Below, piece by piece: positions 1 through 64,000 of a stretch of 64,000 nt of DNA (position 1 is the stretch's first letter; every line of letters begins with the position of its first letter). The stretch comes from Mytilus californianus. Lineage: Eukaryota. The stretch lies in contig NW_026262581.1 of assembly GCF_021869535.1 (NCBI RefSeq), forward strand, positions 5,022,001 through 5,086,000, in the 5' to 3' direction. The notes beneath the pieces are model-generated. The model had not been told where the DNA came from. It saw only the letters and a program-made list of their open reading frames with translations, and did not search any database. Both the position numbers and the translations under genes were made by a program.

Positions 1-945
1 CTATTTTATTGGCGAGGCGCTGCGGAGCGATCTTCAACACACTAAGAATCTTTTTTTAGTGATATCAGTAATGTTACAATTAAACAGACCATCTACTGAG
101 CTGTTCCCATCCCTGACTGACTGCTGGTGTTGGTTTTTTTTTTAAATGGTGAAGAATATTACACTTTTCCAACGTCATTGTGCATTCCCTTACACGAGCT
201 ATAGCCGGCGGTGTACTGTATTTTGCAACTGATGTTCTGTAAATTGGAATATCCAAAGCGATAAACAAACGGAAACTGAATAGAGATTAGTTTTTTTTAG
301 GCTTTCAATCATACTTTTGATATAATTTATATAAACATGATAAATCGGCAAATAACTTCTCTTGGCTTCTTATGACAATTAACCAAGGATTTCAGTAACA
401 AGAAGGTTCATACTTTATAAATCTTTGCATTAATTCAATTCGTATTTTGAAGACATACAAAGGACACGGTACACTAAGGGCCGTATTTGGCCCCCTATTT
501 TGTCACAAAATCATTTTCATGAAACAAATGAACTTAGCATCGAAAAAGATTTGCATATATCTGTTCTTCAGTAGCACATGCGTATTTTATCTTTTAGTAA
601 ATCAGAAACCTGATTTTGGGTTGCTTAAAGTGCTTTGAATACGTCAAAAGATAGAAAAATGTTGATTTTTGGACTGAAATCCTTCGTTTTAAAAGGCCTC
701 CGCTGTAAAAAAAAAATAGTAATTAAGATGGCATACAAACGGGGTTTGCCTACTAAGAAAAGAAATTACAGGCTCACGTTGGCGGAGGAACTCATTATGT
801 GATGAAAAAACTTATCAACATTCTTCTCAAGTACTTCATCAGGCATAGAAACCAACAATCCCTTTATGCTCTAACAAACAACAAAGAGACCCTTAGTAGT
901 TCAAAATGTACTTCAGATAAAAGCAGACACATTTATACCAGTAAG

Positions 946-3790
946 ATCAGAATGGTTTCCATTAACATCAACGGTCTAAGAGGGAAAAAACTCGAACCGC
1001 AGGCATATTTACAAACTGAAAACCCCGACATAGTAGCGCTGTAAGAGACCAAAATCGACAACAGCATTACAACCAATGAATTGATTCCAGACACATTGGA
1101 CTATGATATATACCGCAACGATAGAACAGGCAATGGGGGAGGCACAATGTTACTCATCAAAACACACCTAGACACAGCACCCGTGAAAATCCTCGAAAAT
1201 GGGTCAGAATCTACTTGGAGCAAAATCATCTTGCAAAGAAAACACCATTATATAGGAAGCTGGTACAAACCACCTGATGCCCCTTTGGATCAAATACAAC
1301 TAATAAAGGATCAAATGAATAAAATCAAGAAATTAGGGAAAGCAAATAAACAACCATGCATTCACGTCTTGAGTGATTTTAATTACCGTAAAATAAATTG
1401 GCAGACACAGTTAAATGAAGATACCAACACATGTCTAAACGGTAGTGACGGCCAGCCGTTAATAGATACCCTTAATGAGGCTAGTGCTGAACAATTCGTC
1501 CTGTTTCCAACCAGGGAAACGGTAATACGATAGACCTTTTAATTACAACCTTACCAGGGCAGTTCACAGATATCCACTCACCTGGTCGGTTTAGCGACCA
1601 CGACATTGTCATGGGTACTCTGAGATGCACAATTAAAAAAAGATAAGACCAGAAAGGACCTCCTTCCAATACTCAAAGGGAAACTACGATCAGATGAGAG
1701 AAGATACAAAGGACTTCACCAGAGACAAATACTTCAATGGCCATCAAAACACCAGGAATGTAGAAGAAAACTGGAACATGATAAACGAATTTATGCTAGG
1801 AACCACCAAAATCAAATTTCCAACTAAAACATCAAAAGGAAATCAGACAATACCATGGATAAATAATACATATAACTTCAAAGCCATGATAAAACGAAAA
1901 AACAGAACACACGCCAACTATAAAAAAAAATGAACAGCGTGGGAATAAAACGAAAATGGCAAGAATTAAGACGCACAATTAACAAGGAAATTGAAACAGC
2001 TAGTCCACAACAACTACGTCAACAACTTAATAGTCGATATAAAGCAGGATTGTAATCCATATTGGAAATATATTAACAACCAGAAGGCAGACAAACAGGG
2101 AATACCACCACTTAAGACTCAAGATAGTAAGACCGCCGATACAGACTAACAGAAAGCAGAGGCATTGAATACAGTTTACAAGCGTTTATACCAAGACAGA
2201 ATATGAATCCATTCCATACCAAACTCCACTTGTAGACAAAATGAGGAACATCACAGTAACAACAAAAGGAGTGGAGAAGATACTTAGAAATCGTTAATGC
2301 GTCGAACGCGATGGGTCCTGATGGTATACACCCCAGAGTACTGAAAGAATTTGCACCTAACATATCAGAGGTAATGGCTCACATATTCCAACAATCCATC
2401 AACAGAGGAACCATCCCAGATGAATGGAAAAGTGCTAATATATGCCCAATATTAAGAAGAACGACAGAAACATCCCGAGTAATTACAGACCAGAATATCT
2501 AACATGTATCACCTGCATACTACTAGAACATGTCATTTGCTCGAACCTAATGGAGCACTTTGAAGATCACAACATCCTAAATAGCCGACAACATGCATTT
2601 AGAAGAAGACACAGCTGCAAAACCTAACTCATCAACGTGATACACGACTGGGCAACTGCCATTGACAACAGGAAACAAATTGATATATTTATTTTGGATT
2701 TTGAAAAAGCATTTGACACCGTACCACACGAGCTATTAAAAAGTAAATTTCACAAATATGGTGTGCCGAAAAACATCTTGAATTGGATTAACGCTTTCCT
2801 ATCTACAAGATCTCGGTGCATGGTAGTGAATGGGATTAAGTCTGAAACATCAACAGTACTATCAGGAGTACCTCAATGAACGGTTCACGGTCCCATCCTA
2901 TTTCTAGTCCATATCAACGACATAGCAGAAAATGTAACATCTGAAATAAGGCTGTTCGCCGACGACTGTGTATGCTACAAAGAAATAAAAAACGAAGATG
3001 ACTGTGCAGAACTACGGAAAGATATAGATACGCTTGGTAACTGGGCGACAAATTGGGGTATGAGATTCCAACCAATTAAATGCAACATGATGACATTGAG
3101 TCGCATGAAGAAAACAACATCATTTGAATATACCCTAAAAGATACCAAACTCCAATTTTTAACATCTATTAAATATCTAGGAAAAAACATCACCAATGAC
3201 CTACACTGGGGAAAACACACAGAGGAGATATGCAACAAATCTTATAGGACATTATGATTACTAAAAAGAAACCTCTCATCATGTCCACTTAAAGTTAAAC
3301 TCCAGGCATATAAAGAACTGATACGATCTGTCCTAGAATATGTGAGCGCTGCTTGGGACCCACATCAAATATATCTTCAAGACCAACTGGAAAGTGTACA
3401 GAAAAGAGTGGCAAGGTTCATAACATCAAACTACAATTACGAACCAGGAAGTATGACAGCAATTTTTGGACCAGCTGCAATTACCATCCCTTAAAGATCG
3501 TCGAACCCAGAACAGACTTATCCTCTTCTGCAAAGGTATACACGGTCAAGCAAACTTACCATCTGATCAACTGAAAAAACGATCAAGAACAACCAAGAAC
3601 ATGCATAGCCAACATTTCCTGAGACTGCAAACAAAATCAGACACATTAACATTCAGTTTCATATCAAACACAATTAAAGATTGGAACCTACTACCCCCGG
3701 ATATCTTCACATGGTGAAAACATATGCACTTGGCAGACACGACAAATAGGCATTTTGCAATTGTCTCTCCGGTTGAGTCACCCAATAAAT
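946..3790 (+). mobile_element. Decayed CR1-group non-LTR retrotransposon (near-complete ORF2: APE endonuclease + reverse transcriptase)
   Basis: APE motifs SININGL, (Q>stop at 1042-1044)ETKID, RNDR..GGG, DFNY. RT motifs GPDGIHPRVLKE, NYRP, LDFEKAFDTVPH, SGVPQ, LFADD, KYLG. Many stops and frameshifts; AATAAA near 3784. Confidence 0.92.
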
Positions 3791-4084
3791 TAAAGCGACA
3801 AATAGTTTTGATAATTTAACTATTTTTCTTTTCAAGTAAAACAAATTCAGAATATGTAAAAGTTCGGGACAAAATACAGGGCCGGTTGCAGACGACTTCA
3901 GCCGAAAACCACTTGTTTTGTTTAATATTAACGTGAGATTTTTATGAGTAAAAATGTAAAGTAAACAATTTTTGCAAGTTAGTTTGTCCCAGTCCCAGAT
4001 TTCTATTGTAAACAAATAAAAATCAAATTACTGAAGTACTGAACATCGTATGGCCGCAAGTTCTTGTGGATGGCCGTCACAAGC

Positions 4085-4162
4085 ACTTGTCTCAGAAAAA
4101 AAACCTATCTCTATACCCGAGAGTGAGGTTAATGTACAGAGATATTTTTTTCTGAGACAAGT
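4085..4162. mobile_element. Small hairpin (MITE-like) element
   Basis: Terminal inverted repeat ACTTGTCTCAGAAAAAA / TTTTTTCTGAGACAAGT with partly complementary interior. Confidence 0.55.
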
Positions 4163-6290
4163 TCGTGCGTGGATGATGAATAAATTACAGGGAATTCAAC
4201 CTCACCTCAACTATTATATTGTAGTGTTTACAAATCAGTATACTCTGGTTTGTTGTTAATATTTGTATAATTTATAACAGTTACATGTATATATAATTTT
4301 CATCCATTTGTATATCATTCTATTCTACTATTCTAATAATAGTACAGTGCAAGCGCATGGTGGACACTCTTCTGTAATAATTCGATTTTTCTAATAGATT
4401 GGATTTGAGTAGGCATTCATATTTTCCCGCAAAACGTTCTTCAGATATTCTTCCGCATGCGTTAACACAATTTTTCTGTACGTGTGCATAGATATTAATG
4501 ATTCTTTTTACCTATATATATATATTTCTAACGACAAAACGTTTTCATATTACTAATTTATGTTCTAAAAAAATATTTTTATGAGTATTCATTGAAGAAA
4601 TGAATTTATAACAAGCGATAAGGAATGTTATTTTGCACTCGATAATGTCCGCGTATTTATACGATCGGTTACCAGTCAAAAACGAAAGTCAAATCTGTGG
4701 CAACAATACATCGGAATGAATTCACGGTCATCGCGATGAAAAAAGTGGAGAAAAGTTACAAATCTATGAAATGTAGTAGGTGTAAATACATCATTTTAAC
4801 ACCTTTCAGATAATAATGTCTGTTATTTCATAATGTTCATAGTTCATCTATAAATTGTTGTTTGATAATAGAATAAAACAATAGTTCAAGTTATGAAGTC
4901 TGTTTTTTTAGCACAACTGCTATGAGGCAGCGGTTTTGATTCTCGGAAGCTAGAGCAAATACTCATTAATCCTGCTGGATAATATATTGTCGCTAATATT
5001 ATGATATCAGTAAGAAACATATTGCTTATGAGGTCAGTAGGTCCGCACAAAGGTCACTATAATTTGGTTTTTATCTTAGTAGAAACTTTTTCGTCAGTCT
5101 GGTTTATTTAAATGAACACCAAGTGACTTCCATCTATAGTCGGATAGAGATAAATCTACAAAAGATCAATACCGTAGATGACAAAATAACATCAGAAAAG
5201 TACAATATCAACATGACCAACGTAAATCATACATGAAAACGGTCGTTGCTATGCAGTGCGTACGGTTGCTGGGTAGTTTCTAAGCATACAACAAGCTAAC
5301 ATAATGTAAGAGTTGTACAATTGCCGTTTAAGTACCAAAACAATAGCTTTGGTTATAACATTATTGATTACATAAACCTTGAGTAGATACCAAAGGTTAC
5401 GGTTGCTTAGTATAAGGTATTGTTGCTAAAGGTCATTCCGGTTGTTAAGGTGTTGATATATACGCGTTTAGATAATATAAATAAATCAAACGTAACTGTT
5501 TGAGATTTCCGTATATATTTTATGCAATGATACATTTTGATTCTTATGGAAAAGACGCATTTTTTTTATAAATAAGGTTCATAATAGTATATGAATGGCA
5601 TGTTTCAAATCTGTGGCTTGGCAACCACAAAAATGGTACTAGTAATAAAAATTAAAAAAATGTAATTTTCAAAACTTCTATACCTAGTCTATTGAAATTA
5701 TAAAATTCAATTCATTTGAAGAGGGGGCCAAAAATTACCCTTATTGTACTTTGTCCTTTGAACGCTGAACCGTCAATAAATTGATTAAAAGTTGTAACAT
5801 AACTGATTTTAATGGCAATGCTCTACATTTAACTGTGTGAAATACATTTTGATGTATTAATCTCAATGTTGGAAAAGTTTGAAGAGAAATTGCAGCAGTT
5901 TTGTTTGGGGTGTATTCTAGTTGATTTTTAAATGTTTTGCATATCGGGGAGTCAAAGCCAAATTTATAGGAGGGGTATACATCTATATGCATGGTTAAAG
6001 TTAGAAACATTTATTGCTTTACACAATCATTTCATGAGGATTGTTTTCAGATACCTCTTTATTTTGTTTGCACATCGCCCCCATCTATCGTTGTCTAAGT
6101 TCTATCTCTTTATTCTTTTTTATTGTTGTAGTATTAAAGATCTTATAATCAAAAATAAAATGACTTCATTATAAGTTGAGACACGTGTCAATCTGTAGCG
6201 AAGAAGCCTTTAAGAAAGGCGTAATAAATGCATATAATAATATTTTGATAATACTTTATATTTGTTGCATAACTTTCAGACCTTTGAAAA

Positions 6291-6430
6291 TTGAAGGCCG
6301 TACGGGACCTATAGTTGTAAGCTCATTGTCGAATGCCGTACGATGACCTATAGTTGTAAACCTCTATGTAATTTGCTCTCTGGTGGAGAGTTGTCTCATT
6401 GGCAATCATACCACATCTTCTTATTTTTAT
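6291..6430 (+). mobile_element. Short 3' tail of Penelope-like family C
   Basis: TTGAAGGCCGTACG...GAGAGTTGTCTCATTGGCAATCATACCACATCTTCTT; the same tail ends the ORF-bearing copy at 47385-48296. Confidence 0.7.
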
Positions 6431-6623
6431 ACTTGTATATATATGTGCAATTTACAACATTGTTTCTCATTGTTCATTTTGAAACGAATCGTACTGTAAG
6501 ACGACAAATGATTTTTGATATCGTAAATAACAGAGGTGGGACGATCTTTTTCTATTATCTTTATTCTTAGAATAGTTAATATAAATTAAAACACAAACCT
6601 TTTTTTCTTTCTTTGATTTTCAG

Positions 6624-6664
6624 AACTTCAACCAGACAAAAGTCGTATTCATGCAAGTGTTCCG
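6624..6664 (+). CDS. Probable exon preceding TSP1-1 (TSTRQKSYSCKCS)
   Basis: Polypyrimidine tract + CAG acceptor, GTGAGT donor. It ends in phase 1 and splices to give CKCS-VNGGW, a C-x-C-x-V-(D/N)-G-G-W junction typical of TSP1 proteins. Confidence 0.55.
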
Positions 6665-9600
6665 GTGAGTACAAGGTAGTATTAAAAGCTCTTCCCTTTT
6701 TGGAGTTTCAGTCATATAGAATTAAAATAAAAAAACCAAATATATAGATACAGATATGTAAATCATCAATATCATTGATATAAATATTTCACTAATTTAA
6801 AGGATTGTATAGTGTATATATCGACCATTACTGAGTAGTGTGTAAACTTTACCAGTTTTGAGTAGTATGTGTTCCGACCAATTATGGTTATAATGTTGTG
6901 GATATAATGACCAACTTATCATTATTGATTAGTGTGCATACACTAACTGTTATCAGTAGTTTACATGTTTATACCATTATTGATTAGTGTGCATACACTA
7001 ACTGTTATCAGTAGTTTACATGTTTATACCATTATTGAGTAGTGTGCATACACTAACTGTTATCAGTAGTTTACATGTTTATACCATTATTGAGTAGTGT
7101 TTTACCATTATTGTGTAGCATTTATACCATGATGGAGTAACGTATATAACGTTACCATCATTGAGTAGTGTATACCATAATCGGTGTTCCCATTGTCTGT
7201 ATCTGTTTTTCAAAAGTCAATTTAATCACATATTTACAGATACAAGACAGTAATTGATTAATTCCGTATTCCAAGAGGGAAAATGTGTGTGCTGATAATT
7301 ATTTCCCAAAACTAACTATACAAATCCTTGATAAAACAATTTTACCATAATTATACACGTAAAAGCACGCGACGTTTAGGGCGGTGAATATACTTTTTCC
7401 GCAGGTGAATATGCTGTTTTATTCAAAATCAAATTCGTATAGAAACATCTACTAAAGTTCTATCAATATTGAATAATATACAATTACTGTCCTTTCATGA
7501 GGTAAATATGTGGTTTTATCACATATTTGTTACGAATACGTTGGGTTTTGCATATGTAATAACCTCAAAATTGCCCGGGGCAAAAAAGAGGTTATTGGTT
7601 ATTGTGCCCTGATTCCAAATGACGAGGCCGATATGGGAGTCTCGGGATGATACCATGGCCAATATTGAAAAGGGCATGTTATAATCTATACTTATTGACT
7701 TTTGAAAAACGGATATTCACTGAGGCCAACACCCGAAGTTAATATACATATTTACCGAAACGAAAGGCAGCAATTGTTTTATTCCGTATTCATAGACAGA
7801 ACATGTAATGTAATAACAATTGTTTACCAAAGCCAATTGTACATCAAACGATTTTACCATATCTATACACGTAGAAACTTCAGTTTAATTGAAGTCTGGA
7901 GCTGGCATGTCAGTTAACTGCTAGTAGTCTGTTGTTATTTATGTATTATTGTCATTTTGTTTATTTTCTTTGGTTACATCTTCTGACATCAGACTCGGAC
8001 TTCTCTTGAACTGAATTTTAATGTGCGTATTGTTATGCGTTTACTTTTCTACATTGGCTAGAGGTATAGGGGGAGGGTTGAGATCTCATAAACATGTTTA
8101 ACCCCGCCGCATTTTTGCGCCTGTCCCAAGTCAGGAGCCTCTAGCCTTTGTTAGTCTTGTATTATTTTTAATTTTAGTTTCTTGTGTACAATTTGGAGTT
8201 TAGTATGGCGTTCATTATCACTGAACTAGTATATATATTTGTTTAGGGGCCAGCTGAAGGACGCCTCCGGGTGCGGGAATTTCTCGCTGCATTGAAGACC
8301 TGTTGGTGGCCTTCTGCTGTTGTCTGTCCTGTGGTCGGGTTGTTGTCTCTTTGACACATTCCCCATTTCCATTCTCAATTTTACGTAGAAACACGCGATG
8401 TTTGCGCGTCAATATAATTTTTATGCAGGTGAATATGCTGTTTTATTCAAAATCCAATTTATGTAGAAAAATCTACTATCAAAATGGAATAAATACCATG
8501 TTTAAAAAGGTATATACCATTATTGAGTAGTGTGTACCATTGTTGAGTAACTGTATTTTCAACTGTTCAGTAGTGTATACACTGACCAATTCAATTGCAG
8601 TAAATGGAGGATGGAGTAGTTGGTCAACGAAAATCACATGGCGTAATGATTGTTCAACAAAATGTGGACAAGGAATAGAAACAGGATACAAAACCAGAAC
8701 TTGTACAAATCCAGCTCCTCAATACGGCGGCAGCAGTTGCTCTGGTTCTAGTACACAAACACAGCAACGAGCATGTAAAATCAAAGAATGCCCAAGTAAG
8801 TTATTACTTTTACATTTAAACCAAATCTGGAGGGAATAAAGTCCTTTTCATTTTTGTGTTTGTGTTGGTTCGATTTAAGTTTCTTTGTCATTTATTTGTT
8901 GTTTGAATTTGATTTTATTATTTTATTCGATTCTAATTTGAATATTCCGTCTGATATATAATACTCTGTTTAAAAGTGTTGTTTTTTCTTCAAACTGTTA
9001 AGCTCACTTTGTATTTGTAATCCTGTGTACTATTGGAAGAAGCTTATCCTAAAACCGATAAAGCATACAGACTGTTTTTCATACTTAAACCTGGTTTATG
9101 AGTATACTATTGGTTTCATTTAAAAACATTGCTGATGAGCATTCTTGCTTTTAACTCAAACCACCACATTTCCTTCAAAAAAATGTTTATGAACTTTGAT
9201 TATGGTGCATCATAATGCATACCTGGCACCCCATGACCATATTTTTATCCCAAAATATAGTTAATGAATCATAATCTCTGTTTTTCAAACTACAATGTGG
9301 TGATACAGCAAGAGGGTTTATCCTTCCACACTTAGAGTATGGTTGAGCTTAAATTTTGTGTTAAAAAAATATGGTTTTTGTGTGTATCTTTTACAATGAG
9401 ACGCACTCAATTTGTTCAATTACAGAATAAAAATCCATTTATTTATTTGAGCAAATATCATGTCTTCATGCTAAAATAATTTGATAATGTCAGATATATG
9501 TAGTGTTCTTTAATACGTAATATCATGTATTATGTTTCTGAGAAGACGTTACTTGGAACTTTGCAAAAGGTGTGTTTGATCCATTTGTCTCTTTTAAAAC

Positions 9601-12600
9601 TAAATCTTAACTATGGACATTTCATTTCCTGCTCTGTTATAATTCTAATTCATTATGTATGATTGATGCTATTGTTACTGCAATTAAGTTTATTTGATAA
9701 AGTTTATTACCGTACCGTTTAAAGCCTTTGCACTGAAAAAAACAACACTCATAAAACTTGCAGATGAGTATTTGTTTTTTAAAACGACAAATATCGATAG
9801 TGATTTATTTGAAAAAAGAAAAATGTATATTTTAGTTGATGGTGGATGGACATCTTTCTCTAAATTCACATGGAACAACGATTGTTCAGCAGCATGTGGT
9901 GTAGGTGATGAAACAGGATACAGAACGAGATCATGTTCAAATCCTACCCCAGCCCATGGAGGAAAAGCCTGTACTGGTGCAGCATTAGAAAAAGCGACGC
10001 GTAGTTGTAAGATAAAGGAATGCCCAAGTAAGTTTTCTTTCGATTTGTTTGCGATTATCTATTTTCTGTTATTAGGAATTCCCTTCACTTTTGTTTTCGT
10101 AGTTTTTTGTTATTTCAAATCAGTCATTTACAAATAAATAACTTTTCTCATAAATTTGCACTATGTTTATCGATCCATAATTCAATTGATTTTACAACTT
10201 TATCGTCATTTGCTTTGAACTCTCTATCCCTATTCATTTTCACTATGTATCACCTGACTCAAATCAAGAAGTCTTTCAATATATGTTTTCAGCAATTCTT
10301 CATTGTCTGTTCAAATAGTTCTTCACGTTTTTCATTTGTTTCAAACAAGTCAACGCCATTTGTACTCAAAGCTTTTTATGATTTTGTTCATGTTTCGTTT
10401 ACAGTAGTTCCTTTCTTAACCATTTTCCATTCTTTGTTTCACACTATTCGTCTAATTTCGCCTTCAATAGATTTTCTTCATTTATTTAAATCCTTTGTTA
10501 TTCATTTACAATAATATACACTGCTCCTTATGTACGTCTTTCACTGGATCGTTTTAACCAATTCTTATTATCGTAACTTAGTCTTTAGTTATTTCTCCTG
10601 TTTGTTACAGGCAATTTTGGTTACTTACATTTGCCAAAATTTATTGCATTTGATTATATATACATAATTTGTATACTCACTGTCTATTGGGATTTTTTAA
10701 ATTATCTTCCTCTTAACAAAACCTTTTACACGTGTCCATCTGTTTGCTGTTCAAGCGCAAACTTAACTTTGTGGAAAAAAATGCAATGAAATGCCTGAAA
10801 TAAAAGAATTCACAAGTATGTACGGAAGAGTTCTTTAAATCGAACTAGCAAATGCAGATTTTTTTGTGGAAATCAAAGATTTTTATTCTTGAATTGGAAT
10901 ATAGATAACTTCTATGGGCTTTTTGTCTACTTTCGTGTTTATTAATAATCCACACAATGTTATAACAGTTGATGGACAATGGAGCGATTATTCTACAGTA
11001 TCTTGGAACAATGATTGTTCAGCTACTTGTGGCATAGGAGTAGAAACGGGAACTAAAACAAGAACATGTACTAACCCAACACCAGCCTATGGTGGCAATC
11101 CATGCAACGGAGATTCCTCATCTTTGGAGAAACGGCAATGTAAAATTAAAGAATGTCCAAGTAAGAACTATACATGATTCTCTTCTTTAACTTTGTTTAA
11201 CAACAATGGTCATTACAAAATTTCTTTAATTCCCTTTTCATAAAAAACAAGCGTGTCAGCATCTCTTGTTTTTTTCTTTTCATTACCAAAATTACGGTCA
11301 TTTTCAGTTTTAGAATAAAATATCACCGTTTTAGTTATTTCCACCCATGAGCAACACCAATGTTTCCTCAAGTGTAGCAGGAATGTTAACCTTTCCGTTA
11401 AACAAGAGTTCATCCACGGATATTTGTGGGTTTTTTGTAACGTTGATCAATCATTAATTTTGTGTGGAATGTAATTTTCGCCTTCAATAGATTTTCTTCA
11501 TTTATTTCAATCCTTTGTTATTCATTTACAATAATATACACTGCTCCTTCTGTACGTTTTTCACTGGATCGTTTTAACCAATTCTTATTATCGTAACTTA
11601 GTCTTTAGTTATTTCTCCTGTTTGTTACAGGCAATTTTGGTTATTTACATTTGCCAAAATTTATTGCATTTGATTATACATTATTTGTATACTCCCTGTT
11701 TATTGGGATTTATTTAAATCATGTTCCTGTTAACAAAACCTTTAACACGTGTCCATCTGTTTTCTGTTCAAGCGCAATCTTAACTTCGTGGAAAAAAATG
11801 CAATGAAATGCCTGAAATAAAAGAATTCATAATTATGTATGGAAGAGTTCTTTAAATCGAACTAGCAAATGCAGATTTTTTGTGGAAATCAAAGATTTTT
11901 ATTCTTGAATTGGAATATTGATAACTTCAATGTTTTTTTTTGTCTACTTTCGTGTTCATTTATAATCCACACAATATTTACAACAGTTGATGGACAATGG
12001 AGCGATTATTCTACAGTATCTTGGAACAATGATTGTTCAGCTACTTGTGGCATAGGAGTAGAAACGGGAACTAAAACAAGAACATGTACTAACCCAACAC
12101 CAGCCTATGGTGGCAATCCATGTAACGGAGATTCATCATCTTTGGAGAAACGGCAATGTAAAATTAAAGAATGTCCAAGTAAGAACTATACATGATTCTC
12201 TTCTTTAACTTTGTTTAACAACAATGGTCATTACAATTTCTTTAATTTCCTTTTCATTAAAAAAAACAAGCGTGTCAGCATCTCTTGTATTTTCTTTTCA
12301 TTACCAAAATTACGGTCATTTTCAGTTTTAGAATAAAATATCACCGTTTTAGTTATTTCCACCCATGAGCAACACCACTGTTTCCTCTAGTGTAGCAGGA
12401 ATGTTAACCTTTCCGTTAAACAAGAGTTCATCCACGGCTATTTGTGGGTTTTTTGTAACGTTGATCAATCATTATATACTAGTAATTAATTGTGTGTGGA
12501 ATGTAATTTGTCTTTTCGTTGTTTTTATTCTTTCTGGTTATGGTATAGACTGTTTTTCTTCGACTTATTGGTCTTATTGGTATCTTCTCCCTCTATTGAG

Positions 12601-15600
12601 ATCAACCATAATCTTAATCAAAATATTTACGATCTATGCAGGAATCTGATGTTCAGTAGTTGTCGTTTGTTGATGTGGTTCATAAGTGTTTCTCGTTTCT
12701 CGTTTTTTATATAGATTAGACCGTTGGTTTTCCCGTTTGAATGGTTTTACACTAGTAATTTTTGGGGCCCTTTATAGCTTGCTGTTCGGTGTAAGCCAAG
12801 GCTCCGTGTTGAAGACCGTACTTTGACCTATAATTTATAACTTTTATAAATTTTGACTTGGATGGAGAGTTGTCTCATTGGCACTCATAGCACATCTTCT
12901 TATATCTATGTATTCTATTTTAAATAACTTTAGATTTAACTACAGATAATTTCACTGAAAATTAATACTAGTGGACAATTTTGAAAGGACACCTTTTTGC
13001 GCCTACATTATAACCTTAGCTTTTGAAATATTCAAAATTTTATCAGAAGAGAATTTTCAAGCCGTTTACTAAAAGAAAATGGCCAGTACCGAAAAACTAT
13101 AAAAGCTTTAAATTGCAAACAATAGTTCACCAACAGTTAAAGTAAAACACAACTCATTTTTTCTGCATTCGAACTGCTCTAAATATAACTAAAGATGTAA
13201 ACCAGAAGCAAATTGATAAAAAAAAAATGAAAACTATATTTTCTTTAACAAAGAATTAAAAGTAATAACATAGTTAGTTCACAACCAATAGTGTGTCCTC
13301 CTTGAAATGACTACCGATTTAAACTAGAACCCACAAGAATATTGTTTATGACACGGTATCTTACTTTTAGTTGATGGAGGTTGGACTGATTACTCAATAG
13401 TCACATGGAGCGGTAAGTGTTCAACTACTTGTGACTTTGGAACAGAAACAGGCGTAAAAACCAGAACATGCACCAACCCGGAGCCAGCATTTGGTGGTAA
13501 ACCATGTGCCGGAGAGTCTTATGCTTCAGAGAATCGACAGTGTAAAGTCAAGGAATGTCCAAGTATGTTATTTTTTTGACACTTAAAATTAAGTTTAACA
13601 CTACGAGACACCTTTCACGTCTTTACTTAAAGTATCAATTTAAGTGTGATTCAGTGATATGTTTTTCCTGTTGCAAATCGATTTAAATATTTCCCTTCAA
13701 AATATGAATTACACCAGTCCCCCATGCCCTCCACAAAAAAAACAGATTGAACAACAATATTGCAATTCCAACTTACATAAGAATAACATTCAAATAAAGA
13801 ACTATCTTTGTCACATTACGATTCTACGCCAGAGTTAATGTTAAAATTACGATTCGGTAGTTGTGATTAAGATTGTGACACGGTGTTGACTGCTGTACCC
13901 CTATTTTGACATTTTTACCTATTGTGTCTGTTTGTTTTGTTCACGCATCGTTGTCAATATGATGGAATTTGGTGCGACTGTCATGCAGGTGAGAGGTTTG
14001 ATGCTATAAAGCCGGGTTCGATCCACAATTTTCTACATGGGAGGATGCCTGTGCCAAGTCAGGAATGTGACAGTTGTTGTCCATTCGTTTGATGTGTTTG
14101 TGCTTTTGATTTTGCCATTTGGTTAGGGACTTTCTGTTTTGAATTTCCTCGGAGTTCAGTATTTTTGTGATTTAACTTTTTACATCCTCGAACTGTTCAA
14201 CAAAAAATAAATAAATATCGAAACTGAAGTAACACCTATTAAATTACAAAATGGCATCACTTTCTTGGTGTTTCATTCGTTTTTCTTTAAAGAAAATACT
14301 TCTTCAATTTGCATTTAGTATCAATTCTTTTTCGTAAATTGATAACTTTTGTCTGAAAGAGAGACGTAAGATACAGAATGGATATTCAAACTCACAAGTC
14401 GAAGACAAACCGACAACGCCATGACAACAAACGAAAAGACAAACAACAATCTACAAAACACAACATAGAAAACTAAAAGACCGAGTAACGCAATCCCCAC
14501 CAAAAACCAGGGTTATCTGGGGTGCTGCGGTAAGTAGACCCTGCTTCACATGTGGTATCCGTCGTGTTGCTCATGTAAGTACATGGGAACAATAAAGAAC
14601 CCGAATTAGATTTTTTCATACTCTCTCAGTGTTCATGTATGCGTACGCTCTCTCGTGTACAATAATCATTTCTCCATAGTAACTCTTTGTATAATAAATA
14701 GCAAAGATATTCAACAAGCTAAAAATAAATCATCAAAGATACCAGGTTTATAACTTGGTACGCCTAACGCGCGTGTCGTCTACTAGTATATAAATATCAC
14801 CAATGGTTATCGAATCAAAACAGTTGGAAGATGTTAAAGAGCCTTAACACAGAAAATTCCGATCATACGATATTAAAACTACGCTTCTTTTGTTCTAATA
14901 AAATTAGGTCTTAAAGAATTATCAGCTACTTCTCTCATACACCTGTTGGGCTACTAACGATACAGGTCCAATAAAATTCAGGAAATAAGAAAAGAAGCAC
15001 GTTATGTGTCCTACAATAGTAACAGAAAGTAATTGCATTTGACAAAAGCAAATCACCTGATGCCTTCAAAATTAAATGTACTACTTTGTGATTAATTACG
15101 CCAATAGTGAAAAAAAAAACACATTCATAAATTGCAATTTTCCTAGTGCCATCTAGAATAAATAAAAAATAAGAGTTAGTAATAAAATTGAGAATAGAAA
15201 TGGGGAATATGTCAAAGAGACAACAACCCGACCAAAGAGCAGATAACAGCCGAAGGCCACCAATGGGTCTTCAACGCAGCGAGAAAATCCCGCACCCGGA
15301 GGTGGTCCTCAGCTGGCCCCTAAATAAAATTGTGTACTGGTTCAGTGAAAATGGACGTAACACTAAAATTAAAAAAAACATACAAGACTAACAAAGGCCA
15401 GAGACTCCCGACTTGGGACAGGCGCAAAAATGCGGCGGGGTTAAACATGTTTTGTGAGATCTCAACCCTCCCCCTATACCTCTAGCATATGTAGAATAAA
15501 GAAACACATAGCAATAAGCACAGTAAAACTCGGTTTAAAAGAAGTCCGAGTCCGATGTCAGAATAGGTAACAAAAGAAACTAAGCAAAATGACAATGATA

Positions 15601-18600
15601 CATAATTTATAAAAGGACTACTAGCAGTTACTGATATGCCAGCTCCAGACCTCAATTAAACTGATTGAAAGATTATGTCTTCATAAAATGAAAATCAGGT
15701 ACAATCCCTCCCGTTAGGGGTTTAGAATCATACCATCATAAAATATATGAGAAGAACATAACCCGTATCATGCCAACAACTGGTTTTAGAATAAATGTGT
15801 TTATTTCCGATGTAAAGACCCTATGAGTGAATCAATATTAATACCAAAATATGCAATCCTTAATGATGTGACAACAGTATCGTAACTATATCCCTTCCGA
15901 ATAAGTCTGTTTAAATGTTTGGTTAGCTTTTGAGGTGAATGCCGACATTTTTGTGCTTTGTAAAGAATATTACCATAAAATATTGGATGTGAAATACCTG
16001 AACGTATAAGATGTCTGCATGTTGATTTATATTTACGAATGATGACCTTGTACCGATGATAAAATTTAGTAAATGTTTTGACTAGTTTGTGATATCGAAA
16101 ACCCTGGTGTAATAATTTTTCAGTAATACAGAGATTTCTTTCCTTGAAAGCAAATACGTTGTTACATACACGAGCGAATCGAACAAGTTGAGATACATAA
16201 ACACCATAAGACGGTGACAAGGGAACGTCACCATCTAAAAATGGATAATTAACAATAGGAAATGAAAAATCATCTCTTTTACCATAAATTTTGGTATTAA
16301 GCTTCCGTTAAAGATATAGATATCAAGATCCAGGAAAGGGCAGTGCACACTGTTAAATAATTGAAAAATGTTATTAATCACATAATACCAAGAGATATGG
16401 AACTATATGATGGATGATGACAATACAGTTTTAATTGAACTGCAGGAAATTTGCTGTTGAATATATATCTAAATAATTTGTATTTTGCTGTTGAAGTTGA
16501 TGGAGGCTGGAGTGAATACTCTATTATCACATGGAGCGGTAAATGTTCAACTACTTGCGATTTTGGAACAGAATCAGGAGTTAAAACCAGAACGTGCACA
16601 AAGCCAGAACCAGCTTTTGGTGGTAAACCATGTGCCGGAGAGTCTTCTACTACAGAAAGTCGACAGTGTAAAGTTAAGGAATGTCCAAGTGAGCTATTCT
16701 TTCGACAATAAAGATTAAAGTTGAAACTACGAAACACCTTTGACGTCTTTAAATAATGCTTAAAGAATTTATTTTAGTTTTAAGTTACATAAAGTCGACA
16801 GTGTAAATTGAAAGAATGTCAAGTTAACTGTTTTTTTTTTAATTTAGCATAACTATGAATGAATTTTAACCCCATAACTTAATATCAAAGTATTCCTTTG
16901 TCTTGAGAAAACTGTAACAAACTTTGCTGCTGGAGTACTTATATTCCAATTTTCTATTGAAGTTGATGGAGGCTGGAGTAAATTTTCTGCTATAACATGG
17001 AGTAGTAAATGTTCCACTACTTGCGACTTTGGAACAGAATCAGGAGTAAAAACAAGGACTTGTACAAGCCCTACACCAGCTTATGGTGGTAACCAATGTC
17101 TTGGAGAGTCTTCTGCTACAGAAAGTCGGCAGTGTAAACTGAGAGAATGCCCAAGTTAGTTGATATTTCAATATACATTCAAAATCTGTTTTAAAAAAGC
17201 CCCAAACCACACATAAAAAAATGGAAAAAAAGATAAAAAATTACTATCTCAAATCAACTCATAACAAATACGATCAACCATTAGAGATCACTATTGCACA
17301 TTTTATCTTTTTTTCTATAGTTGACGGTGGATGGTCTGAATATGGACCTTTCACAGAATGGAGTGCATGTTCTGTAACCTGTGGTATGGGAATACAGACA
17401 AAGTCACATGACCGAACATGTACAAATCCGGAACCTCAGTATGGCGGAAAAGATTGTGAAGGAGGAATAACCGAGACTGTTAGCAAAGACTGTGACATGA
17501 AAAAATGTCCAGGTAAGAACTAAAAAAAATAGTATTAGTTTACTTTTTACATACATTTTTCACAGCATGATCTGTAACAAATATTTCAAAAGAGAATGAA
17601 GGCGTTTGATGAAAAGAAACAATACTTCCTGATTACGCTCGCACAAATTTAATTAAGTCTTTTTGTCTACTTTTCAGAAACCATTTGTTCTGATCTTGGA
17701 CAAGGACACACTTTCACTGCTCATTTACAGCAATGTACTAAATACTTGAACTGCTTGAACGGAGAAGTAACTTTGATGAGTTGTAGTGATGGTACAGAAT
17801 GGGACAATGACCTGAAGACATGTGCATTTCCTAAAGAAGGTAGCACATGTCTGGCAACAGAACCAAATGGTAATATGTTAAGTATGTATAAAACAGATTT
17901 GGGTTATATGTCAATGAGACAGTTCCTACAAAAAAAACCAGTAAATGCAATACGCATTTAGGCATCAATACAAATATGTGCTGTATCAACATGTTAATTC
18001 ACTACTGATGTAAAAATAATACAAAAGTATCAGTGCATCTCCAAAGGTCGTCTTAATTATCAAACCGGGACATAAGTAGAGAAAGGGGAGTTTTAATGTA
18101 TGGCGGCAAACGTATACATGTTTTAGAAAGCCAGTGAAATATGAAATTACAATTTTGGTCTTCATAAAGCTAAAGGCATTATTTGAAATGAAATAGCGTT
18201 TACCTGTAATTATCATTATCATTACTATTTTGCTAGGGCTTTTTAATATGTTGGTTTACAAGTTTTTTATCTGAAAAGTTTTGGCAATTCAGTCAGAAAA
18301 AAGATCTTATAAAACTTAAATCTGTACTTCTTTTCTTTTATTTCAACTTTGTTACACTATACCCAGTGATGTTATTATATCAAGACATAAAAAATCAAAC
18401 AACATAGTGACTTGCCATTTGTAAATATCTTAATGCGAGTTTCAATTGAACGTTGTTCATATTAATGTTAATGTTGTTGTTTATTTATTTTTATTTTTAA
18501 CGCATTGCTCTTTACTTGTCTCCTTCCACTTTGCAAGCATCTGTCACATATTGGTCGGACAAATCCTTTAAAGTTCTGGGTTTCTTCTTTGTGATCATCT

Positions 18601-21377
18601 CAATATATCCACAAAGGAAAAAGATCACATAGGAATGTCTTGTAGCTACCAGTTATTTGTTGCATAACTGCCCTTCTTTGGCATAAATTATCTCTTTCTT
18701 CAGGAAGTTATAGGGCCCACACATATATATATACAAGATCACTCTCTATCCGTTCTTTTAATCCAATGTGTTCAACAGTCAAGTTAATGATTCTTTTCAA
18801 ATAATACATAATCTTGCTGTAGGGGGGAACAAAACCTCCGCTGTGACTAATTGTGTAGGGGTGTTTTTGTTGACTAAGCTAGGCTTGCAGCATCATCAGT
18901 TTTTATTCCATAAAAAACACCCTTGAATTTATCATTGTCTTTCTGAACTGAGACAGGATCTGACAGCTAGTGAGGTAGACGAGGAGGACCAATTGTGCAA
19001 TGAGCACAGTTTCACACATCTTAATCTGATATGTTTTTTTCTTGTGAAGTTCAATAAATTCTTCAAACGCCTAAACATTTCTTCAATCTTTCGTTTTCAG
19101 TTTTTCAATTGGCAGTCCCTGAGCTTGAGTTCAAGATGTTCGTCCTCTCCAATATTTCATACTTTGGTCAACAAGCAGTTCCTTTTTATCTTCCTGCCAA
19201 AGTCCTCCTTCGTGTATGGTTTTACATGCGTGTTCCAAAAACACGGGTCCAATACACTCATAATTCGCTGTGCTGGATATACATTTACGCTTTATTTTGG
19301 CAATTTTGATACTTGCATGCATGAACTGACAAGGTTATTGTTGCCGCAGTCAATTTTATCATTTATCTAAAGGAAATTATTTCGATTATGACAGTCATTC
19401 ATTTGCTCAACATACTGACGATCTCGTGCCCAACACACACTGTTTTGACGGAATGATAAATATTGGAATCAAACGTATTACATGCCATGTAGAAGACTGA
19501 AAAGTTTGATCTTTAAATTTAATACCACAATTGCCCATCGTAGAAACTGTCCCAGCTATCAGCAGGAATATTTGCAGAAAGGGAGTACGGATAAAAAATT
19601 CCCACGATGATGAAAATAATAGTCAAATGCATCTAACAAGCCACTTACAAAGTAAGATCGAACTCTTGTGGTTCTCCCATTGGAACTATGGCCTGATCTT
19701 CTATGAAAATAAGTATTACCTGTGCTTTCCATCTTACTATCATTTCCTTAAAGAAACTAAATTGATTTGCTGCAAAATGTTTGTCTTTATGTTAGTGCAC
19801 ACAATAGGTCTTTGTTGAACTTCAAAGGTCCAATACAGTTTGCTTTTCTTTTTACTTGGACTAGGTGGTAAATATTTGAATCTTATCGTAGACAAGCATG
19901 GAATACGGGATTTATTATTGCGGCAAGTGGAGGGATATCCGAAAACGTAAACAACACAAGGATATTGGACACGGCATGTGTTCATGTTCATCTACTCGCC
20001 TTTCAAAGCGCTGTTTCAAAAAGGCTCAAAATTTTTACATTTTGGATTATCATTTTTTTTACCTTTATTAAAAGGTGAGGATCGTAAGCATCCATTAAAC
20101 TTAGATAACAATAACGTCAAAATCATCTTGGAAGGAAAATTCAAAAGCGCTTTCATCATAAATTAAAACCCTGCACATCTCTCTTAAAACAGTATATTTT
20201 TGTCTTGGTCAAGTGAACCTGCCATTAACAGTTTTTTCATAAAAAAAAAGAATTACACGCCAGAGCGCTTACAATGCAATGGAACAACAGACTCCTGTTA
20301 TTTCCCCCACGTTATGTGAGGGGACAAAAATATCATGAATTTGCAAAGTGTTATATAAGACATTGTAATTAAGGCGGAAATAATGAACTAAGATGTGTTT
20401 CATTTAAGATGAAGGAGTATCCTGTCAATTTCACGGACAGCACCTTTCACATCCAACTGATTGTCACAAATTTTATCAGTGTGTTGGCACAACACCAAAA
20501 GAGATGTCGTGTAGCAACGGTTCAGCTTGGAATGACGCCATTGGAAACTGTGACCGTCCTGAAAATGTGGAACTTTGTAATGTAAATAATTCTGATGATG
20601 GTGCTGCTAATGTTGTTGAAGATGACACAAATGAGTCAGCTGTAGACGTGATAGGTAATACATATGTATGGATATGTTTTCTGAAAATAAGACGACCCCA
20701 TATAACTTCATCTTTATAAATGAAATTTGTTATCGCGGTTTTTCATTCAGTGATGGCGTGATTTACAAATTATGTTTGACTACGATTTTTCAGGAGGTAA
20801 TTTACGACAGATAACATTTAGAAGAGGACCAAACAACGACATTAAGGCAAGAATCTACCGGAACATACGGATGTACTGACATATAATTTAAAAACATACA
20901 ATTAGAGCCATATCTACTCACATTTCAAACTTGGATTTGTATTAATGTATTTCATGCTAAAGCCATAATGAATAATGTTCTAAGTAGCAAAAAGTGTTTG
21001 TTTTAAAAAAATCCTGCTCATATGAAGTATACATCAGTCAGTCTATAGTTTATAAGTTATGTACTACTAGTATTTCATATTGAAGCAATTATCAGTTGCA
21101 GTAATAATTCCTTATCAATCATTCACAAACAAACTTTTAACAAACCCTTAAAATCTAGAATTTCAGACAAGTAGACAGCATCAGCATTCAGTATAATACA
21201 ACTGTATTTTGATGTATATTTCCAGAAGAGTTCGACTGTGGAGGAAAGACAGGTTTTTTTGCTGATCCTAAAGAGTGCACCAAATACTACTGGTGTATAG
21301 CTGGACAGAAATATCACATGCCTTGTGGTGCAGGCACATATTTCGAAAAGGGAGGGTGTGTGGCAGGAACATGTTAA
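6624..21377 (+). CDS. Multi-exon gene: short Cys-containing segment + 8 x TSP1 + 3 x chitin-binding type-2 (peritrophin-A); 5' end not found; about 722 aa from the first visible exon
   Basis: Exons 6624-6664, 8601-8795, 9836-10027, 10969-11160, 11987-12178, 13371-13562, 16497-16688, 16963-17154, 17321-17512, 17678-17869, 20409-20654, 21226-21377. All introns are GT-AG with phase-1 junctions, and the exons join into one open frame ending TAA at 21375-21377. Confidence 0.9.
6920..7100. repeat. 55-bp intronic minisatellite (3 copies + partial)
   Basis: Unit CATTATTGA(T/G)TAGTGTGCATACACTAACTGTTATCAGTAGTTTACATGTTTATAC starts at 6920, 6975, 7030 and 7085. Confidence 0.9.
7879..8382 (+). mobile_element. 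5'-truncated Penelope-like family A copy with 10-bp target-site duplication
   Basis: Homologous to the 3' UTR of 15183-16348 (opposite strand); flanked by ACGTAGAAAC at 7869-7878 and 8383-8392. Confidence 0.8.
8601..8795 (+). CDS. TSP1 exon 1 (VNGGWSSWS...CSTKCG...RTCTNPAPQYGGSSC...CKIKECP)
   Basis: CAG/GTAAG boundaries, 195 nt, phase 1-1, six Cys, R-x-C motif. Confidence 0.95.
9836..10027 (+). CDS. TSP1 exon 2 (DGGWTSFS...CSAACG...RSCSNPTPAHGGKAC...CKIKECP)
   Basis: TAG/GTAAG boundaries, 192 nt, phase 1-1. Confidence 0.95.
10969..11160 (+). CDS. TSP1 exon 3 (DGQWSDYS...CSATCG...CKIKECP)
   Basis: CAG/GTAAG boundaries, 192 nt, phase 1-1. Confidence 0.95.
11987..12178 (+). CDS. TSP1 exon 4 (protein identical to exon 3)
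   Basis: CAG/GTAAG boundaries, 192 nt; differs from exon 3 by two synonymous changes (TGC/TGT, TCC/TCA). Confidence 0.93.
12637..12905 (+). mobile_element. Penelope-like 3' tail (family C-related)
   Basis: Ends in GGAGAGTTGTCTCATTGGCACTCATAGCACATCTTCTT. Confidence 0.65.
13371..13562 (+). CDS. TSP1 exon 5 (DGGWTDYS...CSTTCDFG...RTCTNPEPAFGGKPC...CKVKECP); absent from the ORF track
   Basis: TAG/GTATG boundaries, 192 nt, phase 1-1, open frame. Confidence 0.93.
14356..14583 (-). mobile_element. Penelope-like family B 3' UTR fragment
   Basis: Reverse complement matches 50200-50435 (GTACTTACATGAGCAACACG...CATGGCGTTGTC...). Confidence 0.75.
14730..14783 (-). mobile_element. Truncated, mutated hammerhead-bearing repeat (3' half only)
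   Basis: Sense reads GTAGAC GACA CGCGC GTT AGGCGTAC...CCTGGTATCTTTGATGA, versus the intact GTAGAC GAAA CGCGC GTC TGGCGTAC at 63771; the CTGATGA half is missing. Confidence 0.65.
15183..16348 (-). mobile_element. Penelope-like retroelement family A (Naiad-type): RT C-terminus + 3' UTR, 5'-truncated
   Basis: FLDLDI../KLNTKIYGKRDDFSFPIVNYPFLDGDVPLSPSYGVYVSQLVRFAR...; the ORF stops at 15801 (LHRK*) with no downstream GIY-YIG domain. Confidence 0.85.
16497..16688 (+). CDS. TSP1 exon 6 (DGGWSEYS...CSTTCDFG...CKVKECP)
   Basis: AAG/GTGAG boundaries, 192 nt, phase 1-1. Confidence 0.92.
16963..17154 (+). CDS. TSP1 exon 7 (DGGWSKFS...CSTTCDFG...CKLRECP); absent from the ORF track
   Basis: AAG/GTTAG boundaries, 192 nt, phase 1-1, open frame. 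Confidence 0.9.
17321..17512 (+). CDS. TSP1 exon 8 (DGGWSEYGPFTEWSACSVTCGMG...CDMKKCP)
   Basis: TAG/GTAAG boundaries, 192 nt; the most canonical repeat (WSACSVTCG). Confidence 0.95.
17678..17869 (+). CDS. Chitin-binding type-2 domain exon 1
   Basis: CAG/GTAAT boundaries, 192 nt; Cys spacing CX15CX5CX9CX12CX8C with K-Y-x-x-C and G-x-x-W-D motifs. Confidence 0.92.
20409..20654 (+). CDS. Chitin-binding type-2 domain exon 2 + acidic linker
   Basis: AAG/GTAAT boundaries, 246 nt; HPTDCHKFYQC...CSNGSAWN; spacing CX12CX5CX9CX12CX8C; then NSDDGAANVVEDDTNESAVDV. Confidence 0.92.
21226..21377 (+). CDS. Terminal exon: compact chitin-binding type-2 domain 3
   Basis: CAG acceptor; FDCGGKTGFFADPKECTKYYWC...CGAGTYFEKGGCVAGTC-stop; spacing CX12CX5CX9CX10CX4C. 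Confidence 0.92.
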
Positions 21378-22849
21378 TGAGTTTAGTATAGTTATATATA
21401 TTATTGATATGTAGTAAACGCCATATTTAAAAATCTTCTGTGTCATGAACACGGTTAGAAAAAAATTAGGGTAATCTTAATCTGATAATATTGTGAATTT
21501 TAGTGGGGGTTTTTTTTCAAGAAATTTTTTTTACACATGTATATATGTTTCAAATTTACACAGTTAAAGAATATAACAAATAAGAAATAGAAAAGTTAAT
21601 TTTAAAGAAATCAAGTATAAATGAAATAGAGGTGCATTTCAGTAAAAAAGTACTAACTAAATACCGACCTTAAACGTAAATTCCAAACGGGAAAGTCCAT
21701 AAAACCTTACAAAAAGAAAGGCTCGACTATCTATATCAGTCAACGGAACGAATGGAAAACAACTGTTATATTCTTTACTTGGTACAAGCATTTTTCGAAG
21801 AATATGGTGGGTTAACCTGGTTTTACAGCGAGCTAGTAATTTAGGCACATATTAACAAACGATATTAACGCTGCATTTTACATACTGAACATAGACACTG
21901 GTTAGATTCGATGCATCAATAGATTAGTATCAGTTTGGTGACATTACAATATGATGATCTTTACTTTTCAGTTCAGTGAAAACAACAAGAAATAGTGAAA
22001 GATGATACGAACAAGAAGATACATTCATTATAATGACAATTGTTAATGTCCCTTTGGTATATCTTTCGCCTCTCGTTTAATTCTTTCTTATTTAACATTT
22101 TTATGTAATTATCATTAAATAAGTACTTGCAAATGACTTAGCACGTGGTCTTGTCGTTTAGTGCCCTGTCAATGCACCCGTCTTGATGCGATTTGGACAT
22201 TAGCAGATTACTGGCGCCTCTGATTTGCATGAAACTGAAGTTCCTTATTTTCACACAGAAATAATAAATTCGTGTTTAAAAATGTTTGTTTTGTATAATT
22301 TAAAAACATAAAAATAATTATTAAATATCTATAGCTCAGGGGTAAAGAATTGAATTGTACTATCAAATCATAAAGAAGTTCTAGTGCAGTGCCACATAAG
22401 TTTTTTGTCATGATTGTGTCTGTCTCTTTTCAAGTTATGAGTTTTGATTCTCGATTTGATGTCTTCCTGCTCTTTTTTTAAAGGAAAATAAAGTAATTCA
22501 AGTATTTTGTTAGGTTTCAACAAATATTTTTGGGACCTATAAAATAAGATTATTTTGAAAGTTATTGAATAATTGAACTATTTTTTTTTCTCATTTTAAA
22601 TAAAGTCTTTTTATTGAGTCTTTATCTCCTAATTCTGTTTTTTCTGGAGGTTTATGGGTTCATGAAATATTCATTTATTACTTTCAAAACGATTTTCACA
22701 GAAATTTACTTGCAGCTGCAGATGATATAAAATCGTTTATGAAGTAGAGTCTAAACCGTACAAATCTAATTATAAAGCTTAATTCGAAAGGATCACTTTG
22801 TAACGATTTACAGGGAAAAAACGAAATATCAGTCATGTTTGTAGTCAGG

Positions 22850-22985
22850 TGGGATCATTGAAATGATACTCTAAAGTTGATTGTGGCCAATTTTGGTTCC
22901 AATTGGCCCAGTAGTTTCAGATAAGACGATTTTTTGTAAAAGCTAATGGACGACGGACGTCAAGTGATGAGAATAGCTCACTTTA
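22850..22985 (+). mobile_element. HINE/Helentron-like fragment
   Basis: GGCCCAGTAGTTTCAGA...GACGACGGACGTCAAGTGATGAGAATAGCTCAC; a related reverse-strand piece lies at about 31510-31640. Confidence 0.45.
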
Positions 22986-23325
22986 CCCAAGAGAACAACG
23001 ATTGATATGATTTCCGTAAGCACACACAAGTTCCTTGAATAACCTTAATCACGTACTCTAGAAAGGATAAACATGAAAGAAGATCAGCTAAAACTTGTAT
23101 CGTAGAAAATATATGTTATTGTCCTGAAACTGAAATGCTTTACATCATTGAAAGAAAATAATTCGGATACAATTGTCAATTTGATTATATCACAAATAAA
23201 ATTCTGCACATAACAAATAAGGGTTTAACGGTCATTGTATAAAAGAAAACCTGTTTAAATACATAATACAAAAAAACACAGTGGAAAATGTCTTCACAAT
23301 GAAAACGTCATTGAAGTTCTTGCTA

Positions 23326-23505
23326 CTTGCTGAGATCACCCCCAGTTTTTGGTGGGGTTCGTGTTGCTCAGTCTTTAGTTTTCATAGTTGTGTTTTATGT
23401 ACTGTTGTTTGTCTGTTTGTCTTTTTCTTTTTTTAACATGTCGTTGTCTGTTTATTTTCGACTTATGAGTTTGAATGTCCATTTGGTATCTTTCGCCTCA
23501 CTTTT
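23326..23505 (+). mobile_element. Penelope-like family B 3' tail
   Basis: CCCCAGTTTTTGGTGGGGTTCGTGTTGCTCAGTCTTTAG...GACTTATGAGTTTGAATGTCC, as at 50270-50435. Confidence 0.75.
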
Positions 23506-24928
23506 GCATTGTTCAACAAAGTGACGTTGGAAACTGTGAAATTGATAAAGTGTTAATTTCAACCTGACTAAAAACAACCACCAACAATGTATGTATTACC
23601 TGTCATGCGATTTTAAAGCCAAAATGTAGTCATGCAGTTTTTTTTTTTATTCAGTTCGCTATACAAACTTTTCATTTGGAAGATTCATCAACTGTGCTCG
23701 AATCAAAGTAGTTGGAAGGGCAAATTATTTTTGTTTGTTAATAGCATTGAACTCCAAAAAAAACACCGAAAAGTTGTGCCATATCTGACTATTGCAATAT
23801 ATGCCTGGGGAAAGAAAAAAAAAGTCTGATATGAAAATTAACATGTGTCTCCTATTTCATATATAATAACGTTTTTGACCGCATCCGGTCTCGATTCGTT
23901 TGGAGTTCAAACCTTTCCCTTGTATTTTTTTTCTTTGCTCTTTTGGTTAGAATATTCCAAATGGTTTTACGAGTTTAGAACATGGGTGTACTTCTGTCGC
24001 CTCTTATTTATCCAGAACTGATAAACTGAGTTATATTCAAAAGTAAAATAATAAAAATACCGAACTCCAAGGGAAATTCAAAACGGAAAATCCTTTATAA
24101 AATAGCAGAATCAAAAGCTCAAAACATCAAACGAATAGAAAACAATTGTCATATTCAAAGGAGACTCGAGACATACCTTGGTTTTACGAGTTTAAAACAT
24201 TGATACACTTATGTCGACACTTATTTATCTAGAACTGGAAAAGTAAAGAGTAAAGGAGACTCGGGACATTAATTATTTATTAGTTGAAATTGGGTTCGAT
24301 TCAGCTTTCAGTAAAAACACTTATAAATACCAGGATTAGAATTTTGTTCGTTATGCTTGTAAATGTAAGAACGCCGTTGTTGGTTTTTTTACCTTTTTTT
24401 TTTGTGTTTAGTACCGGTCTAACGAGTCAAGCCCTTCCCAATCAAAATTTACAGATTGAACTAAATTTGCACCTTCCAAGTTAAAGACGCATTCACGTAA
24501 ATCAGGCCTTTTGCTAATTGTTGAAAGACGTACAGCAACCTGTAGTTTTTCATATTCTTTTCGTTCGGCCTTTGGTGAATTGTTGTTTTATTGGCAATCA
24601 TACCATATCTTTGTAGTTCTGTATTGTTAATTTTATTTACTTTTCAGTGCTATCCATGTTAAACATTGTTTACTTATTCGAGATGAATGTTTAGTTTTAA
24701 AAGATATTTTCGGTCTCAACACAGTAGATTTTATGTATTGTGTATCTTATTCGATTGGAAATGTGAAAGTAAATTCAATCAAATTATGTCGTAAATTTCA
24801 ATCAATTTTGGGACTTGAGAAAGAAGGTTAACTTTATAGCAATAAAAATATTTAATAAAACTTCGTCGGTATAATAAATGTTTTCTAAATATCGTCGGTA
24901 AATTATATCTATAAAATCGTAAATCTCT

Positions 24929-25360
24929 CTACAGCATCGATAGCGGGTAAAAATGACCATTCATCGATTGATCGGTCCTTGTCGTTCTCACTGATAAAAT
25001 GGCTGGGTCTACATCGGTTAAATCGCTCGCGTAACTTGGATGGTAATTGTTGTCTTGCGTCGGATACCCCACTGGCAGGAAAAGACGCGAAGCCCACGTT
25101 GTCTGCATACTATTAACGGAAACAGCGTTCTTGTTCGGATCTATATTATTCTGGTTACCAGCATTTTGTCTCTTTGTGGCTTCTGCTGTTGCTGCCCTCC
25201 TTATCGTTTTACATCGTAGTTCATCGATTTGTTTTCGTGCATCATTCACGACCGACTTCCGTTTGTCCACTGCTGTGAAAATTCCATCCAAATTTTTCTG
25301 TATTTCGTTAATTCTGTTTTCAAAAATTGCTTCGGAATCTGTATTAGTTGCTGCATCAAC
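24929..25360 (-). CDS. Terminal exon of RING/coiled-coil gene (VDAATNTDSEAIFENRINEIQKNLDGIF...PLSML*)
   Basis: TTCCAG acceptor, phase 0, 432-nt open frame with a heptad-like helical N-half; joins in frame to exon 27429-27627. Confidence 0.6.
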   Translation of the reverse strand, partial: VDAATNTDSEAIFENRINEIQKNLDGIFTAVDKRKSVVNDARKQIDELRCKTIRRAATAEATKRQNAGNQNNIDPNKNAVSVNSMQTTWASRLFLPVGYPTQDNNYHPSYASDLTDVDPAILSVRTTRTDQSMNGHFYPLSML

Positions 25361-25699
25361 CTGGAATGATTATGATTAAAAAATTATTTACAGTTCAATC
25401 CGGTTAATTACGTCGCATCAGCACAAAAGCACAACAGGCTATATCGAGACAATCATAATATTTATAGAATATTGTGTATTTTTGTGTGCGTTTTTCCAAA
25501 AGAATTGAAATAGGTTATGATGGTATCCCGTGATTTTGCTCCATTTCAACGTGTGTATAGGCCATTTTTACACCGTAGTGCTATCTTTGAATATGGTTTT
25601 TATCGGTACTAAGATTGAAATTGTTTTTGATAAATCAAAATATAACTAAATAAGTATTGCTTTTCATTTATAAAAAGGTATGGTCCTACATCCTGTAGA

Positions 25700-26390
25700 T
25701 ATCATGTACTTATATTTTAGCATTCTCAGACTATTTATGACGTCTTTACATTAAATCTGTTGGATGCGTACCGACTGCCACTTTAGTCTGATTTATTTAT
25801 TAGTTGGTTTTGGCTTTAGTTTTCAGTAACTGCGAGTACTTTTATATCGGTACTTTGTCCCTTTTGTCTTTATGTTAGTTGTTTCTTTTTTGTGCTTCGT
25901 GCCGATCTGATGAGTTAAGCCATTTCCAACTGAATTATACAGTTTGTTCTTATGTCGTGCTGTTAAATAAATGTCCAAGGTTGCTGGTGGAAGATTGAGC
26001 GCTCACAAACATGTTTAACCCCGCCACATTCTGTTTGTGCCCGATCCCAGTTAGGAGCCTGTAATGCAGTGGTTGTCTTTGTTTACTGTTTGTTTACTGT
26101 TTTTCGTTTATTGTTTTGTCATAAACCAGGCCGTTGTTTTTCGTTTCAAATGTTTCACATTTTGTCATGTTGTATCCTTTCATAGATAACTATACAGCAT
26201 GGGGTTTGTTAATTGTTGAAAGTCGCATTGTGACATTTTATTGCATCCACGTAATTTGGGCATAGTTTGACCTATAATTGTTTACTTTTTATACATTGTG
26301 ACTTGGGTGGAGAGTTGTCATTGGCACTACTACCACATCTTCTTATTTATAGTTGTCTCATTGGTAATCATACAACATATTATTTAATCT
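25700..26390 (+). mobile_element. Penelope-like family C 3' UTR fragment
   Basis: Colinear with 47620-48296 (ACGTCTTTACA..., AACATGTTTAACCCCGCCACATT..., GTTGTCTCATTGG tail). Confidence 0.75.
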
Positions 26391-26514
26391 TAAATTTACG
26401 AACATTTTACTCATCACAGTTACGCTTCATTAATGAGTAAACGTTTCACGAAAATCTGGCTAAACTTCCTGAAAATCTCGAATAGACCAGTTATAGCAAA
26501 CTGCTAAAAAATAA

Positions 26515-26752
26515 AATTGAGAATGGAAATGGGGAATGTGTCAAAGAGACAACAACCCGACCATAGAACAGACAACAGCAGAAGGTCACCAACAGGTCTT
26601 CAATGCAGCGAGAAATTCCCGCACCCGGAGTCGTCCTTCAGCTGGCCTCTAAACAAATATATATACTAGTTCAGTGATAATGAACGCCATACTAAACTCC
26701 AAATTGTACACAAGAAACTAAAATTAAAAATAATACAAGACTGACAAAGGCT
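26515..26752 (-). mobile_element. Penelope-like family A 3' end
   Basis: Reverse complement of about 8150-8382. Confidence 0.8.
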
Positions 26753-27129
26753 AATTTCTTAGCTAAAGTGTATGGGCTACCGAAAATACTCGGTCGAAAG
26801 TTATCTACATGCACTTCTTGTAACTAAATTCTTTCTATAATATGCAACTGTTGTCTATAATTGCTTACATCTACATCATTTGAACTTTGGTGGATAGTTG
26901 TCTCATTGGCAATCATACCACATCTTATTTTTAAATTGAATATATAATGATTTTTAATGGAACAATTTAGCAAGGACTAGGACATCCTACGGTAAAAGTG
27001 AGACCCGAGTTGAATATTAGATGAATAGAAAAAAAAAGCTTGAAATCGATTGATTTAGCACGATAGCAAGGACATGAATTACTTTTATTTCATTATTATT
27101 CTAGGTGTATTGCATGTAATTTTCTTGGG

Positions 27130-27345
27130 TTTATGGGTAAACGAGAGACGAAAGATACCTAAGGGACATTCAAACTCATAAGTCGAAAATAAACTGACAA
27201 CGCCATGGCAAGAAAAGACAAATAACAGTATACAAAACACAACATAGAAAACTAAAAACTGAGCAACACGAATCCCGCCAAACACTGGGAGTGATCTCAG
27301 GTGCTCCGGATAGGTAAGCAGACCCTGCTCCACATGTGGACAACG
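27130..27345 (-). mobile_element. Penelope-like family B 3' tail
   Basis: Reverse complement matches 50220-50435. Confidence 0.75.
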
Positions 27346-27428
27346 AAATCCACGCGGGATTTCATGTATAACAAAGATTATTGTTATCCGATTGGTTTAG
27401 GAGACTGACAGCATTGATGATCACTTGC

Positions 27429-27627
27429 CTTAAACGATGTCTTTAACTGCAATATGGTCTCAACAATGGACGACAAGACATAATTCACGTGTACTCCATT
27501 CTTCATACGCTGGATGTCTGAAATTGGCACTTTCAGACGACAATTTGGACAATCTATAGATAGGTCTACTCCACCCTTTGTTGTATTTACATTATTCACT
27601 TTGTGTTTTCCTATTTCCTGGATACAC
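27429..27627 (-). CDS. Exon encoding the C-terminal half of a RING finger (C...CPNCR...VNYVLSSIVE), TRIM/RING-like
   Basis: TTTGACAG acceptor (phase 2). CPxCR followed by N(Y/F)xLxxIVE is the usual post-RING helix. Donor is AAG|GCAAGT (GC-type). Confidence 0.65.
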
Positions 27628-28775
27628 CTGTCAAATACAGAGAAAATTATGTAAGACATGCAATTATATCGTTTAAAGCAAAAAGGTACAATATCATTAT
27701 ACTTTTAAAATAGCTCTGATCAGAAACTGCAAGCGACATCAAATGGCCGTTATCAATATAAAATAAAGAGTTGTGGTGTGATTGCCAGTGAGACAACTAC
27801 TAGTATCCACCAGAGACCTAATGACGTAGATATTAGCAACTGCTAGTATAAGTCACTGTTCGTCCTTCAAAACCCATACCGCAAAGCAAGCTATATATAA
27901 AAGGCCCCGGCATAACAAAAGGTAAAAGTATACATCCGAAAAAGAAAATAAAATTATAATAACACTGTTTTACGAGGAAAGTTGCATAGCTTTATTAGTT
28001 AGTTTAATAACCTCTATTGTAGAGAGACGTATACTTCGTATGAATTTCACGTTACCCGTTTGATATTTATAGCAAAATATTACACAAATATTGACAAGGA
28101 AGTATTGCAAAATGTGATAAAAAAAAACCTTTTAATCAAATTTATTTATCAAAATAATCTCAAAATTGATTTTTCTGTGAAGTGTTTTGTCACATGGACT
28201 GTTGTTGGTCTGTTATGTTTTTTTTTTCTATTTTCCTTTAACTTTTGGTTGCCCTCGTCTTACCTTTTTCCTATTTTTTTACAATTAAATATTGTTTTTA
28301 TGTAGGACAATTGTAAAATAACTACATAGTAGCTTTTCAGATGGTGCTCTGCATGTTAAAAGAGTGCCATTATAAATGTCTATATTGTAAATTTTTTACA
28401 GTTATGCGTGCAACATAATGAATTAGTTGTTTTCAAGTGAACAATACTCGTCGGTCAAACCACGGCAAAATAAAATATTTCTTTCATAAATCATTTCCTT
28501 TTTGTATGTAAGTCTAATAATATCCAATGCAAACCGGTCGCCGCAAAAGTAATAACATTCTAAATATGTCCATACCCATGCCAAAGATCTTATAGGTGAA
28601 AATACTGGTTTGTTAGTCTATATTTTTGCTTTCTTAGCTTTTAAATTTGGTGTTTGTTGGTTAGACCAGATGTAATTTTTTTAAACTCAGAACGGAAAAG
28701 ATTCAAAAGTTTATCGATAAATTATAACGCGGAATATGTAAAACGGGGGATTAGGGGAGGGGAAGTAAGATTTAC

Positions 28776-28825
28776 CTGTTTGACCGAGCCCTCGAGCGCC
28801 TCAGGAATACCTTCTTTCGACCCAT
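28776..28825 (-). CDS. Candidate first coding exon of the RING/coiled-coil gene (MGRKKVFLRRSRARSN)
   Basis: Acceptor at 28843-28844, donor CAG|GTAAAT, phase 2 matching the next exon; no homology support. Confidence 0.3.
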
Positions 28826-29194
28826 TATTACAATTATTCCTTCTGAATATGATATATCTGTTCAATACATTCTAAAACTTTGGCAAATGACATTTGAGAG
28901 AGACATTTTGATTATTGTTTTATAATTTAATCTTCATAATTGAAAGGCTGATTGGCGGATAAATGATATATTTTCTGTGTGTATATACGATTCCTCCAAA
29001 CAAATGTTGTTAGGTCACGGATACTTAAGTGTTATCCTTATTTGTCAAGCACGCCACAGATGTTTAAGCTGATATCTCGTTTACAGTTGTGTAATGGTGA
29101 GAAAATGACAGATAGAGTTATTGTTTTGTTAAACGTGTAAGGAACAGGTAAAATTTGAAGGTTGATCGAGGTAATTGCGTGAATTTTCAATAAA

Positions 29195-29476
29195 ATATGC
29201 ATGTGTCCATGGGACACATATGATGCATCCCGGCTTGCATATAACGTTGTAAAGGAACATAACTCAAGATCGGTAAAAGGACTGCAACCTAAATTCGAAC
29301 TTGATCTATGTTTTGTGGTAATAAGCATTTTGTATAAGTTTCATAACATTTGGTTGAGGCAAACTAAAGTTAGAGAACGGACACCAATTTTGGGATGTAC
29401 AGACGGACGGGCGGACGTACAGACGGACAGGGGTAACACTTAATGCACCCCTCCGCTGCGGCGGGGGCACAAAAAA
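29195..29476 (+). mobile_element. HINE / pearl-like non-autonomous element
   Basis: 5' palindrome ATGTGTCC-ATG-GGACACAT, one core unit, (GACG/ACGG)-type microsatellite at 29398-29430, GC-rich 3' hairpin CCCCTCCGCTGCGGCGGGGG followed by an A-run. Confidence 0.7.
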
Positions 29477-30461
29477 GCACGACATAAAAAAAAGAAGAGA
29501 CGTACATTATACGATTTCGTTCGTCCGGTAAGCCCGTTCATATTTAACGTTATGTTAGCGACATCAAAAGACTTACTGAACGAACAAAGTTTCCGCGCTT
29601 GAAGGTATTACAAAAGCAGAAATATGAAAGGTTAAGTAAAGTGAATGACCGAGGCTCATTTGATGGTGAGGTGGTTCACCAGCACACAAAAAATGCATGC
29701 AGTACTCGTAATAGAGCCTCTTTCTTTTACTTGCATTCAAATTACACAAGTGCCTGGATTATCACAGTCCAATAGACGATGCTCATATTTTCTGGAATAT
29801 ATTGAAATGGCATATCAAAATCATGGTCTTCTTTCACTTTATGCACCCCTGTACTTTAGGGTTAGGATTCATTTATGGTAAAGTAGGTATAGGGCCCTTC
29901 CTTTACTTTATGGTCCCACTTCTCTGCCCCTTAAACTTTCGGCAAGAGGGTTTTTCTAGGTTATGGTTAGGTTTTAGGAGTAGGGCTAGTGTGAGAGATA
30001 GGTAAGGGTTAAGGCTAGGTTTAGGACTTTTATCTTTATACAGTAGTAAAAAATGAAAATAGATATTTAAAAATACTGTACTTAAAGAAGACTTGTTTAA
30101 AGTAATATTTTCAAGTTGCCACTTACTTGAGACAGAATGTATGACCGCATGGCAAAACTGTCGGTAGGTTGTAATATTCCCAACATATTCCACATTTCAG
30201 CAAATTAACGATATCTTGATTCAGAGTTACCGGGACTACGTTCGGACGGAGTGAAGGATCCATAACCGCAATCGAAACAACGCGACTGAAAAAAAAAATG
30301 CCGTCCGAAAAAAACGTCCTTTGTTATGAGTTGGCAACTATCGGCGTCATAGGAGCTCTAAGCGACGCAACAAACCCGGATGTTATACAAGATACAAGAT
30401 GCAAGCTTACGCTTCTGAAAACTGATGTCGAAAAGCATTGAAATACCAAAAGCTATAACTA

Positions 30462-31332
30462 TCTATACTCATGATTAAACGAGAAGACCTCATTTTGTGT
30501 GTCGCTTCTTTTCCTTCCCCAATAAATTAATCATCATGCCTCTGTGTCCTATAGGTACCATGCATAGTCGCATTTGTCATCCATTCTTATGATTATTCAG
30601 TTTGGGTTATTTTGGGAGAAAAACGAAGAAAAAGGTGTCCGGAAATTGTTTCCGTCATCAGACCGACTTTTAAGTCATACCCAAAACTTCCGATTTTAAA
30701 CTTTAAAAGAGGGGGTAAAGGTTTTTTTCGAGCAACGTGTTTTGCCACTTTTTATTTCACGTGCAGACGTGAAAAAGGTTCGTTATTCACCGTGTTTCTT
30801 GAAATCGATAAAAAGATCAACGTGCAAGAATTTTTCAATTGTTCGCTCATCGTGAAATGGCAATTTTATTTCGCGTTCTTTCGTGCAGATACCTCCCTTT
30901 ATTCCCCTTTTTAAACATAATTTTCATAATTACTCGGGGACAGGACAATTATTTTCGCGTTATTCTGCATGTATACTATGAATATAATCCTATAATATAT
31001 AGAGACTCTCTATGTAATATAGCAGTGATCGCCGTGGATGGAATTGATAGTTAATAGCAAATACACTTTATTTATATTATATGTAGATCTATGTTCATAG
31101 TATACAGAAACGCGAAAATCATGCAATTTAACAGAGAGCAAAAAAATAACTGAGTTTGGAAAAAAGGGAGAGGGCTTAAAATAATTGTCCTGTCTCCAAG
31201 TGCCTATGACTCAGTTTGATACCTTTTCTCAATTTCTCCAGACATAAAATCTTTTACAAAAATTCACCCTATAACAGTTTACATACTTTCAACCAAGCTC
31301 TAAATACCCGCGATTTCGCGGGTGTGTTCTAG
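30462..31332 (+). mobile_element. Non-autonomous Helitron with both termini
   Basis: 5' TC (A|TCTATACT...), 3' hairpin ACCCGCG-ATTT-CGCGGGT (31306-31323) then CTAG at 31329-31332; inserted between A and T with no TSD. Confidence 0.85.
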
Positions 31333-33136
31333 TGACAATAACTTGTGGAACGGTTTATGGAGCTCTCTGAAATTATACCACAAGTTTCCATACCACAAAG
31401 GGATGGTTAGGATTGGCTTTGGGGGGGTTATGGCTCAAACCGTTTAGGAATTAGGGGCAAAAAAGTGGGGGGGGGGGGTAAAAAATTTTTTTTTGAAAAA
31501 GTAGGGGGGCAAGTGAGCATTTCTCATCACATGGCGTCTGTCGTCGTCTGTCGTCGTACGTCATTAACTTTTACAAAAATTTTCTTCTCTGAAACTACTA
31601 GGCCAATTTTAACAAAACTTGGCCATAATCATCATTGGGGTACTTGTAACGAAGTCAGTAAGTGGATAAATAATTTTTTTATGTAATTACAAAGTTAAGA
31701 CTGTTTCTAAAGATCAAATGTTCGATTGTTCACAAACTGTCTCTGAAGTTAAATTGTTCGAATGTTCGTATCGTCACTCGGACACGTGATCGTATAGTGA
31801 TATAACTGTTCGGTCCTGACTGAGTAATTCGGATGGTTAGTGAATTAATTCCAGCCTACCCACAATGGGGGAGACCTTGGCGGAATCTCCTGTCGGATTC
31901 TATCTGTACGAATCTATCCCCGTTCGAGTCCAAAGCTGGATCTTATATAGTTCAGTGGGCCATTAATCATCTTTAAACAATGACCCATAGCTGTTGGCAG
32001 GTTGCGTAGTAGTCTGGATGTTGAATAATACTAGTCTGAGGTTAATTGTCAAACAATGCAATTAACCTCTGCAGGATACATGTTATTTAACAGTGGACAT
32101 TGTCATTTACTGGCTGCAGGGTATATGTCTATAATATTCGTACACATTGTTATTAAGTGTCTAAAGGGTAAATGTATTTGTTTCAGTTATGCTATATTTG
32201 ATTACACCTTGATACTTATTGTTATGAAACACATTGTGTTACATATCTAGTATATATAAAATCAGAAAGAATTGAAAAAAGATACAGGTTTGCCATTAAG
32301 AATGTCAAGATAAACAAAGGAAAAATAAAAAGAACAGTGCTGGCTATTGCCATTAGTTTAAATGTCTTTATTTATATAGAAATAAGGAGATGTGGCATGA
32401 TTGCAAATGAGACAACTATCCACCAAAGTTCAAATGAAGTGGATGTAAGCAATTATAGGCAACCGTACTGCCTTCAACAATGAAGGAAACCCATACCGTA
32501 TGGTCGGCTATAAAAGGCCCCGACATGAAAAATATGAAACAATTCAAATTAGAAAACTATCGGCCTAATTTATAACAAAACAATTACGAATGACTGTTTT
32601 GTCTTTTGTTGTAGTATATGTGTTCCCTCGTCTCTACTACACCGTATATTTGTCTTGCTCCTCATCGCGATATAAATACACCGTATGTTTCTATTAACTT
32701 CAAGTCTTGCTCCTTTTCGCGATATAAATAGATCAGGTTGACGCCGTCCGTTATATAAAGCAATCACCAATCAACCAATCAATCAATCGATTCCGTATAG
32801 AATGGGGTTATATAATATTTACCTTAGAATAATGGGAAATAACAGTTTAATACAATACCTATAAATTGAAGTTAATTTGTATTTATGTTTTAAATAGATC
32901 TTATTTACCTTTATCTTCATAAACGACGACTACCTATTTTTTTTATGAACATAGTGACTACGTATGCCAGAAAAGGTTAAAAATTCGTATCGAAAGTTCT
33001 AAAGACATGAATGGTTTCGCAATCGGGTTAATTTATCACAATATGTGTCATGCGTCAGTATTACGATAGCGTGCAGATATAATATACCTGACTTTCTCGC
33101 TCCTATTACTACAGAAAATTATCTTCGGCTAACACA

Positions 33137-33220
33137 ATGTGTGATATTTTAAAAGCGGAATTTAAGCTTCAAAATTTCGGCTTTCCATGCTCAAAACCCG
33201 AGGCTTTATACACATGCCAG
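33137..33220 (+). CDS. Rolling-stone-like first coding exon (absent from the ORF track)
   Basis: ATG at 33137, phase-0 donor CAG|GTATGT; an acceptor at 33113-33114 suggests a further upstream 5' UTR exon. Confidence 0.8.
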
Positions 33221-36200
33221 GTATGTGCTGATTTTTCTTTTAAACTTTTTCTTCCTGTTTTGTGTGATGAAATATTCACCCACGTGGTAGATATAATTGT
33301 CGAACGAATTTAATCATTTTGTTATTGATATTTTTTGTGCGGTTTGAAAAGATGGGAAAAATGAATTATTATGATAATCGTTTTAGTTTATGTTTTGCTT
33401 GTTTTTCAATGTAGATTGTTTTGCCATTCGTTTTTTTTTTCTTTTCGTCCTTAGTATGCCTATTTTTTTTAATAAAATAATAGTTCCGTGTTCACTTATT
33501 ATTGCTAAAGGATTAAAGAAATTTACACAGTAAATCTGACAGTAAATATTAATTTTGTTTGTTTGTTAGTTAGTTTGTGGTTTTTTTCTATTGGTTTGTT
33601 TTGTTTTGCTGTTATGTTGACGTATCTATTATTAATTTTTAAATCATGCAACTGAGTTGTGTTTCATTTTATTTCATAGTTTCGTGTCTAGGTTTTTTTT
33701 AAACTGAATTTAATCAATTCTGATAACAATAACCAATATCTACCGAATATATATAGCTTACTATATATACGGTATTGGTTTTTTGCTCATTGTGAAATGC
33801 CGTATGGCGACCTAAATTTGTTCACATGTTTTTTTTTCTTTTGATCTTGAATGGATAATTGTCTCACTAGCAATCATACTACATATCCTTATTTGCACAT
33901 TCATGCTAGGGCTGATATATTAACTGTTCACTACCATATGTATTAATTTGTTCTATTACTGAATCTCATTCTTAACCATTTGAAGAAACGTCCTACTTGT
34001 GAAACCCTTTCTTATCCGGAAAAGAAACTAACTTGCGTGTTTAGAAAGGGTGGAAAAATACATGACAATGAAAAATGGCATTATAATAACCAGGAAATAG
34101 AAGTTGAAAATAAGTTTAGTTATCATGGTATATTGTTAAATTTTTATGTCAAATATAATTTGTTACAGCAGAAACTTTCAGAACAGGGTAGAAAAGCTCT
34201 TTTTGCCTAAAGGAGAAATATAAAAGATATTGATTTGAATTTTGTTACTTTACTTTCACTTTTTGATACTTATATTAACAGTGTACTTTTTTATGGCTGC
34301 AAAATATGGGGCGCTCATATATAAGGCACCAGCTATATAGAGGATACATTTGGGCTATTGTAAAAATATTATGAAAGTAAAAAGCTCTTCTAGTAATGTC
34401 ATGGTGTATTATGATCTAGGTAGATTGCCATTATTGCAAACCCGAAAATGTAGAATTTTTTTAATACTGTTTAAGCTGCTCTGTACAACAAACTGTATTT
34501 TGAAAAACTGTTACTGTTTTTTATATGATGATTTACAAAATTGTCCAAATAATAAGACAAATTGGTTGCATTTTATTAAAAATTAGCTGCTTAGTATAGG
34601 TTTAGGTGATATTTGGTATAATCAAGGTTTATTTTTAGATAGTAAGCTTTCCAGTACTTTTTACTTGATAATCAAACAGCGCCTGTTTGATTGTCTGAAG
34701 CAAGATTTTGACAGCCAACTGAGTAATTTAGTTAAATGCTCAAGTTATAGATATATGGTTCAAAATTTTTGTTTACAATATTACTTATTTAAACCACTAC
34801 CAGTTATTTATAAGACATGTGGACGTTACTCTGCAATTCAAAGAGGTAATAGACTCTGTAATTTTGTAAAAAATGACATTGAGGATGAGGTACATTTCAT
34901 TTATAAATGTCCCTCTTATCAAGGTCTTAGATCTTATTTTATTAAACCTTATTATTGGAGAAAACCTTCTATGTGTAAATATATACAATTAATGAGTTCG
35001 AATAATCTTAGAGATCTATGTAATTTGGGTAAATGTATTCTTCGTGCACAAAAAATAAGATCTAACATGTTGTAATATGTTTCACACTACCTTCTGTTAT
35101 CTATGTATACTGTGTGTAGTTTTATATGTCGTATTCCTATAGTATTATGACTTTGGTAAATAAAGAGTATTATTAGTAACATACTTAATATTGGAAATTC
35201 TTATTTTCAAAACAGAGAGCAAAGCGAAAACATTTTCTCTAACTGTTTTTACCTTTTTGTTGTGTATCTGTTCAACAACCAAATATTTTCCCATGTTATA
35301 GTATGCCTTAAACAGGCACGCAGCATTTAGAGCTTTCATACCCCATTTGTAAAGATCTTCCGAACCCCTTCTTTCTCGTTATAAAGAGTTGAAAAGCAAA
35401 CCTGATTCCTCAATAATAATAATAATAATATAATAATATTTTATTCAATAACATATCAAGCATATAAGTTTTACAATACAATATATACAATACATAAAGA
35501 CATATACTAACACATACTAGTACTTGATAAAACAGAGCATCTAGTGAGTGTAGTACCTTTGTGTATGGAAAAAAAATGCTGATATTTTATCAGGGATAGC
35601 CCATAAAGCTCTGAAGCTTGTTTCAAATGGGGTCCCTTCATGTAAACCGCTAATAGTTTCGACATCCCCTGTAAAGTCTTTTGCTTTAATTACAAGTAAG
35701 TCGTGAAAACTGTTTTGCCAGAATTTTTAACTGAGCAAAATATAGCAAATCTTCGTATGTAAAGTTTATAACAAGTGGAAGTACAGAAGAAAAAAACACG
35801 GAAAAAGAGGCGAGAAAAGCTGGGATATGGGCACCGAATGTTTTTTTTTTTTGTTGTTGTTGATCTTTCGGGGCTTCCCGAACGGAAAACTAAATTCAAA
35901 CGGTTTGTCAAATCCTTCACGAGCCGTTCAATGCAATGTTTCCTAATGGCACATAATGAACAGTGTGGCTGTTTACACTCTTCTGGAGTACCCGAGTTCA
36001 ACCTCGATATAGATTGGGGCTATGCGTTACTCACATGATTAAGTGGTCAGTGATGTGTTGTACTTTTTAGCGACTATTTTTTTATATAACCATGGTCTTA
36101 CAAATTCTGCTTTTTTTAAGTGATTTTACGGTGTTTTATTTGTTTTTTTTTTATCGCGCCTTATATGTTAAAGTTCTATCGTACAAAATATATATATGGG

Positions 36201-39200
36201 TGCGGCCCGATTAAACGTGTTGGTATTTTGGTTTTATTAGTTCACATAATTTCAGGACAATTTACAATTGTTGAATGCATAATCAAAGGCTTATAGAAAT
36301 TTTTATCTATCAAGTATTGGTACTTGTGTCTTATTTTCAATGACATAAATTTCGGTGTTAGTGTCTCTTGATGAAGAATTTTGTCTTGCATATAAAACGG
36401 CGCTAATATTTCGTTGTATATATACACAACAGTACAATGTATTCTTTGAAAAAATGAATTCGACATGTTATATAATTATGTCGAATTTTCTGATTAGAAT
36501 ATGAGACAGACAATGCTTGAAATGTGTCACTCATACATATTACACTTTAAAAAACGAAGCTGGAAACAGTTTTTTAAAGTATAATTTACCATTGTAATTA
36601 CAAAAAGTGTTTTATGACAATAAATCAAATTTTATTTATGTATTTTTTTTTATTTTGTAATTTTGTGAAACAATACAAAATTACTAATTTAATGGTTCTT
36701 TATGTTGTACTTATTATTAGGGCAATATATCATTACTTTATAGATATAGCCTCCTTCTACTCCAGTATGGTCTCACCTTGTATGAACTGAACTGATTCTT
36801 TTAAGAGATATGCACTAGTGTGCTAATGTTCTTTGCACGTTGTAATCAACTTACAAAGTGTTTAAAGAGGTTTAATTGCTGTAAACATTAAAAGGAGTGT
36901 AATATGTAAATAAAAAACTTTCTTTTTGTTTAAAAGCATACATGTACATGTATATCGTATTACCTTAGCAAACAACATCATTTCAAACTACGCAAGAGAG
37001 CTTCTCTTTTCTTTGAAGAATGTTTGAGGATAAAGTATGATGCATTTGGTTTTGTTTGTTGATTTGATAAACTGTTTGGCAAGATGTTTGCATAAGAATA
37101 GGTTTTCTTGATTTTATATTTGCACATCCGTAAACATAAATTCGGTTGAAAATAACGAACTTTCAAGTTAGTTGGTCTCATATATTATACTGGAGTGAAA
37201 TATCCCAGTTAATCCTGCAATTTGATTTGTTACCTAAACAGGGGATAACAGCCCATATCCCCTGTGAAGGGAAACAAAGATAAAAATGGTAATTAGTGTT
37301 GAAAGCAGGACACAGTATAATATAATTGTTATTCGGGCTTCACAGGGGATATGGGCTCATATTTCCTGCTAGTGCCCTATATCCCGTTCGACTGACGGCT
37401 CAGGAGGTAATATGAGCCCACATTCCCTGTGAAGATCCTGAATAACATATATGATTCAACATAAGAAACCCATACACAGGATGACAATATTTGTTTTAAA
37501 CGACAGAAGAAAGGCTTTTTGAAACACATAATGGATCCGTTCAATTTAAATATGCTCGTTACTTATAACTCAGTACCGTTCATGTGACCCGAATTCCGGT
37601 CATAAGCATTATTTTTTGCTAAACATTTGATTCAAACCTCAAGTTATTGGCTACCTTACCTCATACCGAACAGACTTTGGACTTAAATGAAATCTGTTAA
37701 TATCAGTTACTCCTAAAGTGTCAGTGAAGTGTCTTTTGTAATTGACCTTTTTGGAAAAATAGATCAATTATCATACCTTAGCTTTTCAAAACCACGACTG
37801 TATTATAAAAAGAAATTAAAATGAAAATGTGGAAATCAGAGGTTATGAAAATGTTGCATTTGGCCATCAGGATTATGTTAATCAATCGTTCACTTATGCT
37901 GTTTAAAATATTAAGCCCCCAAATATTGTGTGACCCGATACAAATTTCCATCATTTTAATAACATTATGTATTGCTTGAATCGATAAATGAAAATACAGA
38001 CTAGTTCATGCTTGTTTAAGCGCTGTTCTTTTGCCTTTTGTGTTTTTTTGCTGTGTGTGTACTGGTTTTGTGCCGTGGATGGAAACCGCGTAGCTATGGA
38101 ACGCCATGACTGTCTTCTGATGTTGATTGTTAAATATGTTCGGTGCTTTATGCATTACGTTCAGTAGTATTTATATTTTGTTCAGTAGTTTTCATATTAT
38201 GTTCAGTAGTTTTGACATTATGTTCAGTAGTTTTGACATTATGTTCGGTGCTTTGGTTATTATCTTCAGTAGTTTCATTATTATATGCAGTGGTATTTAA
38301 ATTATGTTCGGTACTTCTGACGTTATATTCAGTGCATTTTTCATTATGTTCAGTACTTTCGACATTATGTTCAGTAGATTCAATATTATTTGCAGTACAT
38401 TATGTCTTACCTTCAGTGGTCCCGGTTTCTTTATATTCGGTAGATTATTCATTATGTTCAATAAAAGCATCAGTATTATACTCGGTTCAATGAACTATAT
38501 GTTCAGTAGTTGTATCATTATGATGATGCAGTGAAAGTCGGGAAATCAATAACGGAAATTTTCAGAAAAAAAACGAACGCGGATATTTTCGACGGACGTT
38601 TTCTTCATGGACACTTTTATGGGATCAGGAATGAAAATGGAAGAAATGGAAGCAGTATTAAATTGGTTTGGTTTACGTTGACACATTGGCAATTTTCACA
38701 AGGAAATAAAATACTCCTGACCTAATTTGTAAGATGTCATGATTGATTGATTGTTTGTTGTTTTCTGAACGTACAGTGGCAAATATTTCACGCATATTTA
38801 TGACGGAGAGAAGATTTTTAAACAAGAAATTGCATGCGTTGTCGTTGATACAACATGACCATAGAGAGACGACAAAAAGACAAACAGCAAAAAAAATAAA
38901 ATATAAAAACATATTCTATAGCTTTTGTATTCCTAGTAGGTAATCATTTTTGTTGGTTGGTTGTAGCATATTTATCTCATGCACCGACTTTTAAGAGACC
39001 ACGAAAAATCTCCTTGCAGATACTCCTATATTATTCTGCATCCTACCCCGCTAATAGGCGCTTGAATATCAGATATTTATTTGAAATAACCCAAGATAAA
39101 TGAGGTTGTGGATGAGGTTTACAGAATAGAGAAAGTTGATTCATAAATATAACCATATCAATGATAATTCATGGTAACACGGATTAGCCTCGAACTTGAT

Positions 39201-41966
39201 CTGGATATTGTCAATCTATTCCTCTTCATTCTGGCTACCATTGGTGGATCTAGAGACTAAATCCAGAAAAATGTTTTAAACGCTCTGTTCAAGAACAGAT
39301 ATTAAGTTATTGGTTTGGGTAGTTTCTAGTCTCTTATTAAACAAAAAGGGTCATGTTTTATGCATTGCTTTAAAATACATTTGTAATAAGAACCATAACT
39401 GTACAGAAATGGTGAAAATTTGCACATAAATAAAGTTTTGCACTTTGTATTTTGATATTCATTACCTGTCTAATAGACAGTCTATGGTAATCATATTTAC
39501 ACTTAGACCTAGTTAGTTTTTGTGTATACAGCTTGAATTTGGAAGGATAAAAATCTTAATAAATGATTTCAAAATGACAATCATACTGATACTCAATGTT
39601 CATTGTTTGTAGCACTTTGTACAATATTTCATTCTATACCCTTTCATACCAGCATAAATTTCAATGTAGCTCTTTGAATGAATGAAATTTATGACTAGTT
39701 GTTTTCTGTTTTTTCTGCTATTGCAGAGCTTTTTGCTGTCATTTTTGTCTGAACTCTATCACGAACTGTTTTATCATTGTTGTAATAATTTCTGACACAA
39801 TGCAGGAGAAGAATGTAAGATTACCTTTGTCTGCAATAGTGGACGAAATAGTACGTCAAGATTTGTTAACTCGTGCAAGATCGTGATTTTAGAGGAAAAT
39901 ATCGATTGTACATAGTTTGAATGGTAACATCAATTAACCAGTTCTGATTACGACCAGTTCAACATTTCATTCGGTATGCAGAAAAAGTTTAGTTATTCTA
40001 TTAATCATTTAATTCTGTAATCACTTTTTTTTTTTACCTTTTTCCAAAGTTTTAAACATTTTTTTTTAAAGCACCCCTTTATTCTCTATTCTTTACTTTT
40101 TGCCCACCTTCTCTTTTTGGGGGGTAGGGGCATTATTCTCTATTCTGTAAACCTCATCCACAACCTCATATATCTTGGGTTATTTCAAATTAATATCTGA
40201 TATTTAAGCGCCTTTTAGCGGGGTAGGATGCAGAATACAATAAGAATATCCAGAAGGAGATTTTTGGTGGTCTCTTAAAAGTCGGTAAGTCTGTGCATGG
40301 ATTAATATGCTACAACCAACCAACAAAAAGGATTGCCTTCTAGGAATACAAAAGCTATAGAATATGTTTTTATATTATTTTTTTTTTGCTGTTTGTCTTT
40401 TTGTCGTCTCTCTATGGTCATGGTGTATCAACGACAACGCATGCAACTTCTTATTTTTTGTTTAAAAATTCTTCTCTCCGTCATAAATATGCGTGAAATA
40501 TTTGCCACTATACGTTCAGAAAACAACAATCAATCAATCATGACATCTTACAAATTAAGTCAGGAGTAATTTTTTTCTTGTGAAAATTGCCAACGTGGGA
40601 ACGTAAACCAACCCAATTTAATACTGCTTCCATTTCTTCCATTTTCATTCCATCCCGTAAAAGTGTCCATGAAGAAAACGTCCGTCGAAAATGTCCGCGT
40701 TCGTTTTTTTCCGACAATTTCCGTTATTGATTTCCCAATTTTTACTGCATCATCATAATGATACAACTACTGAACATATAGTTCATTGAACCGAGTATAA
40801 TACAGGTGCTTTTACTGAACATAATGAATAATCTACCGAATATAAAGAAACCGGGACCACTGAAGGTAATACATAATGTACTGCAAATAATATTGAATCT
40901 ACTGAACATAATGTCGAAAGTACTGAACATAATGAAAAATGCACTGAATATAACGTCAGAAGTACCGAACATAATTTAAATACCGGCACTGCATATAATA
41001 ATGAAACTACTGAACATAATAACCAAAGCACCGAACATAATGTCAAATCTACTGAACATAATATAAATACTACTGAACATAATGCATAAAGCACCGAACA
41101 TATTAAACAATCAACATCAGAAGACAGTCATGGCGTTCTATACATAGCTTTCGTTTTTATATTGTAGTGGACTAATTATTTAAGTTTTTATATTGTAGTG
41201 GAAATGGCATCGGGCTATTTACTGGACGATTCGTGTTATAATGGCAGCATATGCTCTAGGGGCTGTAATAACAAGCTATGTGATGTCCGTTGGAGATAAA
41301 CATATCATTCTTGTGTATTTAACCATTTGGACATTCACACTGCTTACAATACATCTATGGATAGCTACTGTCATAACAATATTTTACAGACCAACTATGG
41401 ATAAATCTGGTGAAAAAATGCATGGTGTTACAAATCCAGATTTTCTACCTTCAAGTGTTGAAAGTACCATTTCACAAACAGCAGACACGAGCAGAAGCAA
41501 CATAGAAGATATAAGATGTATTCCGTGGTTCTTAAAACTGTCATGGTTGCTTGGAAACGTCGTGTTGGCATTTGAAATTGTGGTTACAATAATTTACTTT
41601 GTATTTTTATTTCCGGATGAGAAAAACCGGGGCGTATTAATCAACAACATGAATATGCATGCTATGAATACAGTGTTTGTTTTGGTTGATTTTTGTATTA
41701 GTGCAAGACCTGTTTATTTGCTGCATGTGATTTACCCAATTATATATGGAACTATCTATGCTGTATTTAGCGTCATTTACTGGACACAAGACCACGTGAA
41801 TAACGTGCTATATTCTGTTCTAGATTGGAATAGTCCAGGTTATGCTATTGGTCTGGTAGTGATTTTAGCTATTGTCATTCTACCTTTGTTTCAACTTATA
41901 TTTTTTGGATTGCATCGTTTAAAGTTAAAGATCTATTATCATTTATATAAGACGACATATTTTTAA
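33137..41966 (+). CDS. rost: Protein rolling stone-like multi-pass membrane protein (Far-17a/AIG1-related), 2 coding exons, 283 aa
   Basis: Exon 33137-33220 (MCDILKAEFKLQNFGFPCSKPEALYTCQ|gtatgt) joins exon 41199-41966 (tag|WKWHRAIYWTIRVIM...YLTIW...HAMNTVF...HVIYPIIYG...Y.VLDWNSPG). The EF.L..FG...Q-W N-terminus and YLTxW, HxxN, YxxLDWxxP motifs are typical of the family. Confidence 0.88.
33985..35170 (+). mobile_element. 5'-truncated RTE-X-like LINE (RT C-terminus), in the rolling-stone intron
   Basis: VFRKGG, GRKALF, YYDLGRLPL, GR...RLC...EDEVHFIYKCPSY motifs; several stops and frameshifts. Clade assignment is tentative. Confidence 0.75.
35410..35640 (-). mobile_element. 3' end of a non-LTR element with (TTA)n tail
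   Basis: (AAT)n run at 35412-35438 preceded in sense by AATAAA; no coding remnant. Confidence 0.45.
37327..37447. mobile_element. Hairpin MITE
   Basis: TGTTATTCGGGCTTCACAGGGGATATGGGCTCATATT pairs imperfectly with AATATGAGCCCACATTCCCTGTGAAGATCCTGAATAACA. Confidence 0.6.
38092..41149. repeat. Large inverted repeat (foldback-like): ~1.0-kb arms 38092-39133 and 40136-41149 around a ~1.0-kb spacer
   Basis: Arms are reverse complements along their length (roughly 90% by eye); the outer ~400 bp of each arm is a degenerate 21-bp tandem array (TTATGTTCAGTAGTTTTGACA-like). Confidence 0.9.
41199..41966 (+). CDS. Rolling-stone-like second (terminal) coding exon
   Basis: TTTTTATATTGTAG acceptor, CTAAT branch-like site at 41172-41176, 768-nt open frame with several hydrophobic segments. 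Confidence 0.9.
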   Translation, partial: WKWHRAIYWTIRVIMAAYALGAVITSYVMSVGDKHIILVYLTIWTFTLLTIHLWIATVITIFYRPTMDKSGEKMHGVTNPDFLPSSVESTISQTADTSRSNIEDIRCIPWFLKLSWLLGNVVLAFEIVVTIIYFVFLFPDEKNRGVLINNMNMHAMNTVFVLVDFCISARPVYLLHVIYPIIYGTIYAVFSVIYWTQDHVNNVLYSVLDWNSPGYAIGLVVILAIVILPLFQLIFFGLHRLKLKIYYHLYKTTYF

Positions 41967-42249
41967 AACATTTATAACACTCAAAATGTCTGCATGCATT
42001 ATCTAACGTCGTTTCAATGATAACGAGTATGCTACATCCTTGGTATGTCGTTTTTATTCGAAGATGTGCCCAGTCCCTATCTTCCGTGGCTAGATCTAAC
42101 TATTGGATTTATTTGCTTGAAAACGACATCTGTCATAGTTTGGTAGTTTAATACATTGTCAGGATTTGATGGTATGTAGCTTGTTCATATAGTTTGATAC
42201 ATCTTTATCAGATCGTTCATATAACTTTTTGTCATCCAGTGGCCTTTTA

Positions 42250-44201
42250 TAGGCACATTATTTTACAATATCATTAAGCAAATGTATGAGGTAAGCAAAT
42301 CCTGCATTCGAATTAAGAACAGCATTACTGATTTCTTCCCTATACAGCTTGGAGTTAAACAGGGAGATAATCTAAGTCCTAACCTGTTTAAGGTTTTCAT
42401 CAATGACCTTCCCAACTATTTGGAAAAATCTCTAGACCCTGTAAATATAAATGGGCGATCTATCCATTGTCTGATGTATGCCGATGATATCATTTTACTA
42501 TCTACTACAGCTTCTGGTCTTCAATCAAAACTTGATATTATGGGAAAATATTGTCAAGATTGGTGTCTTACTCTCAACCCAAATAAAACAAAAATTGTGA
42601 TTTTCAACAAGGCAGGCAGACATATCCGCCTCAAATTTAAATACAAAGAATATGATATAGAATGTGTACAACATTGTAAATATCTAGGTGTGTATTTTAG
42701 TGCTTCAGGTACATTCTCCTATGCTCAGAATGAATTATACAAGAAAGCTTTAAAAGCATATTTTTAAACTTAGAAAAGATTTATTATCTCTAAATCCTAG
42801 CTTAAAAACTAGTATACATGTTTTTGATCATACTATTAAGCCTATTCTTCTTTATGGAAGTGAAATTTGGAGCTCATTTAATCCCTTTATAGCAAAATTT
42901 AGATCTGGGAACCAGTTAACATTAGATAAAATTTATTCGAATTTAACTTGTGAAAAGCTACACAGTAAATTTTGTAAATTTATTCTGGGTGTGCACAAAA
43001 AAAACACAAATTTTGCAGCCTTATCTGAACTTGGTCGGTTTCCACTGTACTTTGACTTAGTCAATTCTATTTTGAATTATTGGCTTAGACTAGAAAATTT
43101 AGACTCATTTCCTTTATTACAAGATGCATACCAGCATTCAAAAACTTTATTTTCTCAGCATAAATCGTCATGGTATGGCTCTCTCCAGCAAATTTTAAAA
43201 ACTCTTCCTGGGTTTGCAAACCTAAATGATGGGAAAAATATTTCCAAAAAATACCAGAAAATATTGAAAGAGACATGCATAAAAATTTGGAAGGATCAAC
43301 TGACCAAGAATTCAGAAGGGAAGCTCCGCACTTATGTAAAATTTAAGAATAATTATGGTTTCGAAAAATATCTAAATATCATGTCCAATTTTGAACTTAA
43401 GAGATCATTTAACAAAATTTAAGGTGTCATCTCACCATTTGCAGATTGAAATAGGACGATACCAGGGTACTCCTCCACACCTTAGACTATGTCAGCAGTG
43501 TAACTCTGGATATATTGAAGATGAAGTTCATTTTCTCTTTTATTGCACAAAATATAACGAAGACAGACACCATTTATATCACATTATTTCGGAATCATGT
43601 CACAATTTCATTAACTTAAATTCCCAAGAGAAATTGCTATGGCTGTTGTCTTGTGAGAACTTAACTGTATTAAAAGAGTTGTGTATATTCCTGGTTAAAC
43701 ACTGCAAATAGCAGATTTATATAACATGTTTCGCATAATTAATAATTGTTGTTATTTTAAAAAAAAAAAATTATTTGTTAATTGACCGGATTCAGTTTCT
43801 CTATTTATTTTGTTCAGCTGCTTCTGACACGGGGAGGATTGCTGTTATTGCCTATCGTAATCAACAGTATATCCTAGAGCACCGTCCCTTGGTGTCTCCT
43901 GCAGATGAACAAATTTCCATCTTTATAGATAATAAGTTAAGGTTGATCAAACTTTATTATTAATACTTTTTTTTTATTTTTACACTGCTGGACATAAGGA
44001 AGGAAGGAAAAAAAAATACTCAAGAGTACTTTTTATGTATTAATACTATTTTCATTGTCTATTATAATATCTGTCACGTTATATACTGTACAATGTCTCA
44101 TGTTTGTTGCTTATACGATCATAATTGTTAATTGTAAATGCCCCCTGTGGGACCATGATTGGAATAATAAATATTTGATTTTGATTTGATTTGATTTGAT
44201 T
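42250..44201 (+). mobile_element. 5'-truncated RTE-X-like LINE (RT domains to C-terminal Cys/His motif, 3' UTR, (ATTTG)n tail)
   Basis: GVKQGDNLSPNLF, YADD, KYLG, ELGRFPL, EIGRY...RLCQQC...EDEVHFLFYC; frameshifts; tail at 44173-44201. Confidence 0.88.
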
Positions 44202-44267
44202 ATAGCTTACTGTATGGTATTGGTTTTGCTTATTGTTGAATGCCATACGGTGACATGTAGGTGTTCA

Positions 44268-44483
44268 CAGCCTTGTCATGTTGACCTATGAGGATAGTTG
44301 TCACAGCCTTGTCATGTTGACCTATGAGGATAGTTGTCTCAGCCTTGTCATGTTGACCTATGAGGATAGTTGTCTCAGCCTTGTCATGTTGACCTATGAG
44401 GATAGTTGTCTCAGCCTTGTCATGTTGACCTATGAGGATAGTTGTCTCAGCCTTGTCATGTTGACCTATGAGGATAGTTGTCT
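44268..44483 (+). repeat. 36-bp minisatellite x6 inside a family-C tail element (44203-44520)
   Basis: CAGCCTTGTCATGTTGACCTATGAGGATAGTTGTC(T/A) at 44268, 44304, 44340, 44376, 44412, 44448. Confidence 0.95.
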
Positions 44484-44789
44484 CATTGAAAATCACACCA
44501 AACCTCCTTATTTTTATATACATAATGTGCAATAGCAAAATAAAGCAAGCAGCCGAAGCTATTTTTAAAAGTATTATCTGAAATCTCGAACTACTTTAGG
44601 CAAAGACGCTAAAAAATATGAAATATTTTTATTCTGTTAAAACTTACTGCAAATAAATGTTTGACCATTGTTTTTATTTGATCTCAAAACTAACAAACGT
44701 TGTTTTCTCAGACTCTAAATTTATTTTATTCATAAAAAAATCGACACGTTATAAATATTGTTATCACACATAATGTTGTTTGAAAAACA

Positions 44790-45175
44790 CTTCGAGTACT
44801 CTGATATCGGTGCATTGTGTCTATTGTATTTATGTTACTGCTTGTTTTTTACATGCTTGATACCGATCTATTGAGTTAATCCATTTGCAACTGTTTTACA
44901 GTTTTTTATTGTGTTGTTGTGCTGTTGCATCGCTATCCAATGTTTGGGGAGGGTTGAGCGCACACGGACATGTTTAACTCCGCCGCGTTATCTGTGTGCC
45001 TGTTCCAACTTTGTATTTCGTTAATTGTATTGTTATAAATTTGGCCGTTGGTTTTCTCGTTTGAATTGTTTCATACTTTTCTTTCGGGTCCTTATATACT
45101 TGACTATACGGTATGAGGTTTTTCTCATTGTTGAAGGCCGTACGATGACCTATAATTGCTTATATCTTAGTCACT
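44790..45175 (+). mobile_element. Penelope-like family C fragment
   Basis: Colinear with 47780-48230. Confidence 0.65.
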
Positions 45176-45284
45176 TGTAAAAGAAAAAAATTTAGTGCCG
45201 CAAATTCTTTGTATGACAATAAAACCTTTCTGTACGTATAGATAACTTCTTCACATCGATTTTACCAGTTTCTTGTGAAGTAAA

Positions 45285-45950
45285 CAAGGCTGATTGGTTT
45301 GTCCTTTGCCTTTTACTATGTGTATTAATGATTTAGCTATAGAAATCTCAAGTCTTTGAATAAGGGTTTTGACTTTGAAAGTATAAATGTAAGTATCTTA
45401 CTATCTGCAGACGATATCGTTTTACTCGCACTAAATGAGGCTTGCTTACAATGTGTGCAAGATTGTGTAAATGAATGGTGCTATAAATGGAGATTAAGTA
45501 TAAATTGTATAGAAAATCCAATATCATATATTTTAGACATAGCTCTATTTAACGTTCTACTTTCATGTTTTGTTTTGGAAGTCATAGTCTAGTCTATGTA
45601 GATTCATATAAGTATGTATGTGTATGGTTCACTAAACATCTCTCTAAATATGCCAAGCGGACATTAAGCTGTGTGACTGCAAAATTTATACTTCATTTGC
45701 TTGTGGTGCAATGAAGTATCAAATGTTCCAAAAACTGACTGTATGAAAGTTTGGTACAAGCATAATTGCTATAAGGCTCGGCGATATGGGGACTTATGGA
45801 ACATAGACTTATTGGTAAAAGTTCAAAATAGGGCTAGTAATTCCTTGGAGTGTCTTAATATACAAAAAATACTGCAGTGCGGGGCGTTTATGGTGGTTGT
45901 CTCGTTTGGCTAAGCAGAGACTTAATGTATTGAGATTTTACTATAAACTT
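45285..45950 (+). mobile_element. Highly decayed LINE RT fragment
   Basis: KQG...IND, LLSADDIVLL, WCYKWRLSIN remnants. Confidence 0.65.
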
Positions 45951-46143
45951 CTTCAAAATACAAACAAATTTCCCATTTCCCATTTTGTTTAAGGTACACC
46001 AATGGTGACAACGAAAGCGTAGCTCTTGAAACTTTAATGTGGTAAAATTATTACGCAGTAGTCCATAAAAATCAGATTCAGAATCAGAAAGAAGTTAAAA
46101 GTAAAACAAAAATATTTGTTGAACAGTCGAAAGTGAATGGTAA

Positions 46144-46937
46144 AGCTGTGGTCACACCTTACCGGATAGCTCGAACGGGCGCCAAACGGATGAAAAAAAG
46201 TTTTCCGTTAACAAAATTTTTATCCGTTGGGAGTCCGTTGGTGTACTGACCAAATAAAACGGACGCGTATAACAAATGCCTAGCGGACACACACAGGATA
46301 AGCAACGTACGAGAAACGGAAACGTACCGGACAGAACGGATATCGACGTACATCCAACGGATGAGTACCGCATAAAACGGACACCTAACGGAAGCATACC
46401 GGATAAAACGGATGAACAAGATAAGCGGAAAATTAAAGGCTGCAATATTAATACATGTAAATCACATAGGCCTACACGTGACCTTTTAAATAATTAAAAA
46501 GTTTCTGTGTAACTGGTTTTAGTTTATTCTTCAAAATGCCGCCAAAGGGTAGGGGTGGCAAAGTCTAGCCTGAATAAGAGCTGCTTGATAGTGAAGACGT
46601 GCTCTTACTCCAAAATTCATCATGAATAATAAACATTCATCACACTCAAGAAATCTGACATACCAATAATCGGCATTTCTGACGCGAAATTTTCAATTGG
46701 CATTTATCCGTTTTACATTCGGTACGTATCCGTTTTATCCGTTATCCTTCCGTTCATGTCCGTTTCACATCCGTTCATCGTCCGTTTTATCCGTTATACG
46801 TCCGGTAGAAGTCCGTTGGTGAATTGGTCTACCGGACCTCCAACGGATGTATAACGGATAAATAACGGATACAAAACGGAAACGGAACGGACGAGTACCG
46901 TAAAAGACGATACTGAAAAATGTGTGTGCGTGAGACC
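46144..46937. mobile_element. PIF/Harbinger-like non-autonomous DNA element
   Basis: TAA|AGCTGTGGTCACAC left end, decayed GTGAGACC right end, dense subterminal AACGGA / TCCGTT motif arrays in opposite orientations. Confidence 0.6.
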
Positions 46938-47384
46938 AAAATCAAAACGATTTTATAATTTGTGAAATTTCATGTTTTGTATTAACGGAGATACTATTTT
47001 AACAAACCAGAATTATTATATTTGTTTAAAATTCACAAAATGTTTACATAACCCTTTTTATTATGTATTTATCGTATTTGTTTTTACACCATTCTCATCT
47101 TTGTTGTTTTATTCAAGTGTTTGCATTTTTTAATTGACATCATTCTGATAATAAACATAAATGATGGTTTACATGGTTCCATAAATTTCAGCTTAAACTT
47201 TACCGGTGTTTTTTTTTTCTTTCTTTTATCTTTATTATAAATGGTCCTGTTTTGTATTTTAGCCATTTTAAATAGTTTATAAAATGTATATACAGTGTCT
47301 ACAAAGTCCACTTTGGCTGGGTATTTGTCTTTTTTATTTTAATGTACTGTAACAGTGTATAATGTATTTTACATATTTGTATAA

Positions 47385-48296
47385 AACTTACGGTGATGTT
47401 GTTTATCGAGCCCGGAAATTTATATACGATCCGGGTAAACTTATCAATCCTTTTAATAAACTTATTCTAAAAGGTAGCCATTTCAACACTGTAATTAGAT
47501 CTTTGAATATTGTTTTTATTGGTATAAATATTGATTTTGTTATCAGTAAATTAAAATCATACTAATTAGTTTTGTTATACACATATGTTCTTTAACGGTA
47601 CTACAATAAGTCGATACATTTATTTTGGCATTGCACAAGGTCATGTTTTTCTCTGGCTGTTAATGACGTCTTTACACTAAATCCATTGGATGTTGGATGT
47701 GTACTGATTGATATTTTAGACTTAGATACATGATTTTTTTTATTAGTTGTTTTGGCTTAGAACTAGCTGCCAGTAACTGCGAGTGCTCTCAGATCTGTAC
47801 TTAGTGTCCTTTTAGTTGTTAGGGATGAGGGATGGATAAATACCCTGCCACGTCCAGTCTGTGTTTATGTTTGATGTTTTTCTGCTTTGTATCGATCTGA
47901 AGAGTTAAGCCTTTTTCAACTGATTTTTATAGTTTGTTCTTATGTTGTGCTGTTTCACCACTGTCCCAGGTTAGGGGAGGGTTAGGCGCTCACAAACATG
48001 TTTAACCCCGCCACATTTTTTATGTGCCTGTCCCAAGTCAGGAGCCTGTAGTTCAGTGATTGTCGTTGGTCCATGTCTGTCACATTTGTTTTTCGTTAAT
48101 TGTTTTGTTATAAATTATGCCGTTAGTTTTCTCAATTGAATTGTTTCATATTTTTCTTGTCGGAGTCTTTAATAGCCGACAATACGGTATGTGTTTTTCT
48201 CATTGTTGAAGCCTATAATTGCTTACATCCACTTTATTTGAACTTTGGTGGATAGTTGTCTCATTGGCAATCATACCTCATCTCCTTATTTTTATA
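47385..48296 (+). mobile_element. Penelope-like family C: ORF C-terminus + complete 3' UTR
   Basis: YGDVVYRARKF..P.KL..PFNKLILKG.....IRSLNIVFIGINID aligns with the family A C-terminus (YGNILYKAQK...P.KL...LNRLIRKGY...SLRIAYFGINID); ends in the GTTGTCTCATTGGCAATCATACC tail. Confidence 0.8.
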
Positions 48297-49659
48297 TTTG
48301 TAGACAAATAGTTGACGCTTTAATAAAATGATTTATTATCATTATAATGTTTTAATTATTATTTATTATTATTATTATCATATTGTTTTGTCATCGAGTG
48401 CTAAATGAAATTATACTACGCGGTTTATAGCTATGGCGGTGTCCGTCCGTTCGACTGACCTTTCATTTCTTAATCTGAATGACTTTGAATGACATTGACT
48501 GTCGTATCTTCACACTACAGTATACATTTGTATCTGCATTTCCTCCTAACCCCCTGATAAGAATTTAATTAAACTTTCTCAGAATCTTAACAATATGCCA
48601 TTATTCACTTCTTATTTTTTACTTTGGTCGATTTATTTATGGGGATTCCCTAAGCAACACATGGATTTTGCACGAGGTTGAAGTATCATTTTTGTAAGAA
48701 AAAATTAAAAAACTGAATGTCACGAAGGGCCTCGCTTGCACTGTTTTGTATAATGCACAGAAACAAATAATTAAAACTAATTTTCTTTATAAATTTCTGT
48801 GAAATTTTGTTAAAAACAAACCATGCTTTATTTTGGTGGCCGTTGTAGAAAATTGTGGGGAACTTGGCCAATAATTGTTCATACAAGGCATCATTCAAGG
48901 TTGCATTTCTGTAAATATTGACAATGCAATTTCCCATAGGAACTCCTTTTACGGCTAAAACTGTACCACTTTTACTATGAAGTTTTGAAAAAAATCATAT
49001 CCTAGAATGGAAAGTTCATATGCACTACTATTTTTTTCAAAGGTCAAAATATAGGGCTGTGCGGAATATTTTCAACGTTTATATGCCCCGAACTTCTAAT
49101 AGTTTAAAGTAACACTAAATTTCTTAATTACCCCTACCTTAACAGTAGGATTACCACAATTTCAATATAAACAATATGCATATGTATATTTACTGGTAAC
49201 ATTCCCAAGTTATGTCTCTATGAGATGAAACATAGAGATCATAACTGGGATCCAGTTTGTAAACAAAATTAATTATCTATGAATATTCTATATCTCCCCA
49301 AAAGAGGCGTGGTTTGAGAAACAGCTGTATTTACAAAGTGCAACCTCAAGGAAGTAACATAGATATAATATATATATATATCAGATATACTTCCATGGTT
49401 TATTTTACAATATGTGAGGAGACGTTATCAAGCTTTTGTCAAGAGTAAAACTTTCTTAGGGAGGGGGACAAATAACACGATAAACAGACTTTCTGGTTTT
49501 CTGCGTATAGATATCGTAAAATATCAGTATGTAGAAAACCCGATAATTTGTGAATATCAAAGAGTCTAACTAATATACATTTTAGATTTAACTATAACGT
49601 TTCACATATCTATTAATTCGAAATGTTATACAGTGCCTTTTTATCTTTATTCTGTGCGC

Positions 49660-49703
49660 GCGTCACTGATGAGACTTTTGTAGACGAAACGCACGTCTGG
49701 CTT
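49660..49703 (+). ncRNA. Degenerate minimal type-I hammerhead ribozyme
   Basis: GCGTCA CTGATGA GAC TTTTGTA GAC GAAA CGCAC GTC TGGCTT; core intact but helix II and the helix III palindrome carry mismatches. Confidence 0.7.
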
Positions 49704-49795
49704 ACCAAATTCCAAGCCTGGTATATATGATCAGTTTATAAACAGTGTTGTTGAAGATTGAAGTCACTTTCGATTCAATATCGCAAAAAAAAAAT

Positions 49796-50435
49796 CTAGA
49801 AATTGACAATGAAGATTAGTTGAAAACTAAAACTTTACGACAAAAGAGATGATTTTAGCTTCCTAATTGTGAACTTTTCATTTCTATGTAGCAACATTCC
49901 AACAGCGCCTTTATATGGAGTATATATCTCCCAGTTGATACTATATTCCAGGGCTTGTATTTCCTATCATGATTTCCTTGATGGATGGTTGCTGGTCACA
50001 AGGAAGCTATAAAACCAAGAGTTCCGAGTGGTGAAGTTGAAATCATCCCTTAGTAAATTTTACGGACGCCATCACGAGTTGGTTGACCATTATGGAATAT
50101 CTGTTTCACATATGACGACGGATATGTTCCAATTGTAACTACAATCCCGTCCTCTTTTTCCCCAATGTGACCTACCGAATTAGACTTATCATCGGGTTTG
50201 TACTTACATGAGCAACACGGTGGGTCCCACATGTGGAGCAGGGTCTGCTTACCCTTCCAGTTTACCTGATATCATCCCCGGGTTTTGATGGGGTTCGTAT
50301 TGCTCAGTCTTTAGTTTTCTATGTTGTATTTTGTGTACCGTTGTTTGATCTCGTTCTTTTTTTAGCCATGGCATTGTCCGTTTATTTTCGACTTATGAGT
50401 TTGAATTTCCCTTTGGTATCTTTCGCCTCTCTTTT
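49796..50435 (+). mobile_element. Penelope-like family B (Naiad-type): RT C-terminus + 3' UTR
   Basis: KLYDKRDDFSFLIVNFSFLCSNIPTAPLYGVYISQLILYSRAC...KFYGRHHELVD; internal stop at 50010-50012, ORF end at 50138, no GIY-YIG downstream. Confidence 0.85.
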
Positions 50436-51717
50436 ACACGTTTATTATTATTCTCTAACGGACATAATCCTTTAACAGCATGAATTAATTTGAATGTGAA
50501 AGAATAAACATAGTTTTACTTTTAATTTAAATAGAATTTTAGTTTAGGTTAAGAATGACATATACGTACTAATTTTTGTGTTAATTTCTTAAAAATTGTC
50601 AAATTCTTCCATAAGTGTAGTTTTGAGACGTTTTAGTCATTTTAAATTTATGATACGATACAAGTTCAGGATTGCACAGTAATGTTGTTAGAACTTCAAA
50701 GAACTCATGTGAGGATATTATACTGTAAATGTTGTTAAAGATTGGAAGACTTTTTGAAATAAATCTAGGAGAAATTGACCCTACCCAATTAACACTCGGG
50801 CTGACCTTATAGAGAATTGATACCTTTCTTTATTTGAATATTAATCAATTCAATGCTTTTGAAGATTGTCTCGGTGTGCAATTGCATTAACACACGATGA
50901 TCAAAATTGGATGGTTAGAGTGGCTACATGGCTCGGTCTCTTCTGTCTACATGTATATCCTTCAGAGGGTTGCAAAATCAGTTAATTCTTTCTTTCTTTA
51001 TTTTATTTTGTTTTCGGTATTTTCTGATAACTCTAAAATAATTAGAATTGTTTTAGTTTATACTACATGTACGGAAACGTTTGTTAAAGTTGTCGGACTG
51101 CCAAAGATAAAGCAAAAGTTAGAGAATCTGTTTAGTTGGGATCGATTAAAATGATTAGACATAAAGCTTAACTAAAATAAACAACAGAGTATCTGAATTG
51201 TGTTGTTTATTTATTTGACCTCATTCACTAGTACAGTTTATCTTTTTAAAACGAGATGCAATGTATATACTATTAGTAATATGTTGCAAACGGATTGCAG
51301 ATGTCGAATTCGAAACTGCAAAAGATAATTACAACGTACAGTACCAAGGAGATGGTTGAAAGCACTCAGTCGAAAAAGAAAGGAAAAAAGACAGATGACA
51401 AATAGTTATGGAATAACTACTCCACTCCAAGAATTAAAATTACAATAATCTACAAAAAAAATCAACGAGATACCGAACAACAGTGATAATTCAATCATGG
51501 TGTCACACTTCGGAATATGGTCTGATATTCATTTATGGTTTGAATTTTCCTACGATAATTACATAACTATCAAACAACTCCCTATAACAACCAAACAGTT
51601 TGACTTAACTAATCTTACAATAAGGAATCCCTCTGATGAATTGCTTAACATAATTCTTTTTATATGTCAAAGTCCATAAACTGATAGTTGAAACAATTTA
51701 AAGAAAAAAAGAAAAAT

Positions 51718-52543
51718 AAACTGTTATTACAGAGATATGTCTCGCTTTTTTGTAATTTCAACAATGCAAATGTTGAAATTAAAATAGCAACACTTTAACA
51801 TGTGAGTTTTGCAAATATTCAAAGTCAATGAACCATGACTGAAGGTACATGGCTAAACAATCTCCATGGAAATGAGATGTGCCAATGCTAATACAATTGC
51901 ATACCAAATACCATTGACTTGTCATATGAAGTTCCCTTTAAACAAACCTAATCACAAACTAATACATGATAATTAAGTGAAGGTTTCAAAGTCAATAGAC
52001 TATGACTGAGGGGGCAGGGCCAAATAATCTCCATGGGAATGAGATATGCCAATGCTTATACAACTGCATACCAATTATCATTAACTTACCACTAGTGGTT
52101 CCCCATAAACTGACCTAATCACAAACTAATACATGAAAACTAGGCACAAATTTCAAAGTCAATAGACCATGACTGAGGGGGCGGGGCCAAATAATCTCCA
52201 TGGAAATGAGACATGCCAATGCTTATACAACTGCATATCAATTATCATTAACTTACTACTAGTGGTTCCCCATAAACTGACCTAATCACAAACTAATACA
52301 TGAAAACTAAGCAAGTTTCAAAGTCAATAGACCATAACTGAGGGGACAGGGCCAAATAATCTCCATGGTAATGAGATGTGCCAATACTGATACAACTGCA
52401 TACCAAATATCATTGACTTACCACTAGTGGTTCCCCATAAACTGACCTAATCACAAACTAATTCATTGTTGACGACGCCGTCGCCACCGGAAACAGCATA
52501 CCTATGTATCGCTTTTTGACTCCGTCAAGCGAAACAAAAAAAA
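51718..52543 (+). mobile_element. HINE/Helentron-like element with internal tandem array (4 x ~166 bp)
   Basis: Units start at 51821, 51988, 52155, 52320; the TATGT(C/A)TCGCTTTTT motif occurs at both ends; 3' hairpin then A-run. Confidence 0.75.
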
Positions 52544-53129
52544 GCATGCACCAGTTCAATCAGCCTCAGTAACACATCAGGATTTTTACTGCCGTCCTTG
52601 ATAGGACCATTCCGGATCAAGTTCCTGTGATTCGTGGCTGCAAATGTGTAAAAACGTATTTCAAACACGACAACAATCAGACATTGTTCCAGAAGCGTAA
52701 CGATTATTCTGTTCTCAATCCGACTTGATTTGATTTTTATCTGTCGCATGGCCCAGTGCAAAAAAAAAACCCGACCGATTCTGTCCAGACAACGCTCCTT
52801 ATTTTTATATTAAGAGTGTGTTAGGGTTATTTTTTAATGCATTCGTTTGGGATGAGCTACGAATACAGATGAGGCAAAATCCATGTTTTGCTACGGACGG
52901 TACCAAAAAACACTTGAATACAACATTCTTCACATTCTTCAGGTGTTCAACAAAACGTCAGGATACTGAAGATTACGGCTTGTTTTTGCGCATGCGTGGT
53001 ACTCAAATGTTACTCTTTGTAATGCGAAGAAAAAAAGTATTATAGTGCAAGTATTTAACAAAATAGTGATTAAATTTAACAATATTTTCAAAATTTGGTA
53101 TCTGGGTTTTAAATCAGTGGACAGAGAAC

Positions 53130-55400
53130 ACCTTGTGTAAGGTGTGCTCTGAAGCTGTCAACTGTGGTTGACTGTACTATGGCTATTGGTAGCATGTTCT
53201 ACTGAATGATGGTATGGCAATAAGGCTGTGAATGACTTTATAAAAAATAATTTAATTATAAGTCGTGTTTTAAGATGGCGTTCAGCTAAAGTAGATAGTT
53301 GTAAGTTGTTTGTCATATTTGTAACACTTCTTGTGTTATGGTAGTTATTACATATGTACCTAGCTGCTCGTTTCTCAACCATTTCTATTTTTTGTGTAGC
53401 ATCTTTTGTGTGAGGGGTCCCTTAACTGCAGCTGTATCCTAGTTTAGGTCTGATTATTGTTTGGTATGCTCTGAATTTAATGTCTGTGTTTGATATTTTT
53501 GATTTTTTTTAAGGAATCCTAAAGATTTATTTCCGTTCGATATAATGTTGTCATAATGAAGGTTCAATTTTAAGTTTGATTGTAAAGTAACGCCCAAATA
53601 TTTGGCAGATGTAACAGATTCAAGAATGTGGTTATGTAGAATGTATTCATGCATATGTTATTTTTATTTATTATACTTCACATAAAAATGCAATATTTTG
53701 ATTGGCTTATACGAAGGTGTTAATTTACTTTATTATACTTCACGTTAAAATGCCATATTTTGATTGGCTAATACGAGGGTACTAATTTACTCTATTACCC
53801 TTCATGGAGACGCTTGATCAAGTGTGCGCTTTATTAAATACGGATGGTTGTTATGTACAAGACGTCATAGTTTATTACTTTGAATTTGAAATCTAATCGA
53901 CAGTAATAACAGAACATTCAGTATAATAAATTAAATAACACATATCTGAGAGGGTGATAGAGCAGATAGTTACCCCTCGAAAAGACATTGTCAACCTTCC
54001 AGGCTTCGCCTCAGTTGACAATGTTTTCTCGGGGTAACAATATGCTCTATCACCCTCTCAGCTATGTGTTATTTATATACTATTCTATGGTAAATACTCT
54101 ATTACCCTTCAAGGAGATGCTTGATCAAGTGTGCGCTTTATTAAATACGACTCTACCCTATGGCAAATACTCTATTACCCTTCACGGAAACTCTTGATCA
54201 AGTGTGCGCTTTATTCAGTATAATAAATTAAATAACACATATCTGAGAGGGTGATAGAGCAGATTGTTACCCCTTGAAAAGACATTGTCAACCTTGGCTT
54301 CGCCTCAGTTGACAATGTTTTCCCGGGGTAACAATCTGCTCTATCGCCCTCTCAGCTATGTGTTATTTATATAGTGATATTGTGAGTTTGGTGCATTTGT
54401 CTTACATAGTGGAAAGCCATGAGCCAATATGATTCCCACATTCCTGGTAAGTCTAGATCTTGTTGTAATTTATTGCAGTCTTCTTGAGATATTATTTCTC
54501 TATATATGATACTGTCATCGGCAAAGAGTCTTAATTTGCTATGTGTTAGATATTTCCGAGAAATCATTGATATAAATGAGAAATAATATAGGATCCAGTA
54601 CAGTGCCCTGTGAACTCTGGATGTGACTTGCACTGATGTATAGGAAATACTATTCATTACAACTGTGTGTGTTCTATCGGATAAGAAAGCTTGGATCCAG
54701 TTAAGTGTATTTTTTCTTATACCGTAGTAATTTAGTTTGTAAAATAGTCGTTGGTGTGGAACTTTATCAAACGCTTTAGCAAAGTCCGTAATGATGAGGT
54801 CAGTTTGTATATATGTTACAATTATTAGTAGATGCTAGTTCTTGGATGAAATTAATTAACTGTGATATCAAGATCGTTTAAGATGTCGTTTTCTTTTCTG
54901 AATGTGACATTATGTTACTTGTGATATGTTCCATGATCTTACAGCATATACATGTAATGATATAGGTCTATAATTTACAGGTTTATATTTCCCCCTTTTT
55001 AAATGCTCCTTATACCATTTATATTGTCAGGTCCACATGTTTTATGTGGGTTATGTCATATATAACTTTGTGATTCCTGTTTTGCTAATAGATATTTATG
55101 GCATTTCAAGAGATGTGGGCTAGTAACTTTGTCTGGGATATTTGTATTTGATTAATTAGTGAAAACTGATTGAGTTAGTTTAAAATGGTTGCTTTTTCTT
55201 CTGGTTCAGTGGTTAAAATGCTGCCCTTTTTCAAAAGTGCAATACTTGTACTATCTGTTCTTGAGCTTTTAATATAGATGAATAAGTTTTTTTGGTTTTG
55301 CATTTGATGTCATGTGTTGATCAGCTTGATTTACAGGTACGTATAATTTTTCTATGCAGTTCCAGTACCCTGTTCGTAGATTTTTGTTGTACTTTAAGTT
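53130..55400 (-). mobile_element. Decayed CR1-group LINE RT fragment, split by a ~0.7-kb insertion (about 53655-54372)
   Basis: TDFAKAFDKV, KLRLFADDSIIYREI, then after the insertion YILHNHILESVTSAKYLGVTL, GFLKKN, KRAARYI. Confidence 0.8.
53932..54369. mobile_element. Two tandem copies of a ~144-bp hairpin MITE (53932-54075, 54229-54369)
   Basis: Each is a ~60-bp near-perfect inverted repeat (TAAATAACACATATCTGAGAGGGTGATAGAGCAGA.../...TGCTCTATC(A/G)CCCTCTCAGCTATGTGTTATTTA) with a GGCTTCGCCTC loop and TA flanks. Confidence 0.8.
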
Positions 55401-55682
55401 TTCTGAATTTTTGCGGGATTTGTCTTTCTTTTACAATATGCTTTATTTTTGTTTTTTTTAACTTTTCGTAATTTATTTGTCACCCAAGGTAATCTGTGTT
55501 TATATGTTATCATTTTGTGTGGAACATTTTTTTCGATTGACGTAACAAGTCTACTTTAGATAATAGATAAAGTAGAAGATACACATCATTAGGTACTTAA
55601 AATTTTCTAAAAGTTTAATTGAAATGCACTCACTGTTTTAAAAGGAGATTACGATGCAACGTGTGGACGAAAAAAGACGTAA

Positions 55683-56985
55683 CCATTACTACACACCCAA
55701 TCCTCTATCGGAGTAGAATTAACCGTGTTAAACCAAATTTATAACCCTCAGGACTCCATTACTACACACCCAATCCTCTATCGGAGTAGAATTAAACGTG
55801 TTAAAACCAATTTAAAACCCTCAGACTACACACCCAGTCCTATATCGGAGTAGAATTAACCGTGTTTAAACGAATGTATCACCCTCATGACTCAATTACA
55901 ACGCACCTAATTCTCTATCGGAGTAAAATTAACCCGTGTTAAAACCAATGTATAACTAGTACCCTCAGGACTCCCATTATTACAAACCCAATCCTCTATT
56001 GGAATAGAATTTACCGTGTTAAACCCAATGTATAACCATCAGGACTCCATTATTACACACCCAATCTTCTATCGGAGTAGAATTAACCAGCGTGTTAAAC
56101 CCAGTATATAACCCTCAGGACTCCATTATTACACACCCAATCCTCTATCGGAGTAGAATTAACCGTGTTAAACCAAATTTATAACCCTCAGGACTCCATT
56201 ACTACACACCCAATCCTCTATCGGAGTAGAATTAACCGTGTAAAACCAAATTTATAACCCTCAGGACTCCATTACTACACACCCAATCCTCTATCGGAGT
56301 AGAATTAACCGTGTTAAACCAAATTTATAACCCTCAGGACTCCATTACTACACACCCAATCCTCTATCGGAGTAGAATTAAACGTGTTAAAACCAATTTA
56401 AAACCCTCAGACTACACACCCAGTCCTATATCGGAGTAGAATTAACCGTGTTTAAACGAATGTATCACCCTCATGACTCAATTACAACGCACCTAATTCT
56501 CTATCGGAGTAAAATTAACCCGTGTTAAAACCAATGTATAACTAGTACCCTCAGGACTCCCATTATTACAAACCCAATCCTCTATTGGAATAGAATTTAC
56601 CGTGTTAAACCCAATGTATAACCATCAGGACTCCATTATTACACACCCAATCTTCTATCGGAGTAGAATTAACCAGCGTGTTAAACCCAGTATATAACCC
56701 TCAGGACTCCATTATTACACACCCAATCCTCTATCGGAGTAGAATTAACCGTGTTAAACCAAATTTATAACCCTCAGGACTCCATTACTACACACCCAAT
56801 CCTCTATCGGAGTAGAATTAACCGTGTAAAACCAAATTTATAACCCTCAGGACTCCATTACTACACACCCAATCCTCTATCGGAGTAGAATTAACCGTGT
56901 TAAACCAAATTTATAACCCTCAGGACTCCATTACTACACACCCAATCCTCTATCGGAGTAGAATTAAACGTGTTAAACCAAATTT
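55683..56985. repeat. 73-bp satellite (~18 monomers) with a 586-bp (8-mer) higher-order repeat
   Basis: Monomer ATAACCCTCAGGACTCCATTACTACACACCCAATCCTCTATCGGAGTAGAATTAACCGTGTTAAACCAAATTT; the diagnostic variant ATTAAACGTG recurs at 55791, 56377 and 56963. Confidence 0.95.
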
Positions 56986-57919
56986 AGAATATAGCAAAGT
57001 ACTCTCGACCAATGAAATTGTAGGATTGGATGCCTCTTAATTGTGAAGAATGAATGTAAATCATGTTCTTAGTAAGGGATTATCCTATTATTTGGGTCTA
57101 TTTACAGTTCAAAACAAAGAGTTTCTATAAATGAGTTACAACTGCCCTGAAGCACATTTATTAGATTGAAAGGATTTATCACAGAGTGATTGAAACTGAC
57201 TAAAAGTTGAATTGTGAAACAAACAAAAATCTCAAAATAAGTTGAAGTTCACTGGTGCAGTAAAATTGGGACCGTGAATGTTATTATGAAAATATTAATA
57301 ACTTCAAATTACTATAAAATTAAACAATACCAAAGCAATGCAAAAAATAAAGGAAAAAAATCTTTCAGATAAAAAATAACCTAAATCTTTAGCTTTCCAA
57401 AACTTTGATTACTTGATCAGCGGTTGGGGAGAATAGTTATTTCCAATACATGTATTCCGATAAAAAAAACAGGAATTTAGTTTTGAACATATTAAAAACT
57501 TTTAAGGGCATTATTTTTGAACATTTCCCTGACATAATGAAACAGTATTTGATGTAAAAAGCCGGACCAAATTATTGGCTGTGAAATAAAATTTAGTTGT
57601 AACTCAAATGTATTAATTGATTTAAACCGTAAATAAAAAAAGGATAATTCCTCACTAAAATATTACATGATTTGCATTCATACTCACAATCAGGAAACAT
57701 ACAATTCCTACCTTTTCTTTCTACTGTTATGTCACCTAATATCTATAACGCATTTTTTTTAAAAATATTTCCCAAATGATAAGAAAGTCCTCACATCACT
57801 TAAACTAATCCATAAATGGCATGCCGAAAAAGGAAGTCATGCATTAATTATAAACATTGCACTGACAATGAAACTAATTGATTGATCATTTGAGCCTTGA
57901 GCACTTTACATTCTAAGTT

Positions 57920-58008
57920 TGTAAGAGAATGATAATCCCTGACTTCATGATAGGTACTCGCTAACGCTCGTACTTATTCATGAAGAAAGGGATTATCATT
58001 CTCTTACA
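57920..58008. mobile_element. Hairpin MITE
   Basis: TGTAAGAGAATGATAATCCCT / AGGGATTATCATTCTCTTACA perfect 21-bp inverted repeat plus a paired interior. Confidence 0.7.
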
Positions 58009-58014
58009 TATACT

Positions 58015-58105
58015 TATAATCCCCAGGACTCCATTACTACACACCCAATCCTCTATTTGAGTAAAATTAACCGTGTTAAAACCAATGTATAACCCTCAGG
58101 ACTCC
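58015..58105. repeat. Orphan monomer of the 73-bp satellite
   Basis: CCCCAGGACTCCATTACTACACACCCAATCCTCTAT...ACCCTCAGGACTCC. Confidence 0.85.
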
Positions 58106-59277
58106 GAAGAACAAAAACACAAAAAAAAATACAAAAACTTCATAGAGTTATCCTCGTCTCATGGGTTTTTGTGCTATTAAGAATGCATTGTGACGTCACA
58201 ATTTCCATTGAAAACGCATGCATAGTACGAATTCATATGACGTACGAAAACATATGATCTGACCATAATGTTAACGAACTGGTCAAAACTAATTCGACAA
58301 CAGTTAATTAACAAAGTTCTCGCTGTGAGAAAATAAAAGCGAACTACGAATGTATAAAGGGTTTTCAATATTAAATCATTCCTGACTTCCAGAGTTTTAC
58401 TCTAAAAGTGCATAGAAAACCAAACTTCGGAGAAATAAATTAGAAAATTCGAAGTTGTTTTGCGCAAGGAACTTAGATTACAAGTATACATTAAAACATT
58501 ATAGACCAACCGTCAGAAACGTTATTTTGAATTCAATAACTCATGCGAGACATTGAACTTGGTAAAGTCATGTATCCACGGAACATTGACACTTCATAGA
58601 CGCTTCAATGCAGCGAACCAACGATTATTTTCATATAAAAATCTTGCGAAAAATAAATATGCGCAAATCATGTAGCTTTCAACATAACATGCGATTATTC
58701 TTAGTACAGTTTTTGAAAACAGCCGCAAGTGCAGTACTTAGTACCGCACTATATATATATATATATAAGATATATGAGAAAAGTCAAATTCGATAGCTGC
58801 CTCGCAGCTGTCAAAAAAACAATATCAAAATAATAGGATGTGGTATGATTGCCAATGAGACAATCAAAGACCAAATGACGTAGAAATTAACAACTATAGG
58901 TCACCGTACCGGTTTTAAAAATAAAATGTAGTAATTCTTTAATATTCAAAATATACAACAAAAAGAAAGTAGCAACTCAAGTTTTAAAGTTGAATAAATA
59001 AATGATAAGTAATTAGTTCTGTGGTGGCCTCATGTGCAACAGAATACACGAAGAGGACTAAGTAAGTTGGTTCTCGTTCTATCCAAGGGTACCGATACTA
59101 AATAGCGAATACTGTTCATTTTTACCAAGAAAGTAAAATAGTCGAATTATTAGATAGCTATAGCGCAGCTTCCGGTTGTCTAAATTAAGATATAGTCTTC
59201 TTATATCTAAAAAATATTCAACAAAAAGAACGTAACAACTAAAATTATAAAGTGGAATAAATGAATGATAAATATAT

Positions 59278-59444
59278 TTAGTTCTTGTTTTCTCCAGGGA
59301 GAATGCAACATGAAATTCCTAAAGCCGGATATGCCATCGGCTCGCATTCTACCAAGGTCAGACTATCTACATCCAAACACTCCACATCCGCCAAAACGCT
59401 TCCTTCCTGGGAACTTACGCCGCCAATAATGTAGATTTTCGAGC
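59278..59444 (-). CDS. Kelch terminal exon (SKIYIIGG...LPGENKN*)
   Basis: TTTTAAAG acceptor, 167 nt, stop TAA. Confidence 0.9.
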
Positions 59445-62400
59445 CTTTAAAATAAAAAATTGTAAATTTCAAAATTTGATCATACCGTACGATCTTGTAG
59501 AATGTCTAATTGACATACTTGTTGAAATAATTATATCAACGTTTGTTGTTTTATTAATCATGTAAAATATCACCATAATATTCCTTTAGTACTTGGTACT
59601 TATTTTGCCAACTATTTCTCGATTACTTAAACACTGTATACAAGAGAGTTGAATGATTACAGAAACAATTACTGCAAGACTTCACGTCGAAGAAATTTAA
59701 ATGAGAAAAATGGTTTTGATGTCCCCTATATTAACAGGACTTCCAATACCTTTTTTTTAAATGGAGGTATGTATAAAATAATACTCCTGAAAATACGCGT
59801 GCTTTAACATAGGCAATTAATATATTATTTGCACTCATTTAACCAATGGCATTAAATGACTTTGTGAACAACATCTAGATATACAATATCTACCCATAAG
59901 TTAACGCTACTAGTCTAGAGGCTTTGCCTTACAGTGCTGGATAAAACTAGTGATATATGTTTTGAAAACAGAAATTATGACAAATCAGATTAATGTTTAT
60001 CCGTTTCAGATCCCGAAACGTAAGAAAACCTTTTATGGCCCTCTACAAAAAGATTAATTGGTTGGTAGTTGTTTAAATATTTAACTATTTCATAACATCA
60101 AACGGGTAGAATTTTACTGCAACTGATGCGCTTTTGACGAATAATTTCTCTTCAGTGATGCTTGGGCCCAAGTTCAGTTGTCTATCTAAAGCCTAATACA
60201 CAAACTAATTACAACCAGTGACAGGGCACTCAGTTGTTACAATTACATGATGCCTTCTTAAAAGTCATTTTGTCAACTTACCTATTGTAGCTGTGCCACA
60301 ATCATGTCTTGGAATCATAATATCTGTAATCTTATCCCACATGTCGTCCTCCTCGTTGTAACAATACACACTGGAAAGACTCGTGACAGCTGACGACGTA
60401 TCTGACATATTGGATCCTCCGATCAAATAAAGCTTGTCTTCGACAACTACTAAATTTGCATGACAGCATGGAGTAGGCAATGGGTCTTTTACTGTCCAAC
60501 TATAAAACAGTCAAGGTTTTTTCATTATGTAGTGCATAAATACATACAGAAATTTAGAGATGTAGAAGGAATCTCCGACCAAATTGTAGAAGATTTTAGT
60601 ACTATTGCTTTCATGACGCCATGCTTCATTTTTTTTAATCTTAAAATGTACTTACATGACGATTTCATAAGGTGTGAATTGTAATTTAGGAACCGGATAC
60701 TGCATTCTACGGACACCGCACTTGTTTTAATATTGCCTTAATCAACGAAAAAAGTAAAATTGGCAGATTGACAATTGTGTTTCGAGAGTCGGACCCTTTG
60801 GTATCCCAAATAAGTCTGGACTACCTTTTTTTGAAATGGAATCCCCATAAAATCCCCCTTACAATAATTTGATCTGATTGTGACAGAGAACTTCATCAGC
60901 ACCCTTTCATAACACCTTATCACTATAGGCTAAGGGAGTCGTGAAACATTTTCATGTTAAGTTGGTCCAACCGTTGGGTCGATTTCCTTTTTTCTTTACT
61001 ACAGATAGATTTTTTCATTGAAGTAAAAAATGTCGTCAATTTGTTACGGAAATATTCTAAACATGATAAAGCTTTGCTTAAATAACAGAAAAAAAGAAAA
61101 AAAATAATATATGAAAAAATAACATGTGTCGAAAATAACTGAACTATATTAATTTGAATATATTATTTCAGTACAGGTAGGGTATATGGCCAATGAGCCA
61201 CAAACCCAACAACAAAACAAAACAGACGTCGGCATTACGTTTTTCCCGCTGATCATTATTGATTATACGAATGAAACGAAAAGAGGAGAAATGACCATGT
61301 CTCTTGTGTAGGCAAATAAAATCACATTATGGCACATGAGTGTCTATTCGTTATACATTAAAGAAAACTCGGTTGTTTGGATCCCTTCCAATCACGTATC
61401 CATATTATCGCTGTTAAATAATAATAATCTCTAAAAAGATATCATTAATGTCATGTCTTTTTTAAAACTAAATTACTTAATATAGAAGTCAATTCAAGTC
61501 GAATTCAAACATTATCTGATGCATTTTGTAAAAAAAAATTAAGTGTTAACTATCATATCGAATGTGACAGAAATAATCTTGACAACTTGAATACAATCTG
61601 TTGGGTTGTAATTCAGTCTTTTTTCTGGACTTTGTTAGTGGTATAATTATACACGATAGTAACTATGATGATCTTTACGTCTACAGATAACGCATTAACA
61701 TCATTGTGAAACATTTTTGCGTTAATGTAGGCTGAATTAAAAAGTCTGACATTATAAAAGATTTTAAAATGGACACACGTTGTTTTTGAAAAATAAGTAC
61801 TTATATAACGATTTCGTCAACATATGGTATGAAAATGCCATTTTTTAGCCTCTGCTTTTGGACTCCTTACATATGTCTAAATTTGCCTAAATCGGTGTGT
61901 AAAATGAACATTTTAGGTAAAATATGTTAAATTCAACATGTCTACGATATCACAGTCGCATAACAACTGACTTTTAACAAAAATATTGTCAAGATTATAA
62001 TATTATATTGATGGAAAAATGCATGCATTAATCTGTAAGTATCCTGCAGTTAGCGTTTTTTTTTCTAAATAGAAATAGATTCATTGTCACCCAGTATCGA
62101 GTTTCTACTGTGAGCGAAAGATTCAAAATACTAATCACGCCAGTTCTTTTGGTGTTCTCTTTGTCGCCGTCCAAAAAGTGAAGCAATGTCGATTTGTATA
62201 CAAAGAGACAACAGGTGATTTATAAACTTTGACATAAACAGTGAATAATTAATTCCAGAATATAAACAATGTGCGTACTATGTTGGGAAATAAAATATTT
62301 ATACTTGCTTGGAACCAAGAAAAAAGCACAACGTTGTTTTCAGTTCTGTTTTTATATATATTCGAACACAGTACGTATATAGTGTATCAACTTACTTATT

Positions 62401-62980
62401 TGTCCTTGGATTATAACACTCGACAGTATCAAGAACGATTTTATCGTTCATTGACTCATAGAAGCCGCCAACGACGTACAGTAATCCATGGTAGCCAGCT
62501 GTAGCCATGCCAATCTTTGCTTCTGTCATACTTTCTGTAAATCCCCAAGTATCGGTATCAGGATTGTAATATTCAACTGAATTCAGAGACCTGTTAAGAA
62601 TAAATGCATATGTAGTCGTAGTTACCTTCTAGAATATACATCATTCACAGGGTTTATAAATATGCCTAAAAAGCATAGTATCACATATGATTGGTTTTGT
62701 TTTGAATTATATCAAATTAAAATTCTTAACTTATTACTAGATACCATTTCGAGCGTGAATAAAATTACTGGAATTTCTCTGGACGCTTTTTACCTTCCGT
62801 CCATATTGTGTCCTCCCACTGCATAAAGAACACCCTCTAGTACTGCCAGTCCATGGTACATTCTTGCTGTTCTCAAAGAAGATGTACGTGTCCAGTAATT
62901 TCCCTCAGGGCAAAACCGGAAGCACGTGTCTGTAGGATTAGCAAGGTTCTCTTGTTCATCGGGTAGTATAATGGAACCAG
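59278..62980 (-). CDS. Kelch-repeat protein (KLHL-like), last four exons; 5' part not identified and probably outside the window
   Basis: Exons 62980-62794, 62590-62396, 60499-60282, 59444-59278 with matching phases (2, 2, 1) and GT-AG ends; kelch motifs LYAVGG..S.E.Y.P..DTW, LYVVGG..VECYNP.TNNW, LYLIGG..Y.....W, IYIIGG; TAA at 59278-59280. Confidence 0.92.
60119..60161 (-). ncRNA. Inactivated hammerhead-like remnant
   Basis: Sense reads GCATCA CTGAAGA GA AATTATTCG TC AAAA GCGC ATC AGTTGC; GAAA is lost and helix I is mismatched. Confidence 0.45.
60282..60499 (-). CDS. Kelch exon (WTVKDPLPTPCCHA...LYLIGG...PRHDCGTATI)
   Basis: TTTTATAG acceptor, GTAAGT donor, 218 nt. Confidence 0.92.
62396..62590 (-). 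CDS. Kelch exon (SLNSVEYYNPDTDTW...LYVVGG...VECYNPRTN)
   Basis: TTAACAG acceptor, GTAAGT donor, 195 nt; absent from the ORF track. Confidence 0.92.
62794..62980 (-). CDS. Kelch exon (GSIILPDEQ...CFRFCPEGNYW...ARMYHGLAVLEGVLYAVGGHNMDG)
   Basis: TTTAG acceptor, AG|GTAAAA donor, 187 nt; absent from the ORF track. Confidence 0.88.
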
Positions 62981-63750
62981 CTAAACACCACCGAAAAAAG
63001 ATAGCATTTCTGATTTTTTTTATCTCAATAGATATGCCTCAAAATTTATAAACATTTAAAATGGAAAAAAGAAACATTGAGGTACAGATACAAAAATTCT
63101 GAACAACTCGACGAATTTATTTGAATCGTTTGAATGTCTGTACAAAGTTACTCCACATTTTAAAGTATTTCATTAGAGCAGAAATTGGTAATAATTTTGA
63201 CATGTTGCAAGATATAAATAAGGACCCTGACACCATGTTGTTTTATTGTCTGGAAGAAGAACAGTTATTTCTTTTTATTCCACAGAAGAAATATGGTATT
63301 CACCGTTCTAAACGTCGCGTGCTTTTACAAATATAACGTTATGGTAAAATGTTTGACGTTCCTTTGGTTTTAATAGATAATTGTCATTAAAAGTACATTG
63401 TTTTTTTCTCCATGAATATTGAATAAATCAAATAATGTCTTTTGTTGCGGTAAACATTCAGTATGATAAATTAAATAAACAAAACCTAGATGAGACGGGA
63501 AATAGAGTAGATCCTTACCCTTTGAAATACCTTTGTCAACCTCGGTTTTGTGTAACGGTATTTAGTATATCATTAGTAATTAGTCTTCAATCTTATAATC
63601 ATAAATTAACTGTTAATAAAACTTTGAGTTTTCCGAAATACTAAGGATTTTATATCACAGGGCTGTATTTGGTAAAACCTTTCGGAATTTTGGGTCCTCA
63701 ATGCGCCCCAACTTCGTACTTTATTTTGCCTTTTTAACTTTTTGATTCGA

Positions 63751-63794
63751 GCGTCACTGATGAGTCATTTGTAGACGAAACGCGCGTCTGGCGT
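63751..63794 (+). ncRNA. Intact minimal type-I hammerhead ribozyme within a retroelement-like repeat (about 63615-63830)
   Basis: Helix I GCGTCA/TGGCGT, CTGATGA core, helix II GTC/GAC, GAAA, 2-bp helix III with palindrome ACGCGCGT, GTC cleavage triplet (cut after 63788). Confidence 0.88.
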
Positions 63795-64000
63795 ACAAAA
63801 TTTTTAAAACCTTGGTATCTATGACGAGTTAATAATACATGGAAATCTTTTCGTCTAAAAGATCATAATTTTGTATTACATTTAATTTAGATAAACTATT
63901 GTAGAATGAATAATGTAAATGCTCTTTGAAAAGTACTTTTTTCATCTTACCAACAACATAGATATAGCCGTCTAGTATAGCAGTGCCAAGATGGTGCCTT

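Follow-up and report, generated by a model that had tools for sequence, protein, structure and literature searches.

By sequence, the solved structures nearest to the protein described here are the TSP1 repeats (TSRs) of thrombospondin-1 (TSR1-3, E 7e-28) and properdin (E ~1e-11). Hemicentin and SCO-spondin carry extra domains, such as VWA and Ig/EGF/G2F in the former and VWD, LDLa and CTCK in the latter, and the shell-matrix proteins Pif and BMSP consist of VWA plus ChtBD2. Shell proteins that combine VWA, TSP1 and ChtBD2 have been reported from Tridacna (Tcr_684094; PMC8217771) and from Haliotis laevigata (idb_25730; PMC6003135), and thus TSP1- and ChtBD2-containing proteins are indeed present in shells.

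We analysed a window of 64,000 nucleotides from Mytilus californianus (contig NW_026262581.1, positions 5,022,001 to 5,086,000 of the forward strand). Its positions 6624-21377 on the + strand are coding exons 3-14, the in-window part, of a single spliced gene whose product is the RefSeq protein XP_052106993.1 ("coadhesin-like isoform X1 [Mytilus californianus]", 772 aa). The translations of all 12 in-window exons are exact substrings of this protein with genomic order kept, and the coding exon lengths, two upstream exons counted in, total 2316 nt or 772 codons. Three further RefSeq isoform records (XP_052107001.1, XP_052107008.1 and XP_052107017.1) belong to the same gene. An earlier, sequence-only reading of this DNA had not recognised the architecture as that of a named protein; the view that it is unannotated or unnamed is not supported, given the RefSeq records and a layout that is common in molluscs. 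Since the gene is modelled in RefSeq, there is no annotation gap and the architecture is not new, and the protein sequence is already known and, as a protein, ordinary. There is no sequence difference between the window gene and XP_052106993.1, whose name "coadhesin-like" is an automatic similarity label with function predicted only. The exons themselves had been read accurately: six-frame scans and Pfam recover the eight TSP1 and three ChtBD2 exons, the acidic linker and the terminal Cys, and the first exon proposed, 6624-6664, is real and is coding exon 3 of 14. The features are listed below in window coordinates, with splice joints taken from contigs of two public runs, X2 and X14.

-4747..-4692 (4.7 kb upstream of the window), + strand: coding exon 1, signal peptide; same genome
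-900..-808 (0.9 kb upstream of the window), + strand: coding exon 2, N-terminal cap; same genome
6624..6664, + strand: coding exon 3 TSTRQKSYSCKCS, end of the Cys-rich cap; exact match at XP_052106993.1 residue 51; AG/GT flanks
8601..8795, + strand: TSP1 repeat 1 (T1), 195 nt; below the Pfam threshold alone, aligns with the first TSR of the family
9836..10027, + strand: TSP1 repeat 2 (T2); Pfam TSP_1 1.1e-5; exact match to XP_052106993.1
10969..11160, + strand: TSP1 repeat 3 (T3); Pfam; XP_052106993.1 match; first copy in a tandem duplication
11987..12178, + strand: TSP1 repeat 4 (T4); Pfam; XP_052106993.1 match; second copy in the tandem duplication
13371..13562, + strand: TSP1 repeat 5 (T5); Pfam; XP_052106993.1 match
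16497..16688, + strand: TSP1 repeat 6 (T6); Pfam; XP_052106993.1 match
16963..17154, + strand: TSP1 repeat 7 (T7); Pfam; XP_052106993.1 match; joint 17154>17321 in X2 and X14
17321..17512, + strand: TSP1 repeat 8 (T8); Pfam TSP_1 1.4e-11; joints on both sides in X2 and X14
17678..17869, + strand: CBM_14/ChtBD2 module 1; Pfam 6.7e-11; joints 17512>17678 and 17869>20409
20409..20654, + strand: CBM_14/ChtBD2 module 2 and acidic linker; Pfam 1.1e-11; spliced joints; linker composition
21226..21377, + strand: CBM_14/ChtBD2 module 3 and stop TAA (21375-21377); Pfam 1.5e-9; joint 20654>21226
21381..21971, + strand: probable 3' UTR intron, GT..AG; X2 contig; 3' UTR resumes at 21972

The protein begins with a 19-residue signal peptide followed by a 44-residue N-terminal cap with six Cys, and its 753 mature residues contain 72 Cys. 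Neither the signal-peptide exon nor the cap motif Y..SCG.FGWSRC.R.R was found within the window, as both exons lie upstream of it; the motif stands at residue 38 of XP_052106993.1. Because the signal-peptide exon is present there, the product can be regarded as secreted. Coding exon 3, which completes the cap, is preceded by a phase 2 intron and followed by a phase 1 intron. Pfam returned no match over residues 20-63 (the cap), and Foldseek with a model of the cap plus T1 gave weak TSR matches only (best E 0.03), none of them specific to the cap. The statement that the chain lacks a transmembrane or catalytic segment is borne out over the whole protein, where Pfam matches are confined to TSP_1-type and CBM_14 domains and no hydrophobic segment lies outside the signal peptide (maximum Kyte-Doolittle 19-residue mean 0.36). 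No VWA domain was found in XP_052106993.1 by Pfam. The names that annotation pipelines use in this family (coadhesin, hemicentin, SCO-spondin) mirror TSR similarity only, the extra domains of those proteins being absent from XP_052106993.1 in Pfam.

Eight TSP1 repeats, each with six Cys, adjoin head to tail with a single junction residue between them. Their exons are 192 nt long in T2-T8 and 195 nt in T1, and all are AG/GT-flanked and in phase 1-1. When the exons were scanned singly, seven of the eight scored 21.9-44.9 bits against the TSP_1 model (PF00090, cut-off 21.6), and the whole of XP_052106993.1 reached 124 bits across 7 stretches; a homologue from a scallop has 47% identity to T1 in its first TSR. 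The WxxW motif occurs in T1 and nowhere else in the protein, and T2-T7 carry W..[YF]....W and K/R-T-R in place of the WxxWxxW Trp ladder and RxR Arg layer. The most canonical repeat is T8, which includes the hexapeptide CSVTCG. In addition, a 1.0-kb tandem duplication has produced copies at 10453-11456 (with T3) and 11472-12474 (with T4); the two repeats are identical as peptides, and their exons differ at 2 sites, both synonymous. Repeat 7 is missing from the RefSeq isoform X4 protein. With all TSR exons in phase 1-1, the length of the array can therefore be changed both by exon skipping, as in the RefSeq isoforms, and by exon duplication, as in repeats 3 and 4.

The three C-terminal CBM_14/ChtBD2 modules (PF01607) have six Cys each and score 42.6, 45.1 and 38.2 bits, respectively, against a cut-off of 22.1. 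Around the linker before the last of them, a stretch of 31 residues holds 10 Asp/Glu and no Lys/Arg. The chain closes with ...VAGTC followed by TAA, so that the architecture of XP_052106993.1 is TTTTTTTTCCC, with 0 residues beyond the last CBM_14. One of the PDB matches to CBM_14 is titled '25 kDa polyphenol-binding protein', and hence the fold need not bind chitin.

Orthologues were identified in M. coruscus (CAC5393669.1), M. galloprovincialis (VDI64388.1 and XP_076100380.1), M. edulis (XP_071180066.1) and M. trossulus (XP_063419701.1). Like the window protein, they have the cap, 7-8 TSRs, three CBM_14 modules, the acidic linker and the ending ...VAGTC, and exon-by-exon identity is ~72-100% in the two species compared, M. 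coruscus and M. galloprovincialis. Repeat number and content differ, however: M. galloprovincialis has 7 TSRs rather than 8. In M. coruscus the total is again 8, yet repeat 3 is present once and one additional repeat is similar to repeat 5, whereas the window protein carries repeat 3 in two identical copies.

The same order, a cap followed by TSP1 repeats and 2-3 C-terminal CBM_14 modules, is shared by mussels, oysters and scallops, by a freshwater mussel and by many gastropods, and the genera represented include Ostrea, Saccostrea, Argopecten, Pecten, Ylistrum, Sinanodonta, Haliotis, Gigantopelta, Patella, Pomacea and Littorina. These models bear automatic names such as 'coadhesin-like', 'hemicentin-1-like' and 'SCO-spondin'. 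The cap motif, which comes after a signal peptide, is present in 13 of the 20 mollusc family members examined, and in all 20 the CBM_14 modules lie 0-2 residues from the C-terminus; members of the family have between 3 and 14 TSRs. In pteriomorph bivalves, the arrangement of three CBM_14 modules with an acidic linker ahead of the last is conserved, whereas in gastropods and in the Mytilus C57 paralogues there are only two such modules and the linker is not acidic. A large representative search with the exon of ChtBD2 module 2 returned mostly many-CBM_14 proteins, and its sole relevant match was P0137, a three-TSR paralogue model. A word search with the C-terminal 195 residues matched Mytilus orthologues alone and is thus uninformative on breadth past the genus.

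Judging from its domain content, we consider it probable (roughly 0.7) that the window protein is a secreted, disulfide-rich, rod-like matrix adaptor with its C-terminus held on chitin. The three CBM_14 modules would anchor it by multivalent binding, and the TSR array would project from the anchor as a stiff rod, whose glycan- or protein-binding surfaces would be available to cells or to further matrix components; a chitin scaffold would thereby be coupled to another partner. Shell matrix, periostracum and gut, the sites put forward in the sequence-only reading, would be candidate locations. A broader proposal, which we put forward tentatively and regard as unlikely, is that the cap-TSR-CBM_14 proteins are conserved, mollusc-wide organisers of chitin scaffolds and a TSR-based counterpart of Pif/BMSP. 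They would connect cells, or a tanned/polyphenolic matrix, with secreted chitin of the shell framework, periostracum or a pigmented apical matrix; rod length would be set by cassette TSR exons, and the conserved beta-hairpin cap at the N-terminus would represent a module not described before. Our literature search found no paper testing the function of any cap-TSR-CBM_14 member, and in the shell and byssus proteome papers searched no entry with the TSP1-array and CBM_14 architecture of the window protein was found.

An unlikely alternative is a role as a soluble pattern-recognition or opsonin protein. Its CBM_14 modules would then detect fungal or parasite chitin, and the TSR rod, like properdin, would bring in haemocytes or complement-like factors. 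The TSR array does match properdin (E ~1e-11), although such matches are generic to any TSR array, and T8 offers a further lead in CSVTCG, a CD36-binding motif of thrombospondin-1. TSR number also turns over among species and paralogues, a pattern that is common in immune genes; however, the ordered layout, together with the acidic linker in pteriomorphs, is kept from mussels to scallops, and this suits a structural role better.

There is a slim chance that the protein is a component of a chitin-containing gut lining such as the gastric shield, style sac or a peritrophic-like mucus layer, by comparison with peritrophins. CBM_14 is the peritrophin-A domain, and by domain count the many-CBM_14 proteins that prevailed in the large search resemble peritrophins or mucins. 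The window protein, however, contains no mucin-like Ser/Thr/Pro region, and a gut-lining component would in any case be a sub-case of the matrix-adaptor explanation at another site.

It is hardly credible that the TSP1 and ChtBD2 exons represent two adjacent genes, or chance exon-like ORFs or pseudo-exons. With 2.5 kb of intron separating ChtBD2 modules 1 and 2, this was a formal possibility before the test, and nothing supports it afterwards: it is ruled out by the GT..AG joints that link T7, T8 and all three ChtBD2 exons in the contigs of X2 and X14, and the exons are all open, in phase 1, identical to the RefSeq protein and in the same order in orthologues of four other Mytilus species. The contigs join 16963-17154, 17321-17512, 17678-17869, 20409-20654 and 21226-21380 across GT..AG introns, which places TSP1 and ChtBD2 exons on one transcript; separate transcripts, the outcome that would have split the modular protein of the sequence-only reading, were looked for, and the spliced contigs show a single one instead. 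The X2 spliced contig is 1008 nt long at a depth of 14, and X14 is an RNA-Seq library labelled 'mollusc metagenome'. The contigs differ from the window by ~2%, and the X2 run bears the label 'organism A'; they may therefore represent alleles or a sister species. The last coding exon extends past the stop codon to 21380, where the X2 contig departs from the genome; its following 22 letters are those of 21972-21993 with 2 mismatches. A further X2 contig (record 17) covers 16497-16692, including T6, with non-matching letters at both ends, and raw RNA reads from one run of the apparent source species gave few reads over the gene and almost no coverage. Exons 1-3 are predicted to be linked to the remaining exons on the basis of RefSeq and orthologue gene models.

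The cap-TSR-CBM_14 family is of modest interest in that two common extracellular modules are held in a fixed order across bivalves and gastropods, and its conserved N-terminal cap is described by no Pfam model. Should a role in organising chitin matrices be borne out, the family would extend models of how the mollusc shell, periostracum or epithelial matrix forms by one component. The window protein resembles coral coadhesin, properdin and thrombospondin-1 in its tandem six-Cys TSRs. In contrast to them, it has CBM_14 modules and an N-terminal hairpin cap, and in its repeats 1-7 the Trp ladder is degenerate, with W..[YFW]....W in place of WxxWxxW. Like Pif/BMSP and the Tridacna and Haliotis proteins, it is a secreted mollusc protein that pairs a protein-interaction module with peritrophin-A modules; unlike them, it does so without a VWA, laminin-G or ConA-like domain or a low-complexity mineral-binding region.

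The window carries a gene already present in RefSeq, and its product is a secreted, disulfide-rich, non-catalytic protein built of an N-terminal cap, eight TSP1 repeats (TSRs) and three CBM_14 modules. A large representative search with the second ChtBD2 exon returned mostly proteins with many CBM_14 domains and one TSR+CBM_14 relative, the three-TSR paralogue model P0137. Word searches seeded either with P0137 or with an alignment of a scallop homologue and the separate window exons recovered Mytilus orthologues, and the cluster of the best match includes XP_052106993.1, "coadhesin-like isoform X1 [Mytilus californianus]" (772 aa; here P0383), together with three isoform records of 708 aa each. 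All 12 in-window, in-frame exon translations are found in P0383 as exact substrings in genomic order, and therefore the window carries this RefSeq gene. RefSeq isoforms X2 and X3 have a 708-aa sequence without one of the identical repeats 3 and 4, and isoform X4 (708 aa) is without repeat 7; the reading frame survives the skipping of any phase 1-1 exon. The sequence and architecture are already known, under family names that are automatic only. The sequence-only reading was right in proposing a single-transcript TSR array with C-terminal CBM_14 modules, but its view that the architecture was unnamed and unannotated has to be given up, given the existing RefSeq model and a widespread mollusc family.

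The window is AT-rich (G+C ~33%) and intron-dense, with no N runs. Six-frame scans gave 11 Cys-rich open segments on the + strand between 8.5 and 21.4 kb; TSP_1 scored above the Pfam gathering threshold in seven of the eight leading segments, and the last three were assigned to CBM_14 (the peritrophin-A / ChtBD2 domain). The first repeat, T1, falls below the TSP_1 threshold when scanned alone and aligns at 47% identity to the first TSR of a scallop homologue. According to the exon flanks, the TSP1 exons are 192 nt throughout, except T1 (195 nt), with AG before, GT after and phase 1 on both sides (...CCA A/gt ... ag/TT GAT GG); the ChtBD2 exons are likewise phase 1, and a TAA stop at 21375-21377 directly follows ...VAGTC. 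Scans, Pfam and flanks thus agree on eight TSP1 repeats and three six-Cys chitin-binding modules, the window sequence bears both the acidic linker ahead of the last module and the terminal Cys, and the flanks, phases and stop position mean that the layout first described holds in full.

No signal peptide or additional N-terminal exon was found within the window. With the N-terminal sequence of the M. galloprovincialis orthologue as a query against the window's own genome, we placed two coding exons upstream (negative coordinates), so that 6624-6664, previously taken as the first exon, is coding exon 3:

-4747 to -4692: coding exon 1, encoding MKLLLSLCLLVVLIQYVH and ending two bases into the next Gly codon
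-900 to -808: coding exon 2, encoding GCQTCYMTEEYVSNYFSSCGLFGWSRCART and ending two bases into the Arg codon that follows

The 14 exon lengths total 2316 nt, or 772 codons. Intron 2 (7.4 kb) contains a decayed non-LTR retrotransposon (800-3700, +) with an Exo_endo_phos_2 endonuclease fragment (E 5e-5) and an RVT_1 fragment (E 6e-8), split up among many short ORFs.

The mature chain of P0383 has 753 residues (~81 kDa, pI 5.4) and 72 Cys (9.6%), and no hydrophobic stretch was found in it beyond the signal peptide, in agreement with the proposed lack of a transmembrane segment. Six TSRs match C-x-x-S/T-C-x-x-G, the O-fucosylation consensus; among the TSRs WxxW occurs in T1 only, and the hexapeptide CSVTCG is present in T8. 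Neighbouring TSRs are joined via a single Ile (...ECP-I-DGGW...), and the 31-residue linker region ahead of the last CBM_14 includes 10 Asp/Glu and no Lys/Arg. In a sequence comparison with solved structures, thrombospondin-1 TSR1-3 (E 7e-28), UNC5 and properdin came closest; for the CBM_14 part the matches were a chitinase module and a chain whose title reads "25 kDa polyphenol-binding protein".

The cap comprises residues 20-63 of P0383 (exons -900 to -808 and 6624-6664), with six Cys and the motif Y..SCG.FGWSRC.R.R. Bivalve and gastropod relatives carry this motif after their signal peptide, and the cap is likewise at the head of some TSR-only proteins of molluscs (P0156, P0291, P0195). No Pfam model was found for it, and Foldseek returned weak TSR matches and nothing further. 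AlphaFold2 with a 15-row alignment (mean pLDDT 69.5; ~80 across the cap) predicts, at low confidence, a single long beta-hairpin whose turn holds the motif, and a TSR after it.

Four public sequencing runs (X1, X2, X14 and X21) were compared with window 16000-21900. A 1008-nt contig of run X2 (depth 14) covers the 3' part of the TSP1-ChtBD2 gene, and all four GT..AG joints (17154>17321, 17512>17678, 17869>20409 and 20654>21226) occur both in X2 and in X14, which is RNA-Seq on record. A single spliced RNA therefore contains TSP1-7, TSP1-8 and ChtBD2-1, -2 and -3, as had been proposed, and these joints refute two separate genes, one for TSP1 and one for ChtBD2. The X2 contig diverges from the genome at 21380 and its following letters match 21972-21993; this loose end of one contig points to a probable 3'-UTR intron, 21381-21971, starting four bases past the stop. 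Run X1 extends over introns and behaves like DNA, and the few raw RNA reads of X21 on the gene indicate very low expression in that sample. Divergence between the window and the spliced contigs is ~2%, and the contigs may derive from other alleles or a sister species.

Other features of the window include a short interspersed repeat (8060-8400, 15188-15540, and more copies near 25970, 44880 and 47980) in introns and intergenic DNA in both orientations, whose copies have common ORF-like strings such as MR.EMGN.SKRQQPD.R.DNSRRPP.GLQ. In each of the four runs, summed contig depth was very high over the intronic or flanking repeat segments 16000-16393 and 21713-21900, reaching ~128,000 in X1, and variants were numerous; both segments probably belong to a highly repeated element, possibly transcribed. 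A minus-strand ORF overlapping the former (15801-16220) had no Pfam match. Downstream lie:

41241-41966, + strand: large exon, Pfam Rost ("protein rolling stone", E 4e-16)
42282-43422, + strand: reverse-transcriptase fragment after the Rost exon, RVT_1 (E 2e-19)

Repeats 3 and 4 are identical in peptide and lie within a 1.0-kb tandem duplication (10453-11456 and 11472-12474); overall identity between the units is 95.3%, with differences at only two sites, both synonymous, between their 192-nt exons. Close Mytilus species differ in TSR content: M. galloprovincialis has seven, whereas M. coruscus has a single repeat 3 and an extra repeat resembling repeat 5, so that eight TSRs have been kept by different duplications. 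We scored 20 mollusc proteins with profiles made from the window's TSR and CBM_14 exons, and in all of them a TSR array precedes CBM_14 modules, which stop 0-2 residues short of the C-terminus. In pteriomorph bivalves (Mytilus, Ostrea, Saccostrea, Argopecten, Pecten, Ylistrum) there are 5-8 TSRs, three CBM_14 and an acidic linker ahead of the last (4-9 Asp/Glu, 0-1 Lys/Arg), whereas gastropod members have 3-14 TSRs, two CBM_14 and short, non-acidic linkers. On contig C57 of the window's genome lie two tandem paralogues (loci L016-L018, L020, L021), each built from about five TSR and two CBM_14 exons:

G000:C57:3312110-3327624, minus strand: first paralogue
G000:C57:3345834-3365408, minus strand: second paralogue, with TSR exon 3351312-3351527 interrupted by an in-frame stop

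We read the protein as a putative secreted, rod-like adaptor held on chitin by its C-terminus, with a probability of roughly 0.7 that applies mostly to identity and general class. The triple CBM_14 would hold the C-terminus through avidity, and the TSR array may form an extended rod with binding faces for other matrix molecules or cells. Each TSR in the thrombospondin-1 crystal structure reportedly spans ~5 nm, so eight would give ~40 nm, a length perhaps tuned by cassette exons. An immune opsonin recognising chitin seems unlikely, and a peritrophin-like role in the gut lining more doubtful still. Candidate sites for the chitin-held adaptor are the shell framework, periostracum, pigmented apical matrix or gut lining.

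Full-text literature searches found no study of the cap-TSR-CBM_14 architecture and no functional test of any family member. Shell proteins combining VWA, TSP1 and ChtBD2 from Tridacna crocea (PMC8217771) and Haliotis laevigata (PMC6003135) are among the closest published cases. A tubeworm tube proteome is enriched in TSP1 and ChtBD2 as separate domains (PMC8476170), and chitin-binding genes labelled "coadhesin-like", possible members of this family, are up-regulated, as a correlation, in the pigmented, chitin-positive epithelium of abalone (PMC13544226).
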